DNA of 64,000 nucleotides from an uncultured delta proteobacterium (GCA_963808625.1 CAWEHK010000019.1:1-64000), one strand, 5' to 3'. Positions 1 through 64,000 are shown, counted from the stretch's first letter. Notes: generated by a model from the sequence alone, not told the origin. A program made the numbers and translations.

Positions 1-205
1 ATAGGGAATTTCAGACTCAACTTGGATCGCAAGCTCTCCGCTCTTCCTCGTCCATGCCGGTGATAGCGACGATCACCGCTCCTCGAAAAACCTTAGCTAC
101 CCTGCCAATCAGGACCCGTGTAATAAATGCCGCGTTCCCAGCTTGCGGGAGGCTGTTCGAGTGGCCGAAACGATGTGATCGCGAGCCAGCGGTGCTTGAC
201 GGAAA

Positions 206-484
206 TCAGGAAAGATAGCTTGCCAAGGCCTTCATGGCCTTCGCAATATCATCCATCGCCTCGTGCATTCCTTCGCTATAAGAACCGCTCTCTGGTGTTC
301 CCTCGTTCCCGATCTTGTCGTGAACCTCAGACTTGAGTTTTTTCAAGCTTTCAGCATGTTGTTCCAGGTGGAGCCGTCGCTCTTCATCCATATATTCGAT
401 GACCTCGGGATCAATTTGCTTGAGGAGGTCATCGGCCTCAGCCAGTATCTGTTCGATATCTTCGTATTTGAAAGTCTCTTGCAT
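206..484 (-). CDS. Small acidic helical hypothetical protein (92 aa)
   Basis: Clean ORF with protein-like helical composition (EQILAEADDLLKQID...EAMDDIAKAMKALASYLS); no family recognised. Confidence 0.6.
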   Translation of the reverse strand: MQETFKYEDIEQILAEADDLLKQIDPEVIEYMDEERRLHLEQHAESLKKLKSEVHDKIGNEGTPESGSYSEGMHEAMDDIAKAMKALASYLS

Positions 485-679
485 GATGTTGCCTTTCTGC
501 CGGATTACCGGCTCTCGTTTAAGGAAAATTAAAGACCAGAGAGAGGCCCATCAGGAAACCACATGAATAGGTTTCGTTCGGTTCATGCCGAAAGCCTCTG
601 GTCCAAGCCTGTTGTAATCAGATCTATCAAGATCTATGCCGAGCAGATCCGTGATCCGACTCATTCCATATTGTGGAGG

Positions 680-1228
680 TATAATTGAACACAACTATGG
701 CCTCGGCAAACAATACCTGAGCATGGTCTTTGTAAGAATGATGATGCTGGCTTTCCTGGTCGACCAGACTCAGCAGTTGTGCTGCACCCTGTTTCAAGCT
801 GTATCGAAGGTCAGTGCGAAGAAGCTCGAAGTTGAGGGGGAAATACTTCTCTACTGTGAGAGCAGCGGAAGGGCAAGAAAAGAGGAAGCCATGAAAACCC
901 TTTTTCAAAAGAGATTTGAAGGAGGGCTCCAGACCATCGCCGAATCCCTGACCAAAAAGAGAGGAATCAAGGATTACGGAAAAGTGTTGCAGCGCATAGG
1001 ACGGCTTCGACAGAGATTCCCTTCCGTTTCACAATTCTATGAGATAACGGTGGAGCACGAGGGAGAGATCGCAATGACCGTCAAGCGGTCTGTCAAGGAA
1101 GAGGATAAGCTGGCTTTCAGATTCTCCGGCGCCTATTTGATCCGAACCGACCGAACAGATCTTGACGAAAAGGGAATCTGGTCACTTTACATGATGCTCA
1201 CCCAGGTGGAGGATGCCTTCCGATCTCT
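680..1228 (+). pseudogene. Chimeric transposase remnant: C-terminal piece of one DDE transposase joined to an IS1634-like fragment, truncated by a MITE
   Basis: EHNYGLGKQYLSMVFVRMMMLAFLVDQTQQLCC resembles a transposase C-terminus. LYCESSGRARKE...RIGRLRQRFP...GAYLIRTDR...IWSLYMMLTQVEDAFRSL is IS1634-like and breaks right after EDAFRSL, where a repeat begins (1229). Confidence 0.7.
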
Positions 1229-1317
1229 CCCAGAGAAGTTGCCCACCCTGGATTCCCGCCAGAAACACGCGGGTTGGCCGTCTCGAATTCGGACACTTAT
1301 TTATGCGGAGGTGTACT
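1229..1317. repeat. Right half of the MITE seen in full at 28866-29019
   Basis: ccagagaagttgcccaccctggattcccgccagaaacacgcggg...ttcggacacttatttatgcggaggtgtact is near-identical to 28932-29019. Confidence 0.85.
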
Positions 1318-1356
1318 GAGTAATCGTTCCGAAGGAGGCTGACAAAGCACCAGGGG

Positions 1357-1932
1357 TCAGTTGAGTCGTGCCGGCTGCCATGGCGGAAGCAGATCTTGAG
1401 TGATGTGAAACTGTTCGATAATGCGCGCGACAACGAAACGCACCAGGTCGTCCACCGCCCGCGGCTGGTGGTAAAAGCCCGGCATGGCGGGCAGGATGAT
1501 GCCTCCGGCCTGGGAAAGCCGCAGCATGTTTTGAAGGTGAATGGCGTTTAGGGGAGTTTCTCGCGGGACGAGTACGAGGCGTCGGCGCTCCTTCAGGCAA
1601 ACGTCGGCAGCTCGGTGGATGAGGTTCTGGGAAATGCCATTGGCGATGGCCGCAAGGGTCCCCATCGAACACGGGACGATGACCATCCCTTCGGAAGGGA
1701 AAGACCCACTGGCAAATGGTGCCGTAAAATCAGTGCTGTTATACACAGAAACTTCGCGCGGAAGGTCATCCTCCAGGGGCTTGCCGATTTCCAGATTATA
1801 GACCAGCTTTCCCGCCTGGGATGCAACCAGGTGGATGTGAATATTCTCCTGTGACAGCGTGTGGAGCAGCAAGCGCGCATAAGCGGCCCCACTTGCTCCC
1901 GTGATTGCCACAATCAATTGCTGCTTGCCCAT
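1357..1932 (-). CDS. ubiX: Flavin prenyltransferase UbiX
   Basis: Motifs VAITGASGA, ASGSF, PCSMGTLAAIA, RAADVCLKERR, PRETPL, PAMPGFY. Start set at MGKQQ (1932). Confidence 0.95.
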   Translation of the reverse strand: MGKQQLIVAITGASGAAYARLLLHTLSQENIHIHLVASQAGKLVYNLEIGKPLEDDLPREVSVYNSTDFTAPFASGSFPSEGMVIVPCSMGTLAAIANGISQNLIHRAADVCLKERRRLVLVPRETPLNAIHLQNMLRLSQAGGIILPAMPGFYHQPRAVDDLVRFVVARIIEQFHITQDLLPPWQPARLN

Positions 1933-1986
1933 ATTCCTATATCCCCCAATGTGAATTTCAGCCAACGGATACACCCGCGATTTAAT

Positions 1987-2120
1987 ACTATAACGAGGTT
2001 TCCGAAGGAGGCATTAATTTGTGGGGCAGGCTTTCCAGCCTGCCTTTTGGCCAGGTCGGCATGGCAGGCTGGAAAGCCTGCCCCACACGGTCCGGACCTT
2101 CCTAGAAGTGCCGTTGTAGT
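1987..2120. repeat. 134-bp MITE/REPIN-like element, copy 1
   Basis: Imperfect terminal IRs ACTATAACG...CGTTGTAGT around the palindrome GTGGGGCAGGCTTTCCAGCCTGCC...GGCAGGCTGGAAAGCCTGCCCCAC. Second copy at 40727-40860. Confidence 0.85.
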
Positions 2121-2200
2121 GTTGGGTGCGATCATATCAAGGTCGCGGCAACGTGTCGCTCCTGCAGAAAGCAGATTCCTAACCTTGACGAGTATTGGTC

Positions 2201-3067
2201 TCATGCGACGCAAGCCAGCGAGGAAAAGCTTTGCAGCGTGGGAACCCGGCTGATTTCTGAGAGGCCGACAAGGTGTTGATAAAATTGCTCCATTCCCAGC
2301 GTCTCGTCCCTGTTCAAGTCATAATTCAGACAACGGTAATAATCCTGCAGTTGTGGCAAATTGAGGATGCCCTCCTTGAGCGCTTGGCAACAAATCTCAT
2401 CCAGGTGGGTTCGGCCCCATTCCTTGGCCGATGACAGAGATTCCAGGGCTTCCTCCAAGGCACCGTTCCAGCGTTCGAGGGCCTGCCGTTGCATGACCCA
2501 GAGGGCAAACACAAAAGGCAGCCCCGTCCAGGCGTGCCAGGCTTCACCAAGGTCCCACCGATACGGATAGCGGGGATGTTCACGCAACCGCAGGGCTTCG
2601 TCACCAATGACCAGCATGGCGACGGGCGGCTCTCCGGCAGCGAGAGCTTCCGTGCAGTTGCCATGCCGGAAGGCGGCAGTCATTCCCAGCTTTGTGGTAA
2701 GAAGGATCCTGAGCAATGCCACCGAGGTATGAGATTGCGAACTTACCAGGATCGTCTGCCCGGAGAGTTGCTCCACCGGCGTCTGACTCAGGAGCAGCAC
2801 GCTCCGCACAGCGCCCCGGCAACTGATGGAGAGGTCCGGCAGAACCAGATAGCGCTCCGGGTGGCGGGCATATTCGATGGAGGAGACCACGCTCAGTTCC
2901 AGTTCACCCTGAGCCATCAACCGGTTCAAGTGAGCGGGTACTCCCGAGACAATGGTGAAAGGATGAGAAACAATGCCTGCCTCCAGCGGATAATATATGG
3001 GCAGGACATTCAGATAGCCGATCTTTCCTAATCGCAACCGTGCGCTCGATGATGCGCCCATCGCCAT
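2201..3067 (-). CDS. mqnA: Chorismate dehydratase MqnA (futalosine pathway)
   Basis: Motifs GKIGYLNVLP, GAVRSVLL, SHTSVALL, LVIGDEAL, DLGEAW...TGLPFVFALW; GAGGAG RBS; mqn context. Confidence 0.92.
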   Translation of the reverse strand: MAMGASSSARLRLGKIGYLNVLPIYYPLEAGIVSHPFTIVSGVPAHLNRLMAQGELELSVVSSIEYARHPERYLVLPDLSISCRGAVRSVLLLSQTPVEQLSGQTILVSSQSHTSVALLRILLTTKLGMTAAFRHGNCTEALAAGEPPVAMLVIGDEALRLREHPRYPYRWDLGEAWHAWTGLPFVFALWVMQRQALERWNGALEEALESLSSAKEWGRTHLDEICCQALKEGILNLPQLQDYYRCLNYDLNRDETLGMEQFYQHLVGLSEISRVPTLQSFSSLACVA

Positions 3068-4497
3068 GCTCCTCTGTTTCCCTGGTGGATGATCGTTTCA
3101 AAAAGTTGGTCAATAGGAACTGCATCCGGCAGAGAGACCGCCAGAAGATTTGCTCGTTTTCCTGCCTCGATACTTCCAAACTGCCGCTCTTGCCCAAGAG
3201 CCCTGGCGCCGCCGCAGGTGATCATGGAGACGATGGCTTCCGGAGACACGTCAGCATAATTGTCCGGGACATAAGCCGCCTCGGCAAAGAGGCTGAGATC
3301 GGTATTGCTGGCAAGGCTGTCCGTCCCCAGGGCCGCAACCACACCGTAGCGCAGGGCCTTTGCAAGGTCAGGCCGGCCGACGTTCAGGTTCCGGTTGCTG
3401 CGCGGACAGAAGCAGACAGAGCTCTGCTTTCCGGCCACTATTTCCCAATCCGCGTCGCTTAGATGCACGGCATGAACGAGAAGGGTCTGGGCGTCCAACA
3501 CCTGGAGCCGGTCCAAATATCGAACAGGAGTTGTTCCCGGCGGAGTCCAGTCGGGCACCCAGCGGCCGAGGTTTTCAAGAAGTTCCCGGCAGAACCCCGT
3601 ACCGCCCTCCAAAAACTCGATTTCCTCCTGATGTTCCGCAACATGGATACTGAATGGAAGGCGCCTTGTGCGGCACCATTCCTTGGCTTCACGGATGATC
3701 GTTCCGGACGTGGAATAGCAGGCATGGGCTGCGAGGCTGGGCGCTAAGCCGTTTGTGGTTGACGCCCTCAGCGCCGGCTCAACATCAGGTGCCAGGGATT
3801 CAACAAGGCTTTTCCCGTCAAATCCCAGCACTTCCAGAAAGGCCTGCCTGGTGAGAAGGAAGTGCTGAGTGCTGAGTGCTGAGTGCTGGGAGCTGAGTGC
3901 TGAGTGATGAGTGATGGGTGCGGGGGAGTGCTGAGTGCTGGGTGCTGAGTGCTGAGGGAAGACCTCGGCAGTTTGCTCTCTGTGTTCATTGGTGGCATCA
4001 GCCACCGGATTGTGACCAGTGTCATCGGCTTTCAGGCCGATCCCATTGGTGATATCTCCGCAGAGACAGCAGCCGCCGGCAAGCAACTGCCGTTGCCCGT
4101 CGCGCAGCCATTCCCGCTGCAATTCCGGAGTCATGAAAGAGCGCAGCGCAAGGACCTGCTCCAGCCATGGCGAAAAGCCCTCTTGCGGCAAAGCGATTCG
4201 TCCCGCGAGGCCGGACAATTCCAGGTGGGTGTGAGCGTTGACCAGGCCGGGCATAATGGCCGCCGAGCCGTGGTCCACCCGCTCCGTGCCCGGGGGGCTG
4301 ACAGCCTCGATGTCAGCGTGCGAGCCAACAGCCAGAATTCGCCTGCCCCATAACAACACGGCCCCATCCGGAATGGGCGGCGAAGTGACGGGGACCAGCC
4401 ATTCCGCCCGATGGAGAATGGGGACCTCCCATCCCCCCCGCACCTGGCTCTGGCTCTTCGGCAAACTCACCCCCTGTGCGGAGACCCTGCTACCCAC
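3028..4497 (-). CDS. Amidohydrolase, probable aminodeoxyfutalosine deaminase
   Basis: Metal-binding motifs PGLVNAHTHLE, IHVAEH, LVHAVH, LGTDS; lies between mqnC and mqnA. True start may be near 4425. Contains a repeat-derived insert. Confidence 0.8.
   Translation of the reverse strand: MGSRVSAQGVSLPKSQSQVRGGWEVPILHRAEWLVPVTSPPIPDGAVLLWGRRILAVGSHADIEAVSPPGTERVDHGSAAIMPGLVNAHTHLELSGLAGRIALPQEGFSPWLEQVLALRSFMTPELQREWLRDGQRQLLAGGCCLCGDITNGIGLKADDTGHNPVADATNEHREQTAEVFPQHSAPSTQHSPAPITHHSALSSQHSALSTQHFLLTRQAFLEVLGFDGKSLVESLAPDVEPALRASTTNGLAPSLAAHACYSTSGTIIREAKEWCRTRRLPFSIHVAEHQEEIEFLEGGTGFCRELLENLGRWVPDWTPPGTTPVRYLDRLQVLDAQTLLVHAVHLSDADWEIVAGKQSSVCFCPRSNRNLNVGRPDLAKALRYGVVAALGTDSLASNTDLSLFAEAAYVPDNYADVSPEAIVSMITCGGARALGQERQFGSIEAGKRANLLAVSLPDAVPIDQLFETIIHQGNRGAWRWAHHRAHGCD
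3861..3956. repeat. Heptamer tandem repeat (AGTGCTG)n inside the amidohydrolase ORF
   Basis: agtgctgagtgctgagtgctgagtgctggg...; translates as QHSAPSTQHS...QHSALSTQH. Confidence 0.9.
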
Positions 4498-5713
4498 TCC
4501 TCATGGCCCCATCCTTGTGTCCCCGTCTCTCCCCATCCCCGTGTCTCCGTGTCTCCCCATCTCCGTGTCTTGCATCTCCGTATCTTCGCGTCGCTTCCTG
4601 ACAAAAGCCATTGCCTGGCGCCACCCATTCGTATGCCATGGTCCTTTGCCCGGCTCGAAATCCGGCATCGTGGATGAGACGGCGGATTTCATTGGCGGAC
4701 AAGCGGAAATGAACACCGGCTGCAGCCACGACATTTTCCTCAATCATGGTCGAGCCAAAATCGTTGGCGCCGAAGTGGAGCGCAAGCTGGGCCACTTTTG
4801 GTCCCATCGTGACCCACGAGGCCTGGATATTATCGAAATTATCCAGGACGATGCGGGAGAGCGCCAGCAGGCGCAGGTAGGCAATGGGTGTTTCCGGGGT
4901 ACGGGCGAGCGCGGTGTTGGTGGGTTGAAACGGCCACGGGATGAAGGCCGTAAAGCCCCCGGTGCGGTCCTGCAAGTCGCGCAGGGCCAACAGGTGTTGG
5001 ATCCGATGGTGAGGTTCCTCTTCATGTCCAAACATCATCGTTGCCGTCGTGCGCATCCCCTGGCGATGAGCCTCTTCCATCACCTGCAGCCACGCCTCGG
5101 CCGTGCATTTATTGGGAGAGACGCGGTTTCTCACCGATTCGACCAGAATTTCGGCGCCTCCCCCCGGGATGGAATCGAGCCCAGCCGCCCGCAGGCGCGC
5201 TATCACCGCCGCCAGGCTGATCTTTTCCAGCTTGGCAAAATGCACGATTTCGGGCGGCGAAAAGGCATGGATATGGATGGCAAATCGGCTCTTGATAGAG
5301 CTCAGCAGTTCCTCATAAAAAGCGAGGGGGAGATCAGGATGATGGCCGCCCTGCATGAGGATCTGGGTCCCGCCAAGCCGCAACGTTTCCTCGATCTTTC
5401 GGGTCAGCTCTTCCCTGGTCAGGACATAGGCCTCCGGATGCCCGGGTGGCCGATAAAAGGCGCAGAACCGGCAGCCGCAAACGCAAACATTGGAATAATT
5501 GATGTTCCTGTCTACGACATAGCTGACAAGCGGCTCGGGATGTTTTTCGAACCGAACCTCTTGCGCCAGCCCGCCAAGGTGATGGAAATCGGCCTTCTGG
5601 TAAAGTCCCATGGCCTCATCGAGGGCGAGCCGCGCTCGCGAGTGGATCTTGCTGATGATGGTTGCTATAGCGTATTTCACATGACTTGATATCACGATTT
5701 TTTCAAAAATCAT
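4490..5713 (-). CDS. mqnC: Cyclic dehypoxanthinyl futalosine synthase MqnC (radical SAM); native start displaced by IS630
   Basis: Motifs DRNINYSNVCVCGCRFCAF, LMQGGHHP, SIPGGGAEIL, TATMMFG, FIPWPFQP, NIQASWVTMG, GANDFGSTMIEENVV. The first 15-16 codons derive from the IS end; the native ATG is at 7118. Confidence 0.92.
   Translation of the reverse strand: MIFEKIVISSHVKYAIATIISKIHSRARLALDEAMGLYQKADFHHLGGLAQEVRFEKHPEPLVSYVVDRNINYSNVCVCGCRFCAFYRPPGHPEAYVLTREELTRKIEETLRLGGTQILMQGGHHPDLPLAFYEELLSSIKSRFAIHIHAFSPPEIVHFAKLEKISLAAVIARLRAAGLDSIPGGGAEILVESVRNRVSPNKCTAEAWLQVMEEAHRQGMRTTATMMFGHEEEPHHRIQHLLALRDLQDRTGGFTAFIPWPFQPTNTALARTPETPIAYLRLLALSRIVLDNFDNIQASWVTMGPKVAQLALHFGANDFGSTMIEENVVAAAGVHFRLSANEIRRLIHDAGFRAGQRTMAYEWVAPGNGFCQEATRRYGDARHGDGETRRHGDGERRGHKDGAMRSG
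4505..4588. repeat. Octamer-type tandem repeat (CTCCGTGT/CCCCATCT-like) at the 3' end of mqnC
   Basis: ccccgtctctccccatccccgtgtctccgtgtctccccatctccgtgtct; encodes the RRHGDGE tail of the mqnC ORF. Confidence 0.8.
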
Positions 5714-7109
5714 CTTCTTTGCTCAAGAGATTCATGTCTATGCCTTGATTTTCATCAATTTGGCCATCTTCTTCCCAATACTTGTCTTCTTCAGCCACGA
5801 TCTTCGCAACCAGTTTTCGGCATGTTTCTGATGTGACTTGCGAAAAGGCCAACGGTAAATTATCGCGGAATTGTTGAAGAGTAAAATCACAATGCTGGGC
5901 CATGTAATTCTTTACAATTCCCCAACACATTTCAATAGGCTGAAGTTCAGGGTGGTATTGTGGTGTTCTCAAGATTGAATGTCCTGCGGCTTCTGCTATC
6001 TTGTCGATCTTGTAGTCGGGCTTTGGCTCATAAGATTTACACAGAGTATATAGCTCTGCTTTCAGCAAATCTTGTCCCCATGGTATTTGTTTGTCATCCA
6101 ACCACTTTCTCAAATATTCTTTACTGGAGTTAGATTTTGGAAACGAAGTTTCTTCGGTTGCATTATGATAGCTGGCATTATCCATGATAATAATAGAACG
6201 TTCTGGAATATTCCGAATCAACTGCTCCTCAAACCATCTCGAAAAGTTGCCATAATCCATTTGGCCATGATAATCGCCAGTCCTTTTCTTTGCCTCAAAT
6301 ATCAATCTTGCATTACCAACCCACCCTTCTACGGTGACTGCATTAACGACGATTAAACGCTCTCCCTTGCCAGCAGGCTTGTTCACTTCCGGACCATCCT
6401 CATCGAAATACCAAGTGAACTGGTTTGAGTGGTTCTTGTTGATGAAGGTTTCATCAAGATATACTTCGGACCGTATCGGCATTCCGTCAGGCTTCCTGTT
6501 CAAACGTTTCTGCCTCAGATACCGTCTTCTTGCAAGGATTACATAATCTCGTTCTTTCAATGCTGATCGGCGTTTTCCCGTCCCATAAGTAAAGCCCCAT
6601 CTGCTCAGTGCTCTCCATAGTGTTGTGGCTGGAAAGGCATAGTCAGGATTGATCTTCGCTAAATGCTCGCGTACAAGCTCAACGGATACGTGCTGACCCT
6701 TAAGATTCTGACCACGTATATACTGGCGAACAACAGGCTGCAGGTCATTTGGGATAGTGTATTCCGGCCGGCCTCGTGCTTTAGGCAAATCAGTTGGAAC
6801 AGTCTGTTGGTTCTTATTGTACTCAGCCATTATTCGGCGAACCGTGGCTTCTCCGATACCTACCGCCTTCGCTGTTTGCTGTATGGCCCATTCAGCTTTC
6901 AAATTGTTCTGACATTTTTCGATATCAAAGTATTGCTTCAAATTGACAACCAGCTGTTTCATTCCAAAAGTGAATACTTTTCCTTGGAATGCCATTGGCT
7001 CGACCCCAAATAGAATAAAAACAGGGAACAACTCCATTCTACATGGAATCTATGAACCACTGCAATATGGTTGTCAAGCATAAAATATCAAGTCATATGA
7101 AAAAGTCTA
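5668..7109 (-). mobile_element. Complete IS630/Tc1-mariner family insertion sequence
   Basis: Imperfect terminal IRs TAGCGTATTTCACATGACTTGATAT (5668-5692) and ATATCAAGTCATATGAAAAAGTCTA (7085-7109); TA duplication at 5666-5667 and 7110-7111; AT-rich interior. Confidence 0.92.
5703..6995 (-). CDS. IS630-family DDE transposase
   Basis: N-terminal HTH (TAKAVGIGEATVRRI); catalytic motifs YLDET, IIMDNASYH, PQYHPELQPIEMCW; uninterrupted ORF. Confidence 0.93.
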   Translation of the reverse strand: MAFQGKVFTFGMKQLVVNLKQYFDIEKCQNNLKAEWAIQQTAKAVGIGEATVRRIMAEYNKNQQTVPTDLPKARGRPEYTIPNDLQPVVRQYIRGQNLKGQHVSVELVREHLAKINPDYAFPATTLWRALSRWGFTYGTGKRRSALKERDYVILARRRYLRQKRLNRKPDGMPIRSEVYLDETFINKNHSNQFTWYFDEDGPEVNKPAGKGERLIVVNAVTVEGWVGNARLIFEAKKRTGDYHGQMDYGNFSRWFEEQLIRNIPERSIIIMDNASYHNATEETSFPKSNSSKEYLRKWLDDKQIPWGQDLLKAELYTLCKSYEPKPDYKIDKIAEAAGHSILRTPQYHPELQPIEMCWGIVKNYMAQHCDFTLQQFRDNLPLAFSQVTSETCRKLVAKIVAEEDKYWEEDGQIDENQGIDMNLLSKEDDF

Positions 7110-7191
7110 TAGTGCCATAAGCGTCTAAGCTGCGTTGCGCCTCAATAGTTCTGAGAAAAGGAATCTGCTTTTTTGCTTCCACTGTCGTTTT

Positions 7192-7254
7192 CGTCATTCC
7201 GGCGGGAGCCAGAATCCAGAAAGACACTGGATGCCGGTGTTCACCGGCATGACG
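7192..7254. repeat. Palindromic REP-like element (GTCATTCC...ATCCAG...CTGGAT...ATGAC family)
   Basis: cgtcattccggcgggagccagaatccag...ctggatgccggtgttcaccggcatgacg; relatives at 28903, 31630, 44058, 56785 and 57550. Confidence 0.8.
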
Positions 7255-7290
7255 GGGTTGCTCCCCGACACTCATTGTTGTGTTGTTGTG

Positions 7291-7422
7291 CTTGAAAACT
7301 GTCGAAAAACAACCTGCATTCATTCCACCCCTTTTTTGAATCACGAAGAACACGAAGATCACGAAGAAACTGCTTCGTGCTCTTCGTGGTAAAAGAAGGC
7401 CTTTTATTTTTGGATGTCCCCT
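7291..7422. repeat. About 130-bp MITE-like element with CACGAAGAA nonamer repeats
   Basis: Aligns by eye with 40588-40722 (GTCSAAAAAC...cacgaa repeats...ggtaaaagaaggcc...ttttttgg..cccct). Confidence 0.75.
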
Positions 7423-8519
7423 CAGGCGCCATTGACCCGCTCGAAAAACGAGTTGCGCTCAACGGGTTCGAATCCTCCTTCGCGGATAATCCGCTCCAGT
7501 TCCGAGCGGGTCAGCGCCTGTTCGGACTGGGCCCCAGCCATGTGGCCGATCTTTTCTTCGATCACCGTGCCGTCGAAGTCGTCCGCCCCAAAGCAGAGGG
7601 CGATCTGGGCAAGCTTCACGGTGAGCATGATCCAGTAGGCCTTGATGTGGGGAAAATTGTCGAGCATGAGGCGGCTCACCGCGATTGTTTTGAGATCGGC
7701 GATGCCGGTTGTGGACTCGATCCCGCTAAGACCGCTGTTTGCCGTCTGAAAGGGAGCGGGATAAAGCACTGGAACCCCCCGGTCTCATCCTGGAGCTCAC
7801 GCAGGGCACCAGGTGTTCGAGGCGTTCCTCGACGGTTTCGAGGTGTCCGTAGAGCATGGTGGCATTGGTCCTGAGGCCAAGCTGATGGGCTTCGCGCACG
7901 ATCGTCAGCCAGTCCTGGCCGGAGGTCTTATTCGGGCAGAGCAGGGCGCGCACGCGCGGACTGAAAATTTCCGCGCCGCCACCCGGCAGCATGTCCAGGC
8001 CCGCGGCCCGCAACCGAAGCAGAACGTCTCCTGTACTGAGTCCTTCCTTTTTCGCAAAATGGTCGATTTCCACCGCCGTGAAGGCCTTGATGATAAGGTT
8101 GGGGCGGAGCGCTTTGATCTCCTTAACACCCTTTCGAAGTAGGACAGGCGCAAATCGGGGTGGCAGCCGCCAACGATGTGGACCTCGGTGATGGGGGTGT
8201 GCTTGCGGTCCCTTACCTTTTCCAGGATAGCCTGCAGCGACAATTCAAAGGCGAGCGGATCGCCCGGTTCCTTGCCAAAGGCACAGAAGCGGCAGCCGTT
8301 CACACAAATGTTGGAGTAATTGATATGCTGGTTCATGACATAGTAAGCGGCATTGCTGTGAAGCCGGGCCCGGACTTCATGGGCCAGGGCCCCGACGGCA
8401 ACGATGTCCCGGCAGGCGAAGAGCCTTAATCCATCTTCCACATCCAGGCGCGCACCGGCTTGAACCTTGGAATAGATATCTGCCAGGCTCAGGTTTTGAT
8501 AGCATGCATAATCAAACAT
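7422..8519 (-). CDS. mqnE: Aminofutalosine synthase MqnE (radical SAM), split by two frameshifts
   Basis: Three ORF pieces (7905-8519, 7726-8073, 7422-7769) join into one protein: NYSNICVNGCRFCAF, EVHIVGG, LPGGGAEIF, NATMLYGH, HIKAYWIML, FGADDFDGTVIEEKI. Confidence 0.9.
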
Positions 8520-8531
8520 TTGGTTTCGCTT

Positions 8532-9171
8532 CTATTCCAATTCCCTTTTGGGGAAACTTGATAAATTCCTCCACTTTTGTTCCATCCTGCTTTGAGGGGC
8601 CTGATAGAGGCCCGAACCGGCATCCAGGAAGGAGACGCAATAGGCCTGGAGAAAACGGTCCATGAGCGCGTCAAGGAAAAATACGGTGGTCTCGAGGTCG
8701 AGGTCCGAACGCAGGTCACCTCTGGCTATGCCCGACTCCACGACCGGTCTCAGGTACTCCGATGAAAAAAGATGAATCTGCTGGAGAAACTCGGCGCGCA
8801 GAGGAAAATCCTCCTGGAAAAACATTTTGAGATAAATCTTATAGACCCTGGGATGGTGATCGATGAAAGCGACCCCGGCAATGAGGCTTCGCCGGATGCG
8901 CTCAAAAAAGTCGCTCTCCGCGGTCTCCTGTTTGACCTGGCGAAGAGCGCTGTCGGACCAGTTCCACGGCGTAATGGAAGACGACCTGAAAGAGCCCTTC
9001 CTTGGTCCCGAAGTACTGAAAAATCGAACCCTTCGCAATTCCCAGCCGCTGCACCATCCGGTTGACACTGGCCTGGCGAAAACCGTGGCTGGCGAATTCA
9101 TCGACCGCGGTCTCGAGAATTCGTTCCTGCTTCTCGTTTTCGAGGTTCTTGAAAGTCTGGCGAAGAACCAT
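8532..9171 (-). CDS. TetR/AcrR family transcriptional regulator (one frameshift)
   Basis: TFKNLENEKQERILETAVDEFASHGFRQASVNRMVQRLGIAKGSIFQYFGTKEGLF HTH; C-terminal domain continues in the 8532-9101 frame. Confidence 0.88.
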
Positions 9172-9191
9172 TAGTCTGCCTTATAATCAGC

Positions 9192-9259
9192 ATAATGACC
9201 ACGTGGTCATTATAGAAATGTGGTGGCGAATGTCAATCAAAGAAGTGACCGGGCGGTCA
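9192..9259 (-). promoter_or_regulatory. Sigma70 promoter for the tetR-mqn operon, with two TGACC-N4-GGTCA operators
   Basis: Minus-strand TTGACA (9236-9231), 16-nt spacer, TATAAT (9214-9209). Perfect 22-bp palindrome ATAATGACCACGTGGTCATTAT at 9192-9213; second site TGACCGGGCGGTCA at 9246-9259. Confidence 0.8.
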
Positions 9260-9296
9260 TTGAGGTTGAGGCGCACCAAATTGGACCCCACGCGGT

Positions 9297-9333
9297 TCAT
9301 CAACCATCAACCATCAACCATCAACCATCAACC
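9297..9333. repeat. Heptamer tandem repeat (CCATCAA)n
   Basis: tcatcaaccatcaaccatcaaccatcaaccatcaacc. Confidence 0.9.
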
Positions 9334-9360
9334 AGGTCATAAAATTTGAGGTGTTTCCAG

Positions 9361-10158
9361 ATGGAACCCAGCGGCATTCAAGGCAAGCGCGTTAGGATTT
9401 CCCTTGGAAAGCGGATGCGTGCGAGTCCGTCATTTCGCTGTTGCGGTGTCCGGCTTAACTGGGACGACTATCCCGACGAAGTGAAGGCGGCAATCATCGA
9501 TGCCGCTGAGGTCTTTTATCCCAGCCCTCTCTATGAGGATATTTTCCAGGCCCGTGGCAAAGAGACCTATCCTCGAAATTACTATGCCTTCCTGGGAAAC
9601 AAAATTCGTCAAACCAACCTCTTCCAGTTTCTGGGAATTTCTCATCCGCGCACCCGCATTTACTACGGCCGCAATCGTCCGGCGCGGATTTGCGGCGATT
9701 TTCCCTATCCTTTTGTCGCCAAAACGCCGGTCGGTTCCTCCATGGGGCAAGGAGTCTATCTGATTCAGGACGAGGCCGAACTGGCACGTTATCTGGAACG
9801 CCATCATCCGGCCTACATTCAGGAATACCTTCCTCTCACCCGTGATTTGCGGGTGGTCGTGATCAAGGGGAGGGTGGTCCACGCCTATTGGCGCATCCAC
9901 CAGCCCGGTGAGTTCCGCAACAACGTCGCCCAGGGCGGCACGATTTCCTTCGATGCGATTCCGGACGAGGCGCTCCTTTTTGCCGCTGATGCCGCCGCAC
10001 GATGCGGGTTCGATGAAGTCGGTCTCGACATCTGCCATGTCAATGACCGCTATTACGTAATTGAAGCCAATATGGTGTTCGGGCGCGAAGGATTTCGGCA
10101 GGCTGGTTTAGATTTTTACGAGATGCTCTGCGATATGGAGGAATCAGGCCTGTTATGA
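9361..10158 (+). CDS. RimK-family ATP-grasp ligase
   Basis: Motifs YPFVAKTPVGSSMGQGVYLI, YIQEYLP..RDLRVVVI, FRNNVAQGG, VGLDIC, YVIEAN. Confidence 0.85.
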   Translation: MEPSGIQGKRVRISLGKRMRASPSFRCCGVRLNWDDYPDEVKAAIIDAAEVFYPSPLYEDIFQARGKETYPRNYYAFLGNKIRQTNLFQFLGISHPRTRIYYGRNRPARICGDFPYPFVAKTPVGSSMGQGVYLIQDEAELARYLERHHPAYIQEYLPLTRDLRVVVIKGRVVHAYWRIHQPGEFRNNVAQGGTISFDAIPDEALLFAADAAARCGFDEVGLDICHVNDRYYVIEANMVFGREGFRQAGLDFYEMLCDMEESGLL

Positions 10159-10223
10159 GCGCGGCATTGCTCCTTCCAGCATTCCAACGCGGGAACAGGC
10201 GGGTTAGAAAACCCGCCCTCCGT

Positions 10224-11918
10224 TTATGAACGCTGCCCGGCACCTTGAAGCATTTCCCGGGCATGAGCGCGGGTCCTTTCCGAGATCGAGATCCCGCCAA
10301 GCATGCGAGCGAGCTCTTCCACACGATCGCCGCGGGACAGCAGGTGGATGTCGGTTGAGGTTTCCTCGGGTCCCGCTTCCTTTGTGACCTTAAAGTGATA
10401 GTCCCCGTAACAGGCGATTTGAGGGAGGTGGGTGATACAGACAACCTGCTGTCCTGCGGCGAGGCGCTTGAGCTGCAAGCCCACCAGTTCAGCGGTCCGT
10501 CCGCCAATCCCGGCATCCACCTCATCGAAAATCAGGGTCTCGGCATCGCTCTGGGAGCTCAGAATTCCTTTCAGGGCCAGAAGGATGCGCGACAGTTCGC
10601 CGCCTGACGCAATGCGCGCCAGCGGCTTCAGGTCCTCGCCCGGGTTCGCCGAAAGCACAAATTCCACGCGATCAATTCCGACAGGCGTGAGGAGCGAATC
10701 GGCAAGGGTTTCGGTTGGTTCTCTTTCCTGGAATCGTGCCGCAAAGCGTGCCCGTGGCATGTCCAGCAAGGCCAGGGTTTGCTCCACCGACACCGCCAGC
10801 CGCTCTGCAATCTCAAGCCGCTTTTGCGACAATTCGCGGGCCTTTTGGAGGTAGGTTTCGCGCAGTTCCTCCAATTTTTTTTCCAGCCTGGCTTCCTGAT
10901 AATCTCCTTCCTCCAGTTGCGACAACTGTCCGCGGAGCTCATCCAGCCGCTGCAGCATCGCCGCCACCGTGCCGCCGTGCTTCTTGCCGAGGCGCTGCAG
11001 CAGTGCCAGCCGTTCTTCCACTGCGGCCAGGCGATCGGGATCGAACGATACTCCCTGCGCGTAATGGTGCACTGCGTGAGCCAGCTCCTCGAGATGGATT
11101 TTCGCCTGTTCGAGATGGCCCAGCAGCGGCCCTTGTGACGGATCGATTTGCTTCAGAGCAGCGAGATATTTTTCCACTGCGGCAAACTGTTCGAGGATCG
11201 CTCCGCGTCCGCCGTACAGAGTCTGGTGAGCATTCTGTGCAGCCTCGTGGAGGGTGACCGCATGCTTGAGAAGGGTGCGCTCCTGTTCGAGCAAGGTGTC
11301 TTCGTTGGGTTTGAGCTTTGCGGCGACCAGTTCCTGGAGCTGGAAGCGCATCCATTCCAGTTGGGCGGCATGTTCTCGTTTCAAGCGTTCGAGCCGGCTG
11401 AGTTGGTCACGCGTATCCGACCAGTGGTGGTAGATACGACCCACCTCGCGGCACATGGCGTCAAGATCACCGAAGTTGTCGAGCGTTGCCAGATGGGTTT
11501 CCGAGTCCATCAGCAGTTGATGTTCATGCTGACCGGAAATGGAGATGAGCCCCCTCGTCAGCTGCTGAAGCTGTTGCAGGGTTACCTGCTGTTCATTTAC
11601 AAAAATCCGGTTGCGACCGCTGCGGCTGATCCCCCGTCGAATACAAATGGTTGCGCCTGGCTCCAGTTCCAGCTCAGACAGCCGAGCATTGAGGCCAGTG
11701 GTGTCCGGGAGTGAGAAGTTAGCCTCCACGGTGGCTTCGTTTGCTCCCGTACGAATCATTTCCTGAGAGGCGCGGCTGCCCAGAATGAGGTTGACCGCTC
11801 CGACGAGAATCGACTTGCCCGCTCCGGTCTCTCCGGAAACAATGTTCAACCCTCTTTGGAAGGAGACTTCCAGGTTTCTTATGATGGCGAAGTTGTTTAC
11901 CAGTAGATCCTCAAGCAC
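10224..11918 (-). CDS. recN: DNA repair protein RecN
   Basis: NFAII, SGETGAGKS Walker A, GQHEHQ, ASGGELSR, LIFDEVDAGIGG, CITHLPQIA. GTG start at 11918. Confidence 0.96.
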   Translation of the reverse strand: MLEDLLVNNFAIIRNLEVSFQRGLNIVSGETGAGKSILVGAVNLILGSRASQEMIRTGANEATVEANFSLPDTTGLNARLSELELEPGATICIRRGISRSGRNRIFVNEQQVTLQQLQQLTRGLISISGQHEHQLLMDSETHLATLDNFGDLDAMCREVGRIYHHWSDTRDQLSRLERLKREHAAQLEWMRFQLQELVAAKLKPNEDTLLEQERTLLKHAVTLHEAAQNAHQTLYGGRGAILEQFAAVEKYLAALKQIDPSQGPLLGHLEQAKIHLEELAHAVHHYAQGVSFDPDRLAAVEERLALLQRLGKKHGGTVAAMLQRLDELRGQLSQLEEGDYQEARLEKKLEELRETYLQKARELSQKRLEIAERLAVSVEQTLALLDMPRARFAARFQEREPTETLADSLLTPVGIDRVEFVLSANPGEDLKPLARIASGGELSRILLALKGILSSQSDAETLIFDEVDAGIGGRTAELVGLQLKRLAAGQQVVCITHLPQIACYGDYHFKVTKEAGPEETSTDIHLLSRGDRVEELARMLGGISISERTRAHAREMLQGAGQRS

Positions 11919-12165
11919 GTTACCATGTCTCCCTTTCAAATCCACCGCAGGGACGCAGAGAGCGTAGAGAAAGCGTGTCACTTGACTCTCTGCGTCCTCT
12001 GCGTCTCTGCGGTGAAAAAAAAGCCAGCCTCGACCAGCATAATTCTCCCGATCATACGGGAAGCCGGGCGCAAAAAAAATTGGTTTCTTGCAGCATTTCT
12101 GTTAAGGTAGCTCCCTTAATTTTGACCCTTGGGATTGAACTCATTATCCACAGGTTATTCAAACC

Positions 12166-14831
12166 ATGAGGTGGCGGTGGCGCAGGATGGGAACCGGAAC
12201 AGAATTCTCCATTCACCAGGACCCTTACGGTTATGCCGTAGCGGATAAGCCTCGCTGCCTCTTCCAAAGCTGGTTCGAGCGACTGGTTTCGAAAACCTCC
12301 GTGCCTGAGGATCAGCAGCGTCTGCTGGAAGGTCTGGCTCAGCGCGGTTCCATTGTCTATGCCACCAAATATCGGTCCCAGCTGGATTTTGTGAGTTTGA
12401 GCCTGCGCCTGCACCAGTTGGGATTGCCGTCGCCAACCTTCATCTTTGATCTTCACCCCTATTTGTGGCAGCCTCGATGGTATGCCGTCAAGATCCTCGC
12501 GTATCATCTCTACCATTTTATCCGCAAAGGTGCTCTCCCAAATGCTTATGACAATGGCTACTACGAGGAAAAAATCCGCAGCGGAGAGTGTGGCCTGTTA
12601 TCTCTGCTGGGAGAAAAAGGCTATTATCGACGCACGGTTTATGTGGGCAACGATCCTCTGGAGCATCTGCTGAAAATTCAGGAAAAAAGGCAGGAGCCCA
12701 TTTTTGTGGTGCCTCTGGTATTGCTCTACAGCCGACATCCCGTGCGGGAACGGCGCGGGCTGCGGGAAATATTTCTCGGTCAAAAGGACCAACCCGGCCT
12801 TCTTCGAAAGGCCCTTTCCCTCTTTCAGGGTTATTCCGATGCCGTGCTGGAGGCTGGGGAGCCCCTGGATCTCCAGCGGGTGCTGCCCGAGCTCTCGACC
12901 ATTTTTACCCAGCGGCGCAAGCAAATTTTCGAGCTTCGGCGAGAGCTGATTGATTCCGTTGACAATATCAAAAAAGCGATTGTCGGTCCCACCCTGAAGA
13001 GCAAACTCGAGCTCAAGGAAATCATCCTGCATCACCCCAGGCTGGAAGCCTTCATGCAGCGACGAGCGCGCTCCAGCAACCAGGAAATCTGGAAGGTCCG
13101 GATGGAAGCGGACAAGTATCTCGAGGAGATCGCCGCCAATTTCAACTATACTATTACCCAGTTGGGAGAGAAGGTCCTGGACTGGGTGTGGAACAATCTC
13201 TTCGATGGGATTGAAGTGGATAATGCCAGCCTGCAGAAGGTTAAGCAGGCCGCTCGACACAGTACCCTGGTCTACGTTCCGTGCCATAAAAGCCACACCG
13301 ATTACATGATTATCTCCTCGATCCTCTTTCAGAATAAACTGTCGTTGCCCATTGTCGCCGCCGGCAAGAACCTTGCGTTCTGGCCGCTGGGGGCGCTCTT
13401 CAGGCGAGGTGGGGCTTTTTTCATACGGCGCAGCTTTAAGGGAATGAAATTCTATGCCGAGGTGTTTTCCCTATATGTAAAGACCATGGTGCAGCTTGGC
13501 CACAACATCGAATTTTTCATCGAGGGGGGACGCAGCCGCACCGGCAAAATGGTGCTGCCGAAACTGGGCCTGCTGGCGATCTTGATTCAATCCGTCGAAG
13601 AAGGTTTTTGTGATGACCTGGTCTTTGTGCCGACCTCTATCTGCTACGATCGGATCCCCGAAGAGGAGTCCTATCTGACGGAGCTCTCCGGCGGGTCGAA
13701 GGCCAAGGAAAACATTGGTCAGCTGGTGAGCGCCCGCCGCTTCCTGAAGAAGCGTTACGGCCGCGTCTACGTGCAGTTTGCCGAACCGTTATCACTCCAG
13801 CAATACCTGCAGCGCTTTGGGGGTGATTTCTCGAAGCTGTGCCCCAAGGATCGGCATGTGTTGTACCGGGATTTTGCCTACCGGATCATTAACAGCATCA
13901 ATCAGGCTTCCCTGGTGACGCCCCACGCCCTGGCGGCTTCCGCCCTCCTGGCATCGTCCCGTCGGGGTGTGTCCAAGGCCGAATTTCAAGAGATCTGTGA
14001 GATCTTTTATGAGTATCTGGTAAGCAGTGGAGCGCAGCTCTCCAAGACCTTGCGGAATTTCGACACGCTCATTGAAGACACCTTGCGCGACTTCGAACGC
14101 AGCAAGCTGGTCGGGAAGCTTAAGGATGAGGACGACGACCTGGAAGAGGAAGTGTTCACCGTTGAGGACAGCAAACGCCTGGCCCTGGAATACTACAAGA
14201 ACAACCTCATTCATTTCCTCCTTTCAGCGGCCTTTGTTTCCACTTCCATCCTTGCGCAGCAGACATTTCGCTTCAGTCGGGCGCAATTATTGGAGGATGT
14301 GGCTTTTATCAAAGACTTCTTCAAGTTCGAGTTCGTTTACGACAATGAAATAGACAACGAAGACTGGTTGATAAGGTGCTCGAGTCATTTGAACAGCTCG
14401 ATTGGCTGCATCGGCAGAGTGCGGGCGACCAACCTTACATTCTTGCTCATAAGGGCCTGAGGGCTGCCCATGCCTTTCAGGGGTTGCTGCAGAATTATTT
14501 TGAAGGTTACTGGCTGGTGTTGAGGGCCTTCCGCTATCTTCAGAGGAAATCGTATAGCGAAAAGGACTTTGTGAAGAAGGTCTCGCATCTTGGGCAGAAA
14601 GCTCTGAAACTGGAGTTGATCGAACGTCCCGAGGCGATTTCTAATATCATTTTTCTCAACGCCCTCAAGTATTACCTTGAGAAGAGTGTGATTGAAAAAC
14701 GAACCGAGGATGAAAAGGGCAAGGAAAGGGACCAGGAATTCTACACGGATGCCGGCAACAGGCTTTTGGTGCAGCATTACAGCAAACAGATCAGCCGCTT
14801 CCTGCGTTCCCCCCACTTTACTCTGCAGTAG
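12166..14831 (+). CDS. plsB: Glycerol-3-phosphate acyltransferase PlsB-like (frameshift near 14370)
   Basis: Motifs PCHKSHTDY, AAGKNL, GAFFIRRSF, FFIEGGRSRTGK; C-terminus continues in ORF 14376-14831. Confidence 0.88.
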
Positions 14832-14915
14832 GTGAGAGAGTTCGTGACTGTCTCGTGCAAACAGTTCGTGTTCGGGCTGAAATGGCAATGATCTTAATTC
14901 GAGGGAGGCGTTTAG

Positions 14916-15992
14916 ATGGAAATCAAAATTCAACCCGTTGATCCTGCCAAACGGCAACCCAAGCCGGCAGACGAAACGAAGCTGGTCTTCGGAAGGATTT
15001 TCAGCGATCACATGTTTATGATGGATTGGCGCGCGGGTCAGGGTTGGCAGGATCCCCGCATCGAGCCTTACCGTAATCTTGCGCTCAACCCTGCAGCCAT
15101 GGTGCTTCATTATGGACAGGGCATCTTCGAGGGTTTGAAGGCCTACCGGTGGCATGATGGGACCATCCGGCTGTTCCGGCCCGAAAAGAACTGGGAGCGG
15201 TTCAATCGTTCCGCGCGACGGATGTGCATGCCGGAAATCGAAATCGCCGATCAGTTCGAGCTTGTTGGAAGCCTCCTGAGCATCGACCAGGATTGGGTCC
15301 CGCGCAGCGTGGGCTCGTCGCTTTATGTGCGGCCCACCATGATCGCGAGTGAGGCCCACCTGGGTGTGCGCCCGGCAAGCGAATATCTCTACTATGTGAT
15401 CACCGGGCCGGTGGCTGCTTATTATGCCGAAGGATTCAATCCGGTCAAGATCTGGGTTTCGGATCAGTTCGTGCGTGCCGTGCGAGGCGGGGTCGGAGAA
15501 GCCAAGACCATGGCCAATTACGCCTCCAGCCTGTTTGCCGCCGAGTATGCGAAAAGCCAGGGCTTTACCCAGGTGCTGTGGCTCGATGCCGTCGAAAGAC
15601 GCTTCGTCGAAGAAGTGGGGACCATGAACATCTTCTTTAGAATCCGGGATGAGTTGGTAACCCCGGCTCTTTCCGGGTCGATCCTTCCCGGTGTTACTCG
15701 GGACTCGGTCATTCAACTGGCGCAACATTGGGGCATTTCCGTGCAGGAACGCCAGATCGATATCCATGAGGTGATCGATGCGGTGAAGTCCGGTGCCATG
15801 AAGGAGATCTTTGGGACGGGCACGGCGGCCGTTGTTTCTCCCGTGGGCGAACTCTCCTTTCAGGGCGAATCCTTCCAGGTGCAGGATGGCGGGGTTGGCG
15901 AATGGTCGCACAAATTCTACGAGGAGATTGTGGGAATTCAGTACGGCGAGAAAGAAGACAAGTTCGGCTGGGTTTACCGGGTTAAGGTATAG
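14916..15992 (+). CDS. ilvE: Branched-chain amino acid aminotransferase
   Basis: Motifs FSDHMF, LHYGQGIFEGLKAY, LYVRP, GEAKTMANY, EEVGTMN, ILPGVTR, FGTGTAAVVSPV; GGAGG RBS. Confidence 0.96.
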   Translation: MEIKIQPVDPAKRQPKPADETKLVFGRIFSDHMFMMDWRAGQGWQDPRIEPYRNLALNPAAMVLHYGQGIFEGLKAYRWHDGTIRLFRPEKNWERFNRSARRMCMPEIEIADQFELVGSLLSIDQDWVPRSVGSSLYVRPTMIASEAHLGVRPASEYLYYVITGPVAAYYAEGFNPVKIWVSDQFVRAVRGGVGEAKTMANYASSLFAAEYAKSQGFTQVLWLDAVERRFVEEVGTMNIFFRIRDELVTPALSGSILPGVTRDSVIQLAQHWGISVQERQIDIHEVIDAVKSGAMKEIFGTGTAAVVSPVGELSFQGESFQVQDGGVGEWSHKFYEEIVGIQYGEKEDKFGWVYRVKV

Positions 15993-16152
15993 AATAGGAC
16001 GGGTATGACGGATACGACAGATAAGACGGACCCTGAGTTGCGGGCTGTCAAATGCGGCTTGGTGGATTCATTGGGGAGGGCTTGATTTTTCTTTCGGCAT
16101 GATTACGATGAAGTCCGAGGCTGACTGAATGTCGCCTTCTCCTAACCCCTCC

Positions 16153-16199
16153 AAGTCCCGTTCTGCTATCCCCCTCCGGCAGAGCGGGACTTCTTTTTT
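16153..16199 (+). terminator. Rho-independent terminator
   Basis: 14-bp stem AAGTCCCGTTCTGC/GCAGAGCGGGACTT, loop TATCCCCCTCCG, followed by CTTTTTT. Confidence 0.8.
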
Positions 16200-16304
16200 A
16201 GGCCGGACGTCAATCCGGGTCTCTCACCCCCCGAACCAGGAAAAAGAACGTCAGAAGCCGGCATCCATCCCCGGCCACCTCCAACCGCGTTTCACATGAA
16301 GAAG

Positions 16305-16450
16305 TGAACATCGAATCTCGAACAAGGAATGTCGAATGATGAAGTTTTTTGGTTTTGCTGTCCTGTCTTAATGCCCGCCACAAATCTTCAAAGCTGGATT
16401 CCCTGCAATCCTTCGACATTCTGCGGTTCCTTGTTCGATATTCGAGATTC
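16305..16450. repeat. Inverted repeat pair of GAATCTCGAACAAGGAATGTCGAA type
   Basis: gaacatcgaatctcgaacaaggaatgtcgaa ... ttcgacattctgcggttccttgttcgatattcgagattc. Confidence 0.7.
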
Positions 16451-16535
16451 AGCTAAATGAGCGCCTATCCATATCGAGGGGGAAGAACCGGGTTTAGACT
16501 TGCGCCCGTGTGTACTAGCCGCTGATCACTAGCCA

Positions 16536-17006
16536 CTAATCACCAGCCACTCTTGACAACAGGTAATCTCCGATTGCATCTTCCCAGTAGCGCATGAATT
16601 CGATGTAGTATTCTTCCGTATAGCGATTTACGAAATCCTCCCCTGCTTCACTCAGCGCGGTATAGGTGTAGGTGACGGTGGCATCAGTCCCGCCTGCTTC
16701 GTTTTGCTGGAGAGAGATGTTGAGCTTGGCCACGGTGGTCCAGGGGGTGAGCTTGATGATTTCCATCTCGAATTCGGTGGGGTCTCGCTTGGTGATGATC
16801 CAGGCGGACTCCGGTTCAGTGTTGCCGGTTAGAAAGATGCAGTCCGGTTCTGCGAGACCGGATTGGGAATAAACGACGATGGGATCCCATCCCTTCACCC
16901 ATTCGGTCTCCCGCACCGGGCAGAGCAGCGGGAATACCTCCTCTGGAGGTGCCTGGATCTTTTGGACATAAGTTCTCGTTACCCTGGACGGCGCCATCAC
17001 TTTCAT
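16536..17006 (-). CDS. SRPBCC/START-like hypothetical protein
   Basis: IQAPPEEVFPLLCPVRETEWVKGW start, beta-rich middle and C-terminal helix; GAGGAGG RBS. Confidence 0.7.
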   Translation of the reverse strand: MKVMAPSRVTRTYVQKIQAPPEEVFPLLCPVRETEWVKGWDPIVVYSQSGLAEPDCIFLTGNTEPESAWIITKRDPTEFEMEIIKLTPWTTVAKLNISLQQNEAGGTDATVTYTYTALSEAGEDFVNRYTEEYYIEFMRYWEDAIGDYLLSRVAGD

Positions 17007-17353
17007 CCCACAAAACCTCCTCTTGAAGCTCCGAGCTGAAGCCTTGTCTGCCTTTTGGAGAGAAAAAACGCGAAAAGCGTGCTAGAAATACGACGCTTAA
17101 AATGGCAAAAAGGCTTCGGAATCTGTATGGTCTAAAATCCTGATCTTCAATTTCATTGATGGAAGAGCTGAGATCGGGGAGCCTATCCGATTTTTGCCTG
17201 CAATTCAAAGAGAAATTCAACTGGGGAGCGCGGACTCAGGAGTCATAATTCAGAGTAACCACGTTCGGTTATGCGTTGTCGCCGGGGTCCGTTTTGCTGC
17301 CTCTGGTGTTCTCGATTTTATGGTGACCCCAGGGGTCATGGGAGCTAGTTGCG

Positions 17354-18452
17354 ATGCGAGGGTTTTTTCAGAGATTATTTCCAGGGCGCAAAAACAGGCG
17401 GTTTTCTGCCTGGCAGATTGAGCTCACCACCCGCTGCCCGCTGCGCTGCAAGATGTGCATTCGCGAAGGAGCGGCACAGTGGCATACTGCGGACATGGCT
17501 ATCGATGATTTTAGCGAAACTGGTCCCGTACCTGAAGGATGTGGAGACCGCCGTGCTTGAAGGATGGGGAGAGCCGCTGGTCTACCGGGACTTGACCAAG
17601 GTTGTCAGGATGGTCAAGGAGGCTCAATGCCGGGCCGGCTTTGTGACCAGCGGCTGGGGGCTCGATGGCGACCGGGTGGCCGAGCTCATTCATGCCGGAC
17701 TTGACTTCATCGGTTTTTCTCTCTCCGGTACCACGCCGGAAACCCACAACGTGATCCGGGCGAATTCCAACCTTAACAGTGTGCTGCAAGCGATCCAAAT
17801 CTTCCAGGAGCTCAAAGCCAGAGACAAGCTTACCAAGCCGAAGCTGCACATCGTTTTTCTGATGATCAAGGACAATCTTGACGAGGTTCCTCTCATCGTG
17901 GACCTCGCAAAGGGGGTCGGCATTGACCATATCGTGCTGGTCAACCTGATCCAGGTGACCAATGCCTGGCAGGAGCAGCAAAGGCTATTCACCTGCGACG
18001 GAGGTGACCAGCCCGCTCCTTTGAAAGAGGCGGCCATGAAAGCCCGCGCCCTCAAGATCCGGCTCCGTATGGCGTCCCTGTCTCCTGCCGAGGTCGGGGT
18101 GTGTGCCGAAGACCCGCTGCGGAACCTCTATATATCGGTGGATGGGAACATCTCCCCTTGTGTATACCTCTATCCTCCCGTTCCTTCGCTCTTGAAGACC
18201 TGGTATTGCGGCAATGAGCAGCCCGGTTCCACGCTGAGTTTCGGGAATATTTTCGAAGAGCCGTTGGAGAGCATCTGGAACCGCGAACCATACATGGCAT
18301 TTCGCAATAGCTTTGCGCAGCGCCAAAAGCGCTTCGACGAAAAATATCCCCCTCTTATCGGGGACCAGAAACCTGCGCGGAAACCCGGGGAGATCATGCT
18401 GCCGCTACCCCCGGAGCCGTGCCGAACGTGTCATAAGATGCTTGGGGTATAA
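17354..18452 (+). CDS. Radical SAM protein with SPASM/twitch domain (frameshift near 17510)
   Basis: IELTTRCPLRCKMC in ORF 17354-17560 joins EGWGEPL...CAEDPLRNLYISVDGNISPCVY...FGNIFEEPLESIW...CRTC. Confidence 0.85.
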
Positions 18453-18529
18453 TAGGTCGCTGTCCGGCAAGGTTTGTGAGGAGGAGATGCAAGGAATTTT
18501 GAGATAGTCGCTGAGGAGAGGAGCGCCCG

Positions 18530-20685
18530 ATGCTCAAACGTGAATTAACGGAAAAGTTGCTTTATGGCCATGAGTTCGCGGGCCGTTTCACCCAGGACTC
18601 GCCAATCCTGCCCGACGTCTGGATAAAGTGCGCCGAAAACCCTGTTGAACGGCACGACCTGCTCATTACGCCCTACCTGGAAGCGGCGGCAACCCGGATG
18701 AGTGCGGGTCGCCTGAGCCGCGAGCTGCGCGAGCGGCTGGAAAGCGAGGCGACGACACGCGTCTGGCAGCGACTGCATCCCGCCGAGACTCGCCCCGCAG
18801 CCCGCGTCGCCTACAATCAGTCGACCGTTGCCGCCTGGCTGACGTTTGATGAGGTCGTGCGCGTCCTGCTTCCGCTTTCCAAGTGGTGGACGAATCGGGT
18901 AACCCGGTACGGTCTCGACCATCGGCTGAAGGCCCTCTCCGACCCTGCGTCCCAAGAGGTACAGATCCTCGCGGAAATCCTCGCTTACCCGCAGCGGATC
19001 CATAAGCGGAGCGCGCGCCGGCGGGAATATAGCTGGCTTTCGCTCGATGTCGTCTGGATGGTGCGGGTCATTGGGACCATCGGCCTCGCGATGGATGCAA
19101 GCGAAGAGGCGCCGGCGAAGGCGGCTGCGCCCCAGCCGCTCCCTGACGTTCCCGTGACGGTGTGGCCGAGTGATCTGCTCGAACGGCCCGCGCGTGTTGG
19201 AGAACCGGAGGAATTGCGCGACCGCCGATTGACCTACTACCGGCGTATCGTGAAAAAAGTCGCCGACCTGCTCGAAGACCTTGTCCCTACGGGAGACGAA
19301 CATGCTTCCATCTATGCCGTCAGCCTCAACCGCAAAGCCGGGACGACCATCTGGCGCTCCACCGTGGCCGTCAAAGCGGACGCCGCCTGCCGCGTCTTCG
19401 ACCTGTCCTGTCGCGATTTGTGCTGGGCCGTCATCGACAGTGGCATAGATGCCCGTCATCCGGCCTTCCGCAAGCGTTACACCAACCGTGCGCAAGCCCG
19501 CGAGCTGCCGGTCCCGCTCCCCCAGAAGATTGCGGAGGAGACCGGCGACCCCCATGATGCTCAGTCCGATGAGCGCCATAAACAGTGGCGCGAGGAGCAT
19601 CGGAACATCTTGCGCAAGACCGACTGGTCGGAGCGCACCCGCATCGTCGCCACCTATGACTTCACCATCATTCGCTATCTCCTTGCTGCCGATGGTGAGG
19701 ACGATACGGGGGTGCCTGAAGATGTGCGGACGCGGCTCGAGACCATCGAGAGACGATTACGGCAAAACAAAAAGTCCAGCCTCAGCTCACAGCTGCGCAA
19801 CAGCCTCCAGAGCGGGCGGGAGATCGACTGGTCGCTCCTCGAAGAACTGATCCGCATCCCGCATGACCGTGACTACGAATGCGCCCAACCATGAGCATGG
19901 CACCCATGTTGCCGGAATTCTGGGGGCGGATTGGCGCAAGACGGACGTGGACGAAATGTTTCCCGCTCCCGATAACGTGCGCGGCCTCTGTCCGGACATC
20001 AATCTCTACGACCTGCGCGTGCTCGACGACAACGGCGAGGGCGACGAGTTCAACGTGATGGCGGCGCTCCAGTTTGTCCGGAGCCTCAACGCCCATAAGG
20101 ACTACATGGTCGTGCACGGCGTCAACCTCAGCCTCTCCATCCCGCATGACGTCGCCAATTACGCCTGTGGGCGCACGCCGGTGTGCGAGGAGTGCGAGCG
20201 GTTGGTGGGAGCGGGGATCGTTGTGGTGGCGGCGGCCGGCAATGACGGCTACCTTCAGTACATGACCGCCAAGGGGCTTGACGGAGGGATATCGGAGCAT
20301 CAGCATTACCGACCCCGGTAACGCCGATGGCGTCATTACCGTCGGTTCGACCCATCGTGACCAGCCTCACACCTACGGCGTGTCGTACTTTTCGAGCCGC
20401 GGTCCGACCGGCGACGGACGCGCCAAACCTGACCTCGTGGCCCCCGGCGAGAAGATCGAAGCCCCGGTTCCCTACCGCGAGCTCAAGCGCAAGGATGGGA
20501 CCAGCATGGCCGCACCCCACGTCAGCGGTGCCGCCGCCCTCCTCATCGCCCGTCATCGCGAACTTGCGGGGCAGCCCAAGCGGATCAAGGAGATCCTCTG
20601 CCGCTCCGCAACCGATTTGGGCCGTGAGCGCTATTTCCAGGGGGCCGGCATGCTCGATATTCTCCGTGCGCTCCAATCGGTGTAA
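18530..20685 (+). CDS. S8 (subtilisin-like) serine peptidase with long N-terminal region (two frameshifts)
   Basis: Triad across three ORF pieces: AVIDSGID, HGTHVAGI, GTSMAAPHVSG; also VNLSL, AAAGNDG, FSSRGP, KPDLVAPG. No signal peptide visible. Confidence 0.9.
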
Positions 20686-20845
20686 GGGATTGTCCAAAAA
20701 TAAGAGATCATCTCTCACCACGGAATACACGGAACACACGGAACAAACATAATCAGAGACACAAAATACCAGAACTGATTTTTCAGTGCGTTCCGTGGTT
20801 TGAAAATGGATCGAAATGAGAGCAAGTTATTTTTGGACGGCGTCT
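20685..20845. repeat. MITE-like element with CACGGAACA nonamer repeats
   Basis: Inverted ends GTCCAAAAATAA / TTATTTTTGGAC enclose cacggaatacacggaacacacggaac. Confidence 0.7.
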
Positions 20846-20891
20846 GACCCTCTGCATCCGGCCGTCATCAAGCAAAAGGGAGGACCCAGCC

Positions 20892-22101
20892 GTGATCTTT
20901 ACGCTCGAAGCTCTGAGAGCCGCCTACGGTGACGCGCTGCTGCTGCACTTCGGGGACCCGAAAGCCCCCCGCCTCGCCGTCATCGATGGGGGGCCGCGCG
21001 GGGTCTATAACAGCGTCCTCAAACCCCGCCTGAACCAACTCATGCAGAACAAGAGGCGCCTCAGCGACGGTCAGCTGCCCATCCGCCTGCTCATGGTGAG
21101 TCATATCGATGATGATCACGTGAACGGCGTCCTCGCGATGGCGAATGAGCTTGCCGACATGACCGGCAAAAAGCCTTATCAGATCGAGTCCCTCTGGCAT
21201 AACAGCTTCGACGACATCCTCGGCAACAAGGGGCAGGAGTTGGCTGCTTCGCTGGAACCGTTTGTCAAAAACGTCCTGACCAAGGGCACGAATGCCGACG
21301 AACGCGCCGTTGAAGAACGCCCATGCCGCCCTCGTCATGGCGAGTGTCGGGCAGGGGCGCGACCTGCGCAACGCGGCGAAACGCCTGGGCTGGGATGTCA
21401 ATAAGGAATTTGGGGGCAAACTGGTGCGCCTGCCGAAGGAGGGCTTGAAGATCGTTCCCATCACCGACGGTCTGTCCCTCACACCGCTGGGGCCGCGCGA
21501 GACGAACGTGGAGAAGCTGCTTGCGCAGTGGGACAAGGAGATCAAGCAGATGGGGGTTGCCGTTGACGCCGCGCGCGCGGCGGAGTACGCCGACGAATCG
21601 GTCTTCAACTTGTCGAGCCTCATTATTCTTGCGGAGATGCTCGGCCATGACGGGAAATCCCGCCGTATGCTGCTTACCGGCGATGCGCGTGGCGATCACA
21701 TCATCGAGGGGCTGGAGGCCGCAGGGCTGATCGAGCACGGCAGATGTCATGTAGACCTTTTGAAACTGCCACACCACGGCAGCGACCGCAATCTCGAGCC
21801 GGCCTTCTTCGAGACTGTCACCGCTGATCACTATGTCATTTCCAGCAACGGCGACAAGTTCGACAATCCGGACAAGGATACGCTTGAATGGCTCGCCGCT
21901 GCCCGCAAGGGGGCGGGACATTTCACGGTCTACCTCACCTACCCGGTTCCGGAATTCAAGTACAAGAAACGGAAAGAGATCCGGAAGGAGATCCAGGCCT
22001 TCATCGACGCGGGCAGGCAGAGCGGCGACTATACCGTGGTCTGTCGTGCCCCGGATTCGTTGTCCGTCCGCATCGATCTTGGCGAACCGCTGAAGGAATG
22101 A
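20892..22101 (+). CDS. Metallo-beta-lactamase-fold hydrolase, ComEC/Rec2-like (frameshift near 21300)
   Basis: Motifs AAYGDALLL, VIDGGP, SHIDDDHVNG, NLSSLII, LLTGDARGD, LKLPHHGSDRN, ISSNGDKFDNPD. Confidence 0.88.
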
Positions 22102-22161
22102 GATGGCTGTCTGCCGTACAACATCGGGAGTTCAGGTCGAAGAGATTTATCCGACCGGCGA

Positions 22162-22577
22162 CTATGCACTGCTCAGCTTCTCGAACACCTCGGTGGCGGC
22201 TGTGGCGCAGAGCATGTCTTCCTCGACCGAGCCCCCACTGACCCCAATCCCGCCGATGATCCTGGGGCCGTGTTTTAAGGGAAACCCGCCGCCAAAGATA
22301 ACAACCCGGCCCCCGTCGGCATGACTGATCCCAAAGAGAGGTGCTCCCGGCTGAGCTAAAGGCGCCAGTTCATGGGTTGGTAATTTCAAAGCTACCACGG
22401 TGTAGGCCTTGTTAGCGAGATATCGATGCTCACCAGGAGGGCATCGTCCATGCGGTGTTGAGCCACCAGATTGCCGCCGGCATCCACCACGGCAATCACC
22501 ATTGGGACCCCGATTGCATTTGCCTTGGCACGCGCCGTGGCAATTAGGTCCAGGGCCAGATCGAGAGACATTTCCAT
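22162..22577 (-). CDS. GlcG/HbpS-like heme-binding protein (PduO C-terminal-domain type), frameshifted
   Basis: GVPMVIAVVDAGGNLVAQHRMDDA joins KAYT...GRVVIFGGGFPL...IGGIGVSGGSVEED. Confidence 0.85.
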
Positions 22578-22674
22578 ATCATTCCTCCAAAAAACCCTGC
22601 GCTGGAGTCAAATTCGAATTGCCCATGGAGCGCCGAGTTCCACGTAGGGTCTTGGTATCTCCTCTCCCTTGCAG

Positions 22675-24077
22675 CTAGATAATGCGAAAGGCGTCGACCA
22701 GGGTGCAGCGCCGGACGCGAGTGAAGGTCCTGGCCGAAGTCAATCCTTCGCCCGTCGGGCCGGCAATGGTGAATGAAGTGTGGCCCTCGCCTCCCATACC
22801 AATTCCCGCGTAGGAAGGTCCGTTCTTCACGAAGATTGTGGTCTGCACGGCTCGCGCGAACGCGGTCATATACTCAACATGATTGGAGTGCATGATGGCC
22901 GTATGCCGATTCCCCTGTTCCACTTTCACCCCAAATTCGATGCCGTCACTCACGTCTCTCACGTGCACGATGGGCATGACAGGCATCATCTGTTCCAACC
23001 ATACGAGGGGGTGGTCTCTTTCCGCTTCAAAAATGGCCAAGCGGCACTCTTCTCCCACCTCGATCCCGATATCCTTGAGAATCACTTGCACGTTCTTGCC
23101 AATATACGCCGTGTTGATTTTCCCCTCGGGCGTCACCACCAGCCTGGTGACTTCGTCAGCCTGAGAAGGTGTCAGCGGATAGACCTTGCCCGTCTCGAGC
23201 ATAAAGCTGATCAGGGCATCGGCAACGGAACTGACAACGATCACCTCCTTTTCACAGGTGCAAAAGATGTTGTTGTTGATGCTTGCGCCATTAACGATGG
23301 AAGTCGCTGCTCGTCGGATGTTGGCCGTATCATCCACGAGTGCCGGAGGATTGCCGGCGCCGGCCCCAATGGCTTTCTTGCCTGAACGAAGGACAACATT
23401 GACCACCGGCCGGCCACCTGTAGCGACCAGCATATTGATTTTGGGATGTTCGATGAGTTCCTTGGCGGTGTTCAGGTCGGGCTGGGAAATGCAGGAAATC
23501 AAACCCGGCGGTCCTCCTGCCCGAACAATGGCTTCGTGAAGGAGGCGAAGGTAAGAGTGCTGGTTTCGCGGGCACTGGGGTGAGGGTTAAAGACTACGGA
23601 GTTCCCGGCTGCCACCATGCTGATGGTGTTGTTGATTACCGTACCCGTGGGATTGGTTATCGGCGTTAACGAACCGATGACGCCACGGGGAGCGTATTCA
23701 ACCAGGGTGAGGCCATCGTCGCCGCTGTATGCGCGCGGCTCGATGTCCTCCGTACCCGGGGTCTTGGTGGCGCAGAGGATGTTTTCCCGCAGCTTGTCCT
23801 CATAACGGCCAAGCCCGGATTCTTTCACCGCCAGGGCAGAAATCTTCTCATTGTTATCTAAAGCGGCCTGACGGATGGCCGCTATGATTTTGTCACGATG
23901 GCTCAAAGGCAGCTCCAGGAGCCTCTTTTGCGCTGCTGCGGCATTTTCCACCGCTTCATCCACGGTCTCGAAAATACCTGTGGGACCTTGATCCCGAACC
24001 ATCTTGTCTGCGATCATTTCCGACAATACTTTTTTGACCACAGTTGCAATGAGCTCATGGTTGGTTTCCACTGCCAT
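22675..24077 (-). CDS. pduP: CoA-acylating aldehyde dehydrogenase PduP/EutE (frameshift near 23520)
   Basis: Motifs TPGTEDI, GDDGLTLVE, TPITNP, FNPHPSA, VATGG, GAGAGNPP, NNIFCTCEKE, HTAIMHS, FTIAGPTGEG; N-terminal encapsulation peptide. Confidence 0.92.
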
Positions 24078-24254
24078 GCCTCCCTTTACACGATTCTTGA
24101 GCCACTTAACGCTTTGGCGTTGACCGCTTTGGCCTGTATCTGTAAGGCGCTTTCGTTTCTTCCCGAAGCGCCGTTAATACATGATTCCCAGGGCGAGCTG
24201 TTGAGGGACGCCAGCCAGTTTCCATCCGGAAATTCCGGATATCTGAATTTGGAC

Positions 24255-24333
24255 TGTAGGGGAGGGGTTTATCCCCTCCCGAACTATGCTGAAATCATTA
24301 CCAATTGCGGGCGGACATAAAGTCCGCCCCTAC
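24255..24333. repeat. GTAG-type REP doublet (REPIN-like)
   Basis: gtaggggaggggtttatcccctccc ... gggcggacataaagtccgcccctac; a related inverted copy lies at 36129-36201. Confidence 0.75.
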
Positions 24334-24374
24334 GCTCGTCACATTCGAGCAATGGGTTTCCGGATGGACGCAGG

Positions 24375-24956
24375 CTAGTCTTCGGCGGAAGCGATGATAA
24401 TAGCTCCGGAAAGAATGGCCGTGAATTCATGAAGAATGACACAACCCTCTCTGAGTAAGGCCTGTTCCAACCTTCTTTCAAGATGAGACATCCAATAAAG
24501 CCCCTTCGGTTTTGCTCGAAGCAGGGGCTTGATCCATGCGGCCAGCCTTTCCATTTCCGCCAGGGCGTCCAGCACGGGTTGAGCCACGGCTTCATCTTCT
24601 TCGACACTGCCGCCACTGACTCCAATCCCGCCCGCCACTTGCTCTCGCACCCTCAAGGGGAAGCCGCCACCAAAGAGGACGATCTTTCCGGGATGAGTAT
24701 GTTGAATGCCGTAGAGCGGGTTTCCCGGAAGCGCCATTTGTCCCAGTTCACGGGTCGACATCCGCAGGGCTGCGGCAGTATAAGCCTTGGCAATGGCGAT
24801 CTCCGTGCTTGCGGGCAGGGTGCCTTCCATCCTTGCAAAGTACTGCAGCAGACCTTCGTGGTCCACAATGGCTATGGCCATAGCCAGTTCCATCTCTGCG
24901 GCGGCGCTTTCGGCAACCGCGCCCAAAATGCGGGATAAGGGGAAGGGAATCTTCAT
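24375..24956 (-). CDS. GlcG/HbpS-like heme-binding protein (PduO C-terminal-domain type)
   Basis: AIAIVDHEG...RMEG...IAIAKAYTA...LYGI...FGGGFPL...GGIGVSGGSVEED. Confidence 0.88.
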   Translation of the reverse strand: MKIPFPLSRILGAVAESAAAEMELAMAIAIVDHEGLLQYFARMEGTLPASTEIAIAKAYTAAALRMSTRELGQMALPGNPLYGIQHTHPGKIVLFGGGFPLRVREQVAGGIGVSGGSVEEDEAVAQPVLDALAEMERLAAWIKPLLRAKPKGLYWMSHLERRLEQALLREGCVILHEFTAILSGAIIIASAED

Positions 24957-24959
24957 GGA

Positions 24960-25553
24960 TCAGGTCCTTCCCTTGGCGGGTGGATTGGCAGCGGCCATGA
25001 GCTCGCCGCAGACTCGTTCCACGGCAGCCATGACCGTTGTTGACCACGCCAGGACGAAGAGCAGGTCGCTCAAACGATTGAAATACACGATCAGTTGTTC
25101 GTATGCCCCAGTGGTGCGGTTGAGACTGATGATCAAACGCTCGACCCGGCGGCACACGGAGCGAGCCAGGTGGAGCGCGCCGCTCTCAAGGGATGCGCCG
25201 GGAATGACAAAACCGGCCGGCATCCCATACTGGTCAGCCATCTGATCGATCCAGGCTTCCAGTCTGTCCACATCCTTTGTGGTGAGGCGATTGTTCAGTT
25301 GAGACAGCCGTTCCGACGTTGACGCCAGTTCGGCGCCAGCCACAAAGAGATCTCGCTGCAGAGCATGCAGGATGGTCGATAGATGCTCTTCCCGGAGCAG
25401 ACTTCGGGCCATGCCGAGATGGGATTGGAGCTCATCCACAGCCCCGTATGTGTTGACGCGGAGGTCATCCTTCGCGACCGTCTCGCCGCTCAGGAGCTTA
25501 GTCTGTCCCCGATCGCCGAAACGAGTATAAATCTTCCACGAACCATCAGCCAT
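24960..25553 (-). CDS. pduO: ATP:cob(I)alamin adenosyltransferase, PduO type
   Basis: Motifs KIYTRFGDRGQT, YGAVDELQS, FVIPG, ARSVCRRVER, YFNRLSDLLF. Confidence 0.93.
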   Translation of the reverse strand: MADGSWKIYTRFGDRGQTKLLSGETVAKDDLRVNTYGAVDELQSHLGMARSLLREEHLSTILHALQRDLFVAGAELASTSERLSQLNNRLTTKDVDRLEAWIDQMADQYGMPAGFVIPGASLESGALHLARSVCRRVERLIISLNRTTGAYEQLIVYFNRLSDLLFVLAWSTTVMAAVERVCGELMAAANPPAKGRT

Positions 25554-25570
25554 CAGTAACCCGCTTTACC

Positions 25571-25849
25571 TCAATCGAGCTCTTCGACATCGATATGGTC
25601 AATGATCCCGACAATCGTAGCGTCCACCGGGCAGTCATTGTCGTCCACTGCTTTCCGGGCGCCGCTTCCCGTCACCAGGATGACCCGTTCGCCGACTCCG
25701 GCGCCAACGGCATCGACGGCAACAAAAGGATCACCCTTCGGGACCAGCCCTTGGTGATCCAGAGGCTGAACAATTTGGATCTTGCTCCCCACCAGGCGTT
25801 CGTGCTTGCGGGTGGCGACGAGAGTCCCAATCACTTTTGCAATCAGCAT
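25571..25849 (-). CDS. pduN: BMC pentamer vertex protein PduN/EutN/CcmL
   Basis: MLIAKVIGTLVATRK...VAVDAVGAGVGERV...GSGAR...PVDATIVGIID. Confidence 0.93.
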   Translation of the reverse strand: MLIAKVIGTLVATRKHERLVGSKIQIVQPLDHQGLVPKGDPFVAVDAVGAGVGERVILVTGSGARKAVDDNDCPVDATIVGIIDHIDVEELD

Positions 25850-25896
25850 AACAAATGCCTTCCTGGGTTGAACCTGCCGGATTTTCCGGCAGGCTT

Positions 25897-26715
25897 TTAT
25901 TCTGACCGGTTCTTATCAGTCCTGACCATAAGCCCGTACCGCCTGGCCAGGTCCTGGGCCAGGGGTGTCATTCGGGACGCAAGATCCACGTCCAGGTTCG
26001 TCCCCAGGCGCTGGGCGTGCAAAACTTCGGCGGCAGTCACAAAGCGCCTGGAACTGCCAGGCCTTGAGGCCGCGAGCGTGCCCGTGAGACCCCGTTGCCT
26101 CAGCTCCGGGATGTTTTCACCAAGCAGCACGGATTGCACTGTCTCTCTTAGTTCGCGTACGCCGGTCAAGACGCAGCCATATTGCTCCACCGTTCGCAGA
26201 CGCTGAATAACGGCCCGCATCAAGGCAGCATTTCCTTTATGGAACCCGAGCTCTTCCCGTCCCTTGGCTCGAAGATCGGCGCCATTGGTGGCCATGACGA
26301 CGGGTTTTCCCATGAGCAGAGCATGCAGGATGAGGTTGGTAACGGTGTTGTCGGCAAGCAAGAGAGACAGCTTGGAAAGGGTGTTAAGGCTCAGCAGGGG
26401 CACCACCACGGCGCGGGCGTTCCTCAAGGCGGTGAGCCACGTCGTGGACTCAACCAGGCTGACATGGGGTAAACCATCGAGCTGCTGCTTGATTGCCGAG
26501 GAGACGAGGTGTTCCGCAGCCTGGGTAAAAGCCAACCGGACCTGAAATCCATCCAGGATGAGCCCGAAGACCTGGATGGCCGCTTCGCGAAACTCCACGG
26601 TTGCGGCAGTAAAGGCCACAATCAGCTCGCCCTTGTCGCCGGTTGCTCCGAGACGCCGAGCCACCCTTTCAATGACTTTTGCGACAATTTCCTGGAGACG
26701 CTCTTCCATGATCAT
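25897..26715 (-). CDS. BMC-associated flavoprotein (HFCD-like) with N-terminal encapsulation peptide
   Basis: VVPLLSLNTLSKLSLLLADNTVTNLILHALLMGKPVV flavoprotein segment; C-terminal TPLAQDLAR motif; EERLQEIVAKVIERV helix. Confidence 0.75.
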   Translation of the reverse strand: MIMEERLQEIVAKVIERVARRLGATGDKGELIVAFTAATVEFREAAIQVFGLILDGFQVRLAFTQAAEHLVSSAIKQQLDGLPHVSLVESTTWLTALRNARAVVVPLLSLNTLSKLSLLLADNTVTNLILHALLMGKPVVMATNGADLRAKGREELGFHKGNAALMRAVIQRLRTVEQYGCVLTGVRELRETVQSVLLGENIPELRQRGLTGTLAASRPGSSRRFVTAAEVLHAQRLGTNLDVDLASRMTPLAQDLARRYGLMVRTDKNRSE

Positions 26716-27596
26716 AGGGTTTTCCGCATATCATGCGCCTTTTCCCTTGCCGTCTTCAGGCAACTCAGGGCGATCCCGAGGGGCGTGACCAACAGCGGAT
26801 TAACCGGTCGTTCCACCGGCAGGCCGGTTTCCGCTTCAATGATCTGTTCGATGCCCGGGAAACAGCTCGTACCACCCACCAGATAAAGCGATGCCACGGG
26901 GTGTTGCCGCAGATGATGGCTGATGATGCTTGCCATCTTTTGAAACACGGGAGTGATCATGGGAAAGATGGTGGCCTGCTGTTTCGGATCGGTCTTTATT
27001 TTCTCCGCCTCATCGGTACTGATTTTGTGATGTCCGGCGATCACCAGGTCGACATGGATCCCGCCGGTGGCTTCATCAGCGGTGTAAACCACTTCTCCAT
27101 CCCGGATCACGGAAATACCGGTGGTGCCGCCGCCGATATCCACGACCGCGCCATCCGTGATCTCCAAGACCAGGGAAGCCGCCGTCGGCTCATCAATGAG
27201 TCCGGCTGCTTCGAGACCAGCGGCCTCCAGAACGTTCGCGAAAGTCTGGGCGTTGCGTCCGGTGGTGCCGGGAGGATAGGCTGCCGCTGCGAGTCTGATG
27301 GGGAACCCCGCTTCATGGAGCAGTCTTACTTGTTGGCGAACGATGGTGATGGCGCCGAGGTAATCCAGGACCAACCCGTCTCTTATGCTGGATCGGCTCC
27401 GGGTGAGCGCTCCGGCAACGGGTTTGCCGGCAGCGTCCACAACCGCCGTAACCGTGTAGGCCGTCCCCAGGTCCACACCGGCAAACAGCGGATCCCGGCG
27501 CGTGCCGCTCCCGTTAAGTGCCAGGGAAGATGCAAAGGCTAAAAGAGTTGATTTGCTGAATCTTTGATCTTCAAAATATCTCCAGATGTGCCTCAA
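26712..27596 (-). CDS. eutJ: EutJ-like actin/Hsp70-fold ATPase
   Basis: Motifs GVDLGTA, IRDGLVLDY, IDEPTAA, VVDIGGGTTG, DEATGG, LYLVGGT, LVTPLGIA; exact start uncertain. Confidence 0.88.
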   Translation of the reverse strand: MRHIWRYFEDQRFSKSTLLAFASSLALNGSGTRRDPLFAGVDLGTAYTVTAVVDAAGKPVAGALTRSRSSIRDGLVLDYLGAITIVRQQVRLLHEAGFPIRLAAAAYPPGTTGRNAQTFANVLEAAGLEAAGLIDEPTAASLVLEITDGAVVDIGGGTTGISVIRDGEVVYTADEATGGIHVDLVIAGHHKISTDEAEKIKTDPKQQATIFPMITPVFQKMASIISHHLRQHPVASLYLVGGTSCFPGIEQIIEAETGLPVERPVNPLLVTPLGIALSCLKTAREKAHDMRKTL

Positions 27597-28214
27597 TCAG
27601 AGTTCTTTTCCCGAGAGACTGAGGAGCGAGGTTTCCGCCGCTTTCGCGGCCCGCGCTACATCCGATTCCTTTCCGCTGATGTACAGGCGGCCCACGGCGC
27701 CAAACGAGCGACAGTCAACCAGGGTGATCGGGGCGTTCTTCTCCGCTTCGTTGGCGGCAAGGGTGATGTACCCGGCAGGTTGGACCTCGAGGATATAGAG
27801 GTCCTGGCCCGGCAGGAGCATGGAGCACAGGCGCGAGACATTGACCATCTGGGCATGATAGTCGTTGACTTTATGGATGATTTGAGAGCTCAGGATCTGC
27901 GGTTTGACGCGGTCCTCGGGCTTCATCCCGAGGGATGTCAGCACCGCGTGGCCGGCATGCTGCACCTCGGCTTGCGCCTTGGAATGAAATTCGAGCACGC
28001 CGAAATGACGTTCCACCACCATCAGTCCCGGGCGTACGTTGGCGGCTTTGAGGGCCGCATCCGTGAGCTGGTTGATGAGCACGCCGGGCGCAATTTCCAC
28101 GAGAATTGAGGCCATACCCACCACCGGCAGATAACCCCGGGCGTTCGCCCCGAGGTAGGCGGCGAATTGAGGTTGCAGTCGATCCAAATACACGTAAGCT
28201 CGGAGCTCAACCAT
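27597..28214 (-). CDS. Tandem-domain BMC shell protein, BMC-T(dp) class (CcmP/CsoS1D-like)
   Basis: ELRAYVYLDRLQPQFAAY, VEIAPG, VVERHFGVLE, EVQPAGY..LAANEAEK, GAVGRLYISG match the double-stacking trimer class. Confidence 0.85.
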   Translation of the reverse strand: MVELRAYVYLDRLQPQFAAYLGANARGYLPVVGMASILVEIAPGVLINQLTDAALKAANVRPGLMVVERHFGVLEFHSKAQAEVQHAGHAVLTSLGMKPEDRVKPQILSSQIIHKVNDYHAQMVNVSRLCSMLLPGQDLYILEVQPAGYITLAANEAEKNAPITLVDCRSFGAVGRLYISGKESDVARAAKAAETSLLSLSGKEL

Positions 28215-28350
28215 GAAGCTCTCCTCTTTGGTTTCCCTGCCTAAAGTGATCACTCGCCCTTAAGCGCTTGAAATCCCCCCAGTGGAATTTGGCAGGAGCT
28301 GCGCAAAAACAAAATACCTTCTTTCACCACATTCTATTCGCCGCTTGAGC

Positions 28351-28835
28351 TCAAGTCTTGGAAGTCTTCTTTCCTTCCGATCTTCCCGACTTCCCCTTTG
28401 GGGGCTTCCTGGACCTTGGCGCCTTGCTTCCTGAGGATGGCGGAGCAGGGAGCATGGCGGGTTCTCCCTTCGATGCAGCTCCAGGAGTCTCTTTCAGGCT
28501 TTCGTCCATCGGCGACGCTGTAGTCGAGGGCACGCTCGCTCCGCGCTCTCATCAGGGCGTTCAGGCCCAGGCGCATCAAGGTGCAGTTGCCGATCCGGCC
28601 TGGGAATCACATGCGTGGAGATCACCTTCCCAACCTTTTCCGCCGCTGCTGCACCCGCTGCGACCGCCGCCTTGACCGCACCCACATCGCCGGAAAGCTT
28701 CACTGTGACCAGACCACCCCTCGCCGTCTCAAAGCCGAGCAGCGAGACCATCGCGGCCTTGCTCGCGGCATCTGCGGCAACGACGGCCGGGACAAATCCC
28801 CACGTTTCGATCAGTCCTAGACTCTGACCTTTCAT
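28351..28835 (-). CDS. BMC-H shell protein with C-terminal extension (PduK-like), frameshifted
   Basis: SLGLIETWG...ADAASKAA...[10 protein letters not shown]...HVIPRP, then a Pro/Ser/Lys-rich tail in ORF 28351-28533. Confidence 0.8.
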
Positions 28836-28865
28836 CCTTCTTCCTTATTCTGATGATCTCCTAAG

Positions 28866-29275
28866 GTACTGCACCGCAGAATACAGTGTCCATTACCCCG
28901 GTCGTCATTCCCGCATGCTTTTAGCGGGAATCCAGAGAATTTGCCCAGCCTGGATTCCCGCCAGAAACACGCGGGAATGACGAGTGGCATTCGGACACTC
29001 ATTTATGCGGAGGTGTACTCAGTAAACCACTGCACAATAAAGTGTCCGAATACTTGTAGCCTCGTAGGTTGGGTTTCGTTCCTCACCATGATTGCGGTTC
29101 ACAACGCCGGGATTGATCGAGGAACGAAACCCAACATTCTGCTTCATTCGGTCGGCCTTTGTTGGGTTTCGCTCCCCGGATGCTCCACGATTGTGTGCGT
29201 GTTTCGTAACGGAACGAAACCCAACCTACGCAGGTACGCATCGAGCTTGGGCACGCTTTTGTGCGGCGCTGTACT
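28866..29275. mobile_element. Two adjacent MITE-like units (28866-29019 and 29021-29275) with related ends
   Basis: Both have imperfect IRs of the form GTA(C)...GCA...GTGYCC. Unit 1 carries a GTCATTCCCGC palindrome; unit 2 carries GTAGGTTGGGTTTCG...CGAAACCCAACCTAC REPs. Confidence 0.7.
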
Positions 29276-29285
29276 TGGTTCGATA

Positions 29286-29759
29286 TCATGACCTGTCGGC
29301 AGTATGGAAATTGGGATCATTGAGCAGTTCCTCCAGAATCCCGATGATCAGGTCTTCCAAGCTGTTGGGTAAATTCCTGAGCGTCTGTTGGCTGTCCGCA
29401 GCAGCTGGCGCTTCATAACCCAGTGCCAGCGGTTGCCTCTTGACCAGGCGTGCCGCATTCATCCCCAGGCGACGCAAGGGGGCGGGCTTGAGAGGCTCGA
29501 CTTTAATAGAAAGCAAGGGAGCCTCCGTCGGCAGATCGCGATGGTGAAGCACCACTTCGCCGCCCGCCCCTATGGCTATGCCAACATCCAGTGGCGAGCC
29601 ATTGGCGGCCTGTCCGGCAAGATCCCGAACCACTCCATCCGAGGTGTCCCGAACTTCGAAGGGAATGCCTTCTTCCTCGAGCCCCCAAAGGATTGGTTGA
29701 TAAGCTTCTTCTGCAACAAATGGGCTCCTGAAAATCCACACGGCGGGATGCCGATTCAT
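29286..29759 (-). CDS. pduH: Diol dehydratase reactivase beta subunit PduH
   Basis: ILWGLEEEGIPF, SPLDVGIAI, LHHRDLP, RRLGMNAARLVKRQP; ATGA overlap with the pduG end. Confidence 0.88.
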   Translation of the reverse strand: MNRHPAVWIFRSPFVAEEAYQPILWGLEEEGIPFEVRDTSDGVVRDLAGQAANGSPLDVGIAIGAGGEVVLHHRDLPTEAPLLSIKVEPLKPAPLRRLGMNAARLVKRQPLALGYEAPAAADSQQTLRNLPNSLEDLIIGILEELLNDPNFHTADRS

Positions 29760-31590
29760 GCGGTTCCCTTCTCTTTTTCCAGGTGCGCAAGAATGAGGCC
29801 GGTGGCAACGGCGTTCCGCGGGCCCTCCACACCTCGAATGTTGGCTCTCCCCGTGACCACGGCATATTCGCTGAGCGCATCCGAAACCATCCCGGGTATT
29901 TCGAAATCCAGCGCCGATCCACCCACCAGGACCACAAAATGGATCAACCGGATATTCCCTGCCGGGCGCTACTCTTTTCAGGGCCCGAAGGGCGTTATTC
30001 ACAAAGACCTTCCGTTTGGCCTGCCGGCGAACGGCGACGACCTTGTCCATGGTCGCTTTGGTCTCGAGTGGCTGGGGTCCCGCGTCGGTGAGGATGGCCA
30101 AGCGCCCGAAAAACTTGGGGTCCAGCGCCTTTTCGAAAAACTGGACGGAACCGTCCTCATGTCTCAGGTGAAAGAGACTCTCAACCTTTCCCAAAGGATA
30201 GCGTTTGATGTTTTCCGCAAGCTCTTTGTCTTCCAGTCCCAATTCCGCATCGATAAGCAGGGTGACCATCTCGCCGGCGCCGGCGAGATGGATGCTTTGA
30301 ATGATTCCATCCTCTGAGATCAACGCCGCATCCGTGGAACCTCCGCCGAGGTCCAGAATAGCAAGAGGCGGTCTCGTGCCTGGGGTGGTCAAGGCGCCCC
30401 GGATAGCCATTTCGGCTTCAACCCCGCCAACCGCGCAGCGGACTTGGATCTCATCCTCGACCTTGCGGGCCAGGCGCTGCATGGGGAGTTTGTGGGTTTC
30501 CACCATGGCGGCAAGTCCCACGGCATTTCCGAGAGCGTATTCGCCGGCCAGAGCGCCCAATACCCTCTGAGGTTTAAAAGTATCCACCGCAAGGATGTCG
30601 CGCACGGTGATCTGCTGGACCGGCTGATCCGTCAGTTCAGCCATGACCTTTCGCACCTGCTCGAACATGCCGCCAACATTGGTGCCCGGTTCGGCCTGGA
30701 TTTCCGCCAGCGGCGAGATTTCCTCCACGCGATGCATGATGGCCTCGGCCCCCTCTTCGACCTGCACCTCGGTCTTCTGGTTCTTACCGAGGAGGACGAG
30801 CCTTCCCGCGGGAATCCTTCGTTCCTGAATATCGCCCTTGGGGGTCTTGATGACGACGGCGCTGCGGATGCCCATGAGCGCTCGGGCAATGGGGACAATG
30901 CGGCGGGTTTCTTCGGGATCCAGATGGAAAATGGTGGCTATGTCATAGGGATTGGAGAGCTTTTCGATGGCTTCTCCCCGGAGGCGCCACCTCCACTGCC
31001 GCAGGCATTCCCAAAGGGATGCGATCAATGTATTCGACTTCGTCGACAATGGGGATGGGACGGAGCAAGCGATTATGAATGAGGACGCCGTCGTCATTCC
31101 GGATAATTGCGCCAACGATCTCTTTGCCTCCGGCCACGAATTCATTGATGCGCGCGGCCGCTTCTCGAAAATCCACCGTCCCGGGCACAACGAGTATCCA
31201 CTTTTGGCTGGGGGGTGCCGACGCCATACGATCCAGGGCGATGGTCGTTCCCACCCCCAAACCCTGCCCCCCCGGAGTACCGGGGTTGTGCCCGATCATG
31301 GCTGATTCGGTAATGACGGTTTCGGTGATCGTTTCCATGGCCACATCGCCGATGACCGGAGTGGCCTCGTTGAGAAGAATCAGGGAAAGATCTTTGCGCT
31401 GCAGCGGCAGAGGTTTTAGGGCCGTGTCCAGCGCCGCAATTACTCCCAAGGCGTTTTGGATGGTGCCTTTGATGCCCACGGTCCGCACAATGGCACTCGC
31501 AAGAAAGTTGGCCTCTCCCTTTCGGTTTACCTCGGCTATGGCGACCTCAGTGGTATTGTTACCAACATCAACCCCAGCAATGTAGGCCAT
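29756..31590 (-). CDS. pduG: Diol dehydratase reactivase alpha subunit PduG (two frameshifts)
   Basis: IAGVDVGNNTTE, ETITETVITESAMIGHNP, LSNPY.IAT, SAVVIKTP, LDLGGGSTDA, HLAGAG, VLVGGSALDFE, GPRNAVATGL. Confidence 0.92.
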
Positions 31591-31629
31591 AACGATCGGC
31601 TCCATCAGAACTCGCCCCAAGTTCGGCCT

Positions 31630-31692
31630 GTCATACCGGCGGAGGCCGGTATCCAGGTAATTTTCTGGATTCCGGTTTTCACCGGAATGACG
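31630..31692. repeat. Palindromic REP-like element (GTCATxCC family)
   Basis: gtcataccggcggaggccggtatccag...ctggattccggttttcaccggaatgac; similar to 7192-7254. Confidence 0.8.
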
Positions 31693-31738
31693 CGTTGAGA
31701 TTATGGCTGCTTGATTCTATGGTCGTTTAGTTAGTCCT

Positions 31739-31840
31739 GACCACTGATCACCAACCACTAACCACAAGCCACTGATCACCAACCACCCACCAACCACTAA
31801 CCACCAGCCACTAACCACTGACCACCGACCACTAACCACT
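31739..31840. repeat. Heptamer tandem repeat (ACCACTA/ACCACTG)n
   Basis: gaccactgatcaccaaccactaaccacaagccactgatcacc...accactaaccact; related tracts at 16520-16550 and 60598-60635. Confidence 0.85.
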
Positions 31841-32402
31841 ATTCCCGGCGCAGCCGACCGCGCTTTTCATAAACCTCCGCCGCCTCCCGCACCAAGGCGG
31901 CACAGATGTTGGCCTGGTAGCGTGACTCCAGCTCACTCGCAATATCAAGCAGTTCCTTCTTGGTGGATCGATAAGGTCTCAAGGCCTCGTAGATTTCGAG
32001 CACACGCTCATCGGAGATCCGCGTCAGTTCCGCCGCGCGGCGGATGTTGCTGGCCAACTGGGGCCGGCCGCAGGCATCAGCGATTTGGGCCTGATACTCG
32101 AGGGTCTCCGGGCGGATCTTCATGTCTTCGAAATTGATCTTACGGCTCGTAACCTTCTCCAGGGTTATGTCTTCAAGACTCAAACCGGTCGCCGTCTGCA
32201 CCAGGTCCGGTCGTTTCTGTGCCAACGGATAATCCTTTTTGGGATCAAGGCCGTTGCCTGCCGGGGCTCGTGGCTCTTTGGAACTCTCACTCAACGCGAC
32301 CACGACGCGCTTCACCGCTTCCTTGACAAGCTCGGGCGAAATGTTAACCCCTTTGGTCTGGGCCATGCGCTCTATCAGTCTTGATAATTGTTCATCGCTC
32401 AT
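31839..32402 (-). CDS. pduE: B12-dependent diol/glycerol dehydratase small subunit
   Basis: DYPLAQKRPD, DITLE, RPETLEYQAQIA, RRAAELT, YEALRPYRSTK, VREAAEVY. Confidence 0.95.
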   Translation of the reverse strand: MSDEQLSRLIERMAQTKGVNISPELVKEAVKRVVVALSESSKEPRAPAGNGLDPKKDYPLAQKRPDLVQTATGLSLEDITLEKVTSRKINFEDMKIRPETLEYQAQIADACGRPQLASNIRRAAELTRISDERVLEIYEALRPYRSTKKELLDIASELESRYQANICAALVREAAEVYEKRGRLRRE

Positions 32403-32465
32403 CGTCGACTATTCCTCCAGCAAATGGTCTGCCCATTCCTGAGCAAAGTGAAATCAGAGCCCATC

Positions 32466-33110
32466 TTAGAGTTGAACTCCGACTTCCTGGGTTGGCTTGT
32501 CCGGATTGACGTACTGGGTTTCCTTGTTGTGGAGCAAGGCCGCCAGACCCTGGTAACGGGGCCGCGCCATGGGGTCGTTGCGCACCGGCACCGGGCGGGG
32601 GCTTTCCCCTTTGGCATATTTTGCGGCATTGCGCCCCATGGCGCGAAAGGTTTCCAGATCCAGCAGCGGAGACTGTGAGAATAATTCCAAATTCTGGAGG
32701 GGTTTGAGGTCTTTCTGATGAATGACCGAAGTGCCTCGCGAGAGGATGCCGATCCCGATTCCCGAGCCACTGAGCTTGGCGGCCTCGTGAGAGATGAAAG
32801 CGACGTCCGCCGTGCGATAGACCTTGACCATACGCGCCTTAAGCCCTTGTTCTTCGATCCCGGCGACAATCTCCCGCAACACCTGCTGGTGGGGAATGCC
32901 GATAATGGTCTTATTCATCACGGTGCCAAAAGCGGGCGGCACCGCAATAACGACCTCATTCCGGTCGACGCCGGTCCGGGCGACTCCCATTTCTTTGAAC
33001 ACCAGCGGGGTTCCGTCTCCCTTGAACGAGGTGGCAGGCCGTTCCCCTGCCTCCATTTCCCGCAATACTTCAAGGATAATCTCCTTGACCATATCTTCCG
33101 TAATATTCAT
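32466..33110 (-). CDS. pduD: B12-dependent diol/glycerol dehydratase medium subunit
   Basis: EVVIAVPPAF, AGIEEQG, LSGSGIGIGI, VIHQKDL, NLELF, RNDPMARP; N-terminal encapsulation peptide. Confidence 0.95.
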   Translation of the reverse strand: MNITEDMVKEIILEVLREMEAGERPATSFKGDGTPLVFKEMGVARTGVDRNEVVIAVPPAFGTVMNKTIIGIPHQQVLREIVAGIEEQGLKARMVKVYRTADVAFISHEAAKLSGSGIGIGILSRGTSVIHQKDLKPLQNLELFSQSPLLDLETFRAMGRNAAKYAKGESPRPVPVRNDPMARPRYQGLAALLHNKETQYVNPDKPTQEVGVQL

Positions 33111-33135
33111 TGGTCTCTGCCTCCCTGACTCAGAC

Positions 33136-34803
33136 CTAAACGTCCTCGGGGCTGATGGCTTGCGGGATGTCCTTCAAGGTCTCCCACCGCTCACCTTCGA
33201 GACGATATCCGGTGCCGGGTCCCTGGTAATCGTTGAGGTCGTTAACCGCGCTCAAGACATCGAAATTGGCTTCCAGAATGGCTGAGGTATGGAGATAATC
33301 GCCGGAAATCTTTTGCTTGAGGATGCCCAGCACGGCTTCAGCCACATCACGGAATCCGTGCTTGACCAGCGCCCGGACCACATCGACTCCGTTGCCTCCG
33401 CGCTTCATGAAGTCTTCTATGGCGCGCAGATCTTCGGGCACATTGCGATCCGGTACATCCTTGCTGCCATGGGCATAGGTGACGGCTTCAACTTCCTCAT
33501 CGGTTATCGGCGGGAGCCCCACTTCTTTGAAAACAGCCTGCAAGGCTCGAGCGCCCTTGTTCCTGATCATGATGACATCCGCTTCGGTTACCGGGTGCAG
33601 ACCGCCATCAATCTGAAGGTCGCGCTGCAGGACCAGCCAGTCATCATAATCGTCGCAGTCGTGGGTGGACCCGGCAAACATGTTGTCATAATTGGGCACC
33701 GAGCTGTAGCCCGAGACAATCAGGTCCGTTCCCGGGAGAAATTGCATGAGCATCCGCGCCGTATTGCGAATGGGCGAATGGGTGAAGGTCTGGTCGTTGC
33801 CCGATGCCACTTCGAGGTCCATCAGGACGGTGGCGACATTTTCCGCAAGGACCGCGCGAATGCCCGAGGGAACGGCGCCAGGAACACCAATGCAACTGAT
33901 GGAACCATTTTGCACACCCTGGACTCCTGCTCCCTTGGCGATCATCACACACCGAACCTCCAGGTAAAGCATGGACTTACCTTCAGCGTAGCCCATTTGA
34001 ACCTCGGACCCGGTCCCTGAAGTGTAGCGCATCTTGAGGCCTCTCGAGGCGTAGGCTGAAGCCAGATAAGCTTTTGACCAGGGAGTGTCATCGCCATCCA
34101 CAAACACTTGTTCGGTACCGTAGACGGACACGGTTTCTGCATAGGACGTGAGTCCGCGCATGCCCATGCTGAGTTCGAGCGCTTCCTCGACGGCGCACTG
34201 GGTAATGACGCCGGGGCGTCCCGTTTGCGACCCTACCAGAATGGAAAGCGCGTTCATGGGAGCGTAGCGGCCCACCCCGACGGTGGTTTCTTCCTCACTG
34301 AAGCCGCGATACGCGGCTTCCGCGGCATCCGCCGCCAGGAGCGCGGGGTGGTCTTTCAGGTTGGTCACGTGGGCCTGATTGGAAGGGGTGCGTCGCGGTC
34401 GCAGCTTCTGCATGGCCATCATCAGCTCGACCACGTTCATCTTCTTCAGCACATCCAGGATCTTGGCCGGTGTCATGCCGACGGACAAACGCACGATGTC
34501 GGAGCGCGGCACGTTGATGTCCACAAGCATCCGCGCAAACTGAAGGGAATCCATGGCCATGGCCTTCTCGGCCACGGAAGTGTCGATGCAATGGTCGGCA
34601 ATCCATAAGTCGATCAAGTCGAACTTTTCGCGGGGTTTTCCGTCAAGTTCGACCACCTTACCGTTTTGGATCTTGATTCCAGGTGCTGGATCATTGGGGC
34701 TGTCCATGGCAACCAGGCCCACTTCAATCCACTCCTTGATAAAGCCGTCCTTGTTCACCGGACGCTGGGCCAGCACCTCGAAGCGTTTTTGTCTCTTACT
34801 CAT
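33136..34803 (-). CDS. pduC: B12-dependent diol/glycerol dehydratase large subunit
   Basis: KRFEVLAQRPVNKDGF, ADAAEAAYRGFSEEETT, TQCAVEEA, YAETVSVYGTE, DGDDTPWSK, YDNMFAGS, DYLHTSAI. Confidence 0.97.
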   Translation of the reverse strand: MSKRQKRFEVLAQRPVNKDGFIKEWIEVGLVAMDSPNDPAPGIKIQNGKVVELDGKPREKFDLIDLWIADHCIDTSVAEKAMAMDSLQFARMLVDINVPRSDIVRLSVGMTPAKILDVLKKMNVVELMMAMQKLRPRRTPSNQAHVTNLKDHPALLAADAAEAAYRGFSEEETTVGVGRYAPMNALSILVGSQTGRPGVITQCAVEEALELSMGMRGLTSYAETVSVYGTEQVFVDGDDTPWSKAYLASAYASRGLKMRYTSGTGSEVQMGYAEGKSMLYLEVRCVMIAKGAGVQGVQNGSISCIGVPGAVPSGIRAVLAENVATVLMDLEVASGNDQTFTHSPIRNTARMLMQFLPGTDLIVSGYSSVPNYDNMFAGSTHDCDDYDDWLVLQRDLQIDGGLHPVTEADVIMIRNKGARALQAVFKEVGLPPITDEEVEAVTYAHGSKDVPDRNVPEDLRAIEDFMKRGGNGVDVVRALVKHGFRDVAEAVLGILKQKISGDYLHTSAILEANFDVLSAVNDLNDYQGPGTGYRLEGERWETLKDIPQAISPEDV

Positions 34804-34820
34804 CGGCTGTCCCTTCTCGA

Positions 34821-35639
34821 TCAAATGTATGGTTGCGTGACGGGCTTAGCTTCCTGACCCCATGCACCAAGCAGCTTGATTCCTATTTCGCGGCCGGCAA
34901 TCACCGCCTGGCGAACGGCGCCCGAATCACCGGTCACCCAGATCATGACCTCGTTGGTGAGGCTGGTTCCCTTTGCCGGCGAAGCATATCCCACCACCTG
35001 GACATCCGCCGCCTTGACCGCGGTATCAATCATCAAGACGCCGATCACGGCAGGCGCTCCAAGAATCAGGCCGAAGGCTTTTCCTTCAGGGGTTTTGAAC
35101 AGGTAGTTCAAGCAGCGGCTGGCGCGCGCGCTGTACTGGAGCTCGAGATGTCCCTGGTCATTGGCATAGACGTCGCCAAAGTATTTTGGCAGGGCTTCGA
35201 GCGTCACCTCGACTGCGCGCCGGGCGTCCGATACGTCCTCAGCACCGAAGATGATTAAATTTCCGTGGCCGGCCCCGCCCTTGGTATCCCGGGGCATTTC
35301 CACGGCAAGAATCTCCGTGTTGGTCGCCTTCACGGCCTCATCCGCCGCCATGACCTGAGGACCCGCCCCGACCCGGCCGCCGATGACCCCGATGGAACGG
35401 AATTTATCGGGGATTCCCATGATGTCGTGAATGATGGGATCGAGATTGGCGATGACAATCCCCTGCGTCTCTCCCAAACCCACCCCAACAAACTCCGTTA
35501 CCTGAACCAGGTCAGGACGGGAAGGCGCCGGCCCGGGGTTGCCTCCCTCGGATGGTTTCGCGCTCGCTTTCCCGGCGGAAGCGGGACCTACTCTTTTCAT
35601 TACCTCTTGCAGGACTCTGTTGATCAGTTCCTCTTGCAT
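34821..35639 (-). CDS. pduB: BMC-T shell protein PduB
   Basis: TEFVG, GAGPQVMAADEAVKATN, PRDTKGGAGHG, DVSDARRAVE, GHLELQYSARA, GDSGAVRQA. Confidence 0.95.
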   Translation of the reverse strand: MQEELINRVLQEVMKRVGPASAGKASAKPSEGGNPGPAPSRPDLVQVTEFVGVGLGETQGIVIANLDPIIHDIMGIPDKFRSIGVIGGRVGAGPQVMAADEAVKATNTEILAVEMPRDTKGGAGHGNLIIFGAEDVSDARRAVEVTLEALPKYFGDVYANDQGHLELQYSARASRCLNYLFKTPEGKAFGLILGAPAVIGVLMIDTAVKAADVQVVGYASPAKGTSLTNEVMIWVTGDSGAVRQAVIAGREIGIKLLGAWGQEAKPVTQPYI

Positions 35640-35690
35640 CGGATGGTACCTCCCGGCTTTGTGCAGTTATGGATAGGGCCCGAAATCGAG

Positions 35691-35978
35691 CTATTCGTTA
35701 ACCTGGAGTTGCGGCAAGATCTTTTCAACATCCTGGTGTGGCCTGGGGATCACATGGACCGAGATCACTTCGCCCACCTTCTGGGCGGCGGCGGCACCGG
35801 CGTCCGTGGCGGCCTTCACCGCGCCCACATCGCCCCTCACCATCGTGGTGACAAGGCCTGCGCCGATCTTGACATACCCGACCAATTGGACGTTGGCGGC
35901 CTTTACCATGGCATCCGATGCTTCGATCATGGCGACCAGCCCTTTAGTTTCGATCAATCCCAATGCTTCTTTCACCAT
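35691..35978 (-). CDS. pduA: BMC-H shell protein PduA
   Basis: [49 protein letters not shown]. Confidence 0.95.
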
Positions 35979-36370
35979 TTTCAATCCTCCCAATCCGGCT
36001 GAAATAACATTCTGCGAACCGTGGCAGTCTCCTGCCGCTAATCACGATTCGTCCCGTTAAGCCTGGTCTCAGGCAACAACTTCTTTCTTCCCAAATTTGA
36101 ACAATTTTAAGGATCCGGCAGCCGATCCGGGTGGGCGTAAAGCCCGCCCCCACGAGAGGCTGTCCAATCCGCTCAGTAGCGGCGGGGTTTATCCCCGCCC
36201 GCAAGGAATTGGGGATTCTCTCATCCCCATGCAATGCAATCGCTCAATTTGGGTTCTTATCAGCAGCTCGGGCAGTCTCGCGGAAAGCATTCCAGCAACT
36301 GTGCCCTCCGCATGCAATGAGGTATTACAAGGTACGGCGCTGCCCGTGGCAGTTTGCCGCAACGCCATGC

Positions 36371-37477
36371 CTAAGCCCCGCCCTGGTAGTCTTTGGCCAA
36401 AGCGTCCGCCGTCCAGATTGCCGCCTCAACCATGTCCGCGGTTACGTCAAACCAGGTGGCATGAATGGTTTCGCCCGGGGCCGTGGTGGCTTCGGCCACC
36501 TGGCGGATTTCTTCCCGCGAGGGATTGTGGATGCCCAAATCATCCAAACAAACAGGTAATCCCACGGTCAGGCAAAAATCCAACACCTCATAGATTTCAT
36601 CGGAAGAGCGGCCTTCCATAACCAACTGGGTGAGGGTGCCGAAGGCCACTTTTTGGCCGTGAAGTTTGTGATGCGAACTCTCCAGGACGGTAAACCCATT
36701 ATGCACGGAGTGGGCGCCGGCAAGGCCTCCGCTTTCGAAGCCCAAACCGCTCAACAGAGTGTTGGCCTCCACAATAGCCTCGACGGCCGGCGTCACACAC
36801 TGCTTTTCCACTGCCAATTTGGCCTGGAGGCCGTATTCCAGCAAGGTATCGTAGCAAAGGCGGGCTAACGTTGTCGCGGAACGGGTGGGAGGAAATCCTC
36901 CGGTGAGCACGTTGGGCTTGCAGCTCTTGGCACAGGTGTCCGCCTCCCAGAAGGTGGCGAGAGCATCCCCCATACCGGAAACCAAGGTTTCCACAGGAGC
37001 GTTGGCGATGATGCGGGTGTCGACGAGCACGCAGTCCGGGTTGTGAGGCAAAACCAGGTAGCGTGCAAACACGCCGGCATCGGTGTAAACCACCGACAGA
37101 GCGGAGCAGGGAGCGTCCGTTGCGGCGATGGTCGGGACCACAATCACCGGGATTTTCATGAGGTGGGCTACCGCCTTGCCGGTGTCGATGACCTTGCCGC
37201 CCCCGGCGGCAATGATGAAATCAGCGCCCTCCTTGCGGGCGATGTCCACCAGGCGATTGATTTCATTGTCCGAGCATTCCCCGTTGAAATGTTCCTGGAA
37301 ACAGCCGAGGTCTTTCTCCTTGAGGCTGGCTTGAATCGACTCGGCACAGGCGGCCAGGGCTCGCTTGCCTCCGGTCAGCAAGGCCTTGGTGCCAAGCCTC
37401 GCTGCGTGCAAGCCGATTTCGTTGATGGCTCCCTGTCCTTGAACATAACGACTTGGTGCAATTAGGATCCGACTCAT
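36371..37477 (-). CDS. gldA: Glycerol dehydrogenase GldA
   Basis: PSRYVQG, FNGECS, GGGKVIDTGKA, PTIAATDAPCSALSVVY, SGMGDALAT.WEA, EANTLLSGLGFESGGLAGAHSVHNG, HGQKVAFG. Confidence 0.95.
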   Translation of the reverse strand: MSRILIAPSRYVQGQGAINEIGLHAARLGTKALLTGGKRALAACAESIQASLKEKDLGCFQEHFNGECSDNEINRLVDIARKEGADFIIAAGGGKVIDTGKAVAHLMKIPVIVVPTIAATDAPCSALSVVYTDAGVFARYLVLPHNPDCVLVDTRIIANAPVETLVSGMGDALATFWEADTCAKSCKPNVLTGGFPPTRSATTLARLCYDTLLEYGLQAKLAVEKQCVTPAVEAIVEANTLLSGLGFESGGLAGAHSVHNGFTVLESSHHKLHGQKVAFGTLTQLVMEGRSSDEIYEVLDFCLTVGLPVCLDDLGIHNPSREEIRQVAEATTAPGETIHATWFDVTADMVEAAIWTADALAKDYQGGA

Positions 37478-37819
37478 AACATTCCCCCTATTGTGACTGA
37501 TCTATTGGAGTCTGGAAAATGCATGATGACGCAAGAGGTCAGCATGCTTACTAAACGCCGGCAACGAGACGCTTCGTGCAGATGATTGCCCCTGTTTGGA
37601 GCTGACTCTGAATCTGAAAGATCGATGATGTGTCGCAGGGAGTGAGCGCAGGGCAGTGACAGGAAGTGTGTCTCAACGTTGGAGATGTCAGCAGTGCTGA
37701 GCGTGAGAAGAGAAAAACACGGCAAGGAGAAAACTCCCTCCGCGAGTCTACTGAAAACGTAAAGAATTGCAAATGAAAATCCCTCGTAAGAGTGAAATTA
37801 CCTACTCTCTGGATCTCCC

Positions 37820-38638
37820 CTAAACGCGGTAATGGAGCTCGCTTTTAAGAGGCAGGCCCACCGCCAGCTTTGCCGCAGCATCCTCGATGCGCTTGCGTTC
37901 GGTGGGACTGCGGACAATGCCGCGGAGCACGATATGCTCGCCATCATAGGCGACATCGAGGGTGGTAGCCTGGAGGGACGGATTCACGCAAAGGCCTGCC
38001 TTGATCTTAGCGGCCGCAGCACGCATCTGAACCAGTTTTCTGGTTTCCTCGCTACCGAAACGATCTTTTTCCATGAGAATCGCCTTGACCCGATCGGTTG
38101 CCTCTTCGATGGTCTGGATTCCCATATCGAGAATGAGGTCATATTCTTCAAAGTTCTCCCAATGCTTGCTGTACAGGGAACGAATGAAGCACGACCGCTC
38201 CCCGTCCTTCTTTTCGAGCAGCCATTGGGCGGTTTTTCGGTCCACCGCATCCCTTTGCATCACGTTTTCGATCCGCAATTCCAGGGGTCCAACCACATGA
38301 ATCGTGAGCACGTGGGGAATGCCTTTCAAGAGGAAGTTCGCTCCCATGCCGATGATCACCACCCGGTCATCCGCCGCATAATTCAGGACCGCACTCTGCA
38401 GCAGGGCGCCAAAACCTCTGAAGGACCAGTCATACTTTTCCCAGATCGTGGGGCAATGTTCATCCAAGCCCTTGCCCCATTCTTCCCATTTTTCGCCGGC
38501 CGCGCGGATATCATTCAGAATTCGTTCGCGATCAAAGTAAGCATAGCCCAAATCGTCGGCGACTCTTCGGCCGATCTCCCGGCCGCCGCTTCCAAACTGT
38601 CTCGATACGGTCAAAATGGCCATGTTTCCCTCATGCAC
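37820..38638 (-). CDS. Cytidylate-kinase-like family protein with C-terminal BON-like domain
   Basis: ILTVSRQFGSGGREIG P-loop variant; YDLILD; C-terminal LDVAYDGEHIVLRGIV...IEDAA. Confidence 0.8.
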   Translation of the reverse strand: MHEGNMAILTVSRQFGSGGREIGRRVADDLGYAYFDRERILNDIRAAGEKWEEWGKGLDEHCPTIWEKYDWSFRGFGALLQSAVLNYAADDRVVIIGMGANFLLKGIPHVLTIHVVGPLELRIENVMQRDAVDRKTAQWLLEKKDGERSCFIRSLYSKHWENFEEYDLILDMGIQTIEEATDRVKAILMEKDRFGSEETRKLVQMRAAAAKIKAGLCVNPSLQATTLDVAYDGEHIVLRGIVRSPTERKRIEDAAAKLAVGLPLKSELHYRV

Positions 38639-39392
38639 TCTTATCCGGTTCAGGATCAGGAGGAAGCCCCACTTCGCTCGCCGGGCGTTTTGCCCTCTCG
38701 GAACTGATCATCCACTTCATCCAGAGTTTGCCAACAATGATCACGCCGACGGCTAGGACGGCTTCCACCGTGTATTGCACTATCTTTGAAGGAGCCAGGA
38801 AATCGACCACCACCGGATCCGTCATGATCATCTCGCCGCCGACTCTTCCCAAGACCGCGGCCCCCACGTAAATGATGATCGGGTATCGATCCATGAGCAG
38901 CGAAAGGAGGTTGCTCGTGAAAACCACCAGGGGAATGCTCAAGCCCAGCCCGAAGAGCAGCAGGAACAGGTTGCCGTGAGAAGCACCGGCCACCGCCAGC
39001 ATATTGTCAATGGACATGGTGATATCTGCAATCACAATGATTTTGATGGCCTGGGCGATGGTCGTGGCTTCCCGTTCGATCCCTTCCTCCGGCACGCCCT
39101 CAATGAAAAGCTTTACGGCTATCCAGAGAATCACTAAACCGCCAACCAGCTTGATGAAGTTGATCAGCAACAACTGCGAGACGAAAAACGTAGCAAAGAC
39201 TCTGAGTAAGACCGCCGCCGCCGCTCCGAAAATAATCCCTTTGGTTCGCTGCTCGGAGGGCAGCGACCTCACCGCCATGGCGATAATCACAGCATTGTCT
39301 CCGGCCAGAATCAGATCGATAATGACGATGCTAAGAAGGCTGGAAAAAAACTCCCAGTTCAGATGAATCGTCCCAAACCACCCCAGGTCCAA
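38631..39392 (-). CDS. TerC-family (YjbE-type) membrane protein
   Basis: IDLILAGDNAVIIAMAVRSLP, IADITMSIDNMLAVAGAS, FGLGLSIPL; TTG start after a GGAG RBS. Confidence 0.92.
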   Translation of the reverse strand: MDLGWFGTIHLNWEFFSSLLSIVIIDLILAGDNAVIIAMAVRSLPSEQRTKGIIFGAAAAVLLRVFATFFVSQLLLINFIKLVGGLVILWIAVKLFIEGVPEEGIEREATTIAQAIKIIVIADITMSIDNMLAVAGASHGNLFLLLFGLGLSIPLVVFTSNLLSLLMDRYPIIIYVGAAVLGRVGGEMIMTDPVVVDFLAPSKIVQYTVEAVLAVGVIIVGKLWMKWMISSERAKRPASEVGLPPDPEPDKSA

Positions 39393-39439
39393 AGCTCCAA
39401 CTCCTTATTCTGCGGTAGCGATTGTCAATTCCTAAAAGA

Positions 39440-39655
39440 GCACGAGTGATCGCGCGGCGGATAATCAAAACTGTTTTTGATGAGTTCCGACCCCTCAGCG
39501 GGCTCTTCGAGGTCCGTGCAGTAGATGGCGGTCACTCTGAGATTGCGCTCGTCGAAAGTGCAGCGAAGATCATAGACAACCCCATGGCCCGCGTCAAATT
39601 TCCTCTTTTGGCCAGGCAGGCCGCCGCGGTGGCAATGGTTGCCGACACACCGCAC
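39440..39655 (-). pseudogene. Degenerate chimeric remnant of a yeiH-like gene and of the 40294-40584 small gene
   Basis: CGVSATIATAAACLAKRGNLTRAMGLSMIF matches YeiH [53 protein letters not shown] matches [23 protein letters not shown]. Confidence 0.8.
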
Positions 39656-39679
39656 TGGCATTTCCGCAGGGCTAACCTG

Positions 39680-40257
39680 TCAAGCGAAAACCTGTTCGGC
39701 GAGGTCCCGCCGCAGCCGCTGGGATTCCTTCTCAATGGCGGCGATGATGTCGGCGGCGCCCTCGGCGGCGGCCAACTTCGGTTTGATCGCCGCGTAGAAC
39801 GCTTCTTCCACCCTGTACAGTCGGTTCAGGGTCAGCAGGTAGTTGGTGCGGGTGTGATAGGCGTTGCGCACAAGGGTCTCATAGTTGTCACCCTCGACCG
39901 CCAGCAAGTCCCGGTAATGGTCGACCAGGACGTTCATCCAGGCGGCATAGGGCTTTTCGAGTTCATCCGCGAGTCCGTATTGATGGACCGTCTGGTTCAC
40001 CTCTGTCCGGTGGTCCGATTCAAGGACCGCGATCGCGAACTCCAACGCTCGCCGCCGGGTGACCATGAAGTCTTCGTCGAATTTCATCCGGCCGGTCTTG
40101 TACTTCTGCATCGGTGGATGAAGTGGAGGAACAGCAACGGCACCAGCACCATCCAGAAACTCACCCGGGGCTTCTCGAACACGGCCGCACCAACGGCATT
40201 GGCAAACGCCAGCTCCCGCGCCAGGATGAGTTCCTTCTTTTTGTCCAAGTCCTTCAT
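39680..40257 (-). CDS. Hypothetical protein with one hydrophobic segment (frameshift near 40113)
   Basis: MKDLDKKKELILARELAFANAVGAAVFEKPRVSFWMVLVPLLFLHFI from ATG 40257 joins ORF 39680-40111. Confidence 0.7.
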
Positions 40258-40293
40258 GGTCGACCTAGGGTGGATCGCGGAATGGGGCGGCGG

Positions 40294-40584
40294 TCACTTC
40301 CCGCTGCCCGGCATGTAGTCGAGGCTGTCGCGGATGCGTTCCGATCCCTCGGCCGGTTCCTCGAAGTCCGTGTAGTAAATGGCGGTGGCCCTCAGGCCGC
40401 GTTCGTCGATCACCTGCGCCATGTGCCTGGCACCGGGCACATGGCGGGCCAGCGACCCGACCCCGAAGATCAGCGCCCAGATCATCACGAACCCGATGAT
40501 CAGCTTCAGCCAGGGGCCAAAACCTGTCTGCGGGGTTGAGGCCCCGCAGACAGTGCTGTCAGCGAAGGTGCAATTTGTGGTCAT
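40294..40584 (-). CDS. Small single-pass membrane hypothetical protein
   Basis: TM segment WLKLIIGFVMIWALIFGVG, then AIYYTD; a diverged copy at 39440-39555 supports coding. Confidence 0.75.
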   Translation of the reverse strand: MTTNCTFADSTVCGASTPQTGFGPWLKLIIGFVMIWALIFGVGSLARHVPGARHMAQVIDERGLRATAIYYTDFEEPAEGSERIRDSLDYMPGSGK

Positions 40585-40587
40585 GCC

Positions 40588-40860
40588 CTTGGGAACCGTC
40601 CAAAAACGAATGGCACTCATTTCAGCCCTTTTGCGAACCACGAAAAACACAAAGAGTACGAAGAAATCACTTCATGTTCTTCATGGTAAAAGAAGGCCAT
40701 CTATTTTTTTGGGCCGCCCCCTTATTACTATAACGAGGTTTCCGCAGGGGGCATTAATCTGTGGGGCAGGCTTTCCAGCCTGCCTTCTGCCCAGTCCGGC
40801 ATGGCAGGCTGAAAAGCCTGCCCCACGCGGCTTGGACCTTCTTCAAAGTATCCTTGCAGC
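40588..40860. repeat. Two stacked repeat elements (copies of the 7291-7422 and 1987-2120 elements)
   Basis: 40588-40722 aligns with 7291-7422; 40727-40860 aligns with 1987-2120. Confidence 0.85.
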
Positions 40861-40861
40861 A

Positions 40862-42619
40862 TTAGATGCCGGCCGTGACCTCCGGGAAGATAAGGTAGAA
40901 CATGATATAGCCGATCAGCAGGGTGAAGCAGAGCTGAAAGGTCTGCCCGAAGACGTAGAGAGTAATGGGCTTGCCGCCCTTGAAGTAATGGCCGAACTCT
41001 CTGAAATCGGTCTCGAGGCCGATGCAGGTGAACGCCAGGGCGAAGAACCATTCACGCGCAATGCGTGTGAAGCCCCGGAGAACGCCGTGGTCGATCATCA
41101 CGGTGCTCATATCGCTGCCCACGCTCTGGTCGATGATGGAAAAAACGATCGAGGCGATGATGAAGCCGATAACGAACTTCGGGAAGCGGTACCAGATTTC
41201 CCACCAGCTCACGGTTTGACCCGGAGCGCATTCCACTCTGGCGCACCAGTACACGGCCACGCCGAAAGCCACGACACCGATCAGCACGTTCTGGATCATC
41301 TTGATCGTTGCCGCTACGTAGAGGGCCTTTTGACCCAAAAAGGCGCCGGCCGCAGCCACGGCGCCAGTCGAATCGATGGTGCTGCCCATCCAGGCTCCGG
41401 CCAGGATCTCCGGCATTCCTACCAGCTTGGCGAACGCCGGCTGGCCCACCATGCAGATCGCCGTGAAGACCATGGAAAGCCCAATGGCCAGCGTCAGCTC
41501 CTCTTTTTTGGCCCGGCAGGCCGCGGCGGTGGCGATGGCCGCCGAGACGCCGCAGACCGACATATCGGCCGAAATGGTGATGTTCAGGGTCTTGGAAGGC
41601 ATTTTGACGATCTTCTGGCCGAACCAGTAGGTCAGGATCAGGGTGATCGGGGTGCAAATCCAGGCGATAAAGATGCCCGGTTTGCCGATGGCTAAAATCT
41701 TGTTGAAAAGGATTTCGGCACCGAGCAGAACGAGCCCGGTCTTGATGTAGAATTCGGTGCAGACCGCGGGCTGCATCCATTTGGGGGTGCCGACCGTGTT
41801 GCTGATGAGGAGGCCGAAGGCGATGGCCCACAGCGGAAAGCCGAAGCCCCAGTATTTCATCAGGGCCTGGGTTTCGGCCATGTAGGCCAATATCGCAATA
41901 ATGAAGACCGCCGGGAAGGCGATGACGAACCGGCTGAACGGGGTGCCCATGATGGCCTTGCCGATGCCGAAGAACACGGCCAGGATGATGCACAACCCGA
42001 TCAGATAGGGTATTCGGTTATAGGGTTTGACATTGAACTTGCTGTCGGCTTTGGAGAAGGCGTCCTTAGCTTTCTGCCAGGCGTTGATCTCCTTCTCGGC
42101 TGCGGCGTTGAGATTTGGGTCCTTGAAGCCTGCTGCTGCAGCGGCGGCCTGAGCGGTCTTGGCGCTTGCCAGCGCGGCTTCGGCAGCGGCCTTGGCTTTG
42201 TCCGCCGCCTCTTTAAAGGGCGCGCCCATGGCCTTGGCGGTTTCCTCGCTGCGGTAGAGGGCGTCTACCGGGTTGGTGTCCCAGTCACTGGGCGCGGCCA
42301 GGAAGTTCTGAATGGTCTTGGCGAAATCCTGGTTGGTTGCCCGAACTCCGCGTTTGGCTGATGACGCATTATACCACTCGATCGTTTTGAAGGGCGCCTT
42401 GGCGGCCTCTTCCTTCATCGTCGCATTGTACTTGGGGATTTCGGCCGCTTTCTCCGGCGGTCGCGGCAGGTAGATGACCAGCCCGATGATGAGAAGCAAA
42501 AACCCCATCCAGACAGCCATCCAGTCTTCTTTCTTGTAAAGATCCTTAAGCGAGGTCTTGCCGCTTTCTATAACTACATAATCCGGTTCCGCTGGCGACG
42601 GTGTTTTGGTTTCTGCCAT
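40862..42619 (-). CDS. YeiH/putative sulfate exporter (PSE) family transporter with large Ala-rich loop
   Basis: KEDWMAVWMG, EFYIKTGLVLLGAE, SVCGVSAAIA, GAWMGSTIDSTGAV, KMIQN, FPKFVIGF, LAFTCIGL; AAGGAGGT RBS. Confidence 0.9.
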   Translation of the reverse strand: MAETKTPSPAEPDYVVIESGKTSLKDLYKKEDWMAVWMGFLLLIIGLVIYLPRPPEKAAEIPKYNATMKEEAAKAPFKTIEWYNASSAKRGVRATNQDFAKTIQNFLAAPSDWDTNPVDALYRSEETAKAMGAPFKEAADKAKAAAEAALASAKTAQAAAAAAGFKDPNLNAAAEKEINAWQKAKDAFSKADSKFNVKPYNRIPYLIGLCIILAVFFGIGKAIMGTPFSRFVIAFPAVFIIAILAYMAETQALMKYWGFGFPLWAIAFGLLISNTVGTPKWMQPAVCTEFYIKTGLVLLGAEILFNKILAIGKPGIFIAWICTPITLILTYWFGQKIVKMPSKTLNITISADMSVCGVSAAIATAAACRAKKEELTLAIGLSMVFTAICMVGQPAFAKLVGMPEILAGAWMGSTIDSTGAVAAAGAFLGQKALYVAATIKMIQNVLIGVVAFGVAVYWCARVECAPGQTVSWWEIWYRFPKFVIGFIIASIVFSIIDQSVGSDMSTVMIDHGVLRGFTRIAREWFFALAFTCIGLETDFREFGHYFKGGKPITLYVFGQTFQLCFTLLIGYIMFYLIFPEVTAGI

Positions 42620-42955
42620 ACTACCTCCTTGTAGGAGCCCTTTACGGGCGGAAGAAGACACATCATGGCGCCTCCCTCGCAAGCCTGCCTCAGCGATGCC
42701 GAGAACAGGAGTGCTCCCTCTTCCGTCTTCAGAGGAAAACCCTCTATTCTTGCGATGTCGGAGACGGTGTCATCGTCTTTGGCCGCCTTGCCATCACCTC
42801 CTTTCGCGACGCCGCCAGCAACAATCCGAAAACCATGTTGCGCCGACGATTAAGGGTTATCCAAAGACAACTTGTCCTTCAGTTTGAGAGCCTTTTCATC
42901 CACGAAGTCACACGAAAAACTGCGAAGACACACGAAGCAAGCATTTACGTGGTAA

Positions 42956-42984
42956 ACTATCGCAAACTGAGCAGATTGTGTCAA
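42956..42984 (-). promoter_or_regulatory. Possible sigma70 promoter for the yeiH-like operon
   Basis: TTGACA-N17-GATAGT on the minus strand, next to the imperfect palindrome TTTACGTGGTAAA. Confidence 0.35.
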
Positions 42985-42997
42985 GTTCGTGGTCATC

Positions 42998-44044
42998 TCA
43001 CCGCTCGAATCTCTTGACGCAGGTAAGACAGGATTGATTCGGGTTTCCAATGGCCAGTCCTTCTCGAAACTGTCGGAACGCCTCACTCTCCCAGATCGCC
43101 AGCGGGTCCAGGGTGAGGACATTGCCGAAGATGCGGCGCCTGGGATCTGGCCCGGCGGCTGGCAGTTTGAGATAGACACATGGGGATGCGGAACCGTCAG
43201 CGGCCACGAAAAGCGAACGGGCGATGTTTTCACGACAGCTCATACCGGATGCGCTCGGGTCCGGCAGGCTCCAGTGGCATTCCATACCCAGGCGTCGAAT
43301 TTCGGATGCCGTTTCCTGAAGAATGGAAGCCGCTGCCGCCAGCTTCCCGGGTTCATCGAGGCCGAAACCCTCGGGCTTCAATTCAGCGCTCGGAACATAG
43401 TCGAGGGTGCTGATCACCGCCGCGTGCACGCCGAGGCGCTGCATCAGGGCCGGCAGACCGCGCACCGCTTCCATGTTCGAGGCCAGCATCAGGTAGGCGA
43501 GATGAATCTCCAGGTGCACTCCCTGGCGTGCGCGCCGGACGGCCTGGAGGAGGGATATTGCTTCACCTACCCTCTCGAAGTCTACTCCCTGACGGGAGGC
43601 GTTGGTTGCCGCACTGGTGCCGGCCAGCGAGAAGGCAATGATATCCAGACCGCTTTCCACGATCTGCAGGGCCAGGTGTTCGTTCATGATCAGGCCGCAG
43701 GTGGTGGTGGACACGGCACTCCCGGTCTTGAGCGCCAGCGCGGCCATCTCGAAGAAGGCGGGATTGAGCAGCGGTTCTCCCCAACCCTGGAGATGCACGC
43801 GGCTTGAACGCCGCATCAAGGGCCAGAGGCGGGCGAAGGTTGCCATGTCCATGTCTCGCCCCGGCCACTGCTCGTGCATGATCGTGTGGGGACAATAGCG
43901 GCAGCGGCCGGGACAGCGGGTCGAGACCTCCACCTGGAGGCAGTCCAGGAGGCGCCGAACCCCGAAAAGGCGTTCGCGAAGAGTCTCCCAGATCCCCGGT
44001 TCGCGGAATGATCGCTCGGAGGTTTTGTCCGATACTCGCTTCAT
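42998..44044 (-). CDS. Radical SAM protein with SPASM/twitch domain
   Basis: QVEVSTRCPGRCRYC, LQGWGEPLL, CRENIARSLFVAADGSASPCVY, FGNV...IWES, CLTC. Confidence 0.9.
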   Translation of the reverse strand: MKRVSDKTSERSFREPGIWETLRERLFGVRRLLDCLQVEVSTRCPGRCRYCPHTIMHEQWPGRDMDMATFARLWPLMRRSSRVHLQGWGEPLLNPAFFEMAALALKTGSAVSTTTCGLIMNEHLALQIVESGLDIIAFSLAGTSAATNASRQGVDFERVGEAISLLQAVRRARQGVHLEIHLAYLMLASNMEAVRGLPALMQRLGVHAAVISTLDYVPSAELKPEGFGLDEPGKLAAAASILQETASEIRRLGMECHWSLPDPSASGMSCRENIARSLFVAADGSASPCVYLKLPAAGPDPRRRIFGNVLTLDPLAIWESEAFRQFREGLAIGNPNQSCLTCVKRFER

Positions 44045-44057
44045 AACGAACTCACCG

Positions 44058-44138
44058 TGTCACCCCCGCATGCTTTTGGCGAGGGTCCAGGGACATAACA
44101 GTTGACCTGGATTCCCGCCAAAAGCATGCGGGTTGACG
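44058..44138. repeat. Palindromic REP-like element (GTCAxxCCCGC family)
   Basis: gtcacccccgcatgcttttggcg...tccag...ctggattcccgccaaaagcatgcgggttgac. Confidence 0.8.
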
Positions 44139-44181
44139 CCTGGTAACGGTGGCCCTCTACTCCTTCACCCTGAATTAAGTT

Positions 44182-45026
44182 TCAGCGACCGAAAATGCTG
44201 GAGAGCCTTTGCAGCAGTCCCGGCCGAGCCGGTGCCCAGCTTACCTCCACATACGGGAGGAAAGGAAGCGCTCCCCATTTACGTTTGAAGAAACCAACTC
44301 CGGTATTGATGCCCAGCCCAAGGTTCATGAGAGTCTGCCCGCGTTGATAAGCCTCTTCCAGAAGTCCCCCAAGCAGGAGATCGGTGCTGCCCGGTGGAGC
44401 CAGCCGGGGGTCCCGGAAGCAGAACATGAAGAAAGCGGTCCGGAAGGCACTGAAATCACCCACGACAAAAGCGGCCAGCTTGCCGTCGGCGAGTCGCCCG
44501 GAAAGCACCAGGCTGCCGGGAGAGGCCGCGAGGTAGTGGGGCAGATGCTGAAAAACGTGTCGCGTTCCTGGCTCCAGATGGCGCTCGTCGAGGTAGCGCT
44601 GGACCAGCGCCAGGTGATCATCGCCCCATTGGTGTCCCCTCTCGACGGTCAGCTCCCGACTCGCCCGGCGAATAAGGTTGCGCACCTTCTGGAGGAGGTA
44701 GAGGATGCGGCACCGGCAGGGAATAATAGCAGTCCTCGGTAACCTGGCTCTCCGCCCGGGCCTGGGGCGGTCTGGCCGGTCCGATGACGGTGAGATACGC
44801 AGGTCTCTAATTTTGAGCGCTTCACTGACAGCCTCGGCCATGGCTTCCGTATCCCGAGGGTCATGCAAAGGATAACCTACCAGCACCAGCTTCTTCTCCG
44901 AGGCAAAACCCACACAGTCTCCCACCAGCTCGGCTCTGTTCCCGAGACGGTACGAACGTACGGCAGAAGTTGTTCGGGGACCACCGCCTCAGCGGTTACT
45001 CGAGCCAGGAGATCCGGGCCGATCAT
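44182..45026 (-). CDS. GNAT/FemAB-like protein, paralog of the N-terminal domain of 45023-46714 (frameshifted)
   Basis: MIGPDLLARVTAEAVVPEQ, LVGYPL, VRNLIRRA, TDLLL, NLGLGINTGVGFFKRKWG; ATGA overlap with the upstream gene. Confidence 0.75.
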
Positions 45027-46714
45027 TTCGCCCTCCTGACCGTGAAGCCCGCCTGACTCAGCATGGGACGCAGATCGAGCAGGTGTGCCGATCCCACCAG
45101 TACCGCACAACGGCCCCGTTCCAGAAATGGGCGCATCCGTTCGAGGAAGACGGCGTCGCGGCGATTGATGACCCATTCGGTGCGGGTGGGAAACTCGATG
45201 CTGGTGCCCATCATGCGCTCCAGGTTCCCTCTCAGGTAGGCGCGTTCATTGCGTTTCAAATACCCGTGCCAGCGGGGGCACTGGCGAAAGAAATTGATAA
45301 TGCGGGGGATCGGGATGCTCTCGAGGGTCTCGAGCTGCTCGGCGATGGTCTCCATGCCCCGCACCGTCTTTCCCATCTCCCTAGCCAGGTGCCACGCCTC
45401 AAGATCTACCGAATAACGCCAGTCATGACGTGCCAGAAAGCTGGTCCAGAGCGAAAAAAAGGCCATCCAGGGGCGGGTTTCGGCGAGAAAATGACGCACA
45501 TCCGGCGCGTTGGGAGTACTGAATCCCAGCAGCCGCGCCCAAAAACCCTGTGGTCCACATACCACTCGCTCCAGACGACGGATCTCCTCCTCCGTCAGCA
45601 GTTCGATGAGCCGGGGGCTTCCTGCGGCTGGGCTTCGCCCCACCTCCGCCACTCGGTCAAGGCTCGCCTGATCGAGCGGCCCTTCGAAGAGAACCGTATC
45701 CACCCGTTCAAAGAGTTCGCGAAAGGAGGTTTCGAAGCTGCAGCAAAAGAAGTGCGCCGTTCCGCCAAGCCAGGAACGACTCTCGTCTTTTTCGACTTCC
45801 CAGAGCATGGCGAAGTGTCGCTGCGGGGGGAGGCTGGCCAGAAACTCCCGCTTGGACATGGCTTCACCGGGCATGGCGCGCAACGCCCGCATGAACTCGT
45901 TCATCTCGGTACGGGCCTTAGCTTTTGCCTCCCAGGCCGCCATTTCATAGGGTAGCGATGGAGTCCCTCCCCACTTGGTCTTGAAGCGACGAATGCCATC
46001 GTTAACGCCGAGACCGAGATGCAGAAAATCCTTCTGCTCTCTTCTCGCCAGCTCGATCATTTTCAGAAAGAGCAGATCGGAAGCGTGAGGGGTATAATGG
46101 ATACGGGAGTGAGCCCCGAGGAGATAGGTTAAAAAACAGCCGGGAGCCGTGTCCAGCAGCAGGCAGGCGGCGAGATGACCGCGCTCGTCCCAGGCATCGA
46201 GGAAGACCAGACCAGGAGCCCGGGAGATCACATGGTCGGTGCGCGCGTAGAGCTCGCGGACGTTAGGCGGCAGGGGCACGCGAGCCAGGAATTCGGCCCA
46301 AAGGCGGCGGTGCGCCGGGGTGAACTGCGCGCCCTCTTCCACTTGGAGCGAGGTCGCGGCCTGGGCCGCCTGGCGTTCAAGACGGGACGGTACAGGTATA
46401 TCAGAAGGGAGGGTATAGTAGAAATCCTGATTAGTGCGGTAGTGCTGCAGGCGACTGGGAAGGGAGGGGCTGATCGCCCAACACCTCGTGGCCCGTGTCC
46501 GGGATAAGGCTTCGGCCAAGGCTTCGTCAAAACTTAGCGATGAATCATCTCCCGAGAGCGGATAGCCTACCGCCAGCAGCCAGTCCTTGGCAGCAACAAA
46601 AAGGTAGGGACCCAGGAGGAAGGCCGAACCGTCCGACATGGCCTCCATAAAGGCCACGGAATGTTCGGGTACCGTCGCCTTTGCCAGGACGGCATTTATC
46701 TCGGAAGGATTCAT
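45023..46714 (-). CDS. Fusion of a GNAT/FemAB-like domain and a TraB/GumN (TIKI metallopeptidase-like) domain
   Basis: N-half: ATVPEH, AVGYPL, ASDLLF, LHLGLGVNDGIRRFKTKWG. C-half: MLWEVEK...SWLGGTAH, VLFE, GMETIAEQL, INRRD, VLVGSAHL. Confidence 0.8.
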   Translation of the reverse strand: MNPSEINAVLAKATVPEHSVAFMEAMSDGSAFLLGPYLFVAAKDWLLAVGYPLSGDDSSLSFDEALAEALSRTRATRCWAISPSLPSRLQHYRTNQDFYYTLPSDIPVPSRLERQAAQAATSLQVEEGAQFTPAHRRLWAEFLARVPLPPNVRELYARTDHVISRAPGLVFLDAWDERGHLAACLLLDTAPGCFLTYLLGAHSRIHYTPHASDLLFLKMIELARREQKDFLHLGLGVNDGIRRFKTKWGGTPSLPYEMAAWEAKAKARTEMNEFMRALRAMPGEAMSKREFLASLPPQRHFAMLWEVEKDESRSWLGGTAHFFCCSFETSFRELFERVDTVLFEGPLDQASLDRVAEVGRSPAAGSPRLIELLTEEEIRRLERVVCGPQGFWARLLGFSTPNAPDVRHFLAETRPWMAFFSLWTSFLARHDWRYSVDLEAWHLAREMGKTVRGMETIAEQLETLESIPIPRIINFFRQCPRWHGYLKRNERAYLRGNLERMMGTSIEFPTRTEWVINRRDAVFLERMRPFLERGRCAVLVGSAHLLDLRPMLSQAGFTVRRAK

Positions 46715-46856
46715 CACGGCACTCCATCCAGAAATACGGAAAGGAGTCACACGGACTGCGGGTCAACTTTTTATGGCCTAATCGCTTCTCAAGAGTCAAT
46801 ATATCATATCGTACGGGATTTCGCTGCGATAACCCTTTAGAGAGCGGGGAATCATC

Positions 46857-49084
46857 ATGACGCAAGCGCTTGACCATTACTCGGAATGAAGTGCTGTTTG
46901 GAGCCGACGCAACCTCGGGGATAGTGGCCGTAGAGCAGGTTTCCGGGAATCGAATGCGGCTTTTCAGGCGCGGGACGGATGGCCTGGTGCAGGAAGACGA
47001 GGCCTTCCGGCCCTTTATGGTATTGGAAAAAGAAGGGCTTCTCGATGGCTTCAGGAAGCCCTTTACAGGCCACGCGCTCAGTTCCACCAATGCCTTTAAG
47101 TTCCTGGCTCTATTTGAGAATTGGGGAGATTGCGAGAGCGCCCGAGACCACCTGCGCAAGACCAGCGGGGAATCAGCCTCCTCCCCGACGGCACCCTACC
47201 TCTATCTGGCCGATCCCGTGCATCAGCACCTGCTGCTCACCGGCAAGACCCTCTTCAAGGGCCTGGCGTTCAAGGATATCCATCGTCTCGCCCTCGATAT
47301 CGAAACCGCTTGTGCGCCGGGGTTTGAGTTTTCAAACCCTCAGAGAGAAGAGGATCGCATCCTCTCCATTGCCCTGATGGACAATCGGGGGTTCGCGGAA
47401 GTGCTGTTCGGCGGGGATATGACGGAAAAAGAGATGCTCCAGGCTTTGGGCGAGAGGATCATGGCCCTCGACCCGGACGTCCTGGAAGGGCACAACCTCT
47501 TCAATTTTGATCTCGAATATATCGTTGCCCGGGCCAGGATGCATGGCGTTAAACTGCCCTGGGGACGCAACGGCAGTGAGCCCAGGATTCGTAAATCCCG
47601 CTTTACGGTAGCCGAGCGCATCATTGATTTTACCCGCATGGACATCTTCGGCCGGCATGTCGTGGATACCATGTTTCTGCTGCAATATTACGATGTCACG
47701 GCCCGCGAGCTGGAGAGCTACGGGTTGAAATCCGCCGCGCTTCACTTCGGCCTGGCCGATGAGGACCGGACTTATATCGATGGGGACAGGATTCAATGGG
47801 CTTATGAGCATGATCCGGAAGCCCTCAAGCGCTACAACCTGGATGATGTGAGGGAAACCCTGGCGCTCTCCGAGCTTCTCGGGTATCCGTTTTTCCTGCA
47901 AGCGCAAATCTTCCCCTTTTCCTACCAGAATATTTTCGTGCGGGGCAATGCGACCAAGATCAACGCGCTGTTCCTGCGGGAGTATCTCAGGAGGCGGGCT
48001 TCCATCCCCAAGCCCATGGCCAGGGGAGATTTTGAAGGAGGCTACACGGATGTCTTTGTCGAGGGCGTGGTGAAGAACGTGGTGCACTGCGACGTCGCAT
48101 CACTTTACCCCTCGATCATGCTCTCTTTCAGCCTGAAGCCGGCAGGGGACAGCCTGGACATCTTCCTGCCCCTCCTCCGGGATTTGCGCGCCTTCCGCCT
48201 GGAAGCCAAGAGAAAAGGCCCATGAGGTCGCCTCACCCCACGATCGGGACTATTACCAGGCACTCCAGCAGACCTTCAAGATCCTCATCAATTCCTTCTA
48301 CGGTTACCTCGGGACGGCGCTGCATCATTTTTCCGATCCCGGTTTGGCGGCCGAAGTCACCCGCCTGGGACGGGAGCTTATCCGCAAGATGCTGGCGTGG
48401 CTGGAAGAAGAGGGGGCGACGCCGGTCGAGATCGACACCGACGGGATTTACTTTGTGCCGCCTCCCGGCGTGGTCACCGAAGAGCAGGCCGGGGCGCTGG
48501 TTGCGCGGCTTTCCCAGAGCCTTCCGGAAGGCATCGAGGTGGAGATGGATGGGCGCTATGTCTCGATGTTCTCGTATAAGAAGAAAAACTACGCGCTGCT
48601 CGATGCGTCGGGAAACGTCACCATAAGAGGAAGCGGACTTCGTTCAAGGGGAATGGAAAAATACCTGCGGGAATTTCTTGCAGCCATGATTCGCCTGCTG
48701 CTCGAAGGGAGAGGAGAGGAAGTCAGTCAGCTCTACAAGGGCTTCGACGAGCGCCTGAAACAGCACCAGATGGACATTGCCTTGCTGGCAAAAACGGAGA
48801 CCCTTACCGAAACTCCTGAGAACTATCAACTAAAAATCAAAGCCAAGAAGCGCAACCGGGCGGCGGCTTACGAGCTTGCCTTGAGCTCGGGACGAGATTT
48901 CCGCGCCGGCGATCAGGTCTCCTATTACGTGACCGGCAGCGACAAGAAAGTGCGCGTTTTTGAAAACTGCAAATTCGCTTCCAGCTACGATCCGACTCAA
49001 CCGGATGAAAATATCGCCTATTATCAGGCCAAATTGCTTGAGCTGGTGAAGAAATTCCAGGATTTCCTGCCCCGGATGCCTTAG
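46857..49084 (+). CDS. polB: Family B DNA polymerase with 3'-5' exonuclease (frameshift near 48220, probably another near the start)
   Basis: ExoI DIET, ExoII GHNLFNFD, ExoIII YNLDD; motif A DVASLYPS, motif B KILINSFYGYLG (about 48278-48313), motif C IDTDG. Confidence 0.92.
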
Positions 49085-49282
49085 AGGCGGCAAAATGGTA
49101 CCTTTAATGCTGGTTCCAAGCTCCGCTTGGGAACCCACCTCTTCGGAAGCTCCAGCCTCGTCGGACGAGTGGATGCCACGTGAAACTCAAGAGGCACGGG
49201 AAGCTAGGAGCTTCGCGGAAACCTGCGTTTACCATAAGGCTGAGCCTGCGGAAGAGTTTCGGTATTAGTGAGCTCCCCCTTT

Positions 49283-50488
49283 TTATAAGGTTGGGTCGGG
49301 GGAATTCTCCGTCGAGTTTTGCGCGAAGTGTGAATTTTCAGACAAGCCCTTAATTGTGGACACGCCGAGGCGGAAGAGGATTTCCAGGGGTTCGACTATT
49401 CGGTCGCCGGTTCGTGAGCTTCCGATCGTGACGGCATCTTCGGGCTGTTCATCCACCCAGGCCGCGAGCAGGGTCTGGGCGACCGCAAGGACGACCGGCC
49501 CGACGAAGATCCCGATGAGCCCCATGGCCATGAGTCCCCCGATCACCCCGGCGAAAATGAGGAGCAAAGGCAGGTCCGCCCCTTTTCGGATCAGCACGGG
49601 ACGCAGGAAGTTGTCCATGGTGCCGACAATGATGGTCCACACCAGGAGGAAGGTCCCCCACCCCCAGTTATCACTCCAATACAGCCAGGCCACTGCAGGT
49701 GCAAGCACGAGAAACGGGCCTACCTGGGCAATGCAGAGCATGGCCATCATCGCGGTCAGAACGGCCGCGAAGGGCACACCGGCGATGGCGAGGCCGACGC
49801 CGCCCATGACTGACTGGGCAAACGCCGTTACCACGACGCCGAGTGCTACCCCGCGAATGGTCTGGCCGGCGAGACGGGCTGATTTCTCCCCCCGCGGTCC
49901 CGCCAGACGACCCCCGAATTTCAGGATGCGCTGTGCGGCATGTTCACCGTTGGCATACATGGCTGCTGCGAGAACGACCGTGAGCAGGAACTGCACGAAT
50001 AAGACGCCAAAACCGCCGACCTCGAAAATGAACCATTTGATGACACTCACCGCGTAGGGTGCAGCCTTGCTGGAAAATTGCTCGATGCCCGCAGCAGCCA
50101 CCTGCTGCCAGGCCTGGTGAGCCTTGTCGCCGATAAACGGGAGCTTTCCCACCCACTCGGGCGGGGGCGGCATTTTGAAAGTGGCGAGAGACCTGGCCCA
50201 TCCCAGGACCTCGTCTGCGTTGGAGACAATCGTACCGATGGCCAGCGAGAGGGGAACGACCAGGACGCAGAGGAGCATGAGCGTCATCAGGGCCACGGCA
50301 AGCCATCGCCTGCCCCATAGCCAACCCTGGATGGTGGTCATGAGCGGCCAGGTCGCAACGACGATCATTGCCGCCCACACGATCGCTCCCAGGAACGGCC
50401 GCAGAATCCAGATGGAAGATCCCATGAGCGCAACGATAAAGATCGCTGCCAGCACGGGGCGGGTGATGTCTCGCTCGGTTGCGGCCAT
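49283..50488 (-). CDS. ydiK: AI-2E family transporter YdiK
   Basis: ILRPFLGAIVWAAMIVVATWP, IRGVALGVVVTA, LCIAQVGP, MDNFLRPVLIRKGADLP, GVIGGL...GIFVGPVVLAV. Confidence 0.92.
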   Translation of the reverse strand: MAATERDITRPVLAAIFIVALMGSSIWILRPFLGAIVWAAMIVVATWPLMTTIQGWLWGRRWLAVALMTLMLLCVLVVPLSLAIGTIVSNADEVLGWARSLATFKMPPPPEWVGKLPFIGDKAHQAWQQVAAAGIEQFSSKAAPYAVSVIKWFIFEVGGFGVLFVQFLLTVVLAAAMYANGEHAAQRILKFGGRLAGPRGEKSARLAGQTIRGVALGVVVTAFAQSVMGGVGLAIAGVPFAAVLTAMMAMLCIAQVGPFLVLAPAVAWLYWSDNWGWGTFLLVWTIIVGTMDNFLRPVLIRKGADLPLLLIFAGVIGGLMAMGLIGIFVGPVVLAVAQTLLAAWVDEQPEDAVTIGSSRTGDRIVEPLEILFRLGVSTIKGLSENSHFAQNSTENSPDPTL

Positions 50489-50561
50489 GACCGGTACCTC
50501 GTTGTTGTTGGTTTCGCAGATATCCTGCCGGGGCGTCAGGCCCGCGCGTGCGCGAATTCAG

Positions 50562-50588
50562 TGGGCGGGTTGGAAAACCCGCCCTCCG
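50562..50588. repeat. Short REP hairpin GGCGGGTTGGAAAACCCGCCCTCC
   Basis: Near-identical copies at 10197-10221 and 56669-56692. Confidence 0.8.
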
Positions 50589-50645
50589 GTGAATGGTCAT
50601 CCCCGCCGTTGCGCGAATTCAGTAGCAGGGCGGGTGCTCACCTCA

Positions 50646-52140
50646 TCACTTCTTTGCCGCTTTCCTGGCTTCCAGCCAATCTTCAAGCTCCTTCAGAGTC
50701 TTGCTCAGGTGATAACGGCCATCGGCGAAAACTCCGTAGTCGCCACCCCCCGCCATTGCCGACGTGAAGCGGATGTTATTAGCGTGAAAGAGCCACATAT
50801 CGCTCCACAGTTTCTCGCTGAACTCATCAAAAGGATTCCCGCCCTTGTCGAGTCCGGCAGCCAGGCCGCGCTTCCAGATATCTTTCATGAGTTGGGTCCC
50901 GGCCAGCGTGGCCGCGTTGGTCTGTTCGATGGTGTTGAGAAAGCGCGACCAGTGGCCTTCCACCCAGGACTTGGCGTGACAGCGCTGACAACTGGCCTGC
51001 ATCAGTTGGGCGGCGGCCGTTCGGTCCTGGGGGTTGAGGAGGAAACTACTCGCGAAGCCACCCTCGAAATCGGTTGGCAGGGGCAGTCCGTCCTTGTTGC
51101 GGATTGCCGAGAGGTTAGCCTCCTTCGGATGAGGATGGGCATATATGAGCCCAAAGATACGCCAGGGCATTCGGTTCTTCACTTCATGAGTGCGCTCACT
51201 CACGACCTTGCCATCGCCGTCAACGAGAAGACTGATATGACAAGCGGCACAGGTCGGCGCCGTGAAGTCCTTGCCGATGCTCCAGGGTACATTCTTGAAA
51301 TTCCATTCCGCCTGCTTGGCGGAAAAAATATTGCCATGCTTGCTCGCTTCATAAATCTTGTTTGCCGGAGTATCCGGGCCCACGTGGCATTCCTTGCAGG
51401 TGTAGGGTTTACGCGCCATCTCGATGGAGAAATCATGTCTTGTGTGGCAGGCTGTGCACGATCCCCGAGTGCCATCCAGATTGATGCGCCCGACACCCTG
51501 GTTGGGCCACCCGGAAATGATCGGAAATTCCATCTCGCCCATCTCCGTTTCGCGCGATTTTGTGCCGGTTACTTCAAGCTTGGTGCCGTGGCAGTAGAGG
51601 CAGGATTCAGCCTCGGTAGCGGCGTTGGCGGGCTTGAGGACGATCTTCCCTTTCTCGAGCACCGGTGAGCCGTTGATCGAGAGCATGAGTTGCTGGTAGA
51701 GGCTGTTGTCAACCAGGTTGCCGTAGGCGTGAGCCATAAGGTTCTTGTCGAACTGCTGCGCCTCCTGGACGTGGCAGGTCGCGCAATCGGCGGGGCTCAC
51801 CACAATATGGATATCCTGACCGTTATGGTCGAAGGTGTCCTTGTGCTCCTTGGCGCGCAGAGTATGGCATTCGGCACAGCCGATCGAGACATTCTTCAGT
51901 TCGTCGGGAACGTCCTGGACGGAAATCTTGCGACTCAGGCCCTGAACGGCCAGGGCTGCGGCCGGCGTCGTCGCCGCATGCCGACTTTTTTTCCAGCTTT
52001 CAACATGCCCCGGATGGGTCGTTGCGTGACAGCCGAGACATTCCTCGGTGGCACTGCTGGGAGTGACTTCGCCGTCCAGCTCCCCTCATCCCCGCAAAGG
52101 TGGCAATCAAAAAAACAAGGGCAACTGCTACTCGCTTCAT
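50646..52140 (-). CDS. Periplasmic octaheme c-type cytochrome, HAO-like family (frameshift near 52075)
   Basis: Signal peptide MKRVAVALVFLIATFAG from ATG 52140; eight CxxCH motifs: CLGCH, CAECH, CATCH, CLYCH, CTACH, CKECH, CAACH, CQRCH; WPNQGVGRIN. Confidence 0.88.
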
Positions 52141-52321
52141 GGCTCGGTCAACCTCCTGACGTTTGCACAACTCATGACGGACCCTCTACGTTGTTGAAGA
52201 TGTATACTCCATGTTGGAGTCAGTTGTCCATCAGTGTTGTGGGGAGGGTGTAGTCAGAAGTGGGAGTTCGCCGTGGCTTCATGTGACCATTACCTGATTG
52301 CGAATGAGCCTGCATGGTTTC

Positions 52322-52397
52322 GGTGGGCGCAAAAAGACGCGCCCACCCTACGCCGTGGCCCAATTGTAGGGTGGGCACAGCTTTACCGTGCCCACCA
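52322..52397. repeat. GTAG-type REP doublet
   Basis: ggtgggcgcaaaaagacgcgcccaccctac ... gtagggtgggcacagctttaccgtgcccacc. Confidence 0.75.
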
Positions 52398-52754
52398 GGA
52401 CAGAAGACCCTGCCTTTCAGTAATTTCCAACTCCCACTTCTGTTCACACCCTTGTGGGGAAGCGGAAACAGGCGGTTTGCCACCCTTGGCCGGGGTCCCG
52501 TCAGTAATTCTCTTTCGCCATTCCCCGAAGAGAGCATATAAAGGGTGTTGTCAGGACCGGTCCCAACTCTCTCGGCGTGGCCGAGGGTCAACGGAAGTCC
52601 GGATGAGACTTAAATTCCTCTTTACAAATGAAACCAACGGAGAATACTGTTTGATGCTTCGAACAGGAAGGACCTCAGACTCCGGCGTGAAAGCCGGTTC
52701 CAGACAACGCGCAAGAGTTGAGCGGCAAGGTAGGGAAGGCATAGCGGAGGACTC

Positions 52755-53165
52755 ATGCAACCACTTTCCGGCGTTGGAACACTGTCTCCCTGGGAGCCGG
52801 GCATATTCTCCCTGACCGTCTACAGCATTCTCGTCCTGGTCTTTGTCGCATCCCAACTCTTTCTTGCGGCCTGGTTGGGGGAGAAGAAACCGGGCATCGA
52901 GAAAGCGAGACCCTATGAGTGCGGCGTCATCCCCACCGGCTCCGCCCGTCTGCGTTATCCCGTTCCTTTTTATCTGGTAGCCATTTTTTTCCTCATTTTT
53001 GACGTCGAGGGCGCTTATATTTTCACCTGGGCCGTTGTCTACCGGGACCTTGGCTGGTCGGGGTGGATGCAGATGTCCTTTTTTATCGTTTTGCTGCTCA
53101 TCGGGCTCGTTTATCTCTGGAAAAAGGGAGGGCTTGATTGGAGGCCGGCTTACAAAACAAAGTAA
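52755..53165 (+). CDS. nuoA: NADH-quinone oxidoreductase subunit A
   Basis: [37 protein letters not shown]. Confidence 0.95.
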
Positions 53166-55600
53166 GCGACCGCTTCCTTGGGGTTGCGGATCTCGTCATC
53201 AACTGGTCCCGCCAGTACAGCCTCTGGCCGCTGTTTTTCGGGCTCTCGTGCTGTTTTGTGGAAGAGGCGACGGCTTTCACCTCCCGCTACGATATGGCCC
53301 GGTTCGGCGCGGAAGTGCTGCGTCCTTCCCCGCGCCAGGCGGATCTCCTGATTACCTCCGGCACCATCTTCAAGAAGATTGCCCCGGTCGTCCTGCGCCT
53401 GTACGAACAGATGGCGGAACCCAAGTGGGTCATCTCCATGGGCTCCTGTTCCAACTGCGGCGGGATGTACGACGTCTACAGCGTAGTCCAGGGCATCGAC
53501 CAGATTCTGCCGGTGGATGTCTACATCCCGGGATGTCCGCCAAGGCCCGAGGCGGTGCTTCAGGGGCTGGTGCTGCTGCAGGAAAAGATTGTTGCCACGG
53601 AGCGGCCGGCGCGGTCGGTTTTTCATCTCGGGGAGGGCGCGCAGGGGAGCCAGCGACCCATCTTGATCGACGGTCTGACGAAATCGCGCGATCCGCGTGG
53701 TCCGGGCATGCAGGGGACCGTAATCCGGGGAACTTCGGCCGTACCACCCAAGTTCTGGGGCAGCCGCGCCGATGATATGTGGACCCCTCCCGCGCGCCGC
53801 ATCGAGTTGAACGCGCACGACCAGTCTCTGGCGGCAACGCTCGAGCAAAGGTTTGGCGACGCCGTCCGGCAGGTCCCCCACACTTCCGACATGCTGACGT
53901 TCGAGGTGGAGCAGAGCCGTGCCAAGGAGGTATTGCGCGTGTTGAAGGCGGAAGTCTCACCACGGTTTTTGCGCCTCGATGACCTGACCGCGATCGATGA
54001 GTCCGCCCGCCGGGACCGCATGCCGCCGAAGGAATTGGCCGAGGCATTGACGGATATCGGGGAGGGGGGCACCCGCAAGCGGGTGGAGCGCCAGGTGTAT
54101 CCGGACTTTACCCTTGTCTATCACCTCCTTTCTTTCGATGGGCCCGCTCGCCTCCGCCTGAAAGTGGGCCTGACGGGAGAAGATCCCGTTGCCGATTCGA
54201 TCACGGACATCTGGCCGTCCGCCAACTGGTATGAACGGGAAGTCTTCGACCTCTTCGGGATACGCTTCGAGGGCCATCCGAACCTGCGCCGCCTGATCAT
54301 GCCCCACGACTGGGACGGCCATCCCCTGCGCAAGAGCTATCCCGGCCGGGCTACCGCGATGCCTCCGTATACGCTCGACGACGCTCGGAAACACCAGCCG
54401 CTCGACGGCGGGGTTTACGCGAAGCAGGCCGCCGGCGAAGAACAGCTCGTCCTCAACATCGGCCCCTCCCATGTCAGCACCCATGGGTTGCTGCGCTACA
54501 TCGTCTCGCTCAACGGGGAAGACATCACCGATCTTAACCTCGATATCGGCTACCATCACCGGGGTGTCGAAAAAATCGGCGAGCGCCAGACCTGGCACCA
54601 GTTTATCCCATATTGCGCCCGAGTGGACTACCTGGCGGGCGCGGCGAACGACCTCCCTTACGTCCTGGCGGTGGAGACCCTGGCGGACATCAAAGTGCCG
54701 GAGCGGGCGCAGGTGATCCGCGTGCTGCTCTCCGAGCTCTTTCGCCTGAGCAACCATCTCGTCTGGTTTGCCACCTACGCTCATGATGTGGGGGCGATGA
54801 CGCCCAATTTCTACGCCTTCGCCGAGCGGGAAATGATTCTCGATATCGTTGAGCTCATCACCGGGGGCCGCCTGCATCCTTCCTGGTTCCGTCTGGGAGG
54901 CGTTGCCGCCGACTTGCCGGACGGCTGGAAAGAAGCGGTGGATGCGTTCGTCAAGATCTTCCCCGGGCGTCTTCAAGAATATGAAAATCTGATCAGGAAG
55001 AACCCCATCTTTAAGGCTCGAACCCAGGGGATCGGGCGTATTTCCCTTGAAGACGCCATGGACTGGGGTGTTACCGGCCCGAATTTGCGGGCGTGCGGGC
55101 TGGAATGGGACTTGCGCAAGAAGTTCCCCTACTCGGGTTACGAGAACTTCGAGTTCGATATCCCAACGGCCTACCGAGGGGGATTGCTACGCGCGCTATC
55201 TCGTGAGAGTCGAAGAAATGCGCCAGAGCCTGAGGATCATTGCACAGGCCGCCGCGAATATGCCGCCGGGCCGCCATGTGACCGACGATTACCGATACGT
55301 GATTCCGGAGCGCAAGGATATGCTCAAGCATATCGAAAGCCTCATCCATCATTTCATCAATGTGACGGGCGGGCCCAAAATTCCCCGAGGCGAGGCCTAT
55401 CGGTCGTGCGAAATCCCGCGCGGCGAGCAGGGTTACTACGTGGTCAGCGACGGCCTCGGCTACGCCTACCGCATGCGCATCCGCGGCCCCGGATTTGCCA
55501 ACGTGCAGGTCATGCCCCTGCTGGCAACGGGGGAGAGCATCGCCGACCTCATTGCGATCATCGGTCGGTTGACTATATCTTGCCGGATATCGATCGGTGA
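53138..55600 (+). CDS. nuoBCD: Fused NADH-quinone oxidoreductase subunits B/C/D (frameshifts near 55180 and 55570)
   Basis: Nuo[27 protein letters not shown]; Nuo[18 protein letters not shown]; Nuo[21 protein letters not shown]; ends PDIDR. Confidence 0.92.
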
Positions 55601-55667
55601 GCTCGTTTTTTTTGCCACGAATGAACACGAAGGAAGACGAAGACACACGAAGATACGGAAAGAAACC

Positions 55668-56654
55668 ATGTTGGCGTGGACCACAGGAATCCTCATACTG
55701 ATCGTTAAGCTGGGCATGGTGCTGGTGGTTTTGCTGCTTCTGGCGGCCTACCTGGTGTGGGTGGAGCGCAAATTCCTGGCCCGGCTGCAGATTCGCTATG
55801 GGCCCAATCGGGCAGGGAAATTCGGGTTGCTGCAGCCCATCGCGGATGTCGTCAAGATGCTTACCAAGGAAGACACGGTGCCGGATGGGGCCGAACGGCT
55901 GATTTTCATGCTCGCTCCTGCCGTCGTTGCGGCCACGGCCTTGTTGATGTTTGCCGTGATTCCCCTCGGTCCCGACCTGACCCTCTGGGGATTGAAGGTC
56001 CCCCTCGTGGTGACGGACCTCAACATCGGCCTGCTTTTCGTTTTCGCATTGTCGTCTTTGGGAGTCTATGGCGTCGCTCTCGGCGGTTGGGCCTCCAATT
56101 CCAAATACAGTCTGCTGGGGGGAATACGGGGAGCGGCTCAGATGATCAGCTATGAGCTTTCCCTGGGGCTCTCCCTGGTGCCGGTTGTCATGCTGGCCCG
56201 CTCCTTCAGCCTCGTGGATATCGTGCAGGCCCAGGAGCGGTATCCCTTCATCCTCGTTCAGCCGATCGCCTTTGTCATTTTCGTTGTCAGCGCCATGGCC
56301 GAGAGCAAGCGTATCCCGTTCGACCTCCCCGAGGCCGAGAATGAATTGGGTGCGGGCTTTCATACCGAGTACAGCGGCATGCGCTTCGGGCTTTTCTTCC
56401 TCGGGGAGTACGTCAACATGCTGGTTTTGGGGGGCATCGTCGCGGTGCTCTTCCTGGGAGGATGGCGCGGGCCGCTTCTGCCGCCCTTCGCGTGGCTTTT
56501 CATCAAGATCGCGGTCGTGGCACTGTTCATGATCTGGATGCGGGGGACGTTGCCCCGTCTTCGGTACGATCAATTGATGGCTTTGGGGTGGAAGGTATTG
56601 ATCCCGGTAGCCCTGGTTAACATTGTGGTGACGGGGGCAGTGACGTTGCTCTAG
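55668..56654 (+). CDS. nuoH: NADH-quinone oxidoreductase subunit H
   Basis: ERKFLARLQIRYGPN, GLLQPIAD, GWASNSKYSLLG, AQMISYE, PFDLPEAE, LPRLRYDQ. Confidence 0.95.
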   Translation: MLAWTTGILILIVKLGMVLVVLLLLAAYLVWVERKFLARLQIRYGPNRAGKFGLLQPIADVVKMLTKEDTVPDGAERLIFMLAPAVVAATALLMFAVIPLGPDLTLWGLKVPLVVTDLNIGLLFVFALSSLGVYGVALGGWASNSKYSLLGGIRGAAQMISYELSLGLSLVPVVMLARSFSLVDIVQAQERYPFILVQPIAFVIFVVSAMAESKRIPFDLPEAENELGAGFHTEYSGMRFGLFFLGEYVNMLVLGGIVAVLFLGGWRGPLLPPFAWLFIKIAVVALFMIWMRGTLPRLRYDQLMALGWKVLIPVALVNIVVTGAVTLL

Positions 56655-56727
56655 ACGCCTGAAACCCTGGCGGGTTGGAAAACCCGCCCTCCTTTGACAA
56701 GAAGACCGGAGCAGTGATCTTGCGCTA

Positions 56728-56916
56728 AGAGCGTGTCTAAAGAAAGTGAGGGTGCTTGTCGGATTTTCCGAATGAACCCCGCAACGTCATTCCCGCATGG
56801 TTTTAGCGGGAATCCAGATTCTCAAAGGCCTGGACCCCCGCCAAAGCTTGTCCCAGCAGGCTTTAGGCGGGGAGCATGCGGGGGTGACGCCAAGAAGGGC
56901 TTTTTGGACACGCTCT
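56728..56916. mobile_element. MITE with AGAGCGTGTC terminal IRs carrying a GTCATTCCCGC palindrome
   Basis: agagcgtgtc (56728) ... gacacgctct (56916); internal cgtcattcccgcatg...gcgggaatccag...gcatgcgggggtgacg. Confidence 0.7.
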
Positions 56917-56973
56917 GAAAGCTTGAAACCGAAAGCTGGGAATTATCCCATAAAGAGAGGAGAGCGCGAGGTT

Positions 56974-57511
56974 ATGGGAGCAGGCTGGGAAGCGATAAAG
57001 GCGCTGGCGTCCGGATTCGCCACCACATTCGAGCCATCTTTTTCGCAAGCCGATCACGGAGGAATACCCGGAGTTCAAACGCCCGTTGCCGGTTCGCACG
57101 CGCGCGGTGATCGTCCTGACGCGGGACCCCGATGGCGGCGAACGATGCGTGGCCTGCTACCTGTGCTCGGCCGTCTGCCCGGTGAGCTGCATCTCCATGC
57201 AATCGGCGGAAAGAGCAGACGGGCGTCGTTACGCTTCCTGGTTTCGCATCAATTTCGCGCGCTGCATTTACTGCGGCCTGTGTGAGGAGGCCTGCCCGAC
57301 CTCTGCGATCCAATTGACGCCCTATTTTGAAACCTGTAAGAGAAACATTTTGGACCTTGTTTACGAGAAGGAAGATCTCCTGGTGGATCACCAGGGGAAA
57401 GACAGAGAATACAACTTTTACCAATATGCGGGCGTGACCACCGCGGTGGGCGGCAAGGGTGAGCATATCCAGGAAGATGAACCGGTGAACCTCAGGACGA
57501 ATCTTCCCTGA
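56974..57511 (+). CDS. nuoI: NADH-quinone oxidoreductase subunit I (frameshift near 57030)
   Basis: CVACYLCSAVCP and CIYCGLCEEACP ferredoxin motifs; ATG 56974 after GAGGAG. Confidence 0.93.
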
Positions 57512-57701
57512 GTACAGAAAAGCAGTAGAAAGTGCCCATTATCCCCGGTCGTCATTCCCGCATGCTCCTGGCGGGAATCCAGCAATAGCGCCTGGGTGCT
57601 CGCCTTCGCGGGCATGACGACTGCAATTTGGAAGCTCATCTAGACGGTGTTTTACAAGGGTTTGCACCGATTAGTGACAACTTCGGCTCTACGGGTCTCC
57701 A

Positions 57702-58224
57702 ATGACATTGTATGCTCTAATCTTCTACATCGTGTCAGCGGTTACCGTGCTGGCAACCGCCGTGGCCGATCACCAGGCGCAATCTCGTGCATGCGGTGAT
57801 TTACCTGATTTTCTCCTACTTCGGCACCGCCATGCTTTTTTACCTCTTTGGGGCGCCCCTGCTGGCGGCTTTGGAGGTGATCATCTATGCGGGAGCCATC
57901 ATGGTCCTGTTTCTCTTCGTGCTCATGATGATCAGGATGGAGTCCTACCAGGAGGTCATGTTTCCACTGTGGCAGTGGCTTCCCGCCGCGGCCTTCGGGC
58001 GGATTTACCTGGTTGCTGGTTTTCGATCATGGTTTTCGGAACTCCGGGAACAGAGGTCCGCCTGCGATCTCGTGTTGGCCACCCCGCGGGATTTGCGCTG
58101 TATGTCTTCAAGGAACACTGGTTGTCCATCGAGATCGTCTCCCTGCTGCTGCTGGTCGCGCTCATCGGCGCCCTGCACCTGGGAAAGGGAAAAGCGAAAA
58201 ACCAGGCTCGAGGAGGAAGCATGA
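57702..58224 (+). CDS. nuoJ: NADH-quinone oxidoreductase subunit J (frameshifted)
   Basis: HAVIYLI, AALEVIIYAGAIMVLFLFV, EIVSLLLLVALIGA. Confidence 0.88.
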
Positions 58225-58527
58225 TCGTACCATTCAGCCATGTTCTGCGTTAGCCGGAATTCTTTTCGTGCTGGGCATGTTCTGCGCCGTGGCGCGCCGC
58301 AACCTGATCATGATCGTGCTGGGGGTGGAGATCATGTTGAACGCCGCGTCCATCGTCTTTGTGGGGGCCTCTGCGCTGGCACAGCCTCGAGGGCCAGACT
58401 TTCGTGCTGTTTATTCTGGCCATCGCCGCGACGGAGGTTTCTGTCGGGCTGGCCATCATCGTCTACGCGTTTCGGCGGACGGGTTCCTTTGACCCGGGAG
58501 CGTATAAGCGCGGTAGATGGGCTCTAA
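58221..58527 (+). CDS. nuoK: NADH-quinone oxidoreductase subunit K (frameshifted)
   Basis: RRNLIMIVLGVEIMLNA, GQTFVLFILAIAATEVSVGLAI. Confidence 0.88.
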
Positions 58528-58675
58528 GTATCCTTATATTTTCAAACCACGGAACACACGAAAAACACGGAAAAATCACTTTTTGTCTTTCGGGTGTTTC
58601 GAGTATTTCGTGGTGAAAGATGGTGACTTGTTTTTCGACAACCCCTAAGGTGTTAATAGATCTGCGAGGAGCAAG

Positions 58676-60585
58676 ATGACCACCGTTTTAACTGAAGATG
58701 CGACCCTGTTCGGCGGTCACTTGTCGACCCTGTTGCCCTTCGCTGCTTTCGTCCTGATCATGATTTTGCCACGAGTCCAGGCCGCGGCTTTCCGCCGCGC
58801 TCTCCCTCGGGGCCGTTGCGGTATCCTCTTGGCTGCGCCCTGTTTCTCCTGATCAGCCACTGGGGAATGAAGCAACCGATTCAGCACACGGTTCCTGGCT
58901 CGATTCGAGCAACATCCAGGTCCCGCTGGGTTATCTGCTGGATCCGGTCAGCCTGCTGATGCTTACCGTGGTGCGTTGATCAGCCTCCTGATCCAGGTTT
59001 ATTCCTTGGGTTATATGGCTGGGGATCCCGGTTTTTCGCGCTATTACGCGCTCATGTCCCTCTTTGTCTGGGCGATGATGTGTCTGGCGGTTGCTCCCAC
59101 GATGTTCCAGCTCTACATCTTCTGGGAACTGGTCGGATTGTCGTCCTACTTTCTGATCGGTTTCTGGTACGAAAAATTCAGTGCCAGCCAGGCCGGTAAG
59201 AAAGCCTTTGTCATGACGCGGGCAGGGGATGTGGCCTTCTTTATCGGATCCTCGTGGTTTTGATGCATCTCGGCAATCTCAATATTCTGGACATGGACAG
59301 CCCCGAAATTGCCGCGCGCATGTCCCCGACCCTGCTCAATGTTTCTGCCCTGCTCATTTTTGGGGGCATCATCGGCAAGAGCGCACAGTTTCCGCTGATG
59401 ACCTGGCTGCCTGACGCCATGGAGGGGCCTACGCCGGTGAGCGCCCTGCTCCATTCCTCGACCATGGTTGCCGCCGGGGTTTACCTGTTCGAGCGTCTTT
59501 TCCCCTTTTTCAATCTGTCTCCCGTCGCCACCACCTTTGCTTTGTATCGGCGCGATCAGCATGCTCATGTCTTCCACCATGGCCATGGTCAGTCGCGATA
59601 TCAAGAAGATCCTGGCCTATTCCACCATCAGTCAGCTTGGTTTCATGATCATGGGACTGGATGCCGGCGATTTTTTCTCGGGCGCTTTTCACCTGACCAC
59701 CCATGCGGGTTTCAAGGCACTGCTGTTCCTTTGCTCCGGCGTATTCATTCACCACTATGCCACGAACGATATCTTCGAACTGGGTGAACAGGGCTGCCGC
59801 GGACTGAGAGCTCCGATGGCCTGCATGGTCATCGCCGCCGGTGCCCTCGCCGGATTGCCGCCCCTTTCAGGATTTTTCAGCAAGGAGGCAATCCTCGCGG
59901 GGTTGGCCCAACTCTCCAATCCCATCTGGCTCGGGGCGGGTCTCCTGGGGGTCTTCCTGACTGCCTATTATGCTTTCCGCATGATCTTCATTCTTCTCTT
60001 GCCACCGGATGTCCAAAAGGCCCATGAGGAGAACTCCGGCGATTCCGCTTCGGATCGCCATGCCGGCCGTCACCAGGGAGCTTACCGGGTAATGGTCTGG
60101 CCGTTGCTTATTCTGGCGGGTATTACGGTGCTCCTGGGATTTCTCCAGCACCCTCTGGAACAATTCCTTGCGACCGACCTTACCGCTGCTCCGCTATCCG
60201 GAGCACGGCACTACGCCTGGCTTCCCTATATTGCGCTCATGTTATCGCTCGGGGGAGTGGCCTTGGCCTGGATCGAGTTTGGTCGACGCAGGCCCGGCGG
60301 GTTGGATTCGTGGAGCGGGTGCCGTTTTTATACAAGCTCTTTGCCGAGCGCTGGTACCTCGACGATTTGTACCGCTTGCTTGTGGACCGGCTCATCGACA
60401 GAGGCATTTCCAGACTCTTTTTTGAAAATGACAACAGGGTGATTGACGGCGGCATCGACGAAATGTGCAAAGGCACGGTTGAAAGCGGCCGCTTCGTGGC
60501 CCTCCTGCATCCGGGCATGATTCAGCACCGTTTGCTGATGACGCTTTGCGGTCATGGTGTTGCTGTCGCTTTACTTTTCTTTTAG
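58676..60585 (+). CDS. nuoL: NADH-quinone oxidoreductase subunit L (several frameshifts)
   Basis: [78 protein letters not shown]. Confidence 0.92.
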
Positions 60586-60658
60586 GACCGTGATCACGTG
60601 ACCACTAACCACTAGTCACTAGTCACCAGTCACTGAACCAGCTAACAGGGTTTTACCG

Positions 60659-62142
60659 ATGCCCATGAGCCTATGCCGGTTTTCCATACCTTTCCGCCAT
60701 TCTGCTGAGCTGCGTGGTGGGCCTGCTGGCAATCATGGCCATCCCCGAAGAGCGCAAAACCTGCTCAGATGGGTGAGCGCAGTCTTCTCCGGGATCACCC
60801 TGGTTTTGTCCGCGTACCTCTTCTTCGCCTACGACAAGGGCCAGGGCGGGCTCCAATTCGTGGAGAAAGTTTCGTGGGTCCCGTCTCTCGGCATCTCACT
60901 ATTTCAACGCTGCCGACGGCTTCAATCTGCCCAATGCTCCTGCTTACCGGCATCGTGTTCTTCACCGGTGTCCTCACCATGTGGGAGCTCGAGGTGCGGG
61001 TAAAAGAATTCTATGCCCATTATTTTCTCCTGGTGGCCGCTGTTTTCGGGCTCTTTATGAGCATGGATCTCTTCTTCATCTTCGTCTGGTACGATGTTTC
61101 CCTTTTCCCCATGTATCTGCTGATCGCCGTCTGGGGCCATACCCGCAAGGAATATGGCGCCATGAAGCTGACCCTCTACCTGCTGGCGGGGAGTGCGCTG
61201 ATTCTGCCGGCCATCGTCTATCTTTTTACGAAGTCGGGCCTGCATACCTTCGATCTCCTGTCCCTCATGCAACCCGGGGTCTTCACCGCCGCCCAGCAGA
61301 AGTTCGCTTTTCTGCTGCTCTATTTGGGCTTCGGCATTTTGGCCGGCGTGTGGCCGTTCCACACCTGGTCGCCGGTGGGCCATGTGGCGGCGCCGACGGG
61401 GGTGAGCATGGTTCACGCCGGCGTCCTCATGAAGATGGGTGCCTTCGGTGTGCTGCGCGTGGCCATCTTCCTCTGCCCGGAGGGTTGGAAGTACTTCGGG
61501 CAACTCATGGGGCTGCTGGCCGCAGTGGGCATCATCTACGGCGCACTCGTGGGTCTGCGGCAGACCGATCTCAAATACGTCATCGGGTATTCGAGCGTGT
61601 CGCACATGGGCGTCGTCGGCCTGGGACTGTCGACCGTCTCGGTGCAGGGACTCAACGGAGCCGTATTCCAGATGTTTACCCACGGCGTCATGACGGCCTT
61701 GCTCTTTTCTTCGGTGGGCTACATTTATGACCGCACCCATACGAAAATGATCGATGAGCTTGGCGGGTTGAGCCGAATCATGCCGGTCGCCTCGGCCTAT
61801 TTCATTGTCGCGGCCCTGGCGGGCATGGGCGTCCCGGGCCTGGCAAATTTCTGGGGGGAGCTGCTGGTCTTCATTGCGGCGTTCAAAGTCTATCCGGTGC
61901 GGGCCGTTGTGGCGGTGCTTGCCCTGCTGGTCACGGCGCTCTTCATGCTTCGGGTCGTGCAGCGGACCTTTTATGGCCCCCGGAACGAACGGTACGCGCA
62001 GCTTCCCGACGTCACGTTTGGTGAGGGCATTCCCCGCATGATCCTCGCTGCGGTCCTGGTGCTGTTTGGCCTCTGGCCATCGCTCCTCCTTGACGTGATC
62101 CAGGCCGCTTCGATTCCTTTCATGAGTGGATTGCCAAGATGA
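60659..62142 (+). CDS. nuoM: NADH-quinone oxidoreductase subunit M (frameshifts near the 5' end)
   Basis: PMYLLIAVWG, WPFHTWSP, AGVLMKMG, IGYSSVSHMG, GAVFQMFTHG, YDRTHT, MGVPG. Confidence 0.92.
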
Positions 62143-63558
62143 AATGGATGGCGTTTGCCCCTGAACTATACTGCCTTTTGGCGAGCGCTCTGGTTCCTCG
62201 TGCTGTCGCTGACGGCCGGCCCGATCCGAAGCGGGAACACCGGACCGCGCTCTTTCTGGCGTTACTGGGAGTGATCGTTAGCCTGGCTGCGGTCGGGGCG
62301 GACGGCTATCTCTTCGAAAAGGCTTACCGCGTGGACTTGTTCTCGCAGATTTTCAAGGTAATGCTCTCCACGGGGCTCTTTCTGATCACCTGCATGTGCG
62401 GGAAACTCACCGACATCAGGGACCGCGCACCGCCATGAATTCTATACTTTGCTCTTTGTCTGCACCCTGGCGATGATGCTGCTGGTCAGCGGGAACCATC
62501 TTCTCACCATTTACGTCTCCCTGGAGCTCTCCAGTTATTCCCTGTATGTCCTGGTTGCCCTGAGAAGAGAGCAGGATTTTGGGCTTGAAGCGGGCATCAA
62601 ATATTTCCTGGTCGGCATCTTTGCCTCGGCGGTGATGATCTTCGGGCTTGCCCTCCTTTACGCTGCGGTGGGGACCGCCTATCTCGATGAAATCACGAGG
62701 GTGCTGCCGGGAATCATCAGCCAGCCGGCGGTCATTCTCGGCCTGCTGCTCACCCTCAGCGGGTTCTTCTTCAAACTGGCCGTCTTTCCTTTCCATATCT
62801 GGGCCCCGGATGTCTACCAGGGGGCGATGAACCAGATTGCCGCCTATATCGCCACGGCGTCCAAGGTGGCAGCCATCGCCGTGCTCGTCCGCGTGATTGC
62901 TTCCGCGGGGGAAGGCAGCACCTACCTGGTTCAGGTCCTGGCGGTGCTGTCGATCATTTCGATGACCGTGGGCAACCTGGCGGCCATTGCGCAGCAGGAT
63001 TTGAAGAGGCTGCTGGCCTATTCGACCATTGCCCATGCCGGTTATGTGCTGATCGGGATCTTGAGCCTGAACGCCGCCGGGTATGCCGGAGCGATGTTTT
63101 ATGCCATGGCGGTGCTGGTCATGAAGTTTGCCGTCTTTCTGGTTGTGGTGGAGGTCGCTCAGGACGGTCGGAACGTTCAGATCGAACAGCTTGCCGGGCT
63201 GCACCGCCGCTCGCCGATTCTGGCACTGGCGCTGATGGTGTCGCTCTTCAGTCTTGCCGGCATCCCCCCCACGGTCGGCTTTACCGGGAAATTTCTGGTT
63301 TTTCTGGCAGCTATGGAAAGAGGTTACTTTAGCCTGGTGCTCATTGCCATGATCAACGTCGTCATTTCCCTTTATTATTATCTCCTTGTCATCAAGGCGG
63401 CCTACCTGCTCGAACCCGAAGAAGCATTGCCTCCCCTTCGCGTATCGCCTTCCATCCAATTGCTTTCCGGACTGCTCATTGCGGTGATGATCGTCGCCGG
63501 TCTGTTTCCCAGCTATCTCATCGAACTTGCCGAAGCCGCCGCGCGGGGTTTGGGATAA
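62139..63558 (+). CDS. nuoN: NADH-quinone oxidoreductase subunit N (frameshift near 62430)
   Basis: LELSSYSLY, EAGIKYF, FKLAVFPFHIWAPDVYQG, KRLLAYSTIAHAGY, SLAGIPPTVGF.GK. Confidence 0.93.
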
Positions 63559-63826
63559 TTATTTTTGACTTTCCGGGTCGTTCGGCAGGAATCGCATGTC
63601 ATTTCTGAAGATGCCAGGAAATAAGAGGAGATTGCTTGCCTCCGTTACGTGCGCACAACTGACGCACAGGGGGCAATATCCACAACGCACAAACTGTTGC
63701 CGCTGCCCTGCATAGGGGAAGCGGTGGTAAAGTGGAGGAAACTTCTATCGAACGCCTCAAGAAGGACGGGGCAATTGGTAAAGACCCCGGCAGATTGATC
63801 ATGATCAAAACCGCACACCGCGGATT

Positions 63827-64000
63827 TCATTCAAACTTGCTCTGATCCTTCCCGTACTCTGGATGATAAGGTCCTGCGGGCAAGCCAGATGGCGGGAGAA
63901 AGACCAAAACGTTTGCTTCCTGCGCCAGGGGTTTGTAGGTAGTGATCAAGGCATGCACGGCAGCCTCGACCAACATGCCGATCAAGCCACCGCCACCGCT
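63827..64000 (-). CDS. 3' end of a DUF799/GNA1162-like lipoprotein (runs off the window)
   Basis: Reads SGGGGLIGMLVEAAVHALITTYKPLAQEANVLVFLPPSGLPAGPYHPEYGKDQSKFE* by hand translation. Confidence 0.6.
   Translation of the reverse strand, partial: SGGGGLIGMLVEAAVHALITTYKPLAQEANVLVFLPPSGLPAGPYHPEYGKDQSKFE

Follow-up and report, generated by a model that had tools for sequence, protein, structure and literature searches.

What could three neighbouring genes do together, when two of them encode paralogous GNAT domains, the first carries a TraB/TIKI domain in addition, and the third encodes a radical SAM (rSAM) enzyme? The genes lie in a 64,000-nucleotide stretch of DNA from an uncultured delta proteobacterium, the whole of which is called the window here. 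A first-pass annotation had proposed that a transferase pair, a peptidase and a radical enzyme act on one substrate, in a pathway of a composition not yet described; a search of the main texts of papers, largely from outside the subscription journals, likewise found no pathway with this composition.

Layout of the locus and the reading frame of gene 2

The three genes lie on one strand at the place first assigned to them (Table 1), and the ATGA overlap reported between genes 1 and 2 is present, the TGA of gene 1 occupying 45025-45023 and the ATG of gene 2 occupying 45026-45024. The position and start codon of gene 2 also hold, but a single open frame in the window does not: the frame from the ATG ends after 49 codons, and three single-base indels relative to related sequences are located near 44928, 44808 and 44691-44693. 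The copies of gene 2 in relatives are intact, and contigs from public runs have the frame-keeping form at all three sites, albeit at low depth (1-3 per site). Frame breaks of the same type affect 4 of the 11 genes of the window's genome that were compared with same-genus relatives, a count that excludes a fifth row representing a fusion in a relative. Because 4 of 11 tested genes are broken likewise, the indels of gene 2 are likely an assembly error, and a pseudogene is the less likely alternative in view of the intact relatives, the frame-keeping contigs and the frame breaks elsewhere in the genome.

Table 1. Features of the locus; positions are counted from the first letter of the window.
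Feature	Position	Strand	Description
Gene 1 (GNAT-A + TraB fusion)	46714-45023	(-)	563 aa
GNAT-A, gene 1 residues 1-263	45926..46714	(-)	FemX/aaPG-synthase-like double-GNAT
TraB/GumN (TIKI), gene 1 residues ~296-563	45023..45829	(-)	PF01963; predicted soluble hydrolase
Gene 2 (GNAT-B)	44182..45026	(-)	Paralog of GNAT-A; ATGA-coupled to gene 1; broken frame
Gene 3 (radical SAM enzyme)	42998..44044	(-)	348 aa; C44/C48/C51; four auxiliary Cys
YeiH/PSE-family transporter, long subfamily	40862..42619	(-)	PF03601 145 bits
Small hydrophobic protein after YeiH	40294..40650	(-)	~97 aa in relatives; max KD19 2.42
NF038143 (HYxxLL) protein	39680..40242	(-)	Frame-broken into two pieces

Domains of the three proteins

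The paralogy of GNAT-A and GNAT-B is upheld. The motifs VPE, GYPL, DLL and LGLG.N.G...FK.KWG are common to both, and profile-profile comparison (hhalign) aligns the two over 266 columns with a probability of 99.9 and 26% identity. The GNAT tree groups the A-type rows in a clade (SH-aLRT 100) from which the B-type rows are separate; this tree and the rSAM tree used below are quick and midpoint-drawn, and no order of events is read from either. GNAT-B is an ancient paralog of GNAT-A. The AF2 model of GNAT-A (pLDDT 80.7) superposes on FemX (6snr; VIA Z 19.4, rmsd 3.8, 264 aligned) and Sbb17 (9wqx; VIA Z 19.2), and its top structural matches are all aminoacyl-tRNA transferases (FemX, Sbb17/Sba18 and the aaPG synthases, Z 16-19), with acyl-CoA GNATs at Z 15 or less. 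These matches bear out the Fem/GNAT-type transferase identity first proposed; the double-GNAT fold is assigned to GNAT-A by structure comparison and to GNAT-B by homology. PDB sequence searches gave no match for the gene 1 fusion or the GNAT profile, and the ESM Atlas returned unnamed clusters together with weak GNAT/LPG-synthase leads.

The motif G.xxFKxKW is kept in 30/30 (GNAT-A), 58/59 and 32/33 rows of three row sets, in which the CoA-type motif is rare (0/30, 1/59 and 6/33). In addition to the Phe-Lys pair near the C-terminus, a basic helix is present, with a median of 4-5 Lys and Arg residues and a net charge of +2 to +4; both elements were placed by motif and not by residue overlay. 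FemX has Lys305 and DhpH has Phe328/Lys329 (PMC12945691, in part), and by motif we judge the pair in the GNAT-A sequence to be their equivalent. GNAT-A and GNAT-B are predicted to be aminoacyl-tRNA-dependent transferases.

The TraB/GumN domain that had been recognized in gene 1 is also confirmed at the sequence level: PF01963 matches residues 303-561 with 110.3 bits against a cut-off of 26.8, over model positions 1-263 of 263, and the catalytic motif is present. An alignment of 33 sequences shows the residues H321, E344, E455, R519, D520 and H544 conserved in 30-32 of them (H321 and H544 in 31/33; E344, E455 and R519 in 32/33), and 62-68 of the 68 fused proteins carry the active-site motifs. 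The conserved active-site set comprises two His, two Glu and one basic residue, and H321/E344/E455/R519/H544 would correspond to the active-site positions of Tiki. No transmembrane segment was found in gene 1 (max KD19 1.66). Folded alone without an alignment, the domain reached a pLDDT of 36; the fold-search lists for gene 1 were filled wholly by GNAT-domain matches, and a PDB sequence search with the TraB domain gave noise level only. Overall, the domain is predicted to be a soluble hydrolase, which may be an esterase or a peptidase, metal-dependent or not, as the TIKI/TraB family includes esterases, endopeptidases and metal-independent members (PMC6254334, in part).

For gene 3, the CxxxCxxC motif and the match to the SPASM Pfam, alongside Radical_SAM, stand as first described, but the SPASM cysteine set for two clusters does not. 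Whereas SPASM RiPP maturases have seven or more Cys for two auxiliary clusters, gene 3 has only C270, C289, C339 and C342, all invariant in 20/20 diverse rows; this is the four-Cys pattern of a BtrN-like Twitch domain with one auxiliary cluster, and the auxiliary cluster of BtrN has four Cys ligands (PMC9012708, in part). By its cysteines, gene 3 is a BtrN/Twitch-like rSAM enzyme with a predicted single auxiliary cluster. The nearest solved sequences are PqqE, BtrN and BlsE (E 1e-19 to 4e-17), with PqqE leading by a small margin. The nearest NCBIfam models, TIGR04317 (W_rSAM_matur) and TIGR04311 (rSAM_Geo_metal), represent putative metalloenzyme maturases; gene 3 remains under their curated cut-offs (105.9 vs 380 and 110.6 vs 400), and its relatives reach at most 157 bits. 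In a sister clade, the rSAM enzyme is joined to an SDR that has the catalytic Y..K, and each of the 120 matches listed (120/120) covers at least 95% of this SDR-rSAM fusion. Because of the SDR fusion in the sister clade, gene 3 may dehydrogenate an alcohol of a small molecule. Co-folding of GNAT-B with the rSAM enzyme, both taken from locus L040 with alignments, gave a score of 0.01 and a mark of 0.32, which we count neither for nor against the pairing.

Three other roles were considered and rejected. AOR genes lie near 3/20 loci, a minority context, and the TIGR04317 likeness is far under the cut-off, which led us to discard a tungsten/AOR-maturase role. An arsenic role is seen in few genomes, and gene 3 matches ArsS at E 0.003. 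With regard to anti-phage defence, PADLOC gave only generic rSAM-viperin matches of 26-62 bits; the GNATs, TraB and NF038143 drew no match.

Conservation, the wider system and the tie to dsrA

The co-conservation of the trio holds across genomes, with gene 2 directly after gene 1 in 68/72 loci with room and gene 3 next in 49/66; an adjacent rSAM gene is absent in 17/66. The trio separates into two modules, GNAT-A + TraB and GNAT-B + rSAM: when the block splits, GNAT-B remains with the rSAM gene, the pairing is seen with three different clades of the rSAM tree, and the two are found in one ORF at 5 loci. Among 400 Desulfobacterota genomes, the TraB subfamily occurs in 36; the GNAT family is found in 36/36 of these vs 0/38 YeiH-only genomes, and rSAM in 34/36 vs 55/364 others. 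Because 17/66 loci and 55 genomes show them apart, the GNAT/TraB genes and the rSAM gene need not share a substrate. The flanks vary widely, and genes that would build a scaffold (synthases of sugars, nucleosides or cyclitols) are not conserved along with the trio. Its carriers range from syntrophs of wetlands to Bilophila wadsworthia and Desulfovibrio piger, both gut bacteria.

The trio is part of a larger system that includes YeiH, NF038143 and, in the sister clade, the SDR-rSAM fusion. YeiH is present in 28/36 cassette genomes vs 38/364 others and lies at most 3.5 kb from the rSAM gene in 23/48 genomes having both. A promoter scan placed a promoter-like site at 42984-42956, before the YeiH gene, which suggests that this gene has its own transcript. 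The small hydrophobic protein accompanies YeiH in 8 loci as well as in further YeiH loci. NF038143 is found in 7/36 cassette genomes; the family often occurs in 2-3 paralogous copies, beside YeiH and GNAT-B or beside GNAT-B and the rSAM gene. The SDR-rSAM clade is represented by 80 loci from metagenomes, and among these GNAT occurs in 40, NF038143 in 43, YeiH in 23 and TraB in 3. As for other YeiH/PSE transporters, Salmonella YeiH drives sulfite resistance (10.1101/2025.07.27.662810, in part), and a molybdate phenotype is described for the PSE transporter DVU0543 of D. vulgaris (PMC10102598, in part). Separately, arsenic and metal transporters adjoin the rSAM family in some genomes; the rSAM gene lies within an acr3-arsC operon in G441, and ArsP-like permeases adjoin it in three more genomes.

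The cassette tracks dsrA across three phyla and, in the genomes checked, occurs almost only in dsrA bacteria. Among Desulfobacterota, dsrA is found in 33/36 cassette-bearing genomes vs 25/80 without TraB, rSAM and YeiH matches, and in 46/55 genomes with rSAM but without the GNAT/TraB genes; because these genomes are not independent, the counts overstate the co-occurrence. In one genus (g38), dsrA is present in the genome that carries the cassette and absent from three that do not. All five carriers from Chloroflexota (two) and Spirochaetota (three) also have dsrA, one of them as a partial match, and no dsrA match was found in the carrier G458, a 3-kb contig outside the phylum sample. In G448, YeiH and the rSAM gene flank the dsr gene cluster: YeiH lies ahead of dsrABDCMK, and the rSAM gene is directly behind a DsrN-like amidase, on the same strand. 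The rSAM gene of G103 is behind dsrJOP. Most fused-type loci are not adjacent to dsr genes. Since 25/80 genomes without the system have dsrA, the cassette is dispensable for Dsr, and it is not found in nearly all dsrAB genomes as a core Dsr gene would be.

Candidate functions and likeness to known systems

Our preferred explanation, held tentatively and with somewhat less than even confidence, is that the cassette uses aminoacyl-tRNA to tailor a small metabolite linked with sulfite respiration, as an accessory pathway of sulfite-respiring (Dsr) anaerobes. The rSAM enzyme would carry out an oxidation or rearrangement of a polar substrate other than a peptide, onto which the two FemX-like enzymes would load amino acids from aminoacyl-tRNA; the TIKI hydrolase would remove one amino acid again, and the YeiH-type transporter would carry substrate or product across the membrane. 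The rSAM gene and YeiH may form an older, wider core, to which the GNAT/TraB genes would be an addition found almost only where rSAM is present. We infer the tRNA donor, the bond that the hydrolase cuts, the order of the steps and the action of all the enzymes on one molecule. A bolder reading, possible but doubtful, is that the rSAM/SDR enzymes and the two transferases together make a sulfur carrier or a sulfite scavenger that bears amino acids, or further modify the siroheme/DsrC machinery, with TIKI recycling and YeiH moving the product.

The maturase likeness of the rSAM enzyme (TIGR04317/TIGR04311) speaks against a small metabolite and favours a protein or cofactor target. It is accordingly one of the grounds for a maturation pathway, in our estimate unlikely, in which DsrAB, DsrC, siroheme(amide) or NF038143 would be the target of the rSAM enzyme and the transferases, and TIKI would serve as a peptidase or editing hydrolase. 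The rSAM genes directly after the DsrN-like amidase and dsrJOP, the endopeptidases among TIKI enzymes and the paralogous NF038143 copies, arranged as target proteins might be, are consistent with maturation; on the other hand, NF038143 is present in just 7/36 cassette genomes, the SDR fusion and a solute transporter suit a diffusible small molecule better, and many dsrA genomes are without the system, whereas DsrN is nearly universal (PMC10504309, in part). Membrane lipids are an improbable substrate. In such a scheme, soluble synthases would aminoacylate and a hydrolase would de-aminoacylate lipids in the style of MprF/aaPG synthases, and YeiH would be their partner in the membrane. Such pairing of a synthase with a hydrolase is known from aminoacyl lipids, aaPG-synthase domains match GNAT-A at Z 16-18, and LPG_synthase_C weakly matches 9/59 members; however, FemX and Sbb17 score equally or higher, genes 1-3 have neither a flippase nor a membrane anchor, and the rSAM, the SDR and the dsrA tie would be left unexplained.

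That the transferases and the rSAM enzyme meet different needs of the anaerobes that carry both, as two unrelated functions that are co-located (GNAT-A + TraB + GNAT-B, and rSAM + YeiH), we consider improbable. The many genomes with rSAM and YeiH but no GNATs, and the blocks without an adjacent rSAM gene, would fit it, but the single ORFs, the persistence of GNAT-B with rSAM upon splitting and across three clades, and the rSAM gene in nearly all cassette genomes argue otherwise. The RiPP-like pathway, one of the options raised by the first-pass annotation, fared worst and is very improbable even with a precursor encoded elsewhere; in it, transferases would extend a peptide, rSAM would modify it and TIKI would release it. 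PqqE is the top solved match, and some graspetide loci contain TraB peptidases and SPASM enzymes (PMC8939145, in part). Nevertheless, a RiPP is unlikely because no conserved precursor was found near the cassette: of the 809 small ORFs (20-90 aa) within 1.2 kb at 72 loci, not one is shared by more than 4 loci, in line with the absence first noted. The single predicted auxiliary cluster, the SDR fusion and the ~30 residues before the rSAM core, which leave no space for a precursor-binding domain, also count against it.

If the bolder reading given above is correct, this would, to our knowledge, be the first aminoacyl-tRNA-dependent chemistry linked with sulfite respiration, in a branch of dissimilatory sulfur metabolism not described so far. 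The system would also extend tRNA-dependent chemistry beyond cell walls, lipids and antibiotics to anaerobic sulfur metabolism, and would give a function to three uncharacterised families: a soluble TraB/TIKI subfamily, a Fem-like pair, and a BtrN-like rSAM family with its YeiH transporter. Dissimilatory sulfite reduction is central and much studied, yet neither of two Dsr surveys uses the terms radical SAM, YeiH, acetyltransferase or TraB in its main text. Direct testing is feasible, since D. piger ATCC 29098, B. wadsworthia ATCC 49260 and Desulfobulbus alkaliphilus DSM 24258 are carriers in culture.

Among known systems, the FemABX-type transferases (FemX, DhpH-C/DhpK, VlmA, PacB, Orf11 and Sbb17/Sba18) share the double-GNAT fold (Z 19) at 10-16% identity to GNAT-A, below the level of a PDB sequence match, and like GNAT-A and GNAT-B they have a basic helix in domain 2 and an F-K pair near the C-terminus. 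The cassette GNATs differ in being joined or adjacent to a TIKI hydrolase; genes for peptidoglycan or antibiotic scaffolds are absent nearby, and the hosts are Dsr anaerobes. The aaPG synthases (MprF C-domain, DUF2156) share the fold and the pairing of transferase and hydrolase. Their known partner hydrolases are of the alpha/beta type, whereas the cassette has a TIKI-type hydrolase, no flippase, and two paralogs with an rSAM enzyme. Tiki proteins carry an RN motif, at the position of which the TraB domain of gene 1 has RD; unlike Tiki, this domain is soluble, has no anchor and is always tied to GNAT-A. With the TIKI/TraB/PrgY superfamily (Tiki, TraB/GumN, Ere esterases and RRSP), it shares full-length PF01963 and the two His, two Glu and basic residue (PMC6254334, in part). 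The dehydrophos pathway likewise uses two FemABX-type GNAT-fold transferases (PMC12945691, in part). Gene 3 resembles BtrN/BlsE-type Twitch enzymes in its CxxxCxxC and four auxiliary Cys, and its family scores 106-157 bits against the maturase cut-offs of 380-400; it belongs to a distinct family tied to YeiH and dsrA, with one clade SDR-fused. Finally, although the cassette is not universal in Dsr organisms as core Dsr genes are, it resembles the Dsr accessory genes (dsrN, dsrD, dsrL and dsrT) and YeiH/PSE in that it co-occurs with dsrA and, in some genomes, lies inside or beside the dsr cluster.

Layout and conservation of the trio

The three co-oriented genes reported by the first-pass annotation are present, as is the overlap of the first two, in which the TGA of gene 1 (563 aa) overlaps the ATG of gene 2; the paralogy it had seen between the N-terminal half of gene 1 (GNAT-A, fused to a TraB domain) and gene 2 (GNAT-B) is borne out by hhalign (99.9%, 26% identity). 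Compared to four close relatives, the reading frame of gene 2 is interrupted in the window by three single-base indels, at each of which contigs from public runs carry the frame-keeping form, at low depth. Since the same kind of frame break was found in 4 of 11 genes tested from this genome, the indels are read as assembly errors.

Relatives of the GNAT-TraB fusion made up 549 of 8000 scored candidates, of which the best 120 share 65-85% identity with it across almost the whole length. The trio proved to be co-conserved in the genome scan, in which the best 80 of 93 matches gave 78 distinct loci: 68 have gene 2 behind gene 1, 4 lack it despite having room, and 6 are cut off by a contig edge; the radical SAM gene (gene 3, rSAM) comes after gene 2 in 49 of the 66 loci with room. 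Five loci (two of them sister taxa) have gene 2 and rSAM in a single ORF, and four have GNAT and TraB unfused; the split form, with GNAT-A, TraB, GNAT-B and rSAM as four genes, is wider and common in other families. In the tree, the A-type GNATs group in a single clade, separate from the B-type rows. The flanking genes are otherwise variable.

Features of the window and of related loci (L, locus; G, genome)
Location	Strand	Feature	Remarks
Window, 17252-18452	+	Second rSAM of the gene 3 family	Of the clade partnering the split four-gene form; frame-broken just past its start; orphan in the window
Window, 18530-22101	+	Putative subtilase-like protease gene in pieces, then a metallo-beta-lactamase-fold gene	ORF reading
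Window, 22675-37477	-	Putative Pdu-type microcompartment cluster	Named by reading ORFs: diol dehydratase subunits, reactivase, shell proteins, PduO/PduP/EutJ-like genes; with a glycerol-dehydrogenase-like gene, the sole one there run against Pfam
Window, 37820-39392	-	TerC/YjbE gene overlapping a cytidylate-kinase-like/BON gene	Pair adjoins YeiH and rSAM in family f15 (L189, L193, L199)
Window, 40862-42619	-	YeiH	
Window, 46714-42998	-	Genes 1 to 3	
Window, 46870-49084	+	Family B DNA polymerase	Transcribed away from gene 1; a frameshift near 48222 splits it; synteny kept within the genus
L219 (G374), 3763-3909		48-codon GNAT-B remnant	Precedes an intact rSAM that adjoins a YeiH-like gene
L148, 625-2553		SDR-radical SAM fusion, about 628 aa	Also in relatives; abundant in sediment metagenomes; annotated as SDR only
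L201 (G441), 5575-11664		rSAM family member within an arsenic-resistance operon	Flanked by acr3 and an Acr3-like fragment; operon also holds arsC, thioredoxins and an ArsP-like permease
L084 (Desulfovibrio piger), 4708-9775		Glycyl radical enzyme, activase and TauE-family exporters	Directly upstream of the cassette; the enzyme is under all NCBIfam cut-offs

Domains and predicted chemistry

The TraB/GumN domain claimed for gene 1 was recovered as a Pfam match (residues 303-561, 110 bits), and a weak Acetyltransf_6 match lies in its N-terminal half and in gene 2. The AF2 model of gene 1 (pLDDT 80.7) has two domains joined by a disordered linker. In fold comparison of this model, residues 1-270 give Z 16-19 against FemX, Sbb17/Sba18 (aa-tRNA-dependent synthases) and aaPG synthases, and acyl-CoA tandem GNATs rank below (Z 15 or less). 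Across three alignments, the G.xxFKxKW motif is found in 30/30, 58/59 and 32/33 rows, the basic helix is kept, and the CoA-type motif is rare. The motif and helix fit the arrangement of FemX Lys305 and DhpH Phe328/Lys329 described in the accessible text of PMC12945691. Based on the fold matches, the motif, the basic helix and the rarity of the CoA-type motif, the GNATs are predicted to be tRNA-dependent. In the TraB domain, H321, E344, E455, R519 and H544 are kept in 31-32 of 33 sequences and match the 2His/2Glu-plus-basic pattern of TIKI enzymes, among which are esterases and metal-independent peptidases (PMC6254334, accessible portion).

Gene 3 has Pfam matches to Radical_SAM and SPASM. Its CxxxCxxC motif stands as first annotated; the SPASM-type cysteine set does not, as there are exactly four conserved auxiliary cysteines. 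According to the available part of PMC9012708, SPASM domains hold two clusters and Twitch domains a single one, which in BtrN has four Cys ligands. Against TIGR04311 and TIGR04317, the closest NCBIfam models, gene 3 reaches about a quarter of the cut-off scores.

The wider system and sulfite respiration

In an even set of 400 Desulfobacterota genomes, the TraB subfamily occurs in 36 (one weak, probably decayed), all of which have the GNAT family (at least two matches in 33 of them), compared to 0 of the 38 having only the YeiH transporter subfamily. The rSAM family is present in 34/36 of these cassette genomes versus 55/364 others, and the YeiH subfamily in 28/36 versus 38/364. Of the 48 genomes that have both, 23 place rSAM within 3.5 kb of YeiH, and 14 of these 23 lack GNAT/TraB genes. 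In the window, gene 3 is directly followed by YeiH, a small hydrophobic protein and NF038143 (a HYxxLL family protein). A sister clade of the rSAM carries a classical SDR as fusion partner in 120/120 of the matches listed; in 80 metagenome loci of this clade, many on short contigs, a common order is YeiH, NF038143, NF038143, GNAT-B, SDR-rSAM, with GNAT in 40, NF038143 in 43, YeiH in 23 and TraB in 3. Based on these co-occurrences and neighbourhoods, rSAM and YeiH make up the wider core, with the GNAT/TraB genes as an add-on. The remnant in L219 suggests that there the GNAT add-on was lost and the core kept. The TerC/YjbE pair may be part of the wider regulon, and the SDR-radical SAM fusion is a good stand-alone target for biochemistry.

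The sulfite-respiration gene dsrA is found in 33/36 cassette genomes (28/29 of the high-quality ones), 46/55 rSAM-only genomes (of the nine without it, five have a borderline rSAM match) and 25/80 genomes with none of the three markers TraB, rSAM and YeiH (the first 80 such genomes, not all), counts that overstate the association because the genomes are related. Among four genomes of genus g38, only the cassette genome has dsrA; it is also present in the two Chloroflexota carriers and the three Spirochaetota ones (one match partial) and, on another contig, in the window's genome. Carrier genome G458 gave no dsrA match. YeiH lies 2-13 kb from dsrA in seven cassette genomes. In G448 (Chloroflexota), dsrA, dsrB, a dsrD-like gene, dsrC, dsrM and dsrK come immediately after a YeiH-like gene, and farther on in that strand a DsrN-like amidase has rSAM behind it; in G103, rSAM comes after dsrJOP. 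Salmonella YeiH, a distant relation, presumably belongs to the same Pfam family as the window's YeiH subfamily. It is reported to drive sulfite resistance (10.1101/2025.07.27.662810, accessible portion).

Candidate functions and known systems

The gene anatomy and the associations of the trio and the wider system are observed. As to function, the cassette is tentatively regarded as a small-molecule pathway. Its substrate would be a polar compound that a one-cluster rSAM, aided by an SDR in some lineages, oxidises or epimerises and to which GNAT-B and GNAT-A attach amino acids from tRNA; TraB would take one amino acid off, whether for activation, for editing or for recycling, and YeiH would provide transport. 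Three points count against it: the cassette is not accompanied by scaffold genes, the nearest rSAM models are putative maturases, and the system is absent from many dsrA genomes. The main rival, maturation of a protein or cofactor of dissimilatory sulfite reduction (Dsr), is possible, if rather unlikely.

Lipid aminoacylation, with aaPG synthases among the fold matches and no transmembrane segment in any of the three proteins, is improbable. Next in probability, and doubtful too, comes the co-location of two modules by chance; when the block breaks up, GNAT-A remains with TraB and GNAT-B usually with rSAM, except in family f30, where GNAT-B remains with GNAT-A and rSAM adjoins YeiH. A RiPP, among the options first raised, is very improbable: small ORFs by the cassette recur in 4 of 72 loci at most.

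Among the papers listed by the literature search, none deals with the cassette gene set, and a term search of the accessible main text of the Dsr surveys PMC10504309 and PMC10591310 found no radical SAM, YeiH, acetyltransferase or TraB. The cassette is a real, uncharacterised system, possibly of wider significance if it is true that the system belongs to Dsr biochemistry. Every domain of the cassette is a member of a known superfamily, and Streptomyces clusters, as described in the accessible text of PMC12945691, join tRNA-dependent GNAT transferases with tailoring enzymes.
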